Shown piece by piece: positions 1 to 64,000 of a DNA stretch of 64,000 bases. A program made the translations under genes and the position numbers. The notes under the pieces were generated by a model, which saw nothing but the letters and a program-made list of their open reading frames with translations, had not been told where the DNA came from and ran no database searches. How positions within the stretch are numbered: the first letter of the stretch is position 1; each line of letters opens with the position of its first letter. This DNA comes from Macrostomum lignano (lineage: Eukaryota). Where the stretch lies: positions 124,001 to 188,000 of the forward strand of contig NIVC01000936.1 in NCBI GenBank assembly GCA_002269645.1, read 5' to 3'.

Positions 1-560
1 CAGTAGCCTAAATATCGAACCGGAAGTGGAACTATAAACAATAACAGTAGCCTAAATATCGAACCGGAAGTGGAACTATCAACAATAACAGTAGCCTAAA
101 TATCGAACCGGAAGTGGAACTATCAACAATAACAGTAGCCTAAATATCGAACCGGAAGTGGAACTATCAACAATAACAGTAGCCTAAATATCGAACCGGA
201 AGTGGAACTATCAACAATAACAGTAGCCTAAATATCGAACCGGAAGCGGAACTATCAACAATAACAGTAGCCTAAATATCGAACCGGAAGTGGAATTATC
301 AACAATAACAGTAGCCTAAATATCGAACCGGAAGTGGAACTATCAACAATAACAGTAGCCTAAATATCGAACCGGAAGTGGAACTATCAACAATAACAGT
401 AGCCTAAATATCGAACCGGAAGTGGAATTATCAACAATAACAGTTGCCTAAATATCGAACCGGAAGTGGAATTATCAACAATAAGAGTAGCCTAAATATC
501 GAACCGGAAGTAAAATTATCAACAATAACAGTAGCTTAAATATCGAACCGGAAGTGGAAC
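1..560. repeat. 44-bp minisatellite (13 units) in a MAP3K4 intron
   Basis: Unit CAGTAGCCTAAATATCGAACCGGAAGTGGAACTATCAACAATAA. ACCGGAAG recurs every 44 bp from 19 to 547. Confidence 0.97.
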
Positions 561-581
561 AAACAATACACAGCTGCTTAC

Positions 582-986
582 CTGACCCTCCTCGCAGCGG
601 TCTTTAATAAAAGTCCAGTAAAGCTCGACCAGTTCCACAAAATGGGTGAACAGCTCAACCCGGTTAACTTCATCGGCGTAAAGGCGAACCAGCTCTTTGT
701 TGTACTCGAACGAAACTCGAAAGCCCTGGTGCAGGGCGTCCTGCGGCCAGATGTCGCCTTCGTCTTGCACCATGCGGCGTAGGCAGCCAAAAATGTCTTG
801 GCGCAACGAGTGGGCGCTTCGCTTGAGCTGCTGCATGTGCTGAAAGACGTCGTCGAAACAGCAGATGGCCTGGTCGCGCGGTACGATGAAGCCATTCAGC
901 TTGTTTTCCAGGATGCTGCTCAGTGCCTCGAGCTCGGAGCTGTTCGGGGAGATTAGCAAAATCTCTTTCTTCTTGTTCTTGGGCAC
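582..986 (-). CDS. MAP3K4: MAP3K4/MEKK4 exon 9 (gene continues beyond window start; kinase domain not in window)
   Basis: TAG|GTG acceptor at 986, CAG|GTAAGC donor at 582, 405 nt, phase 0/0. ALHQGFRVSFEYNKELVRL...FIKDRCEEG resembles recalled MEKK4 AMIQGYNFGFEYHKEVVRL...VLTKCESG. Confidence 0.88.
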
Positions 987-1144
987 CTAGATTAGTTGAG
1001 ATGGGTTCGGTGAGTCACTTCCTTGTTTTTAGTAAAGAAAGAAATCAGGTTGTTTGGGGACACACATTGATATTCTACTAGTCAGGGTCATTCAAGGTCA
1101 CAGTGAAGATCCTACCGCTGAGTCCCCACACAGAGGGTCACTCT

Positions 1145-1645
1145 TAGCAACCTAGCCAAGGTCATTTAGGGTCACTTTTGACACCCTAGCCAAGATCATT
1201 TAAGGTCACTTTTAACATGCTAGCCAAGGTCATTTAAGGTCACTTTTAACATGCTAGCCAAGGTCATTTAGGGTCACTTTTAACATGCTAGCCAAGGTCA
1301 TTTAGGGTCACTTTTGACATCCTAGACAAGGTCATTTAGGGTCACTTTTAACATGCTAGCCAAGGTCATTTAGGGTCACTTTTGACAGCCTAGCCAAGGT
1401 CATTTAAGGTCACTTTTGACATCCTAGCAAAGGTCACCTAAGGTCACTTTTGACATGCTAGCCAAGGTCATTTAGGGTCACTTTTGACAAACTAGCCAAG
1501 GTCATTTAGGGTCACTTTTGACATCCTAGCAAAGGTTATTTAGGGTCATTTTTGACATCCTAGCCAAGATCATTTACGGTTACTTTTGGCGTTCTAGCCA
1601 AGGTCATTTAGGGTCACTTTTGACATGCTAGCCAAGGTAATTTAG
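1145..1645. repeat. 34-bp minisatellite (intronic)
   Basis: Unit CTAGCCAAGGTCATTTAGGGTCACTTTTGACATG, period 34 (e.g. 1220, 1254). Confidence 0.95.
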
Positions 1646-1715
1646 TGTCACGGTTAATATTCTAGCGAATAATCCATTTAGGGTCATTAAAAAAGTTCAG
1701 AAGCTAGGGCCTCAC

Positions 1716-1956
1716 CCGAACACTCGCCAAGTTGAGTCTGTACTCGGCATCGGACGACTGAATGGTGACCTCTTCGCCTGTCCAGACCAAATTTTTGTCC
1801 AGAGTTTTGTCCACGGCAACCAGGGGACAGTTCACCGGCCAGTCTCTCTTCTGGTTGGAATTGAGGAAGTCGCTGAGCCTGAGAAATATTAGTACGTTTG
1901 GTGACATCATATGTCGATAAAAAGTGTACGTAGGAGAAGTAAAGGTTCTTAGTTTA
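1716..1956 (-). CDS. MAP3K4: MAP3K4 exon 8 (acceptor ambiguous, 1956 or 1947)
   Basis: Open frame, CGG|GTGAGG donor at 1716. A phase-2 acceptor matches the upstream AA|GTGAGA donor. Confidence 0.7.
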
Positions 1957-1994
1957 CTCAATAGAAACTAGTGTGAAAGATAGCATTTGTAAGG

Positions 1995-2172
1995 CTGTAC
2001 ATATGGGGAGGTGTACATTGGGAAGGTACACATTGGAAAGGTGCACATTGGGGAGGTGTACATTGGAAAGGTGCACATTGGGGAGGTGTACATTGGAAAG
2101 GTGCACATTGGGGAGGTGTACATTGGAAAGGTGCACATTATGGAGGTGTACATTGGGGAGGTTTATATTAAG
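1995..2172. repeat. 15-bp minisatellite with 30-bp dimer structure (intronic)
   Basis: GTACATTGGAAAGGT alternates with GCACATTGGGGAGGT. Confidence 0.93.
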
Positions 2173-2190
2173 GAGGTGAACTGTTCTCAC

Positions 2191-2492
2191 TTGATGGCGC
2201 TGTCCTTGTCTTTGTAAGCCTCCTTGGTGACAAAGAACAGACAGCGACATTTGCGTTTAGGAATAATCCGTATGAAAAACTTTTTCATTTGCATGAAAAG
2301 CTGGCGGCCGGGCGCGGAGCTCTCGTAGCTGTGCGCGATCTCCAGATCCTTCTTGAGGATGTACACGAAGCCCAGAGACTTCATGGCTCTCTCGCGGGCT
2401 TCGCCGGCGCTGGACTTCAGAGAGCGCAGCTGCTCAGCGTCCACTTCGAGGGGCGGATATTGATCGGACGAGAAGCGCAGCTTGAAACTGTC
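2191..2492 (-). CDS. MAP3K4: MAP3K4 exon 7
   Basis: CAG|GAC acceptor, AA|GTGAGA donor, 302 nt. EARERAMKSLGFVYILKKDLEIA matches recalled MEKK4 EARERASKALGFAKMLRKDLEIA. Confidence 0.92.
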
Positions 2493-2544
2493 CTGCAGCA
2501 TTCAGGTGGCGGGAGGGGGCCGGAGCCGCGTCATCAAAAACCCT

Positions 2545-2876
2545 CAAATTTCACTGAAAACTCCTCAATCCCACTGGAACCTCCCAAATCCCACTGAAAA
2601 CTCCCAAATCCTACTGGAACCTCCCAAATCCCACTGGAACCTCTCAAATCCCACTGGAAGATCCCAAATCCCCCTGGAAACTTCCAAATCCCACTGGAAA
2701 CTCCCAAATCCCACTGGAACCTCCCAAATCCCCCTGGAAACTCCCAAATCCCTATGGGAACTCCCAAATCCCCCTGGAAACTCCCAAATCCCACTGGAAG
2801 ATCCCAAATCCCTCTATAAAATTCCAAATCCCACTGAAAATTCGCAAATCCCACTGAAAACTCCCAAATCCCATTG
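2545..2876. repeat. 20-bp minisatellite (intronic)
   Basis: Unit CTCCCAAATCCCACTGGAAA and variants. Confidence 0.93.
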
Positions 2877-2895
2877 AGCACAATCAAATACTCAC

Positions 2896-3246
2896 CAAAA
2901 AGAACTCGCCCGTGCTCTGAAAAAAATGGGAATTGATTTTGCAGAAATGCCGCACCGCCAACTCCTGGCCAGTGGTGATGTAGGGCCCCAGATTCCTGAT
3001 AAAGGACCACTCGTTCTCCAGCACATTCTTGTACTCTTTGCTGGCGTCCGGTTGCTCCTTGAAGAATCTGAGCACCCACTGGTCGAGGAACTCGAAGTAA
3101 TGAATCAACAGGTTCCTGATATCCAGGTCCAGTGCGCTCAGTGAGTCCTGCATCAGCTTCTCCTTGTCGTTTGGCCTGAACGGCTGAGTTGGCGGCCCGA
3201 CCATCTCTAGGAAAAAGCGCTTCACCAGCACGGAGCCGCGCATCAC
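2896..3246 (-). CDS. MAP3K4: MAP3K4 exon 6
   Basis: CAG|GTG acceptor, TTG|GTGAGT donor, 351 nt. VLENEWSFIRNLGPYITTGQELAVRHFC resembles recalled MEKK4 LLEEEWNFTKEITHYIRGGEAQAGKLFC. Confidence 0.92.
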
Positions 3247-3299
3247 CTGCGCGAATATTAGGAGATGGGAAGAGGGATATTATATTGCCGATAATCCTT

Positions 3300-3857
3300 T
3301 CTTGGGATCAGAGGAGTCTAGGGGTGTCAAAAATTCCATTTTGGGATCAGAAGAGTCTAGGGGTGTCGAAAATCCCATTTTGGGATCAGAAGAGTCTAGG
3401 GTGTCAAAAATCCCATTTTGGGATCAGAAGGGACTAGGGGTGTCAAAAATCCCATTTTGGGATCTGAATGGTGTGGAGTTGTCAAAAATCCCTGTTTTTG
3501 TAATCAGAAAGGATTAGGGATGTCAAAAATCCCATTTTGGGATCTGAAGAGTCTAGGGGTGTCAAAAATCCCATTTTGGGATCTGAATGGTGTGGAGTTG
3601 TCAAAAATCCCTTTTTTGTAATCAGAAAGGATTAGGAATGTCAAAAATCCCATTTTTGTAATCAGAAAGGATTAGGAATGTCAAAAATCCCATTTTGGGA
3701 TCTGAAGGGTCTGGAGGTGTCAAAAATCCCATTTTGGGATCTGAATGGTGTGGAGGTATCAAAAATCCTGCTTTGGGATCTGAAGGGTCTGGAGGTGTCA
3801 AAAATCCTACTTTGGGATCTGAAGGGTCTGGAGGTGTCAAAAACCCCATTCTGAGAT
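3300..3857. repeat. 39-bp minisatellite (intronic)
   Basis: Unit GTCAAAAATCCCATTTTGGGATCAGAAGAGTCTAGGGGT, with internal inverted repeat ATCCCA/TGGGAT. Confidence 0.95.
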
Positions 3858-3895
3858 CTGGACACGACAAGTGGCAAAAATGCTATTTCAAGCAC

Positions 3896-4969
3896 CTCTT
3901 TAGATTCCCTAACAATGGAGCCCAGAGAAGTGAGGCTCAGAGAGGTCGGATCCATCTTCTGCTCCATCTGCAGCTTGATGCACTCGTGCATCACGTCAAT
4001 GGGCAGTTTGCACAGGCTGACGTAGTGCGGCAGCAGGGACGGCAGGCCGATTTCGGAGGCCAGCTGGGACTCCATGCTGAACTGGGAGGCCACCGCGGCC
4101 GCTTCGTTGTCATTTTGCATTGCCAGCAGCGACGGCGTGTGCGGCAGGGCGCGGCGCCGGCCCGACACGGTCTCGGCGTAGCCGGCGGGCCCCACGGCCG
4201 GGCTGAGGGCCTGCCTGGCGCACACCAGGGTTGGCCGGATCAGCTTCTGCAGTTGGCCGAGCATGGCCGACACGCCGCGGCCGAGCGAGCGCAGATTCCG
4301 CTCGGTGTAGGGCCGGTACATCCGGTAGAGCGACTGCGACCGGGACACGCCCGGCGACTGCAACGACGCTCTGGTAGCGCCGCCGACGGCGCCTTCCGAT
4401 GCTGCTGCTGTCGCTGCCGAAGGCGTGGCCAAAGCCGTCGCTCCGGCGACACCGTTGCCGATTTCCTCGTCCTCGTCGTCCTCGTCGTACACGGCCAGCG
4501 GGGCCGGGGCTACCGGCGGCTCCTCGGTGCCATCGGCGTCGAACTCGAACAGCGGCACAGTCGGCCGGTTCGCATTCGTCCCGTTGGTGTCGTCGTCGAC
4601 GCTGCCGCCGTCTCCTGCGCCGGTGGCGGCCGACGACGTCGCACCGGTGTCGTGATCGACTCCGTTGGTGCCGTTGGCTCCGGTTGAGAAAAGAACGCGC
4701 GGCGACTCCGGCCGGGGACTCGACGATTCCGCCGCTGCCAGCGTCGCCGTCTGCCGCAGCCGGGAATCGTCAACGACGCCGGCAGGGGCTGTCGACAGGA
4801 CCGGACGGGGCCGACCGACGCCTGCGGAGACTGGCGAAGGGGTCGCGGAGGAGCTCGGCACGGCCGGCGGGATGGAGACGTTCAGCGGCGAGGCCGTGTT
4901 GCTGCGAGCGCCGCCGCGACCGATGCCGACGCCGGCGACGCTCAGGTTGGCATCAGAGCACATGGAGAT
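3896..4969 (-). CDS. MAP3K4: MAP3K4 exon 5
   Basis: CAG|ATC acceptor, GAG|GTGCTT donor, 1074 nt. [14 protein letters not shown] and [12 protein letters not shown]...IVRESKE match recalled MEKK4 IYRPFVDKALKQMG and VIHECLKLRLEQ...LVRECKE. Confidence 0.9.
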
Positions 4970-4997
4970 CTGCGAGCGGGGTGCAAAGCCAACTTGG

Positions 4998-6245
4998 CTA
5001 CTGGATTGGCCAGATAAGCTACTGAATTGGCCAGATAAGCTACTGAATTGGCCAGATAAGCTACTGAATTGGCCAGATAAGCTACTGAATTGGCCAGATA
5101 AGCTACTGGATTGGCCAGATAAGCTACTGAATTGGCCAGATAAGCTACTGGATTGGCCAGATAAGCTACTGAATTGGCCAGATAAGCTACTGGATTGGCC
5201 AGATAAGCTACTGAATTGGCCAGATAAGCTACTGGATTGGCCAGATAAGCTACTGAATTGGCCAGATAAGCTACTGGATTGGCCAGATAAGCTACTGAAT
5301 TGGCCAGATAAGCTACTGAATTGGCCAGATAAGCTACTGGATTGGCCAGATAAGCTACTGAATTGGCCAGATAAGCTACTGGATTGGCCAGATAAGCTAC
5401 TGAATTGGCCAGATAAGCTACTGAATTGGCCAGATAAGCTACTGAATTGGCCAGATAAGCTACTGAATTGGCCAGATAAGCTACTGAATTGGCCAGATAA
5501 GCTACTGAATTGGCCAGATAAGCTACTGAATTGGCCAGATAAGCTACTGAATTGGCCAGATAAGCTACTGAATTGGCCAGATAAGCTACTGGATTGGCCA
5601 GATAAGCTACTGAATTGGCCAGATAAGCTACTGAATTGGCCAGATAAGCTACTGAATTGGCCAGATAAGCTACTGAATTGGCCAGATAAGCTACTGAATT
5701 GGCCAGATAAGCTACTGAATTGGCCAGATAAGCTACTGAATTGGCCAGATAAGCTACTGTATTGGCCAGATAAGCTACTGAATTGGCCAGATAAGCTACT
5801 GAATTGGCCAGATAAGCTACTGAATTGGCCAGATAAGCTACTGAATTGGCCAGATAAGCTACTGGATTGGCCAGATAAGCTACTGAATTGGCCAGATAAG
5901 CTACTGGATTGGCCAGATAAGCTACTGAATTGGCCAGATAAGCTACTGAATTGGCCAGATAAGCTACTGAATTGGCCAGATAAGCTACTGAATTGGCCAG
6001 ATAAGCTACTGAATTGGCCAGATAAGCTACTGAATTGGCCAGATAAGCTACTGAATTGGCCAGATAAGCTACTGAATTGGCCAGATAAGCTACTGAATTG
6101 GCCAGATAAGCTACTGAATTGGCCAGATAAGCTACTGAATTGGCCAGATAAGCTACTGAATTGGCCAGATAAGCTACTGAATTGGCCAGATAAGCTACTG
6201 GATTGGCCAGATAAGCTACTGAATTGGCCAGATAAGCTACTGAAT
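4998..6245. repeat. 21-bp minisatellite (about 59 units, intronic)
   Basis: Unit CTACTGAATTGGCCAGATAAG. It gives rise to the spurious NWPDKLL ORF. Confidence 0.98.
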
Positions 6246-6747
6246 AACCTGCCTATACTCAGCCTAAAACTCTAGTACAACCCTGCATAGGGAATTTTTT
6301 GTCTATTTTGGTTACATTGTGTCACAATTTTGACCATAGCAACTAGGCAGCGATATAATTACAGATCTATCAAATGACATGAAAATTTCGAATGCTTAAC
6401 TTCAAAGCTAGCAGCAATCAGTTTGCTATAGTATGTGATTTTAGGTCTAAAATGAGGTTAAAGGGTTCAACTGGCTTTGAGAGAAAGATTCTGCAACATC
6501 AGCAACAGAAGCAACTAACTTTGCACACAGTGCGGGATCAATAGTATATAAAAAGGAGGCAGAGTTCCTCTTTTAACACAGCCCAGGGCACCAAACTAAT
6601 TTGAAATCTGATACTGAAATTCCACCGAGGGAAGAGAGGGGAGATCCAGAGAAAGAGTTGATCATTATATTCCCTAGGGATTATTCAATTTAATTTTCAC
6701 TTGTTTTAATTCACCCTACTATGAGTAATATTCTAGCGCATGAATCG

Positions 6748-9853
<3,106 letters not shown>

Positions 9854-9914
9854 ACATGGATAAAAACGGGACGGATTGCTCAATCTGTATTGATTTAATG
9901 ATGAAAAATCTCAC

Positions 9915-10343
9915 CAGCTCAGAAGTCCGCCTCCTGCTATTTAGCCTGAGATTGAGCACGGACTCAACAGCCAAGGCAACGGTGGCCGCCCCCTCAGACA
10001 GCTGCCTGCTGTACTCGAGCTCCGCACCGTAGGACTTGATCTCGGCGAACAGGCTGTTAGTCAAATTGCGCTGCGGCTGCTGGCCGAAGCCACCGGTGTG
10101 TCCGGCACTGCCCGAGCTGGACAGGAGCCGCTGCTCCCGCCTGGACGGCAGGTTGGCATTCAGAAGCAGAGTGAAATTTTCGCAGAAATCTTGGCGCTCC
10201 TGATCGCAGGCCACTTCACGACGAAGTGTCCGAGTGACGGACGCGTTGCAGGCCTGGGCTGAGCCCGGCGGGGCGTCCGGACGGCCGACAAGAAGCGGCT
10301 GCGGCTGCTGCTGCTGCGGCGGTTGCTGCCGCTGCAGAAGAGT
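9915..10343 (-). CDS. MAP3K4: MAP3K4 exon 3 (acceptor 10343 or 10331)
   Basis: TAG|ACT acceptor, CTG|GTGAGA donor, 429 nt. [17 protein letters not shown] resembles recalled MEKK4 DCPADRLKFFETLRLLL. Confidence 0.8.
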
Positions 10344-10391
10344 CTACAAATTCGGGCAAATCTAAGCTATTCATTACTGCTGTTGCTAAGG

Positions 10392-11480
10392 TTTGTTAGC
10401 CTGTTGGAACTGTGTATACATGTATTGTTCCTACTTCCGGTCTGGTGAGTAGCCTGTTAGAACTGTGTATACATGTATTGTTCCTACTTCCGGTCTACTG
10501 AGTAGCCTGTTAGAACTGTGTATACATGTATTGTTCCTACTTCCGGTCTGGTGAGTAGCCTGTTGGAACTGTGTATACATGTATTGTTCCTACTTCCGGT
10601 CTGGTGAGTAGCCTGTTGGAACTGTGTATACATGTATTGTTCCTACTTCCGGTCTGGTGAGTAGCCTGTTGGAACTGTGTATACATGTATTGTTCCTACT
10701 TCCGGTCTGGTGAGTAGCCTGTTGGAACTGTGTATACATGTATTGTTCCTACTTCCGGTCTGGTGAGTAGCCTGTTGGAACTGTGTATACATGTATTGTT
10801 CCTACTTCCGGTCTGGTGAGTAGCCTGTTGGAACTGTGTATACATGTATTGTTCCTACTTCCGGTCTACTGAGTAGCCTCTTGGAACATGAACTGTGTAT
10901 ACATGTATTGTTCCTACTTCCGGTCTACTGAGTAGCCTCTTGGAACTGTGTATATTGCTCCCACTTCCGGTTCTTTGAGTAGACTGTTGGAACTGTGCAT
11001 ATTGCTCCCACTTCCGGTTCTCTGAGTAGACTGTTGGAAATGTGCATATTGCTACCACTTCCGGTTCTCTGAGTAGACTGTTGGAAATGTGCATATTGCT
11101 CCCACTTCTGGTTCTCTGAGTAGACTGTTGGAAATGTGCATATTACTCCCACTTCCGGTTCTCTGAGTAGACTGTTGGAAATGTGCATATTGCTCCCACT
11201 TTCGGTTCTCTGAGTAGACTGTTGGAACTGTGCATATTGCTCCCACTTCTGGTTCTCTGAGTAGACTGTTGGAAATGTGCATATTACTCCCACTTCCGGT
11301 TCTCTGAGTAGACTGTTGGAACTGTGCATATTGCTCCCACTTCCGGTTCTCTGAGTAGACTGTTGGAACTGTGCATATTGCTACCACTTACGGTTCTCTG
11401 AGTAGACTGTTGGAAATGTGCATATTGCTACCACTTACGGTTCTCTGAGTAGACTGTTGGAAATGTGCATATTGCTACCA
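10392..11480. repeat. Adjacent related 53-bp (about 10392-10935) and 47-bp (about 10936-11480) minisatellites
   Basis: Units GTGAGTAGCCTGTTGGAACTGTGTATACATGTATTGTTCCTACTTCCGGTCTG and TGAGTAGACTGTTGGAACTGTGCATATTGCTCCCACTTCCGGTTCTC. Confidence 0.96.
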
Positions 11481-12002
11481 CTATTTACAGACTACTGGAA
11501 TTTGCGACTATAACTTTTAGTCGTTAGATTCTCCTTTGTTATGAAGCATTTTTGAAACAGGATACTTTTTTTAACGCCAGTCATGACTAATTAAAAACTG
11601 AGCTGTCAAACAACGATCAATGTGACCATTTAGCACCTTAAACACCTATTTATGCAATTTGAGTATAAATTCTTTTTAGTTTTAATTGTCATGTTGGTCA
11701 ACCATAAATCGCCTAAGATAGTTACTATGCTGTGACAAGCTAAACAACGTGACATTTTAAATCTTTATTCGCCTACTTTTCTCAGTAGTTTAAATTAGAT
11801 CTCCGGCCCGCAGGACCCATACGGCCGTCAAAGCCTCTCTATTCGGCCCTGGGGTCCTTTGAAACTTCCCAACAGCTCGTAGCAATCTATTCTCACTTCT
11901 CATTGCTCTCCTCTCTCCTCGCCAATCCCTTCCCTCCTCTCTCCTCTCCCTCTCTTCTCTTTTCTCCTCTCTCTTTATCTCTCCTCGCCTCTAATGATTG
12001 GA

Positions 12003-13915
12003 AATGAGATGCCTATGCTCAAATGGGGTTGCTATGGAGATGCCTTTGCTCAAATGGGGTTGCTATGGAGATGGCTATGCTCAAATGGGGTTGCTATGGA
12101 GATGGCTATGCTCAAATGGGGTTGCTATGGAGATGGCTATGCTCAAATGGGGTTGCTATGGAGATGCCTATGCTCAAATGGGGTTGCTATGGAGATGCCT
12201 ATGCTCAAATGGGGTTGCTATGGAGATGCCTATGCTCAAATGGGGTTGCTAATGAGATGCCTATGCTCAAATGGGGTTGCTATGGAGATGCCTATGCTCA
12301 AATGGTGTTGCTATGGAGATGCCTATGCTCAAATGGGGTTGCTATGGAGATGCCTATGCTCAAATGGGGTTGCCTAAGCTCAAATTGGGTTTCTCATGAG
12401 ATGCTAATGAGATGCCTATGCTCAAATGAGGTTGTTGCTAATGAGATGCCTATGCTCAAATAGGGTTGTTGCTAATGAGATGCCTATGCTCAAATGGGGT
12501 TGCTATGGAGATGGCTATGCTCAAATGGGGTTGCTATGGAGATGCCTATGCTTAAATGGGGTTGCTAATGAGATGCCTATGCTCAAATGGGGTTGCTAAT
12601 GAGATGCCTATGCTCAAATGGGGTTGCTAATGAGATGCCTATGCTCAAATGGGGTTGCTATGGAGATGCCTATGCTCAAATGGGGTTGCTATGGAGATGC
12701 CTATGCTCAAATGGGGTTGCTATGGAGATGGCTATGCTCAAATGGGGTTGCTATGGAGATGGCTATGCTCAAATGGGGTTGCTATGGAGATGGCTATGCT
12801 CAAATGGGGTTGCTATGGAGATGCCGATGCTTAAATGGGGTTGCTATGGCGATGCCTATGCTCAAATGGGGTTGCTATGGAGATGCCTATGCTCAAATGG
12901 GGTTGCTATGGAGATGCCTATGCTCAAATGGGGTTACTATGGAGATGCCTATGCTCAAATGGTGTTGCTATGGAGATGCCTATGCTCAAATGGGGTTGCT
13001 ATGGAGATGCCTATGCTCAAATGGGGTTGCCTAAGCTCAAATTGGGTTTCTCATGAGATGCTAATGAGATGCCTATGCTCAAATGAGGTTGTTGCTAATG
13101 AGATGCCTATGCTCAAATAGGGTTGTTGCTAATGAGATGCCTATGCTCAAATGGGGTTGCTATGGAGATGCCTATGCTTAAATTGGGTTGCTAATGAGAT
13201 GCCTATGCTCAAATGGGGTTGCTAATGAGATGCCTATGCTCAAATGGGGTTGCTAATGAAATGCCTATGCACAAATGGGGTTGCTATGGAGATGCCTATG
13301 CTCAAATAGGGTTGCAATGGAGATGCCTATGCTCAAATGGGGTTGCTATGGAGATGCCTATGCTCAAATGGTGTTGCTATGGAGATGCCTATGCTCAAAT
13401 GGGGTTGCTAATGAGATGCCTATGCACAAATGGTGTTGCTATGGAGATGCCTATGCTCAAATGGTGTTGCTATGGAGATGCCTATGCTCAAATGGGGTTG
13501 CTAATGAGATGCCTATGCACAAATGGTGTTGCTATGGAGATGCCTATGCTCAAATGGTGTTGCTATGGAGATGCCTATGCTCAAATGGGGTTGCTAATGG
13601 AGATGCCTATGCTCAAATGGTGTTGCTATGGAGATGCCTATGCTCAAATGGGGTTGCTATGGAGATGCCTATGCTCAAATGGGGTTGCCTAAGCTCAAAT
13701 TGGGTTTCTCATGAGATGCTAATGAGATGCCTATGCTCAAATGAGGTTGTTGCTAATGAGATGCCTATGCTCAAATAGGGTTGTTGCTAATGAGATGCCT
13801 ATGCTCAAATGGGGTTGCTATGGAGATGCCTATGCTTAAATTGGGTTGCTAATGAGATGCCTATGCTCAAATGGGGTTGCTAATGAGATGCCTATGCTCA
13901 AATGGGGTTGCTATG
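12003..13915. repeat. 31-bp minisatellite (intronic), preceded by a CT-rich tract at 11890-11990
   Basis: Unit ATGGAGATGCCTATGCTCAAATGGGGTTGCT. Confidence 0.97.
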
Positions 13916-13919
13916 TTTA

Positions 13920-14326
<407 letters not shown>

Positions 14327-14364
14327 CTGTGCAGTTCGAACGGCGGGTGACCAGTCATGGGATA

Positions 14365-16005
14365 TAGATTCTCAATAGAAACCTCACATATGAGATTATC
14401 AACCAAATCTCACCCCTGAGATTCTCAATAGAAACCTCACATATGAGATTATCAACCAAATCTCACCCCTGAGATTCTCAATAGAAACCTCACATATGAG
14501 ATTCTCAACCAAATCTCACCCCTGAGATTCTCAATAGAAACCTCACATATGAGATTATCAACCAAATCTCACCCCTGAGATTCTCAATAGAAAACTCACA
14601 TATGAGATTATCAACCAAATCTCACCCCTGAGATTCTCAATAGAAACCTCACATATGAGATTATCAACCAAATCTCACCCCTGAGATTCTCAATAGAAAC
14701 CTCACATATGAGATTCTCAACCAAATCTCACCCCTGAGATTCTCAATAGAAACCTCACATATGAGATTCTCAACCAAATCTCACCCCTGAGATTCTCAAT
14801 AGAAACCTCATATATGAGATTCACAACCAATTCTCGCCAGTGAGATACTTATCCAAATCTCACCCCTAAGATACTCAACCAAATCTCGCCAGTGAGATAC
14901 TTATCCAAATCTCACCCCTAAGATACTCAACCAAATCTCGGCAGTGAGATACTTATCCAAATCTCACCCCTAAGATACTCAACCAAATCTCGCCAGTGAG
15001 ATACTTATCCAAATCTCACCCCTAAGATACTCAACCAAATCTCGGCAGTGAGATACTTATCCAAATCTCACCCCTAAGATACTCAACCAAATCTCAAGAT
15101 ACTTATCCAAATCTCACACCTAAGATACTCAACCAAATCTCGCCAGTGAGATACTTATCCAAATCTCACCCCTAAGATACTCAACCAAATCTCAAGATAC
15201 TTATCCAAATCTCACACCTAAGATACTCAACCAAATCTCGCCAGTGAGATACTTATCCAAATCTCACCCCTAAGATACTCAACTAAATCTCGCCAGTGAG
15301 ATACTTATCCAAATCTCACCCCTAAGATACTCAACCAAATCTCGGCAGTGAGATACTTATCCAAATCTCACCCCTAAGATACTCAACCAAATCTCAAGAT
15401 ACTTATCCAAATCTCACACCTAAGATACTCAACCAAATCTCGCCAGTGAGATACTTATCCAAATCTCACCCCTAAGATACTCAACTAAATCTCGCCAGTG
15501 AGATACTTATCCAAATCTCACCCCTAAGATACTCAACCAAATCTCAAGATACTTATCCAAATCTCACACCTAAGATACTCAACCAAATCTCGCCAGTGAG
15601 ATACTTATCCAAATCTCACCCCTAAGATACTCAACTAAGTCTCGCCAGTGAGATACTTATCCAAATCTCACCCCTAAGATACTCAACCAAATCTCGGCAG
15701 TGAGATACTTATCCAAATCTCACCCCTAAGATACTCAACCAAATCTCAAGATACTTATCCAAATCTCACACCTAAGATACTCAACCAAATCTCACCCCTG
15801 AGATACTCATCCAAATCTCACCATTGAGATTCTCAACTAAATCTCACCTCTGAGATACTCAACCAACTCTCACCCCTAAGATTTCGTAACTAAATCTCAC
15901 CCCTGAGATTCTCAACCAAATCTCACCCCTGAGATTCTCAACTAAATCTCACCCATGAGATACCCAATCAAATCTCACCCCTAAGATACTCACCAAAATC
16001 AGCAC
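14365..16005. repeat. 26/27-bp minisatellite arranged as 53-bp higher-order dimers (intronic)
   Basis: Left block GAGATTCTCAATAGAAACCTCACATAT+GAGATTATCAACCAAATCTCACCCCT. Right block GAGATACTTATCCAAATCTCACCCCT+AAGATACTCAACCAAATCTCGCCAGT. Confidence 0.95.
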
Positions 16006-16082
16006 ACCTGAAACACAAAATCTCACCCCCCGGAAAACAAGCTAACAATAGCTGCCACATCACCCAAGCAGCGCAGCCTCAC

Positions 16083-16733
16083 CCCGGAAAAGCCCAGATA
16101 GGAGGAAACGCAGATCGATCCGGCCACATCTGGCGAATAATCTCCCGTGTACATGAGGCTCTCGCCGCCGAACCCGGCTCCGGCCAGGGGGTCCCGGTCG
16201 TGCCGAGTCTGTATCTGGGCGGTAAACCGGCTCCCATCGCCGCTTCCGGTTCCGCTTCCTGTTGCGGTTCTCATTCTCAGCCGGCGCATCGCGTCCGTGA
16301 CCGCCGCCGCGGCCACCAAGTTGCCGGCGCTGCCGCCGCCGCCACCGCTGCCAACGTCGGCATCGTCCGATTCGTCGAAGGCGTCAACAATTTGAGGTGG
16401 CGGCGAAGGCGGAAGCTGCTGCTGCTGATGGTGCTGACGACCTCCGCCATGGCGCCGGCCTCGCCGAGCGACGTGACGGCGCCGACCCTGCGCCAGGTCC
16501 TCGAGCCGGTCCTGCTCCTGGATGGCGAACTCTTCGCTAGTGTTCAGCTCGATTGGCGCGCCGGCGGCAGCTGCGGTGGAGGCCTCGCCGGAGTCGCCCT
16601 GCTCAGACTCTGACTCGGATTCGAACTCTCCCTCCTCAGCCTCTTCTTCATCCGCGTCATCCTCGGTCGCTTCGTCAAATTCGTCGTTTCCACGACGAAT
16701 AATATTATCACTGACGTCTGGCAGTTCGGCCAT
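16083..16733 (-). CDS. MAP3K4: MAP3K4 probable first coding exon (acidic, low complexity)
   Basis: ATG at 16733 with an in-frame stop upstream, GGG|GTGAGG donor at 16083 (alternative at 16027), 651 nt. Its link to MAP3K4 is inferred from strand, phase and position. Confidence 0.62.
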
Positions 16734-16884
16734 GAATAAAAACAGATCAGCATCTGCTTAAATACTAGATATTACTATTCGCGTTTGCCTACTGATAGTA
16801 GCAACCTAAGAATTTGCAGTAGTACTTTAACCCCACAATTCTCTGGCTAGCGGCTATAGACTGGTTACCCTCTGACTTAAACTA

Positions 16885-17197
16885 GAAGCTTCACAAACCC
16901 AAAACTTGACGAACGAGAAACTTCACAAACTAGAAACTTTATAAACTAAAAACTTCACAAACTTGAAACTTCACAAACTTGAAACTTCACAAACTTGAAA
17001 CTTCATAAACATGAAACTTCATAAACTTGAAACTTCATAAACATGAAACTTCACAAACTTGAAACTTCACAAACTTGAAACTTCACAAACTTGAAACTTC
17101 ACAAACTTGAAACTTCACAAACTTGAAACTTCACAAACTTGAAACTTCACAAAATTGAAACTTCATAAACTTGAAACTTCATAAACTTGAAACTTTC
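16885..17197. repeat. 16-bp minisatellite
   Basis: Unit AAACTTCACAAACTTG. Confidence 0.95.
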
Positions 17198-17547
17198 ACA
17201 GAGAACACCAAAAATTACATCTATCCCAAACTTTGTAAAAGGCATTAATCTAAATATCTAAGAAACAAAAATTAAATAAAATCAACTCAAAGGATTCGAA
17301 AATATTTTTGCTTGCACACAAAACTGAAAGCAGTGTATTTTCATTACTAAACAGAAATTTTAAAAGGTGCAACCATTGAAACTCTTTAAGCACAAATACG
17401 AGTACTTTTCCTGTTTCTATTAACAGAATTGGTCAGCTACTGATTTAAAAAAATATGAAAGAAAGACAGGTTCATACACGAATATAATAAGCTCAGTGAA
17501 AGCAAAGATCAGCTTTATTTGGCTGCTGCAATATACAGCTTTAGAGC

Positions 17548-18039
<492 letters not shown>

Positions 18040-18276
18040 TCAAGATTATTGATTATTACTGTTGACATTTGCCTACTGTTAGTAGCAATCAAAGAATTTG
18101 CAGTAGCACTTCAATCCCGAAATCTCTCAAATAGATTAGCTACCCTCCGAGATTCCACTGTGCTCTCCAAATATTATTCATACATAAATAAAGTGCAGCT
18201 TCTTTACGTGTTGAAGTGTTCAATAAAATGGAATATGAGGAAAGTTATAGTAGAGTTGTAATGACAAAGACACTTT

Positions 18277-19600
18277 TCACAAGCTCGAAACTTCACAAAC
18301 TTGAAACTTCACAAACTTGAAACTTCACAAACTTGAAACTTCCCAAGCTCGAAGCTTTACAAACTTGAAACTTCACAAACTTGAAACTTCCCAAGCTCGA
18401 AGCTTCACAAACTGGAAACTCCACAAGCTCGAAGCTTCACAAACTGGAAACTCCACAAGCTCGAAGCTTCACAAACTTGAAACTTCATAAGCTCGAAGCT
18501 TCACAAACTGGAAACTCCACAAGCTCGAAGCTTCACAAACTGGAAACTCCACAAGCTCGAAGCTTTACAAACTTGAAACTTCATAAGCTCGAAGCTTCAC
18601 AAACTCAAAACTTCACAAACTGGAAGCTTCACAAGCTCAAAACTTCACAAACTGGAAACTTCACAAGCTCAAAACTTCACAAACTTGAAACTTCACAAAC
18701 TGGAAGCTTCACAAACTTGAAACTTCACAAACTCGAAATTTTACAAACTGGAAGCTTCACAAGCTCGAAACTTCACAAACTCGAAACTTCACAAACTGGA
18801 AGCTTCACAAACTCGAAACTTCACAAACTGGAAGCTTCACAAAACTCGAAACTTTACAAACTCGAAACTTCACAAGCTCGAAACTTTACAAACTCGAAAC
18901 TTCACAAGCTCGAAACTTTACAAACTGGAAACTTCACAAGCTCAAAACTTCACAAACTTGAAACTTCACAAACTGGAAGCTTCACAAACTTGAAACTTCA
19001 CAAACTCGAAATTTTACAAACTGGAAGCTTCACAAGCTCGAAACTTCACAAACTCGAAACTTCACAAACTGGAAGCTTCACAAACTCGAAACTTCACAAA
19101 CTGGAAGCTTCACAAAACTCGAAACTTCACAAACTTGAAACTTCACAAACTTGAAACTTCACAAACTGGAAGCTTCACAAACTTGAAACTTCACAAACTC
19201 GAAATTTTACAAACTGGAAGCTTCACAAGCTCGAAACTTCACAAACTCGAAACTTCACAAACTGGAAGCTTCACAAACTCGAAACTTCACAAACTGGAAG
19301 CTTCACAAAACTCGAAACTTCACAAACTGGAAGCTTCACAAAACTCGAAACTTCACAAACTTGAAACTTCACAAACTTGAAACTTTACAAACTTGAAACT
19401 TCACAAACTCGAAACTTCACAAACTCAAAACTTCACAAACTGGAAGCTTCACAAACTCGAAACTTCACAAACTCGAAATTTTACAAACTGGAAGCTTCAC
19501 AAGCTCGAAACTTCACAAACTCGAAACTTCACAAACTGGAAGCTTCACAAACTCGAAACTTCACAAACTGGAAGCTTCACAAACTCGAAACTTTCAAAAG
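18277..19600. repeat. 16-bp minisatellite (expanded copy of the 16885-17197 array)
   Basis: Units GAAACTTCACAAACTT and GAAGCTTCACAAACTC. Confidence 0.96.
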
Positions 19601-20064
19601 CTGGAAAAACGGTTAAATCAGACTACAAAAGGGCAGATTTATTAGTTTGGGTAACTACAGGAGGCAATTCTGGGGACATTTCCCTAATATTGTAAAGAAA
19701 CTTGAAGTATTCGCAGAAAACTACCATCAAATACATCTATCTTAAACTTTGTAAAAGCAGTAATCTTAATATCTACACGTAAGAAACAACAAATAAATTT
19801 AATTATGAAATCAACTCAAAGGTTTCGAAATTTATCGCCTACTGTAAGTAGTGTATTTTAGTTACTAAGACAAATTTACAGATTTAAAACGATGCGAGAA
19901 CTGAAATTCTGTGCACGCACAATATTGTACAGTTTCTATTAACATAGTAGGTCCTTTACTGATTAAAAAATATGAAAGAAAAATTTTAATACACGAATAA
20001 ATACAAATAGACGTCAATATACAGCCCTCTAGAGCTAGTTATTGTCACTTTAGAGTTTGTCATT

Positions 20065-21258
20065 CAGTGAGCAGCCGCAACTACCCACTGCCCAATCAGA
20101 TGCTTACATTGGGCAGTTGCAGCTACCCACTGCCCAATCAGATGCTTACAGTGGGTAGCTGCAACTGCCCACTGCCCAATCAGATGCTTACAGTGGGCAG
20201 TTGCAGCTACCCACTGCCCAATCAGATGCTTACAGTGGGCAGTTGCAGCTACCCACTGCCCAATCAAATGCTTACGGTGGGCAGCTGCAACTGCCCACTG
20301 CCCAATCAGATGCTTACAGTGGGTAGCTGCAACTGCCCACTGCCCAATCAGATACTTACAGTGGGCAGTTGCAGCTACCCACTGCCCAATCAGATGCTTA
20401 CAGTGGGCAGTTGCAGCTACCCACTGCCCAATCAGATGCTTACAGTGGGTAGCTGCAACTGCCCACTGCCCAATCAGATGCTTACAGTGGGTAGCAGCAA
20501 CTTCCCACTGCCCAATCAGATGCTTACAGTGGGTAGCTGCAACTGCCCACTGCCCAATCAGATGCTTACAGTGGGTAGCTGCAACTGCTCACTGCCCAAT
20601 CAGATGCTTACAGTGGGTAGCTGCAACTGCCCACTGCCCAATCAGATACTTACAGTGGGCAGTTGCAACTGCCCACTGCCCAATCAGATGCTTACAGTGG
20701 GCAGTTGCAGCTACCCACTGCCCAATCAGATGCTTACAGTGGGCAGTTGCAGCTACCCACTGCCCAATCAGATGCTTACAGTGGGCAGTTGCAGCTACCC
20801 ACTGCCCAATCAGATGCTTACAGTGGGCAGTTGCAGCTACCCACTGCCCAATCAGATGCTTACAGTGGGCAGTTGCAGCTACCCACTGCCCAATCAGATG
20901 CTTACAGTGGGCAGTTGCAGCTACCCACTGCCCAATCAGATGCTTACAGTGGGCAGTTGCAGCTACCCACTGCCCAATCAGATGCTTACAGTGGGCAGTT
21001 GCAGCTACCCACTGCCCAATCAGATGCTTACAGTGGGCAGTTGCAGCTACCCACTGCCCAATCAGATGCTTACAGTGGGCAGTTGCAGCTACCCACTGCC
21101 CAATCAGATGCTTACAGTGGGCAGTTGCAGCTACCCACTGCCCAATCAGATGCTTACAGTGGGCAGCTGCAGCTACCCACTGCCCAATCAGATGCTTACA
21201 GTGGGCAGTTGCAGCTACCCACTGCCCAATCAGATGCTCACAGTGGGCAGCTGCAACA
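20065..21258. repeat. 42-bp minisatellite (about 28 units) with an internal hairpin and CCAATCAG
   Basis: Unit GATGCTTACAGTGGGCAGTTGCAGCTACCCACTGCCCAATCA, with a TGGGCAGT/ACTGCCCA stem. Confidence 0.97.
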
Positions 21259-21385
21259 AAATCATGAAACATCAATTTAAATTATGCTGCAACCAAAAAT
21301 GTAGAAACTAGATTTCAAAACCGAACTGGATAAATAGATCTGAAAAAAAGGTATAATATGAGCCAAAGAGTTCAGTCGGTGAAAT

Positions 21386-21712
21386 TTAGGACACAAAGAC
21401 TGGCAGCACAGACGCGATCGGCCGGTTGCAAATTGGACAAACCCGGCGCTTCAATCTCTGATGGCAGGCATCGCACAGGCAGAAATGATTACACGGCTGC
21501 AGCATAATATTGCGCTCTCTATCCAAGCAGACAACGCACTGGAGCTGCTCGGACACCTCCTTTGTGTCACCGCGGCTTGAAGAGCTGAGGCTGAGACTGG
21601 GGCCTTGAGCCTGCGCTTGGGCCTGGGGCCTGCGAGAGCGCAAATAATAGTACACGCTGGCGCCCACAGATACAACTAGAACAATGGCGCCAACTATGAT
21701 TCTACCTGACAT
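21386..21712 (-). CDS. Small single-exon N-terminal transmembrane + C3HC4 RING protein (108 aa), probable E3 ubiquitin ligase
   Basis: MSGR-IIVGAIVLVVSVGASVYYYL-RSRR, then CVVC...PCNHFCLCDAC...CPIC (IAP/MUL1/RNF26-type RING spacing). The start could be a few codons upstream. Confidence 0.8.
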   Translation of the reverse strand: MSGRIIVGAIVLVVSVGASVYYYLRSRRPQAQAQAQGPSLSLSSSSRGDTKEVSEQLQCVVCLDRERNIMLQPCNHFCLCDACHQRLKRRVCPICNRPIASVLPVFVS

Positions 21713-23116
21713 AGATTGACCATGCATTTTTGTCATAGTACACAATGTATACAATAGTACATAGAAGGTCCAAAGATCTGTTTTGAGATAGTGCCCCAAT
21801 AGCACCCTACACAGTTTGTATATGCTAAGTATATATAGCAATCTAATGCAATTTAAAAATTGGTTGCACACTTTGGTATAATTAAGGCCCTAGAGCTAAC
21901 AGAAATAAAAAAGGGTATTTCCCATTCAATGTGGCTTTCAATTAAGTTTAGTTTAACAAACCATTCTTAGAATAAACCAAGGATAAAATATATTATAAAT
22001 TTTGCAAATATCTATTTGCATTGCCTTATTAACTATATGAATAATCCAAAAGATCAATAATTTTATAAAATAATAGCATGCACACCATGCAACAATTATA
22101 ATGTTAAAATACATATGCATATGGACATGATAAAAACCATTTATTTTTAATATCTACTGGAAGTTATAGATATGTTTTATAACTATTGTAATATTTAAGA
22201 GAAGATTAAAATTATACTTCGGGTATTTTTTAATACTATAAGCCTATATTTAGTACTATAGTCCTTTGGTCTACTTTGAATTTGTCTTATGAACTAAATA
22301 TTTAATGGTAGGGGTGGTAAGTACTTAATATAGCAATTAATAAAATATTCAATGGTTGGTTAATAACTGAATTTATTGTATGACTTTAATACACATATAA
22401 TTGATTTGTTCAGATTCTAAATAAAAGAAAACAATCTATAGTTTTTTACATATGCTAAAGGGGGCACTAGATTAGAATACTAGTTTATTTACTATAAACT
22501 CTTTAAAGAACTCTTTGTGTTATCAAAACATAAATTCAAAGCTTCTAACTACTGACTTCTATATTGATCTTAATAAAAGAAGCAATCAATAGCAAATAAA
22601 AATATATAATATAGAAATGGCTTCTATTTCTATGAAAATGCTGCTCTTTATGCCAAAATATATTTTACTAATTTATTGCTGGCTATATTTACTTTAAACA
22701 TAATAGCAAACAATCTATCCTAGCATGGACCTTAACAGATAAACTGACAATAGACAAGATGACCTATATCCAATTTAGGTTCATAATGATTTTGTTATCT
22801 AGGATATTTATCATTCTAGCCTACCTTGATTTGGGTCAGTCATCATAATTAATTTAGCCTTTATTAGGCCTAACTAAGCTATATCAAATAGTTTCAAATT
22901 ATCATCTACCTGACAAAACATAATTATCTACTATTCCACTAATAGGAAATCCACTAATCCATTAATTTCACTAACATTCTTTATTTTAACAAAAGTCAAA
23001 ATTCAACAATTTATTGATATTATCAATTTAAGACTGCCAAAAGTGTATGAAAAATTGTAATAATAAAAAATATTTACACTTTCTTATAAAGAAAAAGTAT
23101 ATAATTAATGTTAAAA

Positions 23117-23432
23117 TAAGGGGTGTCAAATGTGTCCAGTGTGTTCAATGTCCAACTTTTATACAGACCCAAACTTGATCAATTGACAGGTTTTATCTCA
23201 ATTGGGATAACAAAATGATTAGATCATTAGGATTCCAAGTAAATATGTTTAATTGCCACATTAATTCACTTGGAAGTTGGAACTAATATGATAGGTGGAT
23301 GACAAAATGACTTTCTTCAGGTAGTGCATGCTAATTAAGATGACAAACTAACCCTAGGTCCTAGTTGAGTTGAGCACCCCATACAAAATGGCAGGTGACA
23401 AAATGACTAGGAACCTTTCTGGACACCCCTTA
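23117..23432. mobile_element. Tc1/mariner-type MITE candidate
   Basis: TA-AGGGGTGTC at 23117-23127 and its exact inverse GACACCCCT-TA at 23422-23432. Confidence 0.5.
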
Positions 23433-23983
23433 CATGATGATTAAAAATAAAATCACTATGTATGTATGTATGTACATATGTTGTATTACAATATAAGGCT
23501 ATTTTCCTCCTTATTGCCTTGTCACCATAGTCACCCAACATGAAAAAATGGACTGACCATCAAAAGATTCATAGCCATAGGCAAACATATTTTCAAAACA
23601 GATTTAGTCTATTACTAAAGTGATATGCTTAACTTAATTACTTAAAACAATAAGTTAGCAATTAGCTTAATAAGCTTATTAGCTAGGCTATGTCCTATTG
23701 GAATTCTTGGTACAAATGTAATCTGATAAGGATGCCATGACTTCCAAAAGGCTAATGGTAATGTTTTTTTATGCATGCATGATGATTGTGCCATATTGCC
23801 CATACATTGCATAGTATTAGTAATGGCTAATGTAGTCTGTACTTTGTATTTTTGTAGATTTAGAAACCTTAAGGAATGGGTTTCATCACTCGTTTCTTTA
23901 CTACCAATCAATCTGTACTAATCAGAAAACATACACTATATATAAGAATAAAGTTATTGCAGAAATAATTTTTTTAGATACAA

Positions 23984-26843
23984 CTAGCAATCTTCGCCCC
24001 CCGATGGGGGACATCTAAATAGAATATCTGTTCTCTAAAAGTAACAAAAAGACAGCGAAATAAAGCTTTCACAAAGACAACAGACATTCCATCTGTAAAG
24101 AAAACATCCCCAGACAGCATGCAAGCATCTCCCAGATAGCATGCAAGCATCTCCCAGATAGCACGAATCCCCCAGATATAGCAAGCATCCCCAGACAGCA
24201 CGCAAGCATCCCCCAGATAGCAAGAATCCCCCAGATAGCAAGCATCCCCAGACAGCATGCAAGCATCCCCCAGATAGCAAGCATCTCCCAAATAGCAAGA
24301 ATCGCCCAGATAGCAAGCATCCCCAGACAGCATGCAAGCATCCCCAGACAGCATGCAAGCATCCCCAGACAGCATGCAACCATCCCCCAGATAGCAAGCA
24401 TCCTTGGATACAAAGAACCCTTATAGATAGCTAGCAACCCCCTCTCAGATAGCAAGTACCCTCCACTCCCCAAGAGCAAGCATCCCCCAATAGCAAGTTA
24501 CCCCAGATAGCAAGCATTCTTCCGATAGCAAGCATCCCTCCCCCCAATAGCAAGCATCACTCAGATAGCAAGCATCCCCCTGATAGCAAGTATCCATCCT
24601 TAAATAGCAAGCATCCACCAGACATCAAGTAGCTAGTGCAATAATTTCCTTAGCTTTATAGTGGCTCCATTTTGTTTGGCATGACACTTCTTTTTATGTT
24701 TGACATGGTGGCTCTTCTATGTTTGACATGGACACATGGTGTCTCTTCTATGTTTGACATGGTAGCTCTTTAATGTTTGACATGGAGTCACATATATGTT
24801 TGACATAGTGGCTCTTTAATGATTGACATCGTGGTTCTTTAATGTTTGACATGGTGGCTCTTTAATGTTTGACATGGTGTCTCTGTTATGTTTGACATGG
24901 TGGCTCAGTTGTTCGACATGGTGTCTCTTCTATGTTTGACATGGTGGCTCTTTTGTGTTTGACATTGTGGCTCTTTAATGTTTGACATGGTGGCTCTTCT
25001 ATGTTTGACATGGTAGCACTTTAATCTTCGACATGGTGGCTCTTTAATTTTTGACATTGTGGCTCTTTAATGTTTGATATGGTGGCTCTTTAATGTTTGA
25101 CATGGAGTAATGTATATGCTTGACGTGGTGGTTCTTTTATGGTTGACATAGTGGCTTTTTTATATTTGACATGGCGGCTCTTTTATGTTTGGCATGGTGG
25201 CTCTTTTATGTTCGACATGGTGGCTCAATAATGTTCGACATGGTGGCTCTTTTATGTTTGACATGGTGGCTCTTTTATGTTTGGCATGGTGGCTCTTTAA
25301 TGTATGACATGGTGGCTCAATAATGTTCGACATGGTGGCTCTTTTATGTTTGACATGCTGGCTCTTTAGTGTTTGACATGCTGGCTCTTTAATGTTTGAC
25401 ATGGTGGCTCTTTAATGTTTGGCATGGTGGATCTTTAATGTTTGACATGGAGTAATGTATATGCTTGACGTGGTGGTTCTTTTATGGTTGACATGGTAGC
25501 TTTTTTATGTTTGACATGGCGGCTCTTTTATGTTTGGCATGGTGGCTCTTTTATGTTCGACATGGTGGCTCAATAATGTTCGACATGGTGGCTCTTTAAT
25601 GTTTGAAATGGTAGTTCTTTTATGTTTGATATGGTGGCTCTTTAATGCTTCGACATGGTGGCTCTTTAATGTTCTTAATGGTGTCTGTTTTATGTTTGAC
25701 ATGGTGGCTTTTTAATGTTCGACATGGTGGCTCTTTAATGTTCTTAATGGTAACTCTTTTTTGTTGTTCGAAATGGTGGCTCTTTTATGTTTGACATGGT
25801 GGCTCTTTAATGTTTTACATGGTGGCTCTTTAATGTTTGACATGGTGACTCTTTTATGTTCTACATGGTAGATCTTTTATGTTCGACATGGTGGCTCTTT
25901 AATGTTTGATAAGGTGGCTCTTTAATGTTCGACATGGTGGCTCTTTTAGGTTTGAAATGGTGGCTCTTTAATGTTTGACATGGTGGCTTTTTAATGTTCG
26001 ACATGGTGGCTCTTTAATGTTCTAAATGGTGTCTGTTTTATGTTTAACATGGTGGCTCTTTAATGTTTCGACATGGTGGCTCTTTAATGTTCGACATGGT
26101 GGCTCTTTAATGTTTGATAAGGTGGCTCTTTAATGTTCGACATGGTGGCTCTTTAATGTTCTTAATGGTAACTCTTTTTTGTTCGAAATGGTGGCTCTTT
26201 TATGTTTGACATGGTGGCTCTTGTATGTTTGACATTGCGCTTCTTTTATGTTTAGCAGTTTTTTGTTTTTAAGGTGTTTTAATAAAAAAATCATTTTGCG
26301 CTACCAAGATTTGAACCCAGGTCGCTACATTAGCAGTCCAGTCTGTTCGCATCTAGGCTATCTTTTTTCAATTGGAGCACATGAATTGTGGCCCTTATAA
26401 TTCAATTCTTACAGCAAGTCGGTTAGAGTAAAAATTTATGACATAATCAATTTCTCAGTCAGCCAGTATCAGTCTTAATTTAAGTTAGCAATATGGTTAC
26501 GCAATTTAAATCAAGTCTTGTGTGCGTTTCTGTGGCACTGTTTTCACCTTGTTATGATGTAATCTTTATCAGAATTGAAATTCAGTCAGTCAGGTTTTTC
26601 TCTAGTATTCTTACAATGCATTTCAAGTCGAAAATTTTGCTTGACCTTTGCAAAAAAGCATGTTTTTCGAATATTTAATCCCTTTAACATTGAGCAATTT
26701 CTTAGCCAGGATGCATGTACCATCCCAGAAAAATTTCTGATCGAATGGTGCAAGTTTGAAGAAAATCGGTTGAGCCAATTTTTCTGAAATCTATCGCATA
26801 CCTACCTACCCACATACAGACAACTCATTTTTAGTATATAGGA
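23984..26843 (-). mobile_element. Non-autonomous Helitron, copy 1, carrying about 21-bp (GCAAGCATCCCCAGACAGCAT-type) and about 23-bp (TGTTTGACATGGTGGCTCTTTAA) arrays
   Basis: The minus strand starts TCCTATATACTAAAAATGAG and ends with a CCCCC-ATC-GGGGG hairpin about 10 nt before CTAG|T. These are Helitron terminal signatures. Confidence 0.75.
26297..26360 (-). pseudogene. tRNA-Ser(GCT)-like / SINE-head segment inside Helitron copy 1 (second copy at about 29026-29092)
   Basis: A-box TAGCCTAGATG, anticodon-loop-like GGACTGCTAAT, B-box GGTTCAAATC, then a T7 run. No acceptor stem. Confidence 0.5.
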
Positions 26844-26845
26844 AG

Positions 26846-26986
26846 ACTGAAATACCGGTCAGATCTTAGAGATTTAGTATATTGTGATTTTGGCGAAAAC
26901 GCGATCAAAATCGGTGAAGAATTGCAATCTCTAGAGCGTTATGGACAAACATACAAACAAACCTTAGAGATTTAGTATATTTAGAT
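26846..26986 (-). mobile_element. 5'-end fragment of a second Helitron-like family
   Basis: The minus strand begins A|TCTAAATATACTAAATCTCTAAG. CTTAGAGATTTAGTATAT is repeated at 26865 and 26963. Confidence 0.45.
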
Positions 26987-27008
26987 TTAATGGTTTATAG
27001 CATTAGTA

Positions 27009-29569
27009 CTAGCAATCTTCGCCCCCCAATGGGGGACATCTGGATAGAATATCTGTTCTCTAAAAGTAATAAAAAGACAGCAAAATAAAGCTTTCACAAA
27101 GACAACAGACATTCCATCTAAAAAGAAAACATCCCAAGACAGCAAGCATCTCCCCAGATAGCAACCCTCCCAATATGGCAAGTACCCTCCTCCCTCTTGC
27201 CTCCCAAATATCAAGCATCCCCCGAAAGCAGGCATCCCCACACAGTATGCAAGCATCTCCCAGATAGCAAGCATCCCCAGACAGCATGCAAGCATCTCCC
27301 AGATAGCAAGCATCCCCAGACAGCATGCAAGCATCTTCCAGATAGCAAGAATCCCCCAGATAGCAAGAATCCCCCAGATAGCAAGAATCCCCCAGATAGC
27401 AAGAATCCCCTAGATAGCAAGCATCCCCAGACAGCATGCAAGCATCACACAGATAGCAAGCATCCCCCAGATAAGCAAGAATCCTCCAGATAGCAAGCAT
27501 CCCCAGACAGCATGCAAGCATCTCCCAGATAGCAAGCATGCAAGCATCCCCAGACAGCATGCAAGCATCCCCAGACAGCATGCAAGCATCTCCCAGATAG
27601 CAAGCATGCAAGCATCCCCAGACAGCATGCAAGCATCCCCAGACAGCATGCAAGAATCACCCAGATAGCAAGCATCCCTGCATACAAAGAATCCTTATAG
27701 ATTGCTAGCAGCCCCCTCTTAGATAGCAAGTACCCTCCACTCCCCAAGAGCAGGCATCCCCCAATAGCAAGCATTCTTCCGATAGCAAGCACCCCCCCCC
27801 CAATAGCAATCATCATTCAGATAGCAAATATCCCTCAAATAGCAAGCATCCCTCAGATAGCAAGCATCCCACTGATAGCAATTATCTATCCTTAAATAGC
27901 AATCATCCACCAGACAACAAGTAGCTAGTGAAACAATATCCTTAGCTTTATAGTGGCTCCTTTATGTTTGGCATGACGCTTCTTTTTACATTTGAAATGA
28001 TGTCTCTTTTATGTTTGACATGGTGGCTCTTTACTGTTTGACATAGTGGCTCTATAATGTTTGACATAGAGTCACGTATATGTTTGACATGGAGTCACGT
28101 ATATGTTTTACATAGTAGATATTTTATGTTTGACATGGTGGCTCTTTAATGTTTGACATGGAATTGTGTACCTGTTTGACATGGTGGCTCCTTAATGTTT
28201 GACATGGAGTCACGTACATGCTTGATATGATGGTTCTTTTATGTTTGACAAAGTGGCTCTTGATGTTTGACATGGTGGCTCTTTTATGTTTGAGATGATG
28301 GCTCTTTAATGTTTGACATGGTGGCTTTTCTATGTTCCACATGGTGGCTCTTTAATGTTCAACATGGTGGCTCTTCTATGTTTGACATGGTGGCTCTTTT
28401 ATGTTTGACATGGCACCTGTTTAATGTCTGACATGGTGGCTCTTTTATGTTTGAGATGATGGCTCTTTAATGTTTGACATGGTGGCTTTTCTATGTTCCA
28501 CATGGTGGCTCTTTAATGTTCAACATGGTGGCTCTTCTATGTTTGACATGGTGGCTCTTTTATGTTTGACATGGCACCTGTTTAATGTCTGACATGGTGG
28601 CTCTTTAATGTTCGACATGGAGTCAAACGTATATGCTTGACAGGGTAGATCTTTTATGTTTGACATGGTGGCTCTTTTGTTTCATGTGGTGGCTCTTTTA
28701 GGTTCGACATGGTGGCTCTTTTTTGTTCGACATGGTGGCTCTTTAATGTTCGACATGGTGGCTCTTTAATGTTAGACATGGTGGCTCTTCTATGTTCCAC
28801 ATGGTGGCTCTTAAATGTTCGACATGGTGGCTCTTCTATGTTTGACATGGTGGCTCTTTAATGTTTGACATGGTGGCTCTTCTATGTTTGACATGGTGGC
28901 TCTTCTATGTTTGACATGGTGGCTCTTCTATGTTTGACATGGTGGCTCTTCTATGTTTGACATTGCGCTTGTTTATGTTTAGCAGTTTTGTGTTTTTAAG
29001 ATGTTTTAATAAAAAATTTTTGCACTACTAAAATTTGAACCCAGGTCGCTACATTAGCAGTCAAGTCTGTTCACATCTAGGCTAGGCCCTATCTCTTTTC
29101 AATCGGAGAACATGAACTGTTGCCCTTATATTTCAATACTTTCAACAAGTCGGTTAGAGTAAAAAGTTATGACATAATCAATTTCTCAGTCAGCCTGTAT
29201 CAGTCTCAATTTAAGTTAGCAATATTGGTAACGCAATTTCAATCAAGTCGTGTGTGCATTTCTTCGGCACTGTTTTCAACTTGTTGTGATGCAATCTTTA
29301 TCAGAATTGTAATTCAGTCAGTCAGTTTTTCTCTAGCATTCTTACAATGCATTTCAGATCGAAAGAGCTGCTTGACCTTTGCAAAAAAGCATGTTTTTCG
29401 AATATTTAATCCCTTTAACATTGAGCAATTTTTAGCCAAGATGCATGTACCGTTCCAGGAAAATTTCTGATCGAATGGTGCAAGTTTGAAGAAAATCGGT
29501 TGAGCCAGTTTTTTTAAAATCTATCGCATATATACCTACCGACAGACAACTCATTTTTAGTATATAGGA
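27009..29569 (-). mobile_element. Non-autonomous Helitron, copy 2
   Basis: Same termini and same internal order of unique segments and arrays as 23984-26843, with different array lengths. Confidence 0.75.
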
Positions 29570-31504
29570 CAATAGTACCTTGTTTTTATACTGGCACTAC
29601 CTGTTTAACATCAGAAATGGGTTCTTAGAAAACGAGATAATAAAATGCAAATCAAGTTTGTACGAAAAAAAGCATTATATAAACAAATATTTTACGTATA
29701 CTGTATCAAGTACAGTATTAATGGCATTTATTATACGTATTGTAAAAGACGTTTTGAAGTAAAGTTTTTTATTTAAAATTTTTGTCATGTCATCGTAACC
29801 TACACGGCTTCTACGTTTTCTACAATCCGAAGAACACTTGACGATGGACTGGATTAAGAATTAAGAATAAAGTATTAGTATAGGCCCAAGGCCTGGTATT
29901 GGCTACATTCAGTTAAATTTAAGTACCTTTAAGACAAAAAGAACTAACGCACAAAAGTGAGCAAAGAGCGTATCTGATAATCAGTCTAGTGACTCTAGTC
30001 TGGGACTGGGTCATCATATAGCCGATATAGGCCACATTGCTTTAGTTTTGCATTGCATTCTAATTTTAAAAAGCTTTAGCCTTTAACCTTTTAAAATCAA
30101 GAAGTTATCATGTTACATGCTGGTTTTTTTTCGCCAGAGACAAGGTGCGAAATCGCGCCTTGTGCCAAATTTCAAGGTGCAATTTTAAGGCACAGAGTGC
30201 AATTTCTCTTGAGTCTTGTTTCAGACAACTGGGAATGTATATTTTAATATCTTACATAAGGCTATAGCCATAGGCTATATTGCCTATATGACTTAATAGG
30301 ATTTAAAGAGTTATTTTGTTTCATATTTTAAGGCAGTGCATGAAAAATAGCTTAAGCATGGTTAAGCCTTTAAAGAAAAATGGTTATAAGACTGTACCTA
30401 AACTGCACCTACTTTTTTAATTTCAGGGTGCAATTTTAAAATTTAGGGTGCATACGCACACTCTGCACACAAAAAACCCTGGTTATATGTATTCTTTAGT
30501 TTAGATTTAGGTAGGCCTATTCCTATTCAACTGAGTGAAAAATAAGAATAGGCCCTACATATACTGTTGTTAACCATTCTGTACATTATACAACTTTTTT
30601 ATATTTCCTATTTCAATCAATATTTTTAAACCATTTTTGCCATTTTTTGAGTGTTTGTTTCACAGGGCAACTAGCCTTAGTTTCTCAATAAAGGCTATTA
30701 GCTGCTTAGCCTTGTGTCTTTTTAGTCTTAGATAGCATTAGTTGGTAGTAAATATACAAAAAAGTTTAGTAAAGTAAAGAAAAGTTTATTTATTAGCTCT
30801 ATGCCAAGGCTGGCCCAAACTATATATATTAGGTTGTCATGTCCATTAAAATTTTAAAAGTTCTTTATTTTAATATTATGATTGTCAAACATGATAGATG
30901 GTATCAACAGTAGGCCCTATTCTAAAACGGCCTCATTTATAAAAATTGATTGAATATAATAAAAAGTAACTGGCCTATCTATAAAAAATTTTGTGACAAG
31001 TTTTGTGTATTTTTTCAATGGAAAAAAATACATAAAAAAACAGAACTTTTTATGCAACAATTAAAATTTCTGTGCTCAATTTCAAATAATTCAATGTTTT
31101 TTGGTTCAAATATATTGGTTTTTGTATTAGGCTATTTGAAAGGTAATTTTGTTTTTGACTATGTAATCAAATTAGAATCAGTCTAAAATTAGCAAGTTAT
31201 ATGCTTATAAGAGATTTAAAAAGATAGAAAAAAATTGTTTTTGGTTGGTTGGTTTACTGACACCAAAATTAGGCAGCTAAGAATTCAAATTTTTGCCAGT
31301 GTTGAGTTTGTACAAATAATTCTAGAAATATTGTGCAGATTTTCATTTCCAAGGTAAAGGTAGTCAATGTCTGCAATCCTTGCAGCTAAGAATTATTTGG
31401 GGGTACTTCTAACCAAGGTAAAGGTAATCAATGTCTTCAATCCCTATAGCAAAGAATTATTTGGGGGTACTTCTGACCCACTGGCTAACGGCAGAGGCTA
31501 GGGC

Positions 31505-32375
31505 CTATATGCTGCCATAATGATGACCTTGGAGTGATTCCTTCAATTGCCCAAACAGCCAGTAGTTGCTCAGTGCTAGGTCTGGCAAGTAGGGTGGGTG
31601 TAGCAGCAGCTCAAAGCCCAGGCTGGAGATGGCAGCCATTGTTGTTTGGCTAGTGTAAGGCCTGGCATTGTCCTGCTGTAGCAGGATCCCCCTGGTCAGC
31701 TTGCCCTAGCGCTCAGTCTTGATGGCTTGGTGCAACTTTTCCAGCACTTAGATGTAATAAGCACTGGTAATGGTAGTGCCACATGGAAGCTAGTCAATAA
31801 GCAGGATGCCCTCCTTGTCCTAGAAGATGGTGACCATCTGCTTTTCAGCCAATGGTGCAGCCAGGGCCTTCACTGGGATGGGCTCTCCAGCTGCCTTCCA
31901 GACGCTGCTCTGCATCTTCAACTCTGGCTTACTGTACTGGATCCATGACTCATCCCCAGTCATAATTCGATCCAAAAAGTTTAGGTCGTTGCAATAGGCC
32001 TACAGGAGCTGCTGACATGCACAGACCCACTCATGCTGCTGATCATCTGTCTGTCAGAAGCTTTGGGACCCAACAAGCAACAACTTGCTACATCCCAAGC
32101 TTGGCCATGAGAATTTTGTGAACTACTGTGGGTGATATACCCACAGTCTCTGCCAGTTCACACATTGAACATATTGACCATGGTGGCTGGCCTTCCACTG
32201 TGTGGCAGATCTTTGACTGTCTCCCAGCTGTCCTCAAACACTACACCCACTTACTGACCATCAACTTCAAAGGGGCATCTTCACTATGTGCTGCATGCAA
32301 CTCATGAATAATGTCAGCCTGTTGCTTCCCTTCTTTCCACAAGAACCAAATTATGCTTTGCTTGGCTTCTTCATT
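31505..32375 (-). pseudogene. Degenerate mariner (DD34D-type) transposase
   Basis: Hand translation gives FLDRIMTGDESWIQY...LLQQDNARPY...LLHPPYLPDLALSNYWLF, with four in-frame stops and a frameshifted N-terminus. Confidence 0.88.
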
Positions 32376-33726
32376 TTTTCCATAATGCCAAAAACAGTGG
32401 GTAACTTAAAATGACTGCTGTAAAAATAACATAAGCATATTTGATTGCACTACCATTAAAAGTTGTGAGACAAAAGTGCTGTCTATGGCCTAAAGTATGG
32501 TGACTTAACTGCCTTTCATTTGGAAAAAAATATGTTTGTCCATGAACTTTCTGAACAAAAACTATTTTCAACGGGATATTTCTCTGTTTAAAGATAATTT
32601 TGTCTATTTTCTAGTGTATTCTTCAAATATAACAGTTTTTTGTACAGTTGATATTCAAAGTTGGTCCTGTTTTCAAAACTTTTGGGTTGGCCCAACTTTT
32701 GTAAAGCTCATTGGATAGCAATTATATACTAGTTCTGTTTTTAAAAGGCATAGAAGATACAAATGATATAATGTATTTGTTTTGTTTGAATTTTTGTTTC
32801 AATAATTAAGGCCTACTATATCTTCAAAATGGTGTTTTATTTATTAATAGTTTTATATTTATATTAGTTTATAATAGAGATAGGACAAAATAAATTTTTT
32901 GAACTAATTTGATTTGATTTGAATATATAATAGAACCAATTCCAGTATAACTAAAAGATGTTTGTAAATAGCTTTATTGGATATAGTTGATACCACATCT
33001 TATAAAGTCCTATGTATGGTATATAGCTTAATAAGTAATAGGCCCTAAGAAATATAATAAGCATCTATTTGATAAGAATTTTTCTTTTAAACATTTGCTC
33101 AAGTAAAAAATGTAATGTTACTTGACTCATTTTAGATCAAGTCAATTTTATATGTTGAATACAATATATATCTTTTTGGCAAAATATGTTTTATTTTATT
33201 TTAAAGGTAAACTTGCATCTGTGGGAGCAAATATTGCATCTTGAAACTAGGATTAAGGTTTTGAGTTTTAATTCTACAATCTTCTTAGTAGGCTTTATTA
33301 GCTACACATCTAAGTATTCATACCTTACATGTTTTGGAGTATTTCCACATCTAAATTGGCTGAATTAGTGCTTATTATTCAATAAAGTACAAATCATATT
33401 TGCCTTGTTGTAAAAGTTAATGATTTTGGTATTACAGGCAACATTTGTCATGACCCTGACCTCTAATATTTACTATGGGACAGTGGAAATCCTTTGACCT
33501 TGCATGGTTGGCTCCCTCATCAAAGTGCCATTCAGCATCCTGATTTTAACATTAAGATGCCGACTTTGGAAAACCAAAGCTAAAATTAAAAGTTTGACAC
33601 ATTCTAGAAGCAAAAACTTTTGTTACTATGTCTAGAGACTATTTTATCTATTGGGTGGGATCAGGATCCCTTAGCTCTTAATTGCCAACTTGTCTCGCCT
33701 TTTTCATGCCACAAACAGCCTCTAAA

Positions 33727-33996
33727 ATGTCTGGCGGTCCAATGGTGTTCCCCTATACCTACCTGGCCAAGGTGAGAAACTTTCCCTGGCGGGCATTCTG
33801 GAACGAGAGTCGAATGTTCCGCTTCATGACTTACACCCTGCCGGTGCCCATCTTCGTGCTGGCCAAGATCCGCAAAGCACTCGACTCCGAGGACAACCGG
33901 CGCCAGTGGAAGGAGATCCGCGGCCGGCGCTTGATCAACTTCTTTGATCCGTACGCGATTCCGCCTAATAAGATCCACCTGGATGATCATCATTGA
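33727..33996 (+). CDS. 89-aa small membrane-type protein resembling Drosophila roh/CG30415
   Basis: MSGGPMVFPYTYLAKVRNFP...KIRKALDSEDNRRQWKE...HH fits the recalled roh pattern PMxF/YPYTxxAKxxxFP...KIxKxxxSxENxxxWxE...HH. An acceptor-like CAAACAG lies 8 nt before the ATG. GC-rich island in AT-rich DNA. Confidence 0.65.
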   Translation: MSGGPMVFPYTYLAKVRNFPWRAFWNESRMFRFMTYTLPVPIFVLAKIRKALDSEDNRRQWKEIRGRRLINFFDPYAIPPNKIHLDDHH

Positions 33997-34414
33997 GTTG
34001 CTCATCCGGCTGTTTTAATGAAGCTTTACTCTGTCCTGACAGAAGTTAGTAAATTTGATAAGAAACATTAAGTTAAAATTCTAAAGCACCAATATATTTA
34101 GCATTAGAAAGAACTTTCTCTCTCTGTAGCAAAAGTGCATCCTTGAGGTCAAGTCCAATAAATTAACAACCTGGCCATCTCTCTGATAGTTTTGTCCAAT
34201 AAGTTACTAGGAAACAAATATAATCAGTGTGGCATAAAACACAATTGACTCCTGGCCTACACTCTCTAGACTGCTACTTATAACTTTAGCGAAAACTGTT
34301 ATTGTAAAGTGTTTTGTTATTTCTTTCTTTGTCAGTTCTTTTAACACGAGACATGGGACTGGAGAAAGTTTTTTTCTTTGCAGATAGTAAGGAATGAAAA
34401 TCAATATTCTCAAA

Positions 34415-35010
34415 TCAAGGCTCAGTAGTCGTAACTATCGATGAGGCAACAGTTCTGCTCGTACGACTTACTTGACTTAGCTGCAGGGGCAGGGTGGTCC
34501 GTAGACACAGCGGGGAGGCGAGGGTCGCCCATTCCGCTAGCCCCTGAAAGCCCGCAGACAGGCAGAGGCGTGTGGGGCCGGTCAAGGTGGCCCGCCGGTG
34601 CGTCCTGCAGCGTGATCTTCCGTGGGGAAGAAAGTGGCCCGTCTTGTGGCCTGAAGGAGCTGCTGGATGCATGAGCCATGTGGGATGCTGTCGGGCTGGC
34701 AGACCTCATCAATGGACTGGTTCGACCCGAGGTAGCGTAGCCGTAGAAAGGGCAGTGACAAACAAAATGCTGAGCATCTTCGTTGTCGTGCTCGCAGAAA
34801 GGGCCAAGTTCACTCTCGAGGTCGCCTCGTATGAAGCAGTGCCTGGCGAGGTAGCCCATGGCCGGTAAAGGTCGTGACAAGGGCTGGAATATCCTTTTCG
34901 ATTTGGTTCAAAAGGACGTTCCTGTGCCTGCGAGAGGGGCGCGGTGCGTGATTACCGGCAGTTCTGGGCGCCCGTCCATCTGTCCCTGTGAAGCTGCTCG
35001 TCAAGGACCA
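34415..35010 (-). mobile_element. Old 3' fragment of a LOA/R1-type LINE (post-RNase H region plus C-terminal Zn-knuckle), frameshifted
   Basis: Across frames: HRDRWTGAQNCR / LLNQIEKDIPALVTTFTGHG / YLARH...PFCEHDNEDAQHFVCHCP. The first part is homologous to HLCRWHDTRNCRQSR...LLRLNRRDLRA in the LINE at 51540-51700. Confidence 0.7.
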
Positions 35011-35474
35011 CTAGGAACACTTCGTTATATAAGGACGTAACACTCTCGATTCGTGTAAAAATAGTTGAAGGCCGATTTCAGTTCTCGTATACATTAGTGA
35101 GATAGACGAATTGCATGATTTTCAACATAATGTGCTGTTTGCATAAGCCTATGGCTATTGATTTCCGAAATTTTGCAGTATGTAACCAGAAACACTTAGC
35201 TAAATTATATTATTTTGTGGTTTTTAGTCATATTATTAGGTTATTTACCGTTTTTTTACATTACTTATGACTAGGCTAGGCCTATTACTAAGGACAAATG
35301 TTTATCGACTTGGATGGCCGAACCTAGTAATAGATACTTTATAGACCTATAGACCTGTTTGATTTCTAGCTAGTCATAACCCTAACTGTCTAACTGCTGC
35401 TCGTACGAGAGCTCTCTGGCCAATTTTCGTTCACAAGCCCCAAAAACAGCAAAAGAAAATAGTAAAACAACGAT

Positions 35475-35514
35475 ATGCCTGACTGGCGGTTAAAATTGGT
35501 CGGAGAAAGTACAT
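35475..35514 (+). CDS. Exon 1 of an unannotated 69-aa microprotein
   Basis: ATG at 35475, T|GTAAGT donor, 72-nt intron with a CTAAC branch-like motif. Confidence 0.55.
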
Positions 35515-35586
35515 GTAAGTTTCTATATGTGCTAGTCAACTAACTTAAGGGGAAGAAAAGAATTGAAGTTTTTGCACGCACTACAG

Positions 35587-35756
35587 TCTACAGAATCTTT
35601 CACAATCACCAGCTGCTTGACAAACTCATCGACCTGTGCGGAGTGAAGTACAGACTGTACCTTGACTTTGGCACCTGGACGCCAAGCAGGCAGAAGTGCG
35701 AAGCGGAGAATGGCCTGGCCACCATGGCTGACGTGATTATAGCGTCGAAGAAATGA
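35587..35756 (+). CDS. Exon 2 of the 69-aa microprotein
   Basis: CTACAG| acceptor in matching phase 1, then 55 open codons to TGA at 35754-35756. Confidence 0.55.
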
Positions 35757-35814
35757 ACCATGTCGAGGCGATCTCTTACACGTACGGGGTAAAGACAACA
35801 TCTTATGGTTATGA

Positions 35815-35995
35815 CCCATGAGCTCTGCAGTGACAACTGAACCTCTTCATCTCATGCTTTGACTCTCATGAGCTTTGCAGTGACAACTGAACCTCTTCAT
35901 CTCATGCTTTGACTCTCATGAGCTTTGCAGTGACAACTGAACCTTTTCATCTCATGCTTTGACTCATGAGCTCTGCAGTAAAAACTGAACCTCAT
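35815..35995. repeat. 50-bp tandem repeat (about 3.5 units)
   Basis: Unit CATGAGCTTTGCAGTGACAACTGAACCTCTTCATCTCATGCTTTGACTCT. Confidence 0.9.
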
Positions 35996-36603
35996 CTCAT
36001 TCCTCCACTCTCATCCTCTAATCTCTTTACACTTACACCCTCCTCCAGCCTTTCACACCCTCCTCCAGCCTCCCACACCCTCTCCAGTCTCTCACACTCT
36101 CCTTCATTCTCTTTCAAGAACTGTAATGCATTAAATATTACCGCTGCTCAAGGGCTTCCACACCGTACCAAGAATCATAAGCATTAACCACAGCAAGGCA
36201 GTGTCTTTTTAACGCGGGCCAAGTAGAAAGCACAAACCCCGGTAAAACAGCATTCAGGCAGGTCCCTGCCCGTTGGGTCTGGGGCCAGCCTATAGTTTAG
36301 TCCACCGCAGTCAAATTTCATGCCTTCCCCGGGGTCAGTCCCGCCAACTATTCATACTCCACCCTTCCCTCACTCCTCGTACAGCTAATTTAGATTTCTA
36401 GGAAAATATGCAGCAGCAGAAGATAGCAACTGCGTACTCTACGCGTATGTACATTCTGTCTACAGTCTAGACTGATAAACTACCACGCACGCAGTAAATT
36501 GAGGTTTTTCCAGGATATCACTAGCCCCGTTGAGCCTCTAATTCTATATGGTGATATAAATTTTTTAACTTGGGGAGCCCGGATGACTCGACTGAGTTAG
36601 ACA

Positions 36604-36974
36604 ATGTCCACCACTGCTGCTTGGAATTTGCTCTGCCACCGGCTCGGCCGTCAGGGCGAATCTCAGCTGCGCGCCGAGGCCGCCCAGGCGCCGGACGCCA
36701 CCGACCGGGATGTCCGGCGACGTCTGGCCGAACTGCTGCCGGACGAGCGGGCCAGGCTGACGCTGCGGCCGGACAGCGGCGACCATGGCCTGACGGGAGC
36801 TCACCTGCTGGCCGACCTGGGACTGGCCTTGACTCTGCAGCAGGTGCTGCAGTCCGTCGCTGACGCCCGCTGTCCGGCTGCCGCTTCCGCCGACGCCAAG
36901 GGCCGGACGCCGCTGCATTGGGCGGCCAGAGCCGGACACTGGCCAGCCTGCAAAGTGCTGCTTGACTCTGGAGG
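36604..36974 (+). CDS. Ankyrin-repeat protein, exon 1
   Basis: HGLTGAHLLA and KGRTPLHWAARAGHWPACKVLL. The GG|GTGCGG donor (phase 2) matches the acceptor at 39709. Confidence 0.8.
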
Positions 36975-37029
36975 GTGCGGCGATTTGGATTCTAAAAATT
37001 TGATTCACTGGCCAACTTATTGTGTGATC

Positions 37030-39600
37030 CCTTCTCGTCTCCCTGCCTCTCTTCTCCCCTCCATGCCTCTGTTCTCCCCTCCCCGCCTCTCTTCTCCCCT
37101 CCATGCCTCTCTTCTCCCCTCCATGCCTCTCTTCTCCCCTCCATGCCTCTCTTCTCCCCTCCCCGCCTCTCTTCTCCCCTCCATGCCTCTGTTCTCCCCT
37201 CCCCGCCTCTCTTCTCCCCTCCATGCCTCTCTTCTCCCCTCCATGCCTCTCTTCTCCCCTCCATGCCTCTCTTCTCCCCTCCCCGCCTCTCTTCTCCCCT
37301 CCATGCCTCTCTTCTCCCCTCCATGCCTCTCTTCTCCCCTCCATGCCTCTCTTCTCCCCTCCCCGCCTCTCTTCTCCCCTCCATGCCTCTCTTCTCCCCT
37401 CCATGCCTCTCTTCTCCCCTCCATGCCTCTCTTCTCCCCTCCATGCCTCTCTTCTCCCCTCCATGCCTCTCTTCTCCCCTCCCCGCCTCTCTTCTCCCCT
37501 CCATGCCTCTGTTCTCCCCTCCCCGCCTCTCTTCTCCCCTCCATGCCTCTCTTCTCCCCTCCATGCCTCTCTTCTCCCCTCCATGCCTCTCTTCTCCCTC
37601 CCCGCCTCTCTTCTCCCTCCATGCCTCTCTTCTCCCCTCCATGCCTCTCTTCTCCCCTCCATGCCTCTCTTCTCCCCTCCCCGCCTCTCTTCTCCCCTCC
37701 ATGCCTCTGTTCTCCCCTCCCCGCCTCTCTTCTCCCCTCCATGCCTCTCTTCTCCCCTCCATGCCTCTCTTCTCCCCTCCATGCCTCTCTTCTCCCCTCC
37801 ATGCCTCTCTTCTCCCCTCCATGCCTCTCTTCTCCCCTCCATGCCTCTCTTCTCCCCTCCATGCCTCTCTTCTCCCTTCCATGCCTCTCTTCTCCCCTCC
37901 ATGCCTCTCTTCTCCCCCCCATGCCTCTCTTCTCCCCTCCATGCCTCTCTTCTCCCCTCCATGCCTCTCTTCTCCCCTCCATGCCTCTCTTCTCCCCTCC
38001 ATGCCTCTCTTCTCCCCTCCATGCCTCTCTTCTCCCCTCCATGCCTCTCTTCTCCCCTCCATGCCTCTCTTCTCCCCTCCCCGCCTCTCTTCTCCCCTCC
38101 ATGCCTCTGTTCTCCCCTCCCCGCCTCTCTTCTCCCCTCCCCGCCTCTCTTCTCCCCTCCATGCCTCTCTTCTCCCCTCCATGCCTCTGTTCTCCCCTCC
38201 CCGCCTCTCTTCTCCCCTCCCCGCCTCTCTTCTCCCCTCCATGCCTCTCTTCTCCCCTCCCTGCCTCTCTTCTCCCCTCCATGCCTCTCTTCTCCCCTCC
38301 ATGCCTCTCTTCTCCCCTCCATGCCTCTCTTCTCCCCTCCATGCCTCTCTTCTCCCCTCCATGCCTCTCTTCTCCCCTCCATGCCTCTCTTCTCCCCTCT
38401 CCGCCTCTCTTCTCCCCTCCCTGCCTCTCTTCTCCCCTCCCCGCCTCTCTTCTCCCCTCCATGCCTCTCTTCTCCCCTCCCCGCCTCTCTTCTCCCCTCC
38501 CCGCCTCTCTTCTCCACTCCATGCCTCTCTTCTCCCCTCCCCGCCTCTCTTCTCCCTCCATGCCTCTCTTCTCCCCTCCCTGTCTCTCTTCTCCCCTCCC
38601 CGCCTCTCTTCTCCCCTCCCCGCCTCTCTTCTCCCTCCATGCCTCTCTTCTCCCCTCCCCGCCTCTCTTCTCCCTCCATGCCTCTCTTCTCCCCTCCCCG
38701 CCTCTCTTCTCCCTCCATGCCTCTCTTCTCCCCTCCCCGCCTCTCTTCTCCCTCCATGCCTCTCTTCTCCCCTCCCTATCTCTTTTCTCCCTCCATGCCT
38801 CTCTTCTCCCCTCCCTGTCTCTCTTCTCCCTCCATGCCTCTCTTCTCCCCTCCATGCCTCTCTTCTCCCCTCCCCGCCTCTCTTCTCCCCTCCCTGCCTC
38901 TCTTCTCCCCTCCCCGCCTCTCTTCTCCCCTCCATGCCTCTCTTCTCCCCTCCCTGCCTCTCTTCTCCCCTCCATGCCTCTCTTCTCCCCTCCATGCCTC
39001 TCTTCTCCCCTCCATGCCTCTCTTCTCCCCTCCCCGCCTCTCTTCTCCCCTCCATGCCTCTGTTCTCCCCTCCCCGCCTCTCTTCTCTCCTCCCCGCCTT
39101 TCTTCTCCCCTCCATGCCTCTCTTCTCCCCTCCATGCCTCTCTTCTCCCCTCTCCGCCTCTCTTCTCCCCTCCCTGCCTCTCTTCTCCCCTCCCCGCCTC
39201 TCTTCTCCCCTCCATGCCTCTCTTCTCCCCTCCCCGCCTCTCTTCTCCCCTCCCCGCCTCTCTTCTCCACTCCATGCCTCTCTTCTCCCCTCCCCGCCTC
39301 TCTTCTCCCTCCATGCCTCTCTTCTCCCCTCCCTGTCTCTCTTCTCCCCTCCCCGCCTCTCTTCTCCCCTCCCCGCCTCTCTTCTCCCTCCATGCCTCTC
39401 TTCTCCCCTCCCTATCTCTTTTCTCCCTCCATGCCTCTCTTCTCCCCTCCCCGCCTCTCTTCTCCCTCCATGCCTCTCTTCTCCCCTCCCCGCCTCTCTT
39501 CTCCCTCCATGCCTCTCTTCTCCCCTCCCTATCTCTTTTCTCCCTCCATGCCTCTCTTCTCCCCTCCCTGTCTCTCTTCTCCCTCCATGCCTCTGTTCTC
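37030..39600. repeat. 20-bp polypyrimidine minisatellite filling ankyrin intron 1
   Basis: Unit CCATGCCTCTCTTCTCCCCT. Confidence 0.98.
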
Positions 39601-39708
39601 TCTGACATGAAAGTTGATAAAAAACTTGATACCTGAAGTACCAACGAAGGAAAGACTGCTTACACGCAGTACGCACAAAATACACGCAGAAGCAAACTTG
39701 CACCCCAG

Positions 39709-41116
39709 GACCTGCATGACCGCACTGGACAGTCGCGGCCGCACACCGCTGGACCTCGCCGTCTCTGGCGGACACGCCGAACTTCTGGAGGCGGCATTCA
39801 ACCAAAATGACAACTGGCGCCGATTTTTATCGCGTCAGCGCGACTTCAAAGGCCGAACGGCGTTGCACGCGGCGTGCCGGGCAAAATCGACTTCTAAGGG
39901 CGACGGCGGCGGCGCGCAGGTGCTGGAGCTGTTGCTGCGCCGGCTGGAGGCGCCGGAGAAGCTGGCGCGGTTCCTCGACGAAGCGCGCGGCTGGCCGGCC
40001 GGATTTTACGCCGCCGAACGGGGCGACGTCGCCTGCCTGCGGCTGCTGGCCAGCCGGCCGGACACGCAGCTGGCCGGGCTGATTCAGCGCGCCGAAGACG
40101 GCCGGTCGCTGCTGCACGCGGCGGCTCAGGGCGGCAGCGTCGAAGCCTTCGAATTCGGCGTCAGCCTCGGTCTCGACCCGTCCTCGTTGGTGACCGACGA
40201 AGGCGAGACGCCCGCGCACGACTGCGCCCGCGTCGGTCACGCCGAGCTGCTGCGCCGCCTTCTTGACGGCGACACCGGCGGCGCTTTAATCGGCGCGGCG
40301 GAACGGCGCGGCGGACAGACGCTGCTGCACTGCGCGGCTGAGTCGAACAGCTTGGAGGCGGCGCGAGCCCTCATCGAAGCCGGGCACCCGCTCGATGCGC
40401 TTGACGACTGGGGCCGCACGCCGGCTGAGGCGGCTCGAGTTGTTGGAAGCCACGACGTGGCGGAGGCGATCGAGGCGGAGCTGTCCGCCGCGGCTGCGAC
40501 CCCGGAGCTGCACGCCGCAGTCCTGACCGAGGCGGCGCCTGACGATCAAGACTGCGACCCGGCAGCTGGCGTGGTTGAAGTTCTGCAGTCTCTTGAAGGT
40601 GACGAGCGGCGCCGGCGGCTGTGGCAGCGCGATGAAGCCGGCCTGACGGCAGCTCACGTGGCGGCTGGAGCCGGCAGTGTCGGCGCTCTGGCGCAGCTTC
40701 TGACTGCCGAGCCGCGCCTGCTGCGGGCGCTGACGCCGCGTCGCGAGACGCTGCTCTACTTGGCTTTGAAATGCGACAAAGACGAGGCGCGTGACGCTAC
40801 CATTCAGCGGCTGCTTGACTGGGGCGTTCGGACAGACGTTGCCGACGTGAACGGCATCACGGCGCTGAGACTGGCCGCTCACAAAGGTCTCTCCGGAGCG
40901 TTCGATGCGATTTCAACTGCCTGCGGTGGCCTTCGCGCTGCCTGCAACCGCGAGTGCGTCTTCGACAGCGGCGTCGGCGGCGTCGGGAAGCAGCGAGGCA
41001 GCCTCCTGCATCTGGCCGCTGCAGGTGGCTCGGTGCACATTGTTCAACGCTTGCTCGCTCTGCGCATCCCGGCTTTCGATCCGTTTCTGGCGCGGGATGC
41101 CAAGGGCCGCCTTCCG
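39709..41116 (+). CDS. Ankyrin-repeat protein, exon 2
   Basis: CAG|G acceptor, CCG|GTGCGT donor. Multiple G-x-T-[PA]-LH-x-A motifs. Confidence 0.9.
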
Positions 41117-41561
41117 GTGCGTCCGCGTCTCATGTTTTGCTTTTTTCTGTGCCAAGAAACGTCGGTGTGAGTCAAGACAGAAATTCTAGAATCTCCGGTT
41201 CCTTTATTTGGGATAAAATGAGGAATTCGCGTCAATTTGAGGCTCCAACTGGAATGGCAATTGTCTCCAATGTCGCCTTCTAGTATCGACAGAAAAAGAT
41301 GCCTCCGATTCTAGCGCTAATTAAAATATGAAAGCAAAAAAACCTCCATTCTTCGTAATGTATTTTAAAAACCTGCCTCCCAAATTTTTTTTCCAAGAAA
41401 CGTACTTTCTATTCTTCTACTTGAGTAGTCATTGGTGAGCACTCTGTGCCTTTGGGGGAGGGTTTTTCTCAATCAACTGGTCTGACAAATTGCCAATTGC
41501 AGTCAGCTCAATGTTAGAATACCTTTCTTAAAGCACGATAGCCGTTCCTCCGTTTCTACAG

Positions 41562-42066
41562 GTGCACTGGGCAGCCCGGGCCGGCTCCGCTGATTGCTTG
41601 GCCTGTCTTCTGCGCCTGGAAATTGCGGCGGGTCGCGCGGCACCGCAGCCGCCCAGCCTCCATCATCTGGCGATGCGGAGCGGCTCTGAGCAGGCGGTCG
41701 CCGTGCTTGACCGGCTGCGCGTGCCCGCCCTGCGCTTGGACAGCCGCGGCCGCTCCCTGCTTCACTCGGCAGCGGCCGGTGGCAGCGAGGGCCTCGTCAA
41801 ACGCCTGCTTGACACGCCAGCAGCGGCGTTGAAGCAGTCGCTGACCGCTGTGGACAATCGAGGAGCCACGCCGGCTCACGCTGCTGCGGCGGCCGGTCGT
41901 GCGGACATCCTTCGACTGCTGTTGGACGGAGGCGACTGCAGCACCGCGGCGGAGACGCTGCTTCGCGCAGCAGCTCGCGGCGGCTGCCTTGAATCCGTCC
42001 GGCTGCTGCTTGACAGAGCGGAGGGTCGCTTGAGCTTTGATCGTTCTGTGTCCGAAGATGCTGAAG
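41562..42066 (+). CDS. Ankyrin-repeat protein, exon 3
   Basis: CAG|GTG acceptor. Splicing restores KGRLP|VHWAARAG. Phase-1 donor G|GTGTGT. Confidence 0.88.
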
Positions 42067-42229
42067 GTGTGTGTTTCTGCAACTGCTTTATGAGTCAGCG
42101 TGAGTATGCTAGTCCATTACAAGTACAAGTTCCACTAATACTCGGTGCACATCAAGTGACAGCAGATCCCTATCAGTGCCAGTTCATCTGCCTCAGCTGC
42201 CCGAGCCCACTCAATTTCTTAAGTTCAGT

Positions 42230-42830
42230 GCTCAGTTAGGTTTATTTTATTAGGTTAATTTTATCATTGTTTTAGTTTCTTTTACGAGCTAGTTTAGTTC
42301 ACTTTAGTTTAGTTCACTTTAGTTCAGTTTAGTTCACTTTAGTTCAGTTTTGTTCAGCTTAGTTTATTTTAGATCAGTTTAGTTCAGATATTCGTGTTAA
42401 TTTAGTTTAGTTCAGTTCAGTTCAATTTAGTTCTGAATCTAGTTTAGTTTAGTTTAGTTACTTTACCATTTTTATTTTAGTTTCGTTTCGTTTCGTTTCA
42501 TTCAGTTTAGTTTAGTTAAGTTTAGTTTAGATCAGTTTAGTTCAGATAATCGTGTTTAGTTTAGCTTATTTTTTATTTTCGTTTAGTTTCGTTTAGTTTA
42601 GTTTAGTTAAGTTTAGTTAAGTTTAGTTAAGTTTAGTGTAGTTCAGTTTAGTTTAGCTTAGTTTAGTCTAGTTCAGTTTAGTTCAATTTAGTTCAGAGGA
42701 TCCCGTTTAGTTTAGTTTAGTTTAGCTTATTTTTTAATTTTAGTATAATTCAGTTTAGTTTAGTTCAGTTTTTTACTGGTAGTTTACTTCACTTTAGTTC
42801 AGTTCAGTTTCGTTCAGTTTAGTGCAGTTT
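42230..42830. repeat. Degenerate (TTTAG/TTCAG)n pentamer repeat (intronic)
   Basis: Direct inspection. Confidence 0.92.
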
Positions 42831-42970
42831 ATTTATCTGCGAGATGCATCACCGACCCTAGGTGTGAGTATTCTCCAGCACCCGATGCTCCTGATAGAAA
42901 AACAAACAAACCAAAAACTGGGTCGCCAATAAACTCACTTTAACGAGCTGCTTGCTCATCAAACGCGCAG

Positions 42971-43554
42971 ACGCTCCGCCACTGGAACAGAGCCGATTCC
43001 GCGAAACAGCGGCGCACGCAGCCGCCAGAGCGGGCCAGACGGAGTTGCTGTCCGAGCTGGTGCTCAGTCGAACGGAGCCGCCGCCACCGGGGCTGCTCCA
43101 CGCGGCTGCGGAAGCTGGCCAGGCCGCCACGGTGACTCTGCTGCTGGAGTCCGGCCGCTGCTGCCCGTTCGATAGGGACCCGGCCACTGGTCGGACGGTG
43201 GCCCACTGCGCCGCTGCGTCTGGCGACCCCAGGACACTGAGAGCTGTGCTCGCTTTCGATCAAGACGATGCGATGTCCAAGTCGACTGACTCCGCGGGAC
43301 GGTCGCTGCTGCACTCGGCAGTGGAGACGGAGGCGGCCGCTGTGAGCCCCTCAGCCCAGCGCCATCTCGTTGTCCGTCGCCTACTTCGATTGGACGGCAA
43401 GGCGGGCCAGCCGCTGACGCAGGATGCGGACGGCCGGACGCCGGTGGACCTGGCTGTGCTGTCGGGCGCCGGCCCGGCCTTGGCGGTCCTCCTCGGGGCT
43501 CTGGTGACGGAGGGCAAGTCGTCCGAGGTGCTTTCGGAGGTGCGAGATTTGGAG
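42971..43554 (+). CDS. Ankyrin-repeat protein, exon 4
   Basis: CAG|AC phase-1 acceptor, GAG|GTAATT donor (alternative at 43539). RETAAHAAA, GRTVAHCAA, GRSLLHSA, GRTPVDLA. Confidence 0.82.
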
Positions 43555-43813
43555 GTAATTTGGAAGAAATGGTGTGGATACCGTTTTTATTTGGTAGGTT
43601 GGGGCGAGAAGCTCGGCGATCAACGCATATGACTCTTCCGCAACGATCCCTGATTCGATTCCGTACATCCGGCAACTTACACCTTGCGCCTCTGCGCCTT
43701 GGGGGTTGGCCCTCATCCTTGTGAACCCCTGTCCAATAATCGCGCACAAGCCATAAATAAATGCTCACGGAATTGAACCATGCAGGGGTTTACCGCTCCT
43801 CTGCCACCACCAG

Positions 43814-44251
43814 AACCGCATCATCATCCCAGCCACCCATCGCACACTGAAGGGTCGCGGCCTGTTGCACTCCGCCTGTCTCACTGGCCGCGCAGACACC
43901 GTTCTACAATTGGTTGCTATGGGCTTGAGCCCTTGGCAACCGGACGCGCACGGCCTGCCGGCGGTATGCTACGCCGCAGCCGCCAAGAGTCCGGACGCTC
44001 TGCACGCTCTGCTCAACGCTGGCACGGTCGGCGGGCTCGGCCTCCTGGCAGCTCGCGTGGCCGAAGACGGCGCCACCCTGGCGCACTTGGCCGCTCACGC
44101 CAACCGCCCTGCGGCACTTCGTCTGCTGGCGGCGGCCGGCCTGCCCGTCCTGACTGCGGTCGATTTCGACGGCTGGAGTCCATTGCAACTGGCGATCGCC
44201 GCTGGAGCCTGGGACGCCGCTGAGGCCTTGGTCGATGAGGCCGCTTCGCAG
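43814..44251 (+). CDS. Ankyrin-repeat protein, exon 5
   Basis: CAG|AAC acceptor (phase 0), CAG|GTAAAA donor. GATLAHLAA, GWSPLQLA. Confidence 0.8.
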
Positions 44252-44391
44252 GTAAAACTTTGCATGCCATTCATTCCACAGAATCTACTGAGAACTTTCA
44301 AACTCGAGCACGAGCCTCAAATCACGGAATCGAACCCTGGGTAGCTTACCACTTTACTGAGTTCAGCAGTGCCGTTTCGTCACTTTGACAG

Positions 44392-45516
44392 GTGGAAGCT
44401 GCCATCGCGGCCGAGGCAGACCCGACGGTTGAGTGTCCGGCCGCGGCGCGCCTCCCGGACATGCGGACGCCAGACGGTCGATCGCTGCTTCATCTGGCCG
44501 TGGCAGCTGGAAACTCCGGCCTGGTGATCGGCATTCTCTCCATCGCCCGTCTGTTGAGCCCGCCAGCATCGGGTCAGTCCTCCCCGCCGCTGCATCCGAC
44601 GCACGTCCCCGATCCGCTGGGCTGGACGCCGCTGCATGTGGCCCTCTTTGCTGGTCGGGCGAATCTCGCTCGCCTGCTTCTGGACATCAGCCCGGTGACG
44701 GCTTTGTCAGTCAGCCGTACCGCTGACGGCCTGACCTGCCTGCACCTGGCCGTGTCCGGCTGCTGCCTCGGCCATGGCAGCGTGGATGCCATTCAACTGT
44801 GCCAGGAGTTCTGGCCCTGGCAGGCGGTCACCAGAGACAATGAAGGCGCAATGCCGATTCATTTGGCGTCGGCCTGCGGCTGTGAAGCTGCTGTGAGCGC
44901 TTTGCTGAGCACTGGCGGCGTGTTTCAATCCGTGCATCTGACTGCTCAAGGCGACTCTCCGCTGCACCTAACCGGCTCGGAGTCTGTGGCCCGCCTGCTG
45001 TCCAGCCGGATGCTAATGAAGGACCGAATTCAGCGTAATTTAGCCGGACGCACCCCCAGCGAGGAGGCGCGAGCTCGGGGCCGCTCTGAGGCGCTTGTCG
45101 AACTGCTACGAGAGCTGGAGCTGGAGGCACTGGTGGATGCTGATGGGAAACAACCTGCCAACCAGCCTACCAACCAGCCTGCGAACCAGCCTGCGAACCA
45201 GCCTGCCAACCAGCCTGCCAACCAGCCTACCAACCAGCCTACCAACCAGCCTACCAACCAGCCTGCCAACCAGCCTGCCAACCAGCCTGCCAACCAGCCT
45301 GCCAACCAGCCTGCCAACCAGCCTGCCAACCAGCCTACCAACCAGCCTGCCAACCAGCCTGCCAACCAGCCTGCCAACCAGCCTGCCAAAAAAATACCAA
45401 CCAGCCTGCCAACCAGCCTGCCAACCAGCCTGCCAGCCAGCCTGCCGACCAGGTCTCTCGATCGCGAATCTCTAGTAGTAGGAGATTACGTTAAAAATAG
45501 CTATAACTTATATTGA
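44392..45516 (+). CDS. Ankyrin-repeat protein, exon 6 (3' boundary uncertain; the frame reads through a 12-bp repeat)
   Basis: CAG|GTG acceptor. [31 protein letters not shown]. Confidence 0.78.
45150..45445. repeat. 12-bp minisatellite (AACCAGCCTGCC), in frame as NQPA
   Basis: Direct inspection. Confidence 0.95.
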
Positions 45517-45559
45517 AGTCTCTTTGGGCACTGAAAAACTGAATAAAGGGAGTTGTACG

Positions 45560-45830
45560 AGCTAGCCTTAGTTGTCAGAGCATCGGACTCACTACTTAAT
45601 GGTCGGGGGTTCAATTCCCGACCCTTTCAGAACAATTTGTGTCCTTGAGCAAGACACCTAACTCTGCATTGCTTCAGTTCACTCGGCTGTAAAATGGGTG
45701 CCAGCATTAGTTGGGGTAATTGAGGATGTGTGTGGCGACCCCCCCCCCCAGTCCTTGGACTGAACAGCCGTACGCAGCCTTCAGATGCGCCGCGCAATAG
45801 CTGCGGCTGAGGTGTCGGTTGCACATCTGG
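45560..45830 (+). mobile_element. tRNA-derived SINE with a CORE-like central domain
   Basis: A-box TAGCCTTAGTTG (45563), B-box GGTTCAATTCC (45608-45618), then GTGTCCTTGAGCAAGACACCTAACT...CTGTAAAATGGG, resembling the recalled MIR/CORE segment. The 3' end is approximate. Confidence 0.68.
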
Positions 45831-46544
45831 CCATTAGGGCAGGTGTAATTTCAAGATGGCGCTTCTAGTTTAAAGAAGCCTCTTTATTGATTTTAGATAT
45901 GTCCATGTTGCTGCAACCACATTCATTACTTGGAAAATAATGATTCTTGTTTCGAATTGTAATTTCATACGTATTTGACTTTTATATAGTTCTGCCGTTA
46001 TTGCCCTCCATTGCTACTTGAAGTAGTGCAAATCTTCTACTATTTAATTTACTAGGTACTGCCGTTAGAAGTTTATAAACCAATAAAAATGCTTATCCTG
46101 AATAAAAATAGTCTGTTCATTGCTGCCGACATTCTTTTGTCAGTCTGTCTCGGGCTGGGGTTCAAGGCTTTGGATTAAATGGAAGCTGAGATTGTTCGCC
46201 TCATCAAAGTATCTCCAAAGTTCTTCGTAAATAGACTGCCAAGTGAAGTTTGACTGCCAAGCAGAAGAAGAGCAGTGCAATTTAAGCAGTAAATTGTAAA
46301 AGATGCTTCAATTTAACAGTGTTGTAAACCTGAAAATATGGAACTTCTCGAATTGGGGTAATAAAATATTTGCTAAGAGAACCGGACGTAGATGTGACAG
46401 CTGTGGCCCGTGAGGAGATCAGAGTTCAGGAAATAAAGAGGATAGAGAAACTGGGGGTAGATGAGAACTGGAGAAGGGCAGATATGATAGAAGTGAAATA
46501 ATAAAAATGAGGGTGAGGGAAATTTGAAATGAGAGCTAAAAAGG

Positions 46545-47290
46545 GTAGAGATGAGAGCAGGGGAAGTGTAGAGATGAGAGCAGGAGAAGTGTAGAGATGA
46601 GAGCAGGAGAAGTGTAGAGATGAGAGCAGGGGAAGGGTAGAGATGAGAGCAGGGGAAGGGTAGAGATGAGAGCAGGGGAAGGGTAGAGATGAGAGTCGGG
46701 GAAGGGTAGAGATGAGAGTCGGGGAAGGGTAGAGATGAAAGCCGGGGAAGGGTAGAGATGAGAGTCGGGGAAGGGTAGAGATAGGAGTTGGAAAGGGTAG
46801 AGATGAGAGCAGGGAAATGTAAAGATGAGAGCAGGAAAAGGGTAGGGATGAGAGTCGGGGAAGGGTAGAGATGAGAGTCGGGGAAGGGTAGAGATGAGAG
46901 TCGGGGAAGGGTAGAGATGAGAGCAGGGAAATGTAAAGATGAGAGCAGGGAAATGTAAAGATGAGAGCAGGAAAAGGGTAGGGATGAGAGTCGGGGAAGG
47001 GTAGAGATGAGAGTCGGGGAAGGGTAGAGATGAGAGTCGGGGAAGGGTAGAGATGAGAGTCGGGGAAGGGTATAGATGAGAGTCGGGGAAGGGTAGGGAT
47101 GAGAGTTGGGGAAGGGTAGAGATGAGAGTCAGGGAAGGGTATAGATGAGAGTCGGGGAAGGGTAGAGATGAGAGTCGGGGAAGGGTATAGATGAGAGTCG
47201 GGGAAGGGTAGAGATGAGAGTCGGGGAAGGGTAGAGATGAGAGTCAGGGAAGGGTAGGGATGAAAGCTGGGAAAGGGTAGAGATGAGAGC
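46545..47290. repeat. 23-bp G-rich minisatellite
   Basis: Unit GAGATGAGAGTCGGGGAAGGGTA. Confidence 0.96.
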
Positions 47291-47529
47291 TGAGTACCTT
47301 TAGGCCAATATTCACAATCTTTTCAAAAGAATCGTAAAATGCAAGACGAAAATGAACTTTAAAATCTGCAGCTTCCGGTACGGAAGCGGCGCGTATTTTT
47401 AGATTTTTATTACCTGAGTAGCATGCACGGATATAGTAAGAGTTGTAATTCAAGTCCCATTTAGGTGGTTTATTTACTGATACAATCAACATCGAATACG
47501 GACTCGACAGGAATTAAGGGGGTTGAGCA

Positions 47530-47656
47530 TTAGTCGGAGTAGCAGTGCGGGAACTGCTGTCGGAACTCGTTCATGGCCACGTCACCGAATTTGTACAGCT
47601 TCTTGCAGGGCGTGCCCACGCTCTCAAAGATGCCGTTGTACTTCTGGCGGCTGCTC
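47530..47656 (-). CDS. Divergent ETS-domain protein, exon 3 (last coding exon)
   Basis: CAG|G phase-2 acceptor. SSRQKYNGIFESVGTPCKKLYKFGD...TAA. Confidence 0.78.
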
Positions 47657-47694
47657 CTGCGGCGGGTTTGAGAGAGGAGTGTGACTAGAGAGTT

Positions 47695-48650
47695 TCATTA
47701 GAGAGGTTATGATTAGACAGGGTGATTTAACAGGGTGATTAGAGAGGTCTGATTAGACAGGGTGATTAGAGGGGCCTGATTAGACAGGGTAATTGTAGAG
47801 GCCTGATTAGACAGGGTGATTAGACAGGGTGATTAGAGAGGCCTGATTAGACAGGGTGATTAGAGAGGCCTGATTTGACAGGGTGATTAGAGAGATCTGA
47901 TTAGACAGGGTGATTAAAGAGGTCTGATTAGACAGGGTGATTAGACAGGTCTGATTAGACAGGGTGATTAGAGAGGCCTGATTAGACAGGGTGATTAGAG
48001 AGGCCTGATTAGACAGGGTGATTGTAGAGGCCTGATTAGACAGGGTGATTAGAGAGGTCTGATTAGACAGGGTGATTAGAGAGGCCTGATTAGACAGGGT
48101 GATTAGACAGGGTGATTAGAGAGGCCTGATTAGACAGGGTGATTAGAGAGGCCTGATTAGACAGGGTGATTAGAGAGGCCTGATTAGACAGGGTGATTAG
48201 AAAGGCCTGATTAGACAGGGTGATTGTAGAGGCCTGATTAGACAGGGTGATTAGACAGGGTGATTGTAGAGGCCTGATTAGACAGGGTGATTAGACAGGG
48301 TGATTAGACAGGGTGATTAGACAGGGTGATTAGACAGGGTGATTAGACAGGGTGATTAGACAGGGTGATTAGACAGGGTGATTAGACAGGGTGATTAGAC
48401 AGGGTGATTAGACAGGGTGATTAGACAGGGTGATTAGACAGGGTGATTAGACAGGGTGATTAGACAGGGTGATTAGACAGGGTGATTAGACAGGGTGATT
48501 AGACAGGGTGATTAGACAGGGTGATTAGACAGGGTGATTAGACAGGGTGATTAGACAGGGTGATTAGACAGGGTGATTAGACAGGGTGATTAGACAGGGT
48601 GATTAGACAGGGTGATTAGACAGGGTCATTAGACAGGGTGATTAGACAGG
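47695..48650. repeat. 13/14-bp minisatellite (intronic)
   Basis: ATTAGACAGGGTG mixed with ATTAGAGAGGCCTG. Confidence 0.97.
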
Positions 48651-48740
48651 ACTGCTACCAGAAGAATTGCTATAAATAGCAATACATTTTTAAGCTACTA
48701 TTTATAGATCCAAGGGTTTAAAAGTGCAAGCCAGGCTGAC

Positions 48741-48999
48741 CTGATGGCTCGGGTCAGCGTACTGAACTCCGCGCTGGTGTTGCTCTTGAACTTGCACCAG
48801 ATCAGAGCCAGCATCTGGGTATTCAGCACCAGGAAATAGTTCGATGGCCGATCTGTCGGCTTCCTGCGCTGGTCGCAAAACACGGCCACCTGGCCAAGGG
48901 CCGACTGCTCATCAGGAGATTCAAAAGTTGGCGCCGAGGAGTTGAGAACGCTGTGCAGAATGACGCCCAGGAATGTGTGAATTCGGCGACCGTGACCTT
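48741..48999 (-). CDS. Divergent ETS-domain protein, exon 2
   Basis: CAG|AA phase-1 acceptor, AG|GTCAGC phase-2 donor. IHTFL...FLVLNTQMLALIWCKFKSNTSAEFSTLTRAIR. Confidence 0.78.
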
Positions 49000-49034
49000 C
49001 TGTTGAATGAGTGAACGGTTGTTGCGAAATCTAT

Positions 49035-49918
49035 GGAATTCTATCAAACTAATCTAGAGACCTTTTTGGAACTGATCTAGAGATAATCTAGAAACTAATC
49101 TAGATACAATCTAGAAACTGATCTAGAGACAATGTAGAAACTAATCTAGAGACAATCTAGAAACTAATCTAGAGACAATCTAGAAACTAATCTAGAGACA
49201 ATCTAGAAACTAATCTAGAGACAATCTAGAAACTGATCTAGAGGCAATCTAGAAACTGATCTAGAGACAATCTAGAAACTAATCTAGAGACAATCTAGAA
49301 ACTAATCTAGGGACAATCTAGAATCTGATCTAGAGACAATCTAGAAACTAATCTAGAGACAATCTAGAAACTGATCTAGAGACAATCTAGAAACTGATCT
49401 AGAGACAATCTAGAAACTGATCTAGAGACAATCTAGAAACTAATCTAGAGACAATCTAGAAACTAATCTAGAGACAATCTAGAAACTGATCTAGAGATAA
49501 TCTAGAAACTAATCTAGATACAATCTAGAAACTAATCTAGAGACAATCTAGAAACTAATCTAGAGACAATCTAGAAACTAATCTAGAGACAATCTAGAAA
49601 CTAATCTAGAGACAATCTAGAAACTGATCTAGAGATAATCTAGAAACTAATCTAGATACAATCCTTAAACTAATCTAGAGACAATCTAGAAACTAATCTA
49701 GAGACAATCTAGAAACTGATCTAGAGGCAATCTAGAAACTAATCTAGAGACAATCTAGAAACTATTCTAGAGACAATCTAGAAACTAATCTAGAGACAAT
49801 CTAGAAACTATTCTAGAGACAATCTAGAAACTAATCTAGAGACAATCTAGAAACTATTCTAGAGACAATCTAGAAACTAATCTAGAGACAATCTAGAAAC
49901 TAATCTAGAGACAATCTA
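49035..49918. repeat. 23-bp minisatellite (11+12 dimer, each half containing TCTAGA; intronic)
   Basis: Unit TCTAGAAACTAATCTAGAGACAA. Confidence 0.97.
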
Positions 49919-50012
49919 AAGATCAGAGTGTAAACATCAGCTAGACCTTTACGGTCATTAGAAGAATGTCTAGAGCAGATCTAAAGAGCCCGTAGCATCC
50001 AAACTCGCTCAC

Positions 50013-50493
50013 CCATTCTCCGTCGAATGATGTCTGCAGCCTTGGCGGCCTTCTCGTGCATCAGCGGGTCCAGTCCTGAGCCGCCGAAGCCGCCGCCGCC
50101 GCCCTGCACACTTGAAGAAGCAGCCGTGGCTGAAACACAGCTTACCGCCTGCGGCGGCACGTAGGGTGGCAACAGTCGCAGCGTTAAAATCTGCGGCGGA
50201 GAACGGCTGCGGCTGCGGCTGCGGCTGCGACTTCGGCTATGACTTCTGCTGCGGCTTCTGCTGCGGCTTGTCCGCTTCATCGAATAGTCAATCGGCTTCT
50301 CATCTGAGTCAGTCGGCGGGGACAGCTGATGAAGGCTGCTGGGCGGCTTTGACAGGGCGGGACAGGGCTGCAGCGGCGGAGGCGGCAGCGGCTGCTGCTG
50401 TTTGATGCCATCAAGATTTCGCCGGTGCGTCAGCTGCAGCGACACCTCCTGCGGTCCGCGGTGATCGGTAAACAACGCGGGCAGCTCTTGCAT
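50013..50493 (-). CDS. Divergent ETS-domain protein, exon 1 (Pro-rich, RS-rich, PIDYS motif; the true start may be upstream)
   Basis: ATG G|GTGAGC phase-1 donor matches exon 2. The spliced CDS is 867 nt (288 aa). Confidence 0.7.
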
Positions 50494-51090
50494 CCTTGTC
50501 AGGCTCTGGCTTGAGGCTTTTCACCTGTGACCGTGTGTGTGTGTCGGTATGTGTGCGTGTTGGGTTGCGTGCTTGAGTGCCCGCCTGTGACGCTGAAGCT
50601 TCGTTTATTAAATAAAACACGGTCAGAGCCCAGGTGACCCAGCTGCCCCCACCCTGCCCGCCCAGCTCTGCAATTCTCTCTCTGCATCGAAAAGGAAGGA
50701 AAGAAGAACTGCTGCTGCTGCTGTTGTTGCTGCTGCTGCTGTCGCTAATGCAGTGTAATGAAAAGAGCAGAAGTTTTTGGTCTGATAAGAGAACTTCATC
50801 GCGTTCAGAGTTGAATAGGAGGGACGGCCGAGTGTACATTTAAGGGAGTCACAAGTGGCAGCCCTCCTGTGTGCAGCTGCTGCGTGTGACATAAACAATA
50901 GGGGGGCAGGGGTGGCTGCGGCTGCAGAGGCTTCAAAGCTGAGCGAAGGCTGTACGCAGGCTGGCGGGGCGGCGTCTCGGAACTGCCGAGAGACTTAAGC
51001 CCGAGCGCGAGTGCCAGTCATCGGTATGGGTGAGGGGGCTGCCGCAGAGTGCAGCGATGACACAGGCTAACTCGAATTCATGTCTCTCCG

Positions 51091-51530
<440 letters not shown>

Positions 51531-53366
51531 GAGGGCCATGCTAACTGCTCTGAGGTCTCTGCGGTTGAGCCTGAGGAGGGCTCTACGCAGGAGAGGAGAG
51601 GGGCAGAGGACGGCAGCACGGGATTGCCTACAATTCCGGGTGTCGTGCCACCTGCAGAGATGCTCGGAGTCAGTCCAGCGGTTAACGCGGGAGTTGATCA
51701 CCGAGGCGGGATGGGGGCTCCCGGCCCCAGCAGCACGCCGGCGGAGCCAGCCTTGGCCAGCAGGTCAGCGTGCTCGTTGCCGAGGAAACCAGCGTGGCCC
51801 GGGATCCATCTGAGCTCCACCTGGTTGCCTAGCGCAAGCCCGTCGAGCTGGGTATTGCAGTCCAGGACGGACCTGGGGCTGGCGGTGCTGCGGCAGAGGG
51901 CCCGAAGGGCTGCTTGGCTGTCAGAGGGAAAAATAAATTTCCGACCGCCAAGCTGCCTTCGGCGCAGCTCTGCCGCGCAGGAGCTGATGGCAAGCACCTC
52001 GCTCTGAAAAACACTGGAGTTGAGCCCAGTGTGCTGGGAGTAGCTTCACACCACTTCTCCCTTGAAGAAGACGCAAGCTCTGAAGCCTGAAAGACCATGC
52101 CTCATAGAGCCGTCAGTGCAACAGTGGACTTCAGAATCGCTCCAGCTGTCACTCGCCTCGTGTCGAGGCTGAATAGTGACCTTATACCTTTGGCTCAGGA
52201 GAAGGGTGGCTGGGATCGAGTCCGTGAGGATGTTGAGCCCGCCACACTCCTCGAGAGCCTTGAGGCAGAGGTCAGAGTGCGGGATAAGCGACCGCTTCTT
52301 AAAGGCCCGCACTTTTTTGAAGGCCACCCCAGCATCCAGAAGACGCCGGGTGCTCTTCGCCGCCTCTCCTTTAATATAAATATCCAGAGGAGGGGCACAG
52401 AGGAAGGCATTCATGCCTTCAAAAGGAGTAGGGGGTGGAGCGCCCATAGTCATGCGGCAGGCTCTGCCCTGGATTTTGTAGAGGGCGTCGAGGTTGCTCT
52501 TGGCGCTCAGGCCGCTGGCCCACTCGAGGATGGCGTAACTGATCGAGGGGCGGATGATGGCAGTGTAAATCCACCACAGCTTCCTGGGGGTGAGCCCCCA
52601 GGTGGTGCCCACGGCGCGCCTGATCTGGGCCAGGACAACCAGGGCTTTTTTGGCTTTAGTTTGAATGTGCGGAGTCCAGTTAAGCCTGTGGTCCAGAGTG
52701 AGGCCCAGGCAGCGGACCTGCTTCTCCATGGAAATATTCTTTCCATAGAGGGTGAGTGGCTTAATGGTCCAGAGCAGTTTGTTGGTAAACATGACTGCTG
52801 TGGTTTTCGACTCTGAGAGTCTAATGCCACATTGGTTTGCCCAACGCTCCGCTCGTCCCAGAAAGCCCTGCAGAAGGTCTCTGATGGTATCAACCGAGGG
52901 GCCCGCGAATATCGCGGTCACATCATCGGCATAGCCCACCTTGAGAATGGGGTCGTGGAGATCACTGCAAAGCAACTCATCCATGACCATGTTCCAGAGA
53001 ATGGGGGTGAGAACTCCGCCCTGGGGGCCCCCTTTCAGGACAGGCACCGAAAGAGAGCTGCCGTTCAGGTGGGCCACAACAGTGCGGTTCCGGATCATGA
53101 ACATGATCCACCGGACAAGGTGAGGGTGCGTGGCCCTGGATTCCAGGGCTCTGCAAAAGGCCTCGAAGATGAAGTTGTCGAAGGCCCCCTCAATGTCCAG
53201 GAAAAGCGAGAGGGCAAAGCCGATGCCAAGAACGGCCCTCTCCAGGAAGTCAACAATGACATGGAGGGCACTCTCGGTAGACCTGCCTGCGCGGAAGGCG
53301 TGCTGGTTCTGCGAGAGTGGGAAGCGCTTCAGCTCGACTGAAAGCAGGCGCCAAAGCACCAGTCTC
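51531..53366 (-). pseudogene. LINE ORF2 3' part: RT core, thumb, RNase H
   Basis: QHAFRAGRST, FLDIEGAFD, GGPQGGVLTPILWN, YADD, then TDGS...SEV...DSQAAL...WIPGH...GNEHADLLAK. One stop at 52046-52048 and a frameshift near 51710. Confidence 0.93.
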
Positions 53367-53988
53367 ATGCTCTGCAACCGCGGCAGCACTCCTACCTTTA
53401 ATAATGGCGGATGGACCGAGGTCCTCGACGCCACACTCGTTACCCCAAGACTCTTTGACAGAGTTGAGGAGTGGAGAGTCTGGTCTGAGGAGCCCTCCCT
53501 GTCTGACCACTGCTTTATCGCCTTTAACATCGCGGACACTAAAACCCAGTCTCCGATCACTTGGAGGCGCAATATCCGCAACACTGATTGGGCGGCCTAC
53601 AAGGCTGCCCTTGATCTGCACCTGCAGGAACTCACGGACTTACGTCCGATTGAGACCTGCGAGGATGTGGATCATATGGCTGAGACGCTGACAGGTTGCA
53701 TTATTGCAGCCTACGTAGCGGCTTGTCCTGCTCGCGCCTACAAAGGCAAGACCTCGGCGCCGTGGTGGAACCCGGAGCTGGGGAAACTCAGGCGGAAGGC
53801 CAAAAGCCTTTATCGCCGTGCCATGAAGACTGGAAACCCGGAGGACATGGAGCTTTTCCGGCAAGCCTCCCGCAATTTCAAATCTGAAGTGCGCAAGGCC
53901 AAGGAATGTAAGTGGCGCCAATTCTGCAATGAATTGGATCAAGACAGACCTACTTCCAGGCTTTTCAAGGCCTTCAGCTTCAGCTTCA
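53367..53988 (+). mobile_element. Inverted ORF2 fragment (APE C-terminus plus linker) from a different LINE family
   Basis: TPTFNNGGWTEVLDATL...SDHCFIAF...NTDWAAY...APWWNPEL is homologous to, but clearly diverged from, the host TFNNGRWAEVIDTTI...SDHRFIRF...NTDWAAF...APWWNPEL. Confidence 0.9.
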
Positions 53989-55616
53989 GAGAGTGGGAAG
54001 CGCTTCAGCTCGACTGAAAGTAGGCGCCAGAGCACCAGTCTCTCGAGGAGCTTGAGGCAGAAAGAAGTGAGGCTGATAGGCCTGAAGGCCTTCACCGATT
54101 GGTAGTCGCTCTTTCCAGGCTTGGGGATAAAGACCACCCGGGCCTCTCTCCATGCAACTGGTACATAGCCCAGCTCCATACAAGCTCGAAGGAGACGACA
54201 GAGCAGGTCCAGGAAGCGGTGGTTTTTCACCGCCTCGTGCAAGAACGCTGGGTAGATGCCGTCGGGCCCAGGCGCCTTGAACGGGTTAAAGGACCTTGCC
54301 GCTCTAATAATGCGGTCTTTGGTGATCATAGACTTTGCTAGGCCTTGCCCTCCCACTGTGTGGTCTGGCGGGCCCTGCTGAGTCGGAGATTTAGGGAAAA
54401 AACTGTTGAGCATGAGCTCTAGAGTCTCTTCCGAACTCTCTGTGACCGAGCCGTCAGGTCTCTTCACAACAGAGAGTTTAGAAAAACGGTCATTAGTGAG
54501 TGCCTTAACCACGCGGGCTACGGGGCGAGAGCCCTCAAGCCCTTCGCAATATTGGCGCCACTTGGCCGTCTTGGCCCTTCTGACTTGGCCCTTAAGCTCG
54601 TGGATTGCACGGGTATAGGCCTCTCTATCAGATGGGTCTTTGGTTTTGAGCGCTCGCCTTTGGAGGGTCCTGGCTCGGCGCCGAAGGGCCCCGAGCTCTG
54701 GGTTCCACCAGGGAGCAGATTTCTTGCCTTTGTAGGCCTTTAGGGGGCAGGCTGCTTCAAAGGCAGTGGTGATCGCCCCGCCCAGGGAGGAGGCGAGATA
54801 ATCCACCACCTGGCAGTCAGAGAGGTCACTGGGGGGGGTCAAGATCCCGAAGGCCGCGGCTCAGCTTCGAGCCAAAGGCGGCCCAATCGGTGTTCCTGAC
54901 GTTCCGACTCCAAGTGACCTTAGGCTTTTGCTTGGTCGGCCCAATGCAAAAGCGGATAAAGCGGTGGTCCGAGAGCGAGTCCTCGTCCCACACTCGCCAG
55001 CCCGTAACTGCGGAAAGCAGTCCGGGTGAGGCGATGGTGGTGTCGATGACTTCGGCCCACCGCCCATTATTGAACGTTGGTGCATTGCCCACGTTACAGA
55101 AATTGAGGTTTGTGCTGCTGACGTAGGCCAGCAGCTCCTCGCCTCTGTTGTGTTATTGGTGTTCTTGCTGCCCCAATGCAGGTGGTGTGCGTTCACATCC
55201 CCTGCGATGAGCAGCTCGAACCGACGGGACGCGGCGTAGTCAATGAGGTTGACTAGTGCCTCGCAGACTACTGGGGCATCGCCTGGGAAATAGGCAGATG
55301 CTACCAGCACAGGTTTATTTGGAATGAGGTTATTGATTTGAACAACACAGATGTCCCCAGTCGAGAGATCAGGTCTCATCCATGCCTCAAAAGCTTTTGC
55401 AGCAAAGACCAGAGATCTTGGGCGAGGCTGAGAGTCCGCCATGCAAAAACAGTGGTAGCCAGATGGCACATTATTTGGCTTACCTTTAGTCATCCAGGGC
55501 TCCTGCACGAAGACCAGGCCCGGAAGCTGTTGCTCTGTCGTGCGCATCAGATTGACTGACGCCGCCACGCAGTGCTGGGTGTTGATCTGCAGATACCAGG
55601 TAGCCGCTGGCATCAT
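53989..55616 (-). pseudogene. LINE ORF2 5' part: APE endonuclease, linker, RT N-terminus
   Basis: QINTQH, VQEPW, GDVNAHH, SDH, KAPGPDG, FRPISLTS. Frameshifts near 55145 and 54835. Confidence 0.93.
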
Positions 55617-57126
55617 TGCAGATCGCGTGTTGCAGTCGCCAGGAGTTCCTCCTCCTCCTCGGCGCTCACCAGCTTCGGGTCGGGGTCGCCGGTGTCCATG
55701 GGCTCCTCTTCAGCAAAAGGCCCCCGATTGGCTGGAAGGCAGTAGGCAGCGTTCGCCGCCCTTCGCCCACCGGCCACGGGGTCCTCCGCTTCAGACTGGC
55801 CCAATGCCCTGGAGCAGCCAGCCGCCTGGGCAGGCGGGTCCGTCTCCAGTCGGCCCTGCCCCGAGGGGTTGGGCCCAGCTGGGACATCCCCACCCTCCCT
55901 GGACGAACTGGTGCGCATAGGCGTCCCGGCGACCTCTCTCCTCAGCTGGGTGATTTTAGCGGTGCGGACCGCCTCAGCTGCGCGCTGGTACAGGCCGCGC
56001 CGCTTGGTGCTGCGCGCCGGGCGTCGGTCGCCTCCGCCCTCAGCAGCGCGTTCGGCTTTACCCGCGCGGCCGTGCTGCCGGGCGGGGCGGTTTGCTTTGG
56101 CAGCCTGAGCAGAAGCTCGCGCCTCGGCCCCGGCTGCCTCGGCATTCCGCCCGCCCTGCTCACTGCCACGGGGAGGGTCGGCCTCGTAGGAGCGGATGCG
56201 CAGCTTCCAAAGGCCGACGTTGATGAAGCTGCCGTGTGGATAGCGCCTCATCCAGGCGTCCGATAGCCCCAGGATGGCTGTGAAGCCAGTACCGTCGGTG
56301 CGCTTAAGGGTGTCATGCACCACTAGGCCCGCGGCGGGAAGCTCTCGGTTGACTGCAAGCAGTCCTCTCCGGAGCTCGTCAGCAGAGGTAACGACGCTCC
56401 TGGCCGGAACCCAGATTCGATGCCTCGTGGTCCGGGGGCGCTCGTCCTCTCTGCAGAAGGCTAGATTGAGGTCCCAGCTCTGCTCGGGCAGCAGCTCAAG
56501 GAGCCGCCGACCCGAGTCAGCATCACTGGGCCAAATGAGAAGGCACGAGTCCCTCGTCGCATTCGAATGAATGTTCAGAGGCGTGCCCTTCAGTTTGCTT
56601 CCACAGGAGGCCATCAACGGCACCTCTCACCTGCTTCAGCTGGTCGGGAGACAGGCGCGCGTCCTTCCCCAGAATGACAACCACCGGTTGCCTCTTTGCC
56701 GCATCAGCGTAGGAGGCCCAGGGGTCGGTGGAGCCTTCTTCAGGTGGGCTGTCCACCGGCTGCATCGGCCTCCCTATCCTGGGCAGGGGCTTCAGTGGGC
56801 TCGAGGCCCTCTTCCGCCACCGCCCCAGATTGGGAAGCTTCCGCTGCCGCGGGCCGTTGGCCCCTGGCACCGGTTTGGCTTCCGCCCTCCCTGGCCCGCC
56901 TCGCCTTGTTAAGTCGACGGCGGGCAGCTCCAGAGGTGGTGCTCAGCTGCTTGGCAGCTGGAGTAGCAGGTGTCTTCTCGGAGGCACCGCTCAGAGTTTG
57001 CTCCACGGGTCTCGCTGAGGCGTCCCCGATGGTAGCAAGTGGTATGGCCGCGGAGTCCACGGCCCCAGCCGAGGCCGGAGGCACTGTGTCATCCACAGCC
57101 GGTTGGTTACTTCGGTTAGAAGCCAT
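55613..57126 (-). pseudogene. LINE ORF1 (gag-like, SYADAAKR motif, no CCHC knuckle seen), two frameshifts
   Basis: Three overlapping ORFs (56740-57126, 56523-56870, 55613-56623) join into one product. The stop overlaps the ORF2 ATG (ATGA). Confidence 0.75.
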
Positions 57127-57601
57127 TGGCTGGAAGTAAAAAGGTGGGACTTCCTGCAGAACACAGGCAAAGAGCCGCAAGGCCGCAACCCCAAACCAAG
57201 CGGCAGGCCCCCAAAGAGCAAAATACCACCCTGCGGGGGGACCCAAAAGCGCAAGGGGAACCGTTAGCGACCAGACTACTCCCTGGCCAAGCGTCCATCA
57301 GCACGGAGTTACACTGGGACATTAGAGGGTGCGTTTATATGGTCACACCAGGACCCGGCACCAACGAATCAGCTCGGCAAGGCCCAAGAGCCTGCCTTAA
57401 CACCCACGGGACGAGTACCCTTCGAAGTGCGCCTTGCAAGATGAAAATCAGGAGACAGAGTCTCTTGAGCTATCAGCCCGCCAGGGGAGGCAGGTGTGAG
57501 CATCGCTGGCTGGGATAAGGGCCATACCAGTCTCATACTGCACAGATAGTTCACCACGCCATTGCGTGCAGGACCCGGGGTCCTGGGGGCAACAGCCCCG
57601 G

Positions 57602-58845
<1,244 letters not shown>

Positions 58846-59399
58846 ATCTCTAGTATCTATCAGTTCGATTCCTATCATATTACTTTTAGTAAAGGGCTTG
58901 GAAAATTTAACTGCCTTTATTTGTTAGTGAAGTATTGCAAAATTGCAGTGTTGTTCAGCTCAATGAAATATCGGAAGTCGAAGAAGAAACACAATTTCTG
59001 CTTCTAGAAGAAGCACAGCAAGTAAGAGAGACTCGAGCTTTCTATTTCTCACTGTTTTCCACTTTCCTCACTCGCTGTCTCCGTCTCTCTGTGCCGGTGA
59101 TTTATGACCCCGGCTGGGCCGTCCCTGATTTATCTCCTCCGAGTGCTACAGGGCAGCTGTTTCGAACATGTGTTTCAACCCCCCCCCCCCTGCTGTAAGA
59201 AGTGAGTCAGGCCCTGAGCAGATAACGCGCTTTCATGATGGGATTTGCCAGCCAGCCAGCCAGACCAGCCTCCCTTGGGAGTTTGACTCCCCCTTCACTG
59301 CTACAAGACGATAGAGTTTCTGACTGTCTTGGCGACTTGGAGATTACATTATCAGTTTTTTTAATTCGACTTTTACTTTGTAGGTGAATGATTCGTTTT

Positions 59400-59760
59400 A
59401 GAGTGAGTGAAGCGTCGTGACGGGTGAGTGAGGCGCCAAGGGAAGTAGTGGGGCGCCGTGATGGGTGAGTGAGGCGCCAAGGGAAGTAGTGGGGCGCCGT
59501 GACGGGTGAGTGAGGCGCCAAGGGAAGTAGTGAAGCGCCGTGATGAGTGAGTGAGGCGCCAAGGGAAGTAGTGAGGCACCGTGATGGGTAAGTGAGTTGC
59601 CAGCAGAGATACTGAGGTGCAAACAGAGATACTGAGGCGCAAACAGAGATACTGAGGCGCCAACAGAGATACTGAGGCGCCAGCAGAGATACTGAGGCGC
59701 CAGCAGAGATACTGAGGCGAAAACAGAGATACTGAGGCGCCAACAGATACTGAGGCGCCA
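59400..59760. repeat. Adjacent 41-bp and 20-bp minisatellites sharing GAGGCGCCA
   Basis: GTGAGTGAGGCGCCAAGGGAAGTAGTGGGGCGCCGTGATGG, then CAGAGATACTGAGGCGCCAG. Confidence 0.92.
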
Positions 59761-60624
59761 GCATTGACAATGACGCGCCACAGTTTCGCATCGGTGTTAG
59801 CACATATTAAAACTAAGCGAGCGAGCGAACTCTCGAGAAGGCCGGTGCCGGGGAGGGGATGAGGGGAGTTTGCGGCGGCTTATCTATTCGAGGCGGATTC
59901 GGGGAGCGCCGCGATGCGAAGTGAAAGAGCTACGTGACACGGCCGGATAAGGAGATACTCGCTAGCACTCGTTGCCCCATGCCACGGTTGAATGGGCGGC
60001 GGCGGCGGCTTCGCTAGAGACCCGAGTGAGAGCGAAGATGAGCAGAGAGACAGAGAGAGATTCGAAAGCTGAGCTGCTGGGCAGCCACCGCCCCCTCCCT
60101 CCATTCTTCCCAAAGCCGGCCGCACTCCAGCGAGCCGAGCGCCGAGCAGGGCAGGCCCCGATGATTGACTACCTGTCAGATGTGACACTAATCCGGAGCA
60201 AAACAGGTCTCCGGTCTGGGGATGGAGATGCAGGCGCGATGGGGAAGAGAGAGATTGGCGACCGGCGCGCGGTGGGGATCTGATTAATGGCGGGGAGATT
60301 TGCCCGAGCCCTAATCTCTGCCTCATTTGCTGCTCCATCGCAGCCTCGCAGCCAAAGTCCGGATCAATAGGGGGGGGGGGGGCTTGCGTGCCGCCGCTCT
60401 CTTGCAAATGAGGAAATTCGAAAAGACAAAACAGAGTAAAACCTTGGAAAGATGCAGGATGAAACTCTCTCTCTCTCTCTCTCTCAGCTTGCGTGAGAGA
60501 TTTTCTAAGAAATTTGGCCACGCCTAATTGGCCAATTAATCTCTGCGCTCGGCTCGGCTTGGCTGCTTTAATAATTGGAGAAGGCAGGCAACAGGCTGCG
60601 GCTCGGGTGCGCGAATTCTCCCTC

Positions 60625-61060
60625 ACTCCCCCACTCGCTCCCTCACTCTCTCCCTCACTCTCCCCCTCACTCTCTCCCTCACTCGCTCCCTCACTCTCTC
60701 CCTCACTCTCCCCCTCACTCTCCCTCTCACTTTCCCCTCACTCTCTCCCTCACTCTCCCCCTCACTCTCCCTCTCACTTTCCCCTCACTCTCTACCTCAC
60801 TCTCCCCCTCACTCTCCTCTCACTTTCCCCTCACTCTCTACCTCACTCTCCCCCTCACTCTCCCTCTCACTTTCCCCTCACTCTCTACCTCACTCTCCCC
60901 CTCACTCTCCCTCTCACTTTCCCCTCACTCTCTCCCTCACTCTTCCTCACTCTCTCCCTCACTCTCCCTCTCACTTTCCCCTCACTCTCTCCCTCACTCT
61001 TCCTCACTCTCTCCCTCTCTCTCCCTCACTCTCTCTCTCTCACTCTCTTTCTCGCATTCT
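60625..61060. repeat. Pyrimidine-rich CTCACTCTCC-type repeat
   Basis: Direct inspection. Confidence 0.92.
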
Positions 61061-61667
61061 CACTCTCTCCGTCTCACTTTAACCTTTTGTCTATCTCATT
61101 CCCTCTGCCTTTCCCCCTCTCTTCTTCTCTCCTACTCCCCAAGGAATTCCTCAAGAATCAATGGGTGCAGGTTGAGCTAGACCAGACTCTTGGCTCCCAC
61201 ACTTTCGATGCAGAAATTTTTCAAACACAGTTTTTCCTTAACATTTGTTTTTTTGTTTTTTTTCTTCGTTCTGTTTCGCACTCCTTCTTCTGCCAAGCTG
61301 TCACAGAGTCTCCTGATTTGGGACAGGACGGCAACTGGAAGCTTTTCAGATATTTTTGCTTGGATACCAGGCCTCTGCAGTTCCTTCTGCTTCTGCAGCT
61401 CCCAAGGTCTGCAACAGATTCTGGAATTAGTGAATTTGCCAATTTTTTTCTAATAAGAAAGTCAGCAACGGAGCGGGGCCTGGAGTTGCTCTGCAGAAAT
61501 GTTCCAGTCGATATTTCCGCTTTCTGGTTCAAATGTTTTTGACACAATCTCTTCTTTTAGAAGTGAGACGTTTGACGAGCAGATGGGAAAAGTAGTGAAC
61601 TGATTCTGCTCTGACTCTTTGGCGAGTTTTATCTATGTAAAATACCCCAATGTACGTAGTGAAATAT

Positions 61668-62901
61668 TAGGGGCTTCGCCACCGGGAGGGACAGGGGGAC
61701 ATGTCCCCCACAGTAAAAGTTGTGGGGGGGGACATGCCAATGCTTTGTCCCCCTCACCCAACCTCATGACCCGTTATGAAAATCAATAATTTTGCTTCAG
61801 GGTGACAAAATATAGTGCCTGTGGCGCTAAATGATTGCCTGCCGCGCTAAAATGAGTGCCTGCGGCGCTAAATGAGTGCCTGTGGCGCTAAATGATTGCC
61901 TGCCGCGCTAAAATGAGTGCCTGTGGCGCTAAAATGAGTGCTTGTGGCGCTAAAATGAGTGCCTGTGGCGCTAAAATGAGTGCCTGTGGCGCTAAAATGA
62001 TTGCCTGTGGCGCTAAAATGAGTGCCTGTGGCGCTAAAATGATTGCCTGCCGCGCTAAAATGAGTGCCTGCGGCGCTAAATGATTGCCTGCCGCGCTAAA
62101 ATGAGTGCCTGTGGCGCTAAAATGATTGCCTGCGGCGCTAAACTGAGTGCCTGCGGCGCTAAATGATTGCCTGCGGCGCTAAAATGAGTGCCTGCGGCGC
62201 TAAAATGATTGCCTGCCGCGCTAAAATGAGTGCCTGTGGCGCTAAAATGATTGCCTGCGGCGCTAAAATGAGTGCCTGCGGCGCTAAATGATTGCCTGCC
62301 GCGCTAAAATGAGTGCCTGTGGCGCTAAAATGATTGCCTGCGGCGCTAAACTGAGTGCCTGCGGCGCTAAATGATTGCCTGCGGCGCTAAAATGAGTGCC
62401 TGCGGCGCTAAATGATTGCCTGCGGCGCTAAAATGAGTGCCTGTTGCGCTAAAATGAGTGCCTGTGGCGCTAAAATGATTGCCTGCGGCGCTAAAATGAG
62501 TGCCTGCGGCGCTAAATGATTGCCTGCGGCGCTTAAATGAGTGCCTGTTGCGCTAAAATGAGTGCCTGTGGCGCTAAAATGATTGCCTGCGGCGCTAAAA
62601 TGAGTGCCTGCGGCGCTAAATGATTGCCTGCGGCGCTTAAATGATTGCCTGTGGCGCTAAAATGAGTGCCTGCGGCGCTAAAATGATTGCCTGCGGCGCT
62701 AAAATGAGTGCTTGCGGCGCTAAATGATTGCCTGCGGCGCTAAAATGAGTGCCTGTGGCGCTAAAATGATTGCCTGCGGCGCTAAAATGAGTGCCTGCGG
62801 CGCTGACAACACCGATTCTAAAAAGAATATGTACGAGCGTACATGTACATGTAGAATTCTTGGCTTTGTCCCCCTATCAAAAAACCATGGCGACGCCCCT
62901 G
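61668..62901. mobile_element. MITE-like element enclosing a 21-bp minisatellite (61815-62805)
   Basis: Left end AGGGGCTTCGCCA, right end reverse complement AGGGGCGTCGCCA, subterminal GGGGACATGTCCCC. Unit GCCTGTGGCGCTAAAATGAGT. No TSD found. Confidence 0.55.
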
Positions 62902-63339
62902 AGCATGATAAGCATAGATTGAAAATCAATCTATGTTTGATGCTGCAAGATTATAATAAACTCTATAAGCTTAAGCTGAAACAAAAAAAACATGATTTGA
63001 GCACAAATTGAGTCAGTCGAAAAACTCAGGAAAACATTAGCAAGCCCATTAAAGCGGCAGACAATGGAGTACCTGAACTCCACGTGAAATAAAGTTTTTT
63101 TCCTATCCCAAAGCTTTTAGCAGGGAAAAATTGTTAAATTCCCAAATCACTGCTGTTCCCACCGACAGAAATTAATTCTTTACAACTTTCCTCCATTGTG
63201 TCCGACTCCTGCCGTATTGGGAATAATAATGGCTGCATTTTTATGCAATTAGCCATTTAGTAGCGATGAGAAAAATTCTTCACTGCAGACTAAAAATTCT
63301 ACAAAAAAACTGCCTAATTATCTTTCTAAAGCAGAACTC

Positions 63340-64000
63340 ATCACAAACTAGGCACTTCACAAACTAGATGATTCACAAATTTGACACTTCACAAACTAAA
63401 AACTTTTTCACAAACTATAAGATTTACAAGCTTGACAATTCACAAACTAGACAATTCACAAACTGGACAATTCACAAGCTAGACAGTTCACAAACTAGAC
63501 AGTTCACAAACTAGACAGTTCACAAACTAGACATTTCACAAACTAGACAGTTCACAAACTAGACAGTTCACAAACTAGACAGTTCACAAACTAGACAGTT
63601 CACAAACTAGACAGTTCACAAACTAGACAGTTCACAAACTAGACATTTCACAAACTAGACAGTTCACAAACTAGACAGTTCACAAACTAGACATTTCACA
63701 AACTAGACAGTTCACAAACTAGACAGTTCACAAACTAGACAGTTCACAAACTAGACAGTTCACAAACTAGACAGTTCACAAACTAGACATTTCACAAACT
63801 AGACAGTTCACAAACTAGACAGTTCACAAACTAGACAGTTCACAAACTAGACATTTCACAAACTAGACAGTTCACAAACTAGACAGTTCACAAACTAGAC
63901 AGTTCACAAACTAGACAGTTCACAAACTAGACAGTTCACAAACTAGACAGTTCACAAACTAGACATTTCACAAACTAGACAGTTCACAAACTAGACAGTT
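63340..64000. repeat. 16-bp minisatellite running off the window
   Basis: Unit TTCACAAACTAGACAG. Confidence 0.97.

What the first reader, a model, noticed from the sequence alone, without database searches (positions are those of the whole stretch)
47530..50493. Hidden, highly divergent ETS-family transcription factor
Seen: three exons with matching phases (1, 2) give 288 aa, and the domain is split so that no single ORF shows it. Hand alignment to the ETS fold: IHTFL~LWQFL, FLVLNTQMLALIWCKFKSN~FKLxDPxxVAxxWGxRKN, FSTLTRAIRSS~YEKLSRALRYY, GIFESV~GIIxKV, KKLYKFG~RLVYKF. The two GGA-contacting Arg residues (RxxR) are kept. The following Tyr-Tyr is Ser-Ser, two core Trp residues are replaced, and there is an insertion. 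The N-terminus has PIDYS (close to the CtBP-binding PxDLS) and an RS tract. Inference: a lineage-specific ETS repressor, possibly with altered DNA specificity.
Basis: partly seen in the sequence, partly recalled or inferred. Interest (0 to 1): 0.7.

Follow-up and report, generated by a model that had tools for sequence, protein, structure and literature searches.

The report
Divergent ETS-like gene in a flatworm
A three-exon gene, almost certainly from the flatworm Macrostomum lignano, encodes a 288-residue protein whose C-terminal half is a strongly diverged ETS-type DNA-binding domain; it belongs to a small gene family seen only in Macrostomum, and the only public gene model found for this locus is wrong, so the domain is not annotated here.

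Summary
On the minus strand, exons 50493-50013, 48999-48741 and 47656-47530 join through GT..AG introns in phases 1 and 2 to give 288 aa.

The ETS reading is supported.
- Pfam Ets is the only notable hit, but it is below threshold (21-23 bits against a cut-off of 26.9).
- A 13-sequence family profile finds solved ETS domains almost exclusively (Elf-3 at E = 8.6e-9).
- An AlphaFold model (pLDDT 89) matches only ETS structures in its top 50 Foldseek hits.

The family is restricted. A search of 1.84 billion representative proteins returned only Macrostomum relatives, in about six paralogue groups. UniProt already labels several of them "ETS domain-containing". The closest paralogue, Mlig004122 (about 50% identical), has introns at the same two positions and phases. 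Relatives' transcripts read straight across both junctions.

The only public model found for this locus (A0A1I8FHQ2) is a chimera that lacks helix 1 and exon 3.

The RxxR pair, the Lys and one Trp are kept. The two other Trp and the Tyr-Tyr are replaced, and there is an extra helix.

The repressor/CtBP idea is not supported. PIDYSMK is conserved but has Tyr where the motif requires Leu. The RS tract is a local hexanucleotide-repeat expansion.

Verdict: a real, divergent, lineage-restricted ETS variant. DNA binding is inferred, not shown.

The parts
50013..50493 (-). Exon 1 (481 nt; codons 1-160 plus 1 nt). It encodes the disordered N-terminal half and the first flanking helix (H0, about residues 143-159).
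   Evidence: ORF from the ATG at 50493; donor G|GTGAGC at 50013/50012. Homologues align across the junction.
50275..50295 (-). PIDYSMK motif (residues 67-73). It is conserved as P[IL]DYSMK in all 5 members of the subgroup.
   Evidence: checked by hand against the sequence.
50200..50274 (-). RS tract (residues 74-98), encoded by a degenerate (CGGCTG)n / 12-mer repeat. It is absent from the homologues.
   Evidence: TRF array at 50204-50269.
49000..50012 (-). Intron 1 (1013 bp, phase 1). A 23-bp tandem array at 49046-49918 fills most of it.
   Evidence: The intron at the same position in the M. lignano paralogue is 598 bp.
48741..48999 (-). Exon 2 (259 nt). It encodes H1 (IHTFLGVIL), the inserted helix, S1, S2, H2 and recognition helix H3 up to RAI-R. 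The codon of the second Arg (R247) is split AG|G by intron 2.
   Evidence: (101.8 bits against the family HMM).
47657..48740 (-). Intron 2 (1084 bp, phase 2). A 13/27-bp tandem array at 47710-48650 fills most of it.
   Evidence: The intron at the same position in the paralogue is 99 bp.
47530..47656 (-). Exon 3 (127 nt including TAA at 47532-47530). It encodes the end of H3 (SSRQKY), S3, the wing, S4 (KKLYKFG) and the C-terminal helix.
   Evidence: 45.9 bits against the family HMM.
47584..48999 (-). Genomic span of the ETS-like core (about residues 162-271), interrupted by intron 2.
   Evidence: Pfam Ets match at residues 209-261. AlphaFold secondary structure. Foldseek matches.
47469..47474 (-). 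AATAAA, a likely polyadenylation signal about 56 nt downstream of the stop codon.
   Evidence: Read directly. Consensus match only.

Best explanation
This is an intact protein-coding gene of Macrostomum lignano, or a near-identical genome. It belongs to a Macrostomum-restricted, multi-paralogue family whose conserved C-terminal module descends from the ETS DNA-binding domain and is closest to the ELF/ESE branch. The predicted module has the ETS topology H1-S1-S2-H2-H3-S3-S4. It also has an extra short helix and a longer hairpin between H1 and S2, and one flanking helix on each side. Shown here: the gene model, the homology, the predicted fold, the restricted distribution and purifying selection on the domain. 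Inferred: the protein is a nuclear, sequence-specific DNA-binding factor that inserts helix 3 (TLTRAIRSSRQK) into the major groove. The two Arg that read the GG of GGA in ETS factors are kept, as are the Lys of the H2-H3 turn, the H2 Trp and the basic wing. The Tyr-Tyr-Tyr that follows RxxR in canonical ETS domains is replaced by Ser-Ser-Arg. The preferred site is therefore likely to differ from the canonical GGA(A/T) core or its flanks. The N-terminal half is fast-evolving and disordered. It carries two conserved short motifs (LPPPPLxPxP and P[IL]DYSMK) that probably recruit partners of unknown identity.
For: Gene model. It aligns colinearly with homologues across both junctions. The paralogue Mlig004122 has the same intron positions and phases. 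Relatives' intronless transcript contigs encode the uninterrupted protein. Homology: Pfam Ets is the only notable hit (E = 3.5e-4 for the full protein and 1e-4 for the domain). All 13 family domains hit Ets at E <= 1. The 13-sequence profile against PDB gives Elf-3 at 8.6e-9, EHF at 9e-9, Elf5 at 2.6e-7, Elf-1 at 6e-7 and Elf-2 at 2.2e-6, and 44 of 46 hits are ETS. Fold: the AlphaFold2 model has pLDDT 89.1 and pTM 0.85 with ETS-order secondary structure. The Foldseek top 50 are all ETS domains, with target-normalised TM 0.46-0.84 and probability 0.94-1.00. Restriction: 13 hits among 1.84e9 representatives; the 12 real ones are M. lignano or transcript contigs from four sequencing runs of unnamed source. 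Selection: domain dN is 0.13-0.47 against N-terminal dN of 0.66-1.5, and domain omega is about 0.04-0.24. Residues corresponding to ETS DNA contacts are among the most conserved: W88, K92 and N94 are invariant, and the two Arg are kept in 11 of 13 members. Arg394 of Ets-1 and Arg235 of PU.1 are the essential recognition-helix arginines (PMC5062964).
Against: No family member reaches Pfam's curated Ets score (best 26.6 against 26.9). Foldseek E-values are modest (best 1.8e-3; none at or below 1e-3). The model rests on only 13 sequences; with 4 sequences it failed (pLDDT 49.7). There is no transcript evidence for this particular gene. DNA binding has not been tested. The Tyr that contacts bases in canonical ETS domains is lost, and two of the three core Trp are replaced. 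The candidate evolves about three times faster than its nearest relatives, which could mean relaxed constraint. dS is saturated, so the omega values are rough. HMMER's local alignment places Elf-3 H1 against the inserted helix rather than against IHTFL, so the H1 correspondence rests on the structure model.
Confidence: 0.8

Rival explanations
1. The domain is ETS-derived but no longer binds DNA. It would be a protein-interaction module, or a duplicate drifting under relaxed constraint.
For: The Tyr-Tyr after RxxR and two of the three Trp are lost. The candidate's domain dN is about three times that of its closest relatives, with omega about 0.22-0.24. One paralogue group (P0009/P0021) has replaced the first Arg with Asp, so DNA-contact loss does occur in the family.
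Against: In the candidate, both Arg, the H2-H3 Lys, the H2 Trp and a basic wing (KK..K) are retained, and these positions are among the best conserved in the family. The ORF and splice sites are intact. Omega is well below 1.
Confidence: 0.15
2. It is a CtBP-recruiting ETS repressor. PIDYS would act as a PxDLS-type CtBP docking site.
For: P[IL]DYSMK is invariant in all five members of the subgroup, within an otherwise fast-evolving region. It resembles Pro-x-Asp-Leu-Ser followed two residues later by a Lys.
Against: The consensus is Pro-x-Asp-Leu-Ser (PMC5536941), and here the Leu position is Tyr in every member. The motif fails the ELM-style CtBP pattern as I recalled it from memory. The other paralogue groups lack the motif. 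No binding data exist.
Confidence: 0.12
3. It is a generic winged-helix protein unrelated to ETS (convergent similarity), or a spurious gene model.
For: All Pfam scores are below the curated cut-off. Single-sequence PDB E-values are weak, 0.06 and above.
Against: Significance rises as family depth increases, from 5.6e-4 to 8.6e-9. Non-ETS hits appear only at E >= 0.11. The Foldseek top 50 are exclusively ETS. Conserved intron positions and cDNA-type contigs from relatives validate the model.
Confidence: 0.03
4. It is an SR-type splicing regulator, on account of the RS tract.
For: There are weak hits of the RS tract to PRP38_assoc (E = 0.03) and to SRSF1 chains (E = 3-5).
Against: Pfam finds no RRM or other RNA-binding domain. 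The RS tract is missing from all homologues. It is encoded by a degenerate hexanucleotide repeat, which points to a recent repeat expansion in a disordered linker.
Confidence: 0.03

Closest known systems
ELF/ESE branch of the ETS family (ELF3, EHF, ELF5, ELF1, ELF2; E74-like factors)
   Same: These are the best sequence and structure matches. The spacing from W to RxxR is the same, 16 residues. The H2-H3 turn has a K-x-N pattern like ELF3/EHF (KKNSNMTY against KSNTSAEF). The ending is YKFG, as in ELF3, EHF and ELF5.
   Different: H1 Trp is replaced by His and S1 Trp by Phe. YYY after RxxR becomes SSR. There is an extra helix and a longer S1-S2 hairpin. No PNT/SAM domain is present. Scores are 4-8 bits below the Pfam Ets cut-off. 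No relatives were found outside Macrostomum.
Macrostomum lignano Mlig004122 (PAA..., P0002; UniProt relative A0A1I8IHP0, 'ETS domain-containing protein')
   Same: It is the nearest paralogue, at 52% identity in the domain and about 39% overall. It has the same three-exon structure with introns at the same positions and phases, and the same LPPPPPL and P[IL]DYSMK motifs.
   Different: The candidate has a 6-residue insertion after H1 and an RS tract. Its domain dN is about three times higher. Its introns are expanded by tandem repeats, to 1013 and 1084 bp against 598 and 99 bp.
SPI/PU.1 subfamily of ETS factors
   Same: My own knowledge, not tested here: PU.1 is a bona fide ETS factor that also lacks the Tyr directly after RxxR (it has Asn there) and has a distinct site preference. 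That makes it a precedent for re-tuned specificity with the Arg pair retained. PU.1 chains are weak hits of the family profile (E about 0.015).
   Different: It is much more distant in sequence than ELF/ESE. PU.1 keeps the core Trp residues.
Ets-1 / ETV6 domains with flanking regulatory helices
   Same: The model has one helix before H1 and one after S4. Foldseek aligns 137-144 columns to autoinhibited Ets-1 fragments (3mfk, 1md0, 3wu0).
   Different: There is no sequence similarity in the flanking helices. An autoinhibitory role is pure speculation.

Membership tests
ETS domain family (Pfam PF00178) | Score at or above Pfam's curated gathering threshold (26.9 bits) | tested here: not met
   The candidate scores 21.3 bits as the full protein and 23.0 bits as the domain only. 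The best family members score 26.6 and 26.4 bits. Ets is nevertheless the only notable family hit.
ETS domain family (Pfam PF00178) | Significant profile-level sequence similarity to experimentally solved ETS domains | tested here: met
   The 13-sequence profile gives Elf-3 at E = 8.6e-9, EHF at 9e-9, Elf5 at 2.6e-7, Elf-1 at 6e-7 and Elf-2 at 2.2e-6. 44 of 46 hits at E <= 1 are ETS.
ETS domain family (Pfam PF00178) | Winged helix-turn-helix fold with the order H1-S1-S2-H2-H3-S3-S4 | tested here: met
   This rests on a prediction only. AlphaFold2 gives pLDDT 89.1 and pTM 0.85 with elements in that order, plus an inserted helix and flanking helices. The Foldseek top 50 in PDB are all ETS, with TM up to 0.84.
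ETS domain family (Pfam PF00178) | Two invariant Arg in recognition helix H3 (RxxR; Ets-1 R391 and R394) | tested here: met
   R244 and R247 align to the Arg pair of Elf5, EHF and Elf-1. They are kept in 11 of 13 family members. The role of Arg394 is described in PMC5062964.
ETS domain family (Pfam PF00178) | Three conserved core Trp (H1, S1, H2) | tested here: not met
   Only the H2 Trp (W228) is kept, and it is invariant in the family. The H1 position is His and the S1 position is Phe, in the candidate and in nearly all relatives. Which ETS positions are the conserved ones is my own knowledge.
ETS domain family (Pfam PF00178) | Tyr-Tyr(-Tyr) immediately after RxxR | tested here: not met
   The candidate has SSR. 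Paralogues have STR, VRR, VGR, MST or SVK.
ETS domain family (Pfam PF00178) | Binding to a GGA(A/T) core | not testable with these tools
   This needs PBM, HT-SELEX or EMSA with the recombinant domain.
CtBP-binding repressors (PxDLS motif class) | Pro-x-Asp-Leu-Ser motif | tested here: not met
   PIDYS/PLDYS has Tyr at the Leu position in all five subgroup members and fails the pattern scan. The consensus is taken from PMC5536941. The ELM pattern itself was recalled from memory.
SR splicing factors | RRM domain(s) together with an RS domain | tested here: not met
   Pfam finds no RRM. The RS tract is absent from homologues and is repeat-encoded.

The most novel reading that the evidence does not exclude
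The Macrostomum-only clade (at least six paralogue groups) would be an ETS-derived transcription-factor radiation in which the recognition helix has been re-tooled: RxxR is kept, and YYY is replaced by S[ST]R or V[RG]R, with a new conserved Arg. An extra helix has also been added. On this reading the members would recognise a core different from GGA(A/T), which would amount to a new ETS specificity class that arose and diversified within one flatworm lineage.
Probability: 0.25. Interest if true: 0.6.

Novelty: new variant of a known kind. Interest (0 to 1): 0.42.

Why it matters
ETS domains are among the most conservative DNA-binding domains in animals. The Trp triad and the RxxRYY helix are almost invariant, and nearly all members read GGA(A/T). 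A lineage-restricted family that keeps the fold and the Arg pair but rewrites the rest would be a natural experiment in how a constrained domain acquires new specificity. M. lignano is a transgenic-capable regeneration and stem-cell model, so these factors could be tested functionally. On the practical side, the finding flags a wrong public gene model and a family that sits just below Pfam's cut-off, so transcription-factor catalogues of flatworms probably undercount it. It is not a new kind of system, though. Several paralogues are already machine-labelled as ETS-domain proteins.

Tried and rejected
(1) AlphaFold with only the four closest sequences gave an unusable model (pLDDT 49.7). It was replaced by the 13-sequence run.

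(2) The word-index homologue search is not exhaustive. The domain-only query found nothing, and the 14-sequence alignment returned only 4 proteins. I therefore relied on the exhaustive representative search.

(4) P0011, a 1213-aa repeat protein, matches only the N-terminal flanking-helix columns (profile positions about 3-36). I discarded it as unrelated.

(5) The UniRef names 'Transposase', 'DDE_Tnp_1_7', 'CKK' and 'RING-type' attached to some relatives are not borne out by Pfam scans of the sequences held here. I therefore dropped a link to transposons.

(6) I looked for a second family member in the window by six-frame HMM search. There is none.

(7) Literature searches found no description of this family. 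I searched for the Mlig gene ids, for Macrostomum with ETS, and for 'divergent', 'atypical' or 'ETS-like domain'.

(8) I considered and rejected the SR-protein, generic winged-helix and pseudogene readings (see rival explanations).
Full report
**What is in the sequence.**
The region lies in a eukaryotic window that is very rich in tandem repeats. On the minus strand an ORF opens at the ATG at 50493 and runs to a G|GTGAGC donor at 50013. A second coding block runs from an AACAG| acceptor at 48999 to an AG|GTCAGC donor at 48741. A third runs from CCGCAG| at 47656 to a TAA ending at 47530.

- The exons are 481, 259 and 127 nt. The phases are 1 and 2, and the product is 288 aa.
- Tandem arrays fill both introns almost completely: a 23-mer repeated 38 times at 49046-49918, and a 13/27-mer at 47710-48650.
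- An AATAAA lies about 56 nt past the stop.

**Is the gene model real?**
The word-index search with the full protein found four relatives, 48-51% identical over about half the query. Two are Macrostomum lignano proteins: Mlig004122 (P0002) and a UniProt entry named 'ETS domain-containing protein' (P0003). The other two (P0001, P0004) come from short Logan contigs in which the ORF is uninterrupted, as expected of transcripts.

- The alignment is gapless across both predicted junctions: RRRM-EGHGRRIH against KSRL-EGCGKRVH, and TRAIR-SSRQKY against TRAIR-STRQKY.
- In the M. lignano genome the paralogue has exactly three exons. Its introns are at the same two positions and in the same phases, 1 and 2, but are only 598 and 99 bp long.

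This is strong indirect support for the junctions.

**Which organism, and is the gene 'hidden'?**
An exhaustive HMM search of 1.84 billion representative proteins returned only 13 hits. One of them, P0005, is UniProt A0A1I8FHQ2 from M. lignano, a 1216-aa model named 'RING-type domain-containing protein'. It maps colinearly onto the window's minus strand from 50451 down to about 39949. Its ungapped blocks are 98-100% identical, separated by frame changes.

- That model contains part of exon 1 and the middle of exon 2.
- It omits helix 1 and the whole of exon 3.
- It then continues as an antisense reading through the neighbouring ankyrin-repeat gene.

The window is therefore M. lignano or a near-identical genome, and the only public model found for this locus is a chimera that destroys the domain. 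No correct model appeared as a representative. In that sense the gene is unannotated, although its paralogues are annotated.

**Is the domain ETS?**
- *Single sequence.* Pfam Ets is the only notable hit, but it is below threshold: 21.3 bits and E = 3.5e-4 for the full protein, 23.0 bits for the domain alone, against a gathering score of 26.9. The top phmmer hits in PDB are all ETS (Elf5, EHF, Elf-1, Elf-2, Elf-3), but at E = 0.06-1.
- *Family profiles.* A 4-sequence profile improves this to 5.6e-4. A 13-sequence profile covering all paralogue groups gives Elf-3 at 8.6e-9, EHF at 9e-9, Elf5 at 2.6e-7, Elf-1 at 6e-7 and Elf-2 at 2.2e-6. It then hits ETV6, ELK1, SPDEF, ELK4, Spi-B, ERF, PU.1, FLI1/ERG and GABPA. 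44 of the 46 hits at E <= 1 are ETS, and the first non-ETS hit is at E = 0.11.
- *Pfam across the family.* All 13 family domains hit Pfam Ets at E <= 1, with a best E-value of 9.9e-7. None reaches the curated cut-off; the best scores are 26.6 and 26.4 bits.
- *Structure.* AlphaFold2 failed with four sequences (pLDDT 49.7). With 13 it gave a confident model with pLDDT 89.1 and pTM 0.85. Its elements, in domain numbering, are H0 (3-19), H1 (27-39), a short extra helix (49-56), S1 (59-62), S2 (75-78), H2 (81-91), H3 (99-112), S3, S4 (127-130) and a C-terminal helix (132-141).
- *Fold search.* Foldseek against PDB returns only ETS domains in the top 50. The best is Elf3-DNA (3jtg_A) at E = 1.8e-3 with rmsd 2.8 Å over 111 columns. 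Target-normalised TM reaches 0.84, and probability is 1.00 for nearly all of the top 50.

Sequence and predicted structure therefore agree. This is an ETS-derived domain, closest to the ELF/ESE branch, sitting just under Pfam's threshold.

**Residue-level comparison.**
In the HMMER alignments to Elf5, EHF and Elf-1, the candidate's TLTRAIRSS pairs with KLSRALRYY or KLSRAMRYY.

- *Kept:* both recognition Arg (R244, R247); the spacing from the H2 Trp to the first Arg (16 residues); the Lys of the H2-H3 turn (K232); an ELF3/EHF-like K-x-N; and the C-terminal YKFG.
- *Replaced:* the H1 Trp becomes His and the S1 Trp becomes Phe. These changes are shared by nearly the whole family, where 'RVHxFL' and 'FCD' are conserved. 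The Tyr-Tyr-Tyr after RxxR becomes Ser-Ser-Arg in the candidate, and STR, VRR or VGR in most paralogues.
- *Family-wide invariants:* F201, F216, W228, K232, N234, A245 and G271. The two Arg are kept in 11 of 13 sequences. One paralogue group (P0009/P0021) has Asp at the first Arg position.

The importance of the second Arg (Ets-1 Arg394, PU.1 Arg235) is documented in PMC5062964. My mapping of the other contact residues rests on my own knowledge of Ets-1-DNA structures.

One ambiguity remains. HMMER's local alignment puts Elf-3 H1 opposite the inserted helix.

**Family and evolution.**
Apart from one spurious repeat protein (P0011), every hit is M. lignano or comes from the Logan runs SRR28338163-165 and SRR30276804. 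The species behind those runs is unknown to me.

- There are about six paralogue groups: the candidate with Mlig004122; Mlig011372; Mlig004384; Mlig010447; P0009/P0021; and P0012 and P0015. They are 18-30% identical between distant groups.
- Each of four M. lignano groups has a 61-82% identical counterpart in the other datasets. The radiation therefore probably predates those lineage splits, if the Logan runs come from other species.
- The candidate is the most divergent member of its subgroup. It is 47-54% identical to the others, against 76-82% among them.
- Nei-Gojobori estimates give domain dN of 0.13-0.17 among the three relatives and 0.36-0.47 for the candidate. N-terminal dN is 0.66-1.5. 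Domain omega is about 0.04-0.06 for the relatives and 0.22-0.24 for the candidate. dS is saturated, so these values are only indicative.
- No other Pfam domain (no PNT/SAM, no transposase) occurs in any member.
- Several paralogues already carry the automatic UniProt name 'ETS domain-containing protein'.
- I found no paper describing the family.

**The N-terminal half.**
Two short motifs are invariant within the candidate's subgroup, LPPPP(P)LxPxP and P[IL]DYSMK.

- The second motif resembles the CtBP-docking PxDLS but has Tyr at the Leu position in every member. It does not satisfy the consensus Pro-x-Asp-Leu-Ser (PMC5536941; pattern scan).
- The RS tract (residues 74-98) exists only in the candidate. 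It is encoded by a degenerate (CGGCTG)n array at 50204-50269.
- There is no RRM.

The repressor/CtBP and SR-protein readings therefore lack support.

**Most likely mechanism.**
Shown here: an intact, selectively constrained gene for an ETS-fold protein from a Macrostomum-restricted family.

Inferred: it is a sequence-specific transcription factor that binds DNA through H3 and the wing. The GG-reading Arg pair is retained and the neighbouring positions are altered, so the site preference probably differs from canonical GGA(A/T). The N-terminal motifs would then recruit unknown partners. I put the ETS-derived-gene statement at about 0.9 and the DNA-binding transcription-factor inference at about 0.65. 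The main rival, at about 0.15, is an ETS-derived module that has lost DNA binding.

**Verdict.**
This is a new variant of a known kind, not a new system. Interest is moderate.

Noticed in passing
window 1-64000 (for example 37031-39600, 7572-9853, 12006-13915, 57602-58861): Tandem repeats are extraordinarily dense. TRF reports 53 rows at score >= 200. These include a 20-mer repeated 129 times, a 22-mer repeated 104 times, a 31-mer repeated 61 times and (CTAT) repeated 315 times. Both introns of the ETS-like gene are almost entirely tandem arrays, whereas the paralogue's introns are 598 and 99 bp. This suggests intron growth by satellite expansion.
   Followed up: partly
window 51701-56626, minus strand: There is a non-LTR retrotransposon about 1.2 kb upstream of the gene's ATG. 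Separate ORFs hit Exo_endo_phos (E = 1.9e-5), RVT_1 (E = 1.4e-20) and RNase_H (E = 4.6e-7). The coding region is split over several ORFs, so the element may be degenerate. It is bracketed by (TCTA)n at 51091-51530 and (CTAT)n at 57602-58861.
   Followed up: partly
window about 41500-45513, plus strand: A multi-exon ankyrin-repeat gene lies here (Ank_2 E-values from 2e-18 to 1e-11 in three ORFs). It is convergent with the ETS-like gene. Its last coding block runs into a (CCTGCCAACCAG)n array at 45154-45452, which reads as a PT-type repeat.
   Followed up: partly
window 39949-50451, minus strand (public model A0A1I8FHQ2 = P0005): The 1216-aa UniProt/WormBase-type model for this locus is a chimera. 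It joins part of exon 1, part of exon 2 and an antisense reading through the ankyrin gene, with frame changes. Its first residues (PWELQKQKELQR) match an ORF at about 61.3 kb, which suggests either a mis-joined upstream exon or a real 5' exon about 11 kb away.
   Followed up: partly
window 16026-16757 and 17713-18039, minus strand: Two similar acidic ORFs (…[18 protein letters not shown]… and …[18 protein letters not shown]…) lie 1-2 kb apart. They look like a local duplication of an exon or a small gene. Their identity was not examined.
   Followed up: no
window 522-986 (and possibly 2190-3279 and 6962-7579), minus strand: An ORF gives a weak hit to MEKK4_N (E = 8e-4, below the cut-off). Neighbouring non-repeat ORFs on the same strand may be exons of one large gene at the left end of the window.
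   Followed up: no
P0012, P0015, P0013/P0021 (M. lignano relatives; not in the window): The UniRef names of these family members ('Transposase', 'DDE_Tnp_1_7 domain-containing', 'CKK domain-containing') are not supported by Pfam scans of the sequences held here, which show only the sub-threshold Ets match. These names probably reflect mis-joined or fragmentary gene models in the older M. lignano annotation.
   Followed up: partly
L001 (M. lignano NIVC01000416.1, 276623-298339): The paralogue Mlig004122 lies between a glutaredoxin gene and a Meis/PKNOX homeobox gene. None of these neighbours is in the window, so the two paralogues are not in conserved synteny, at least locally.
   Followed up: no
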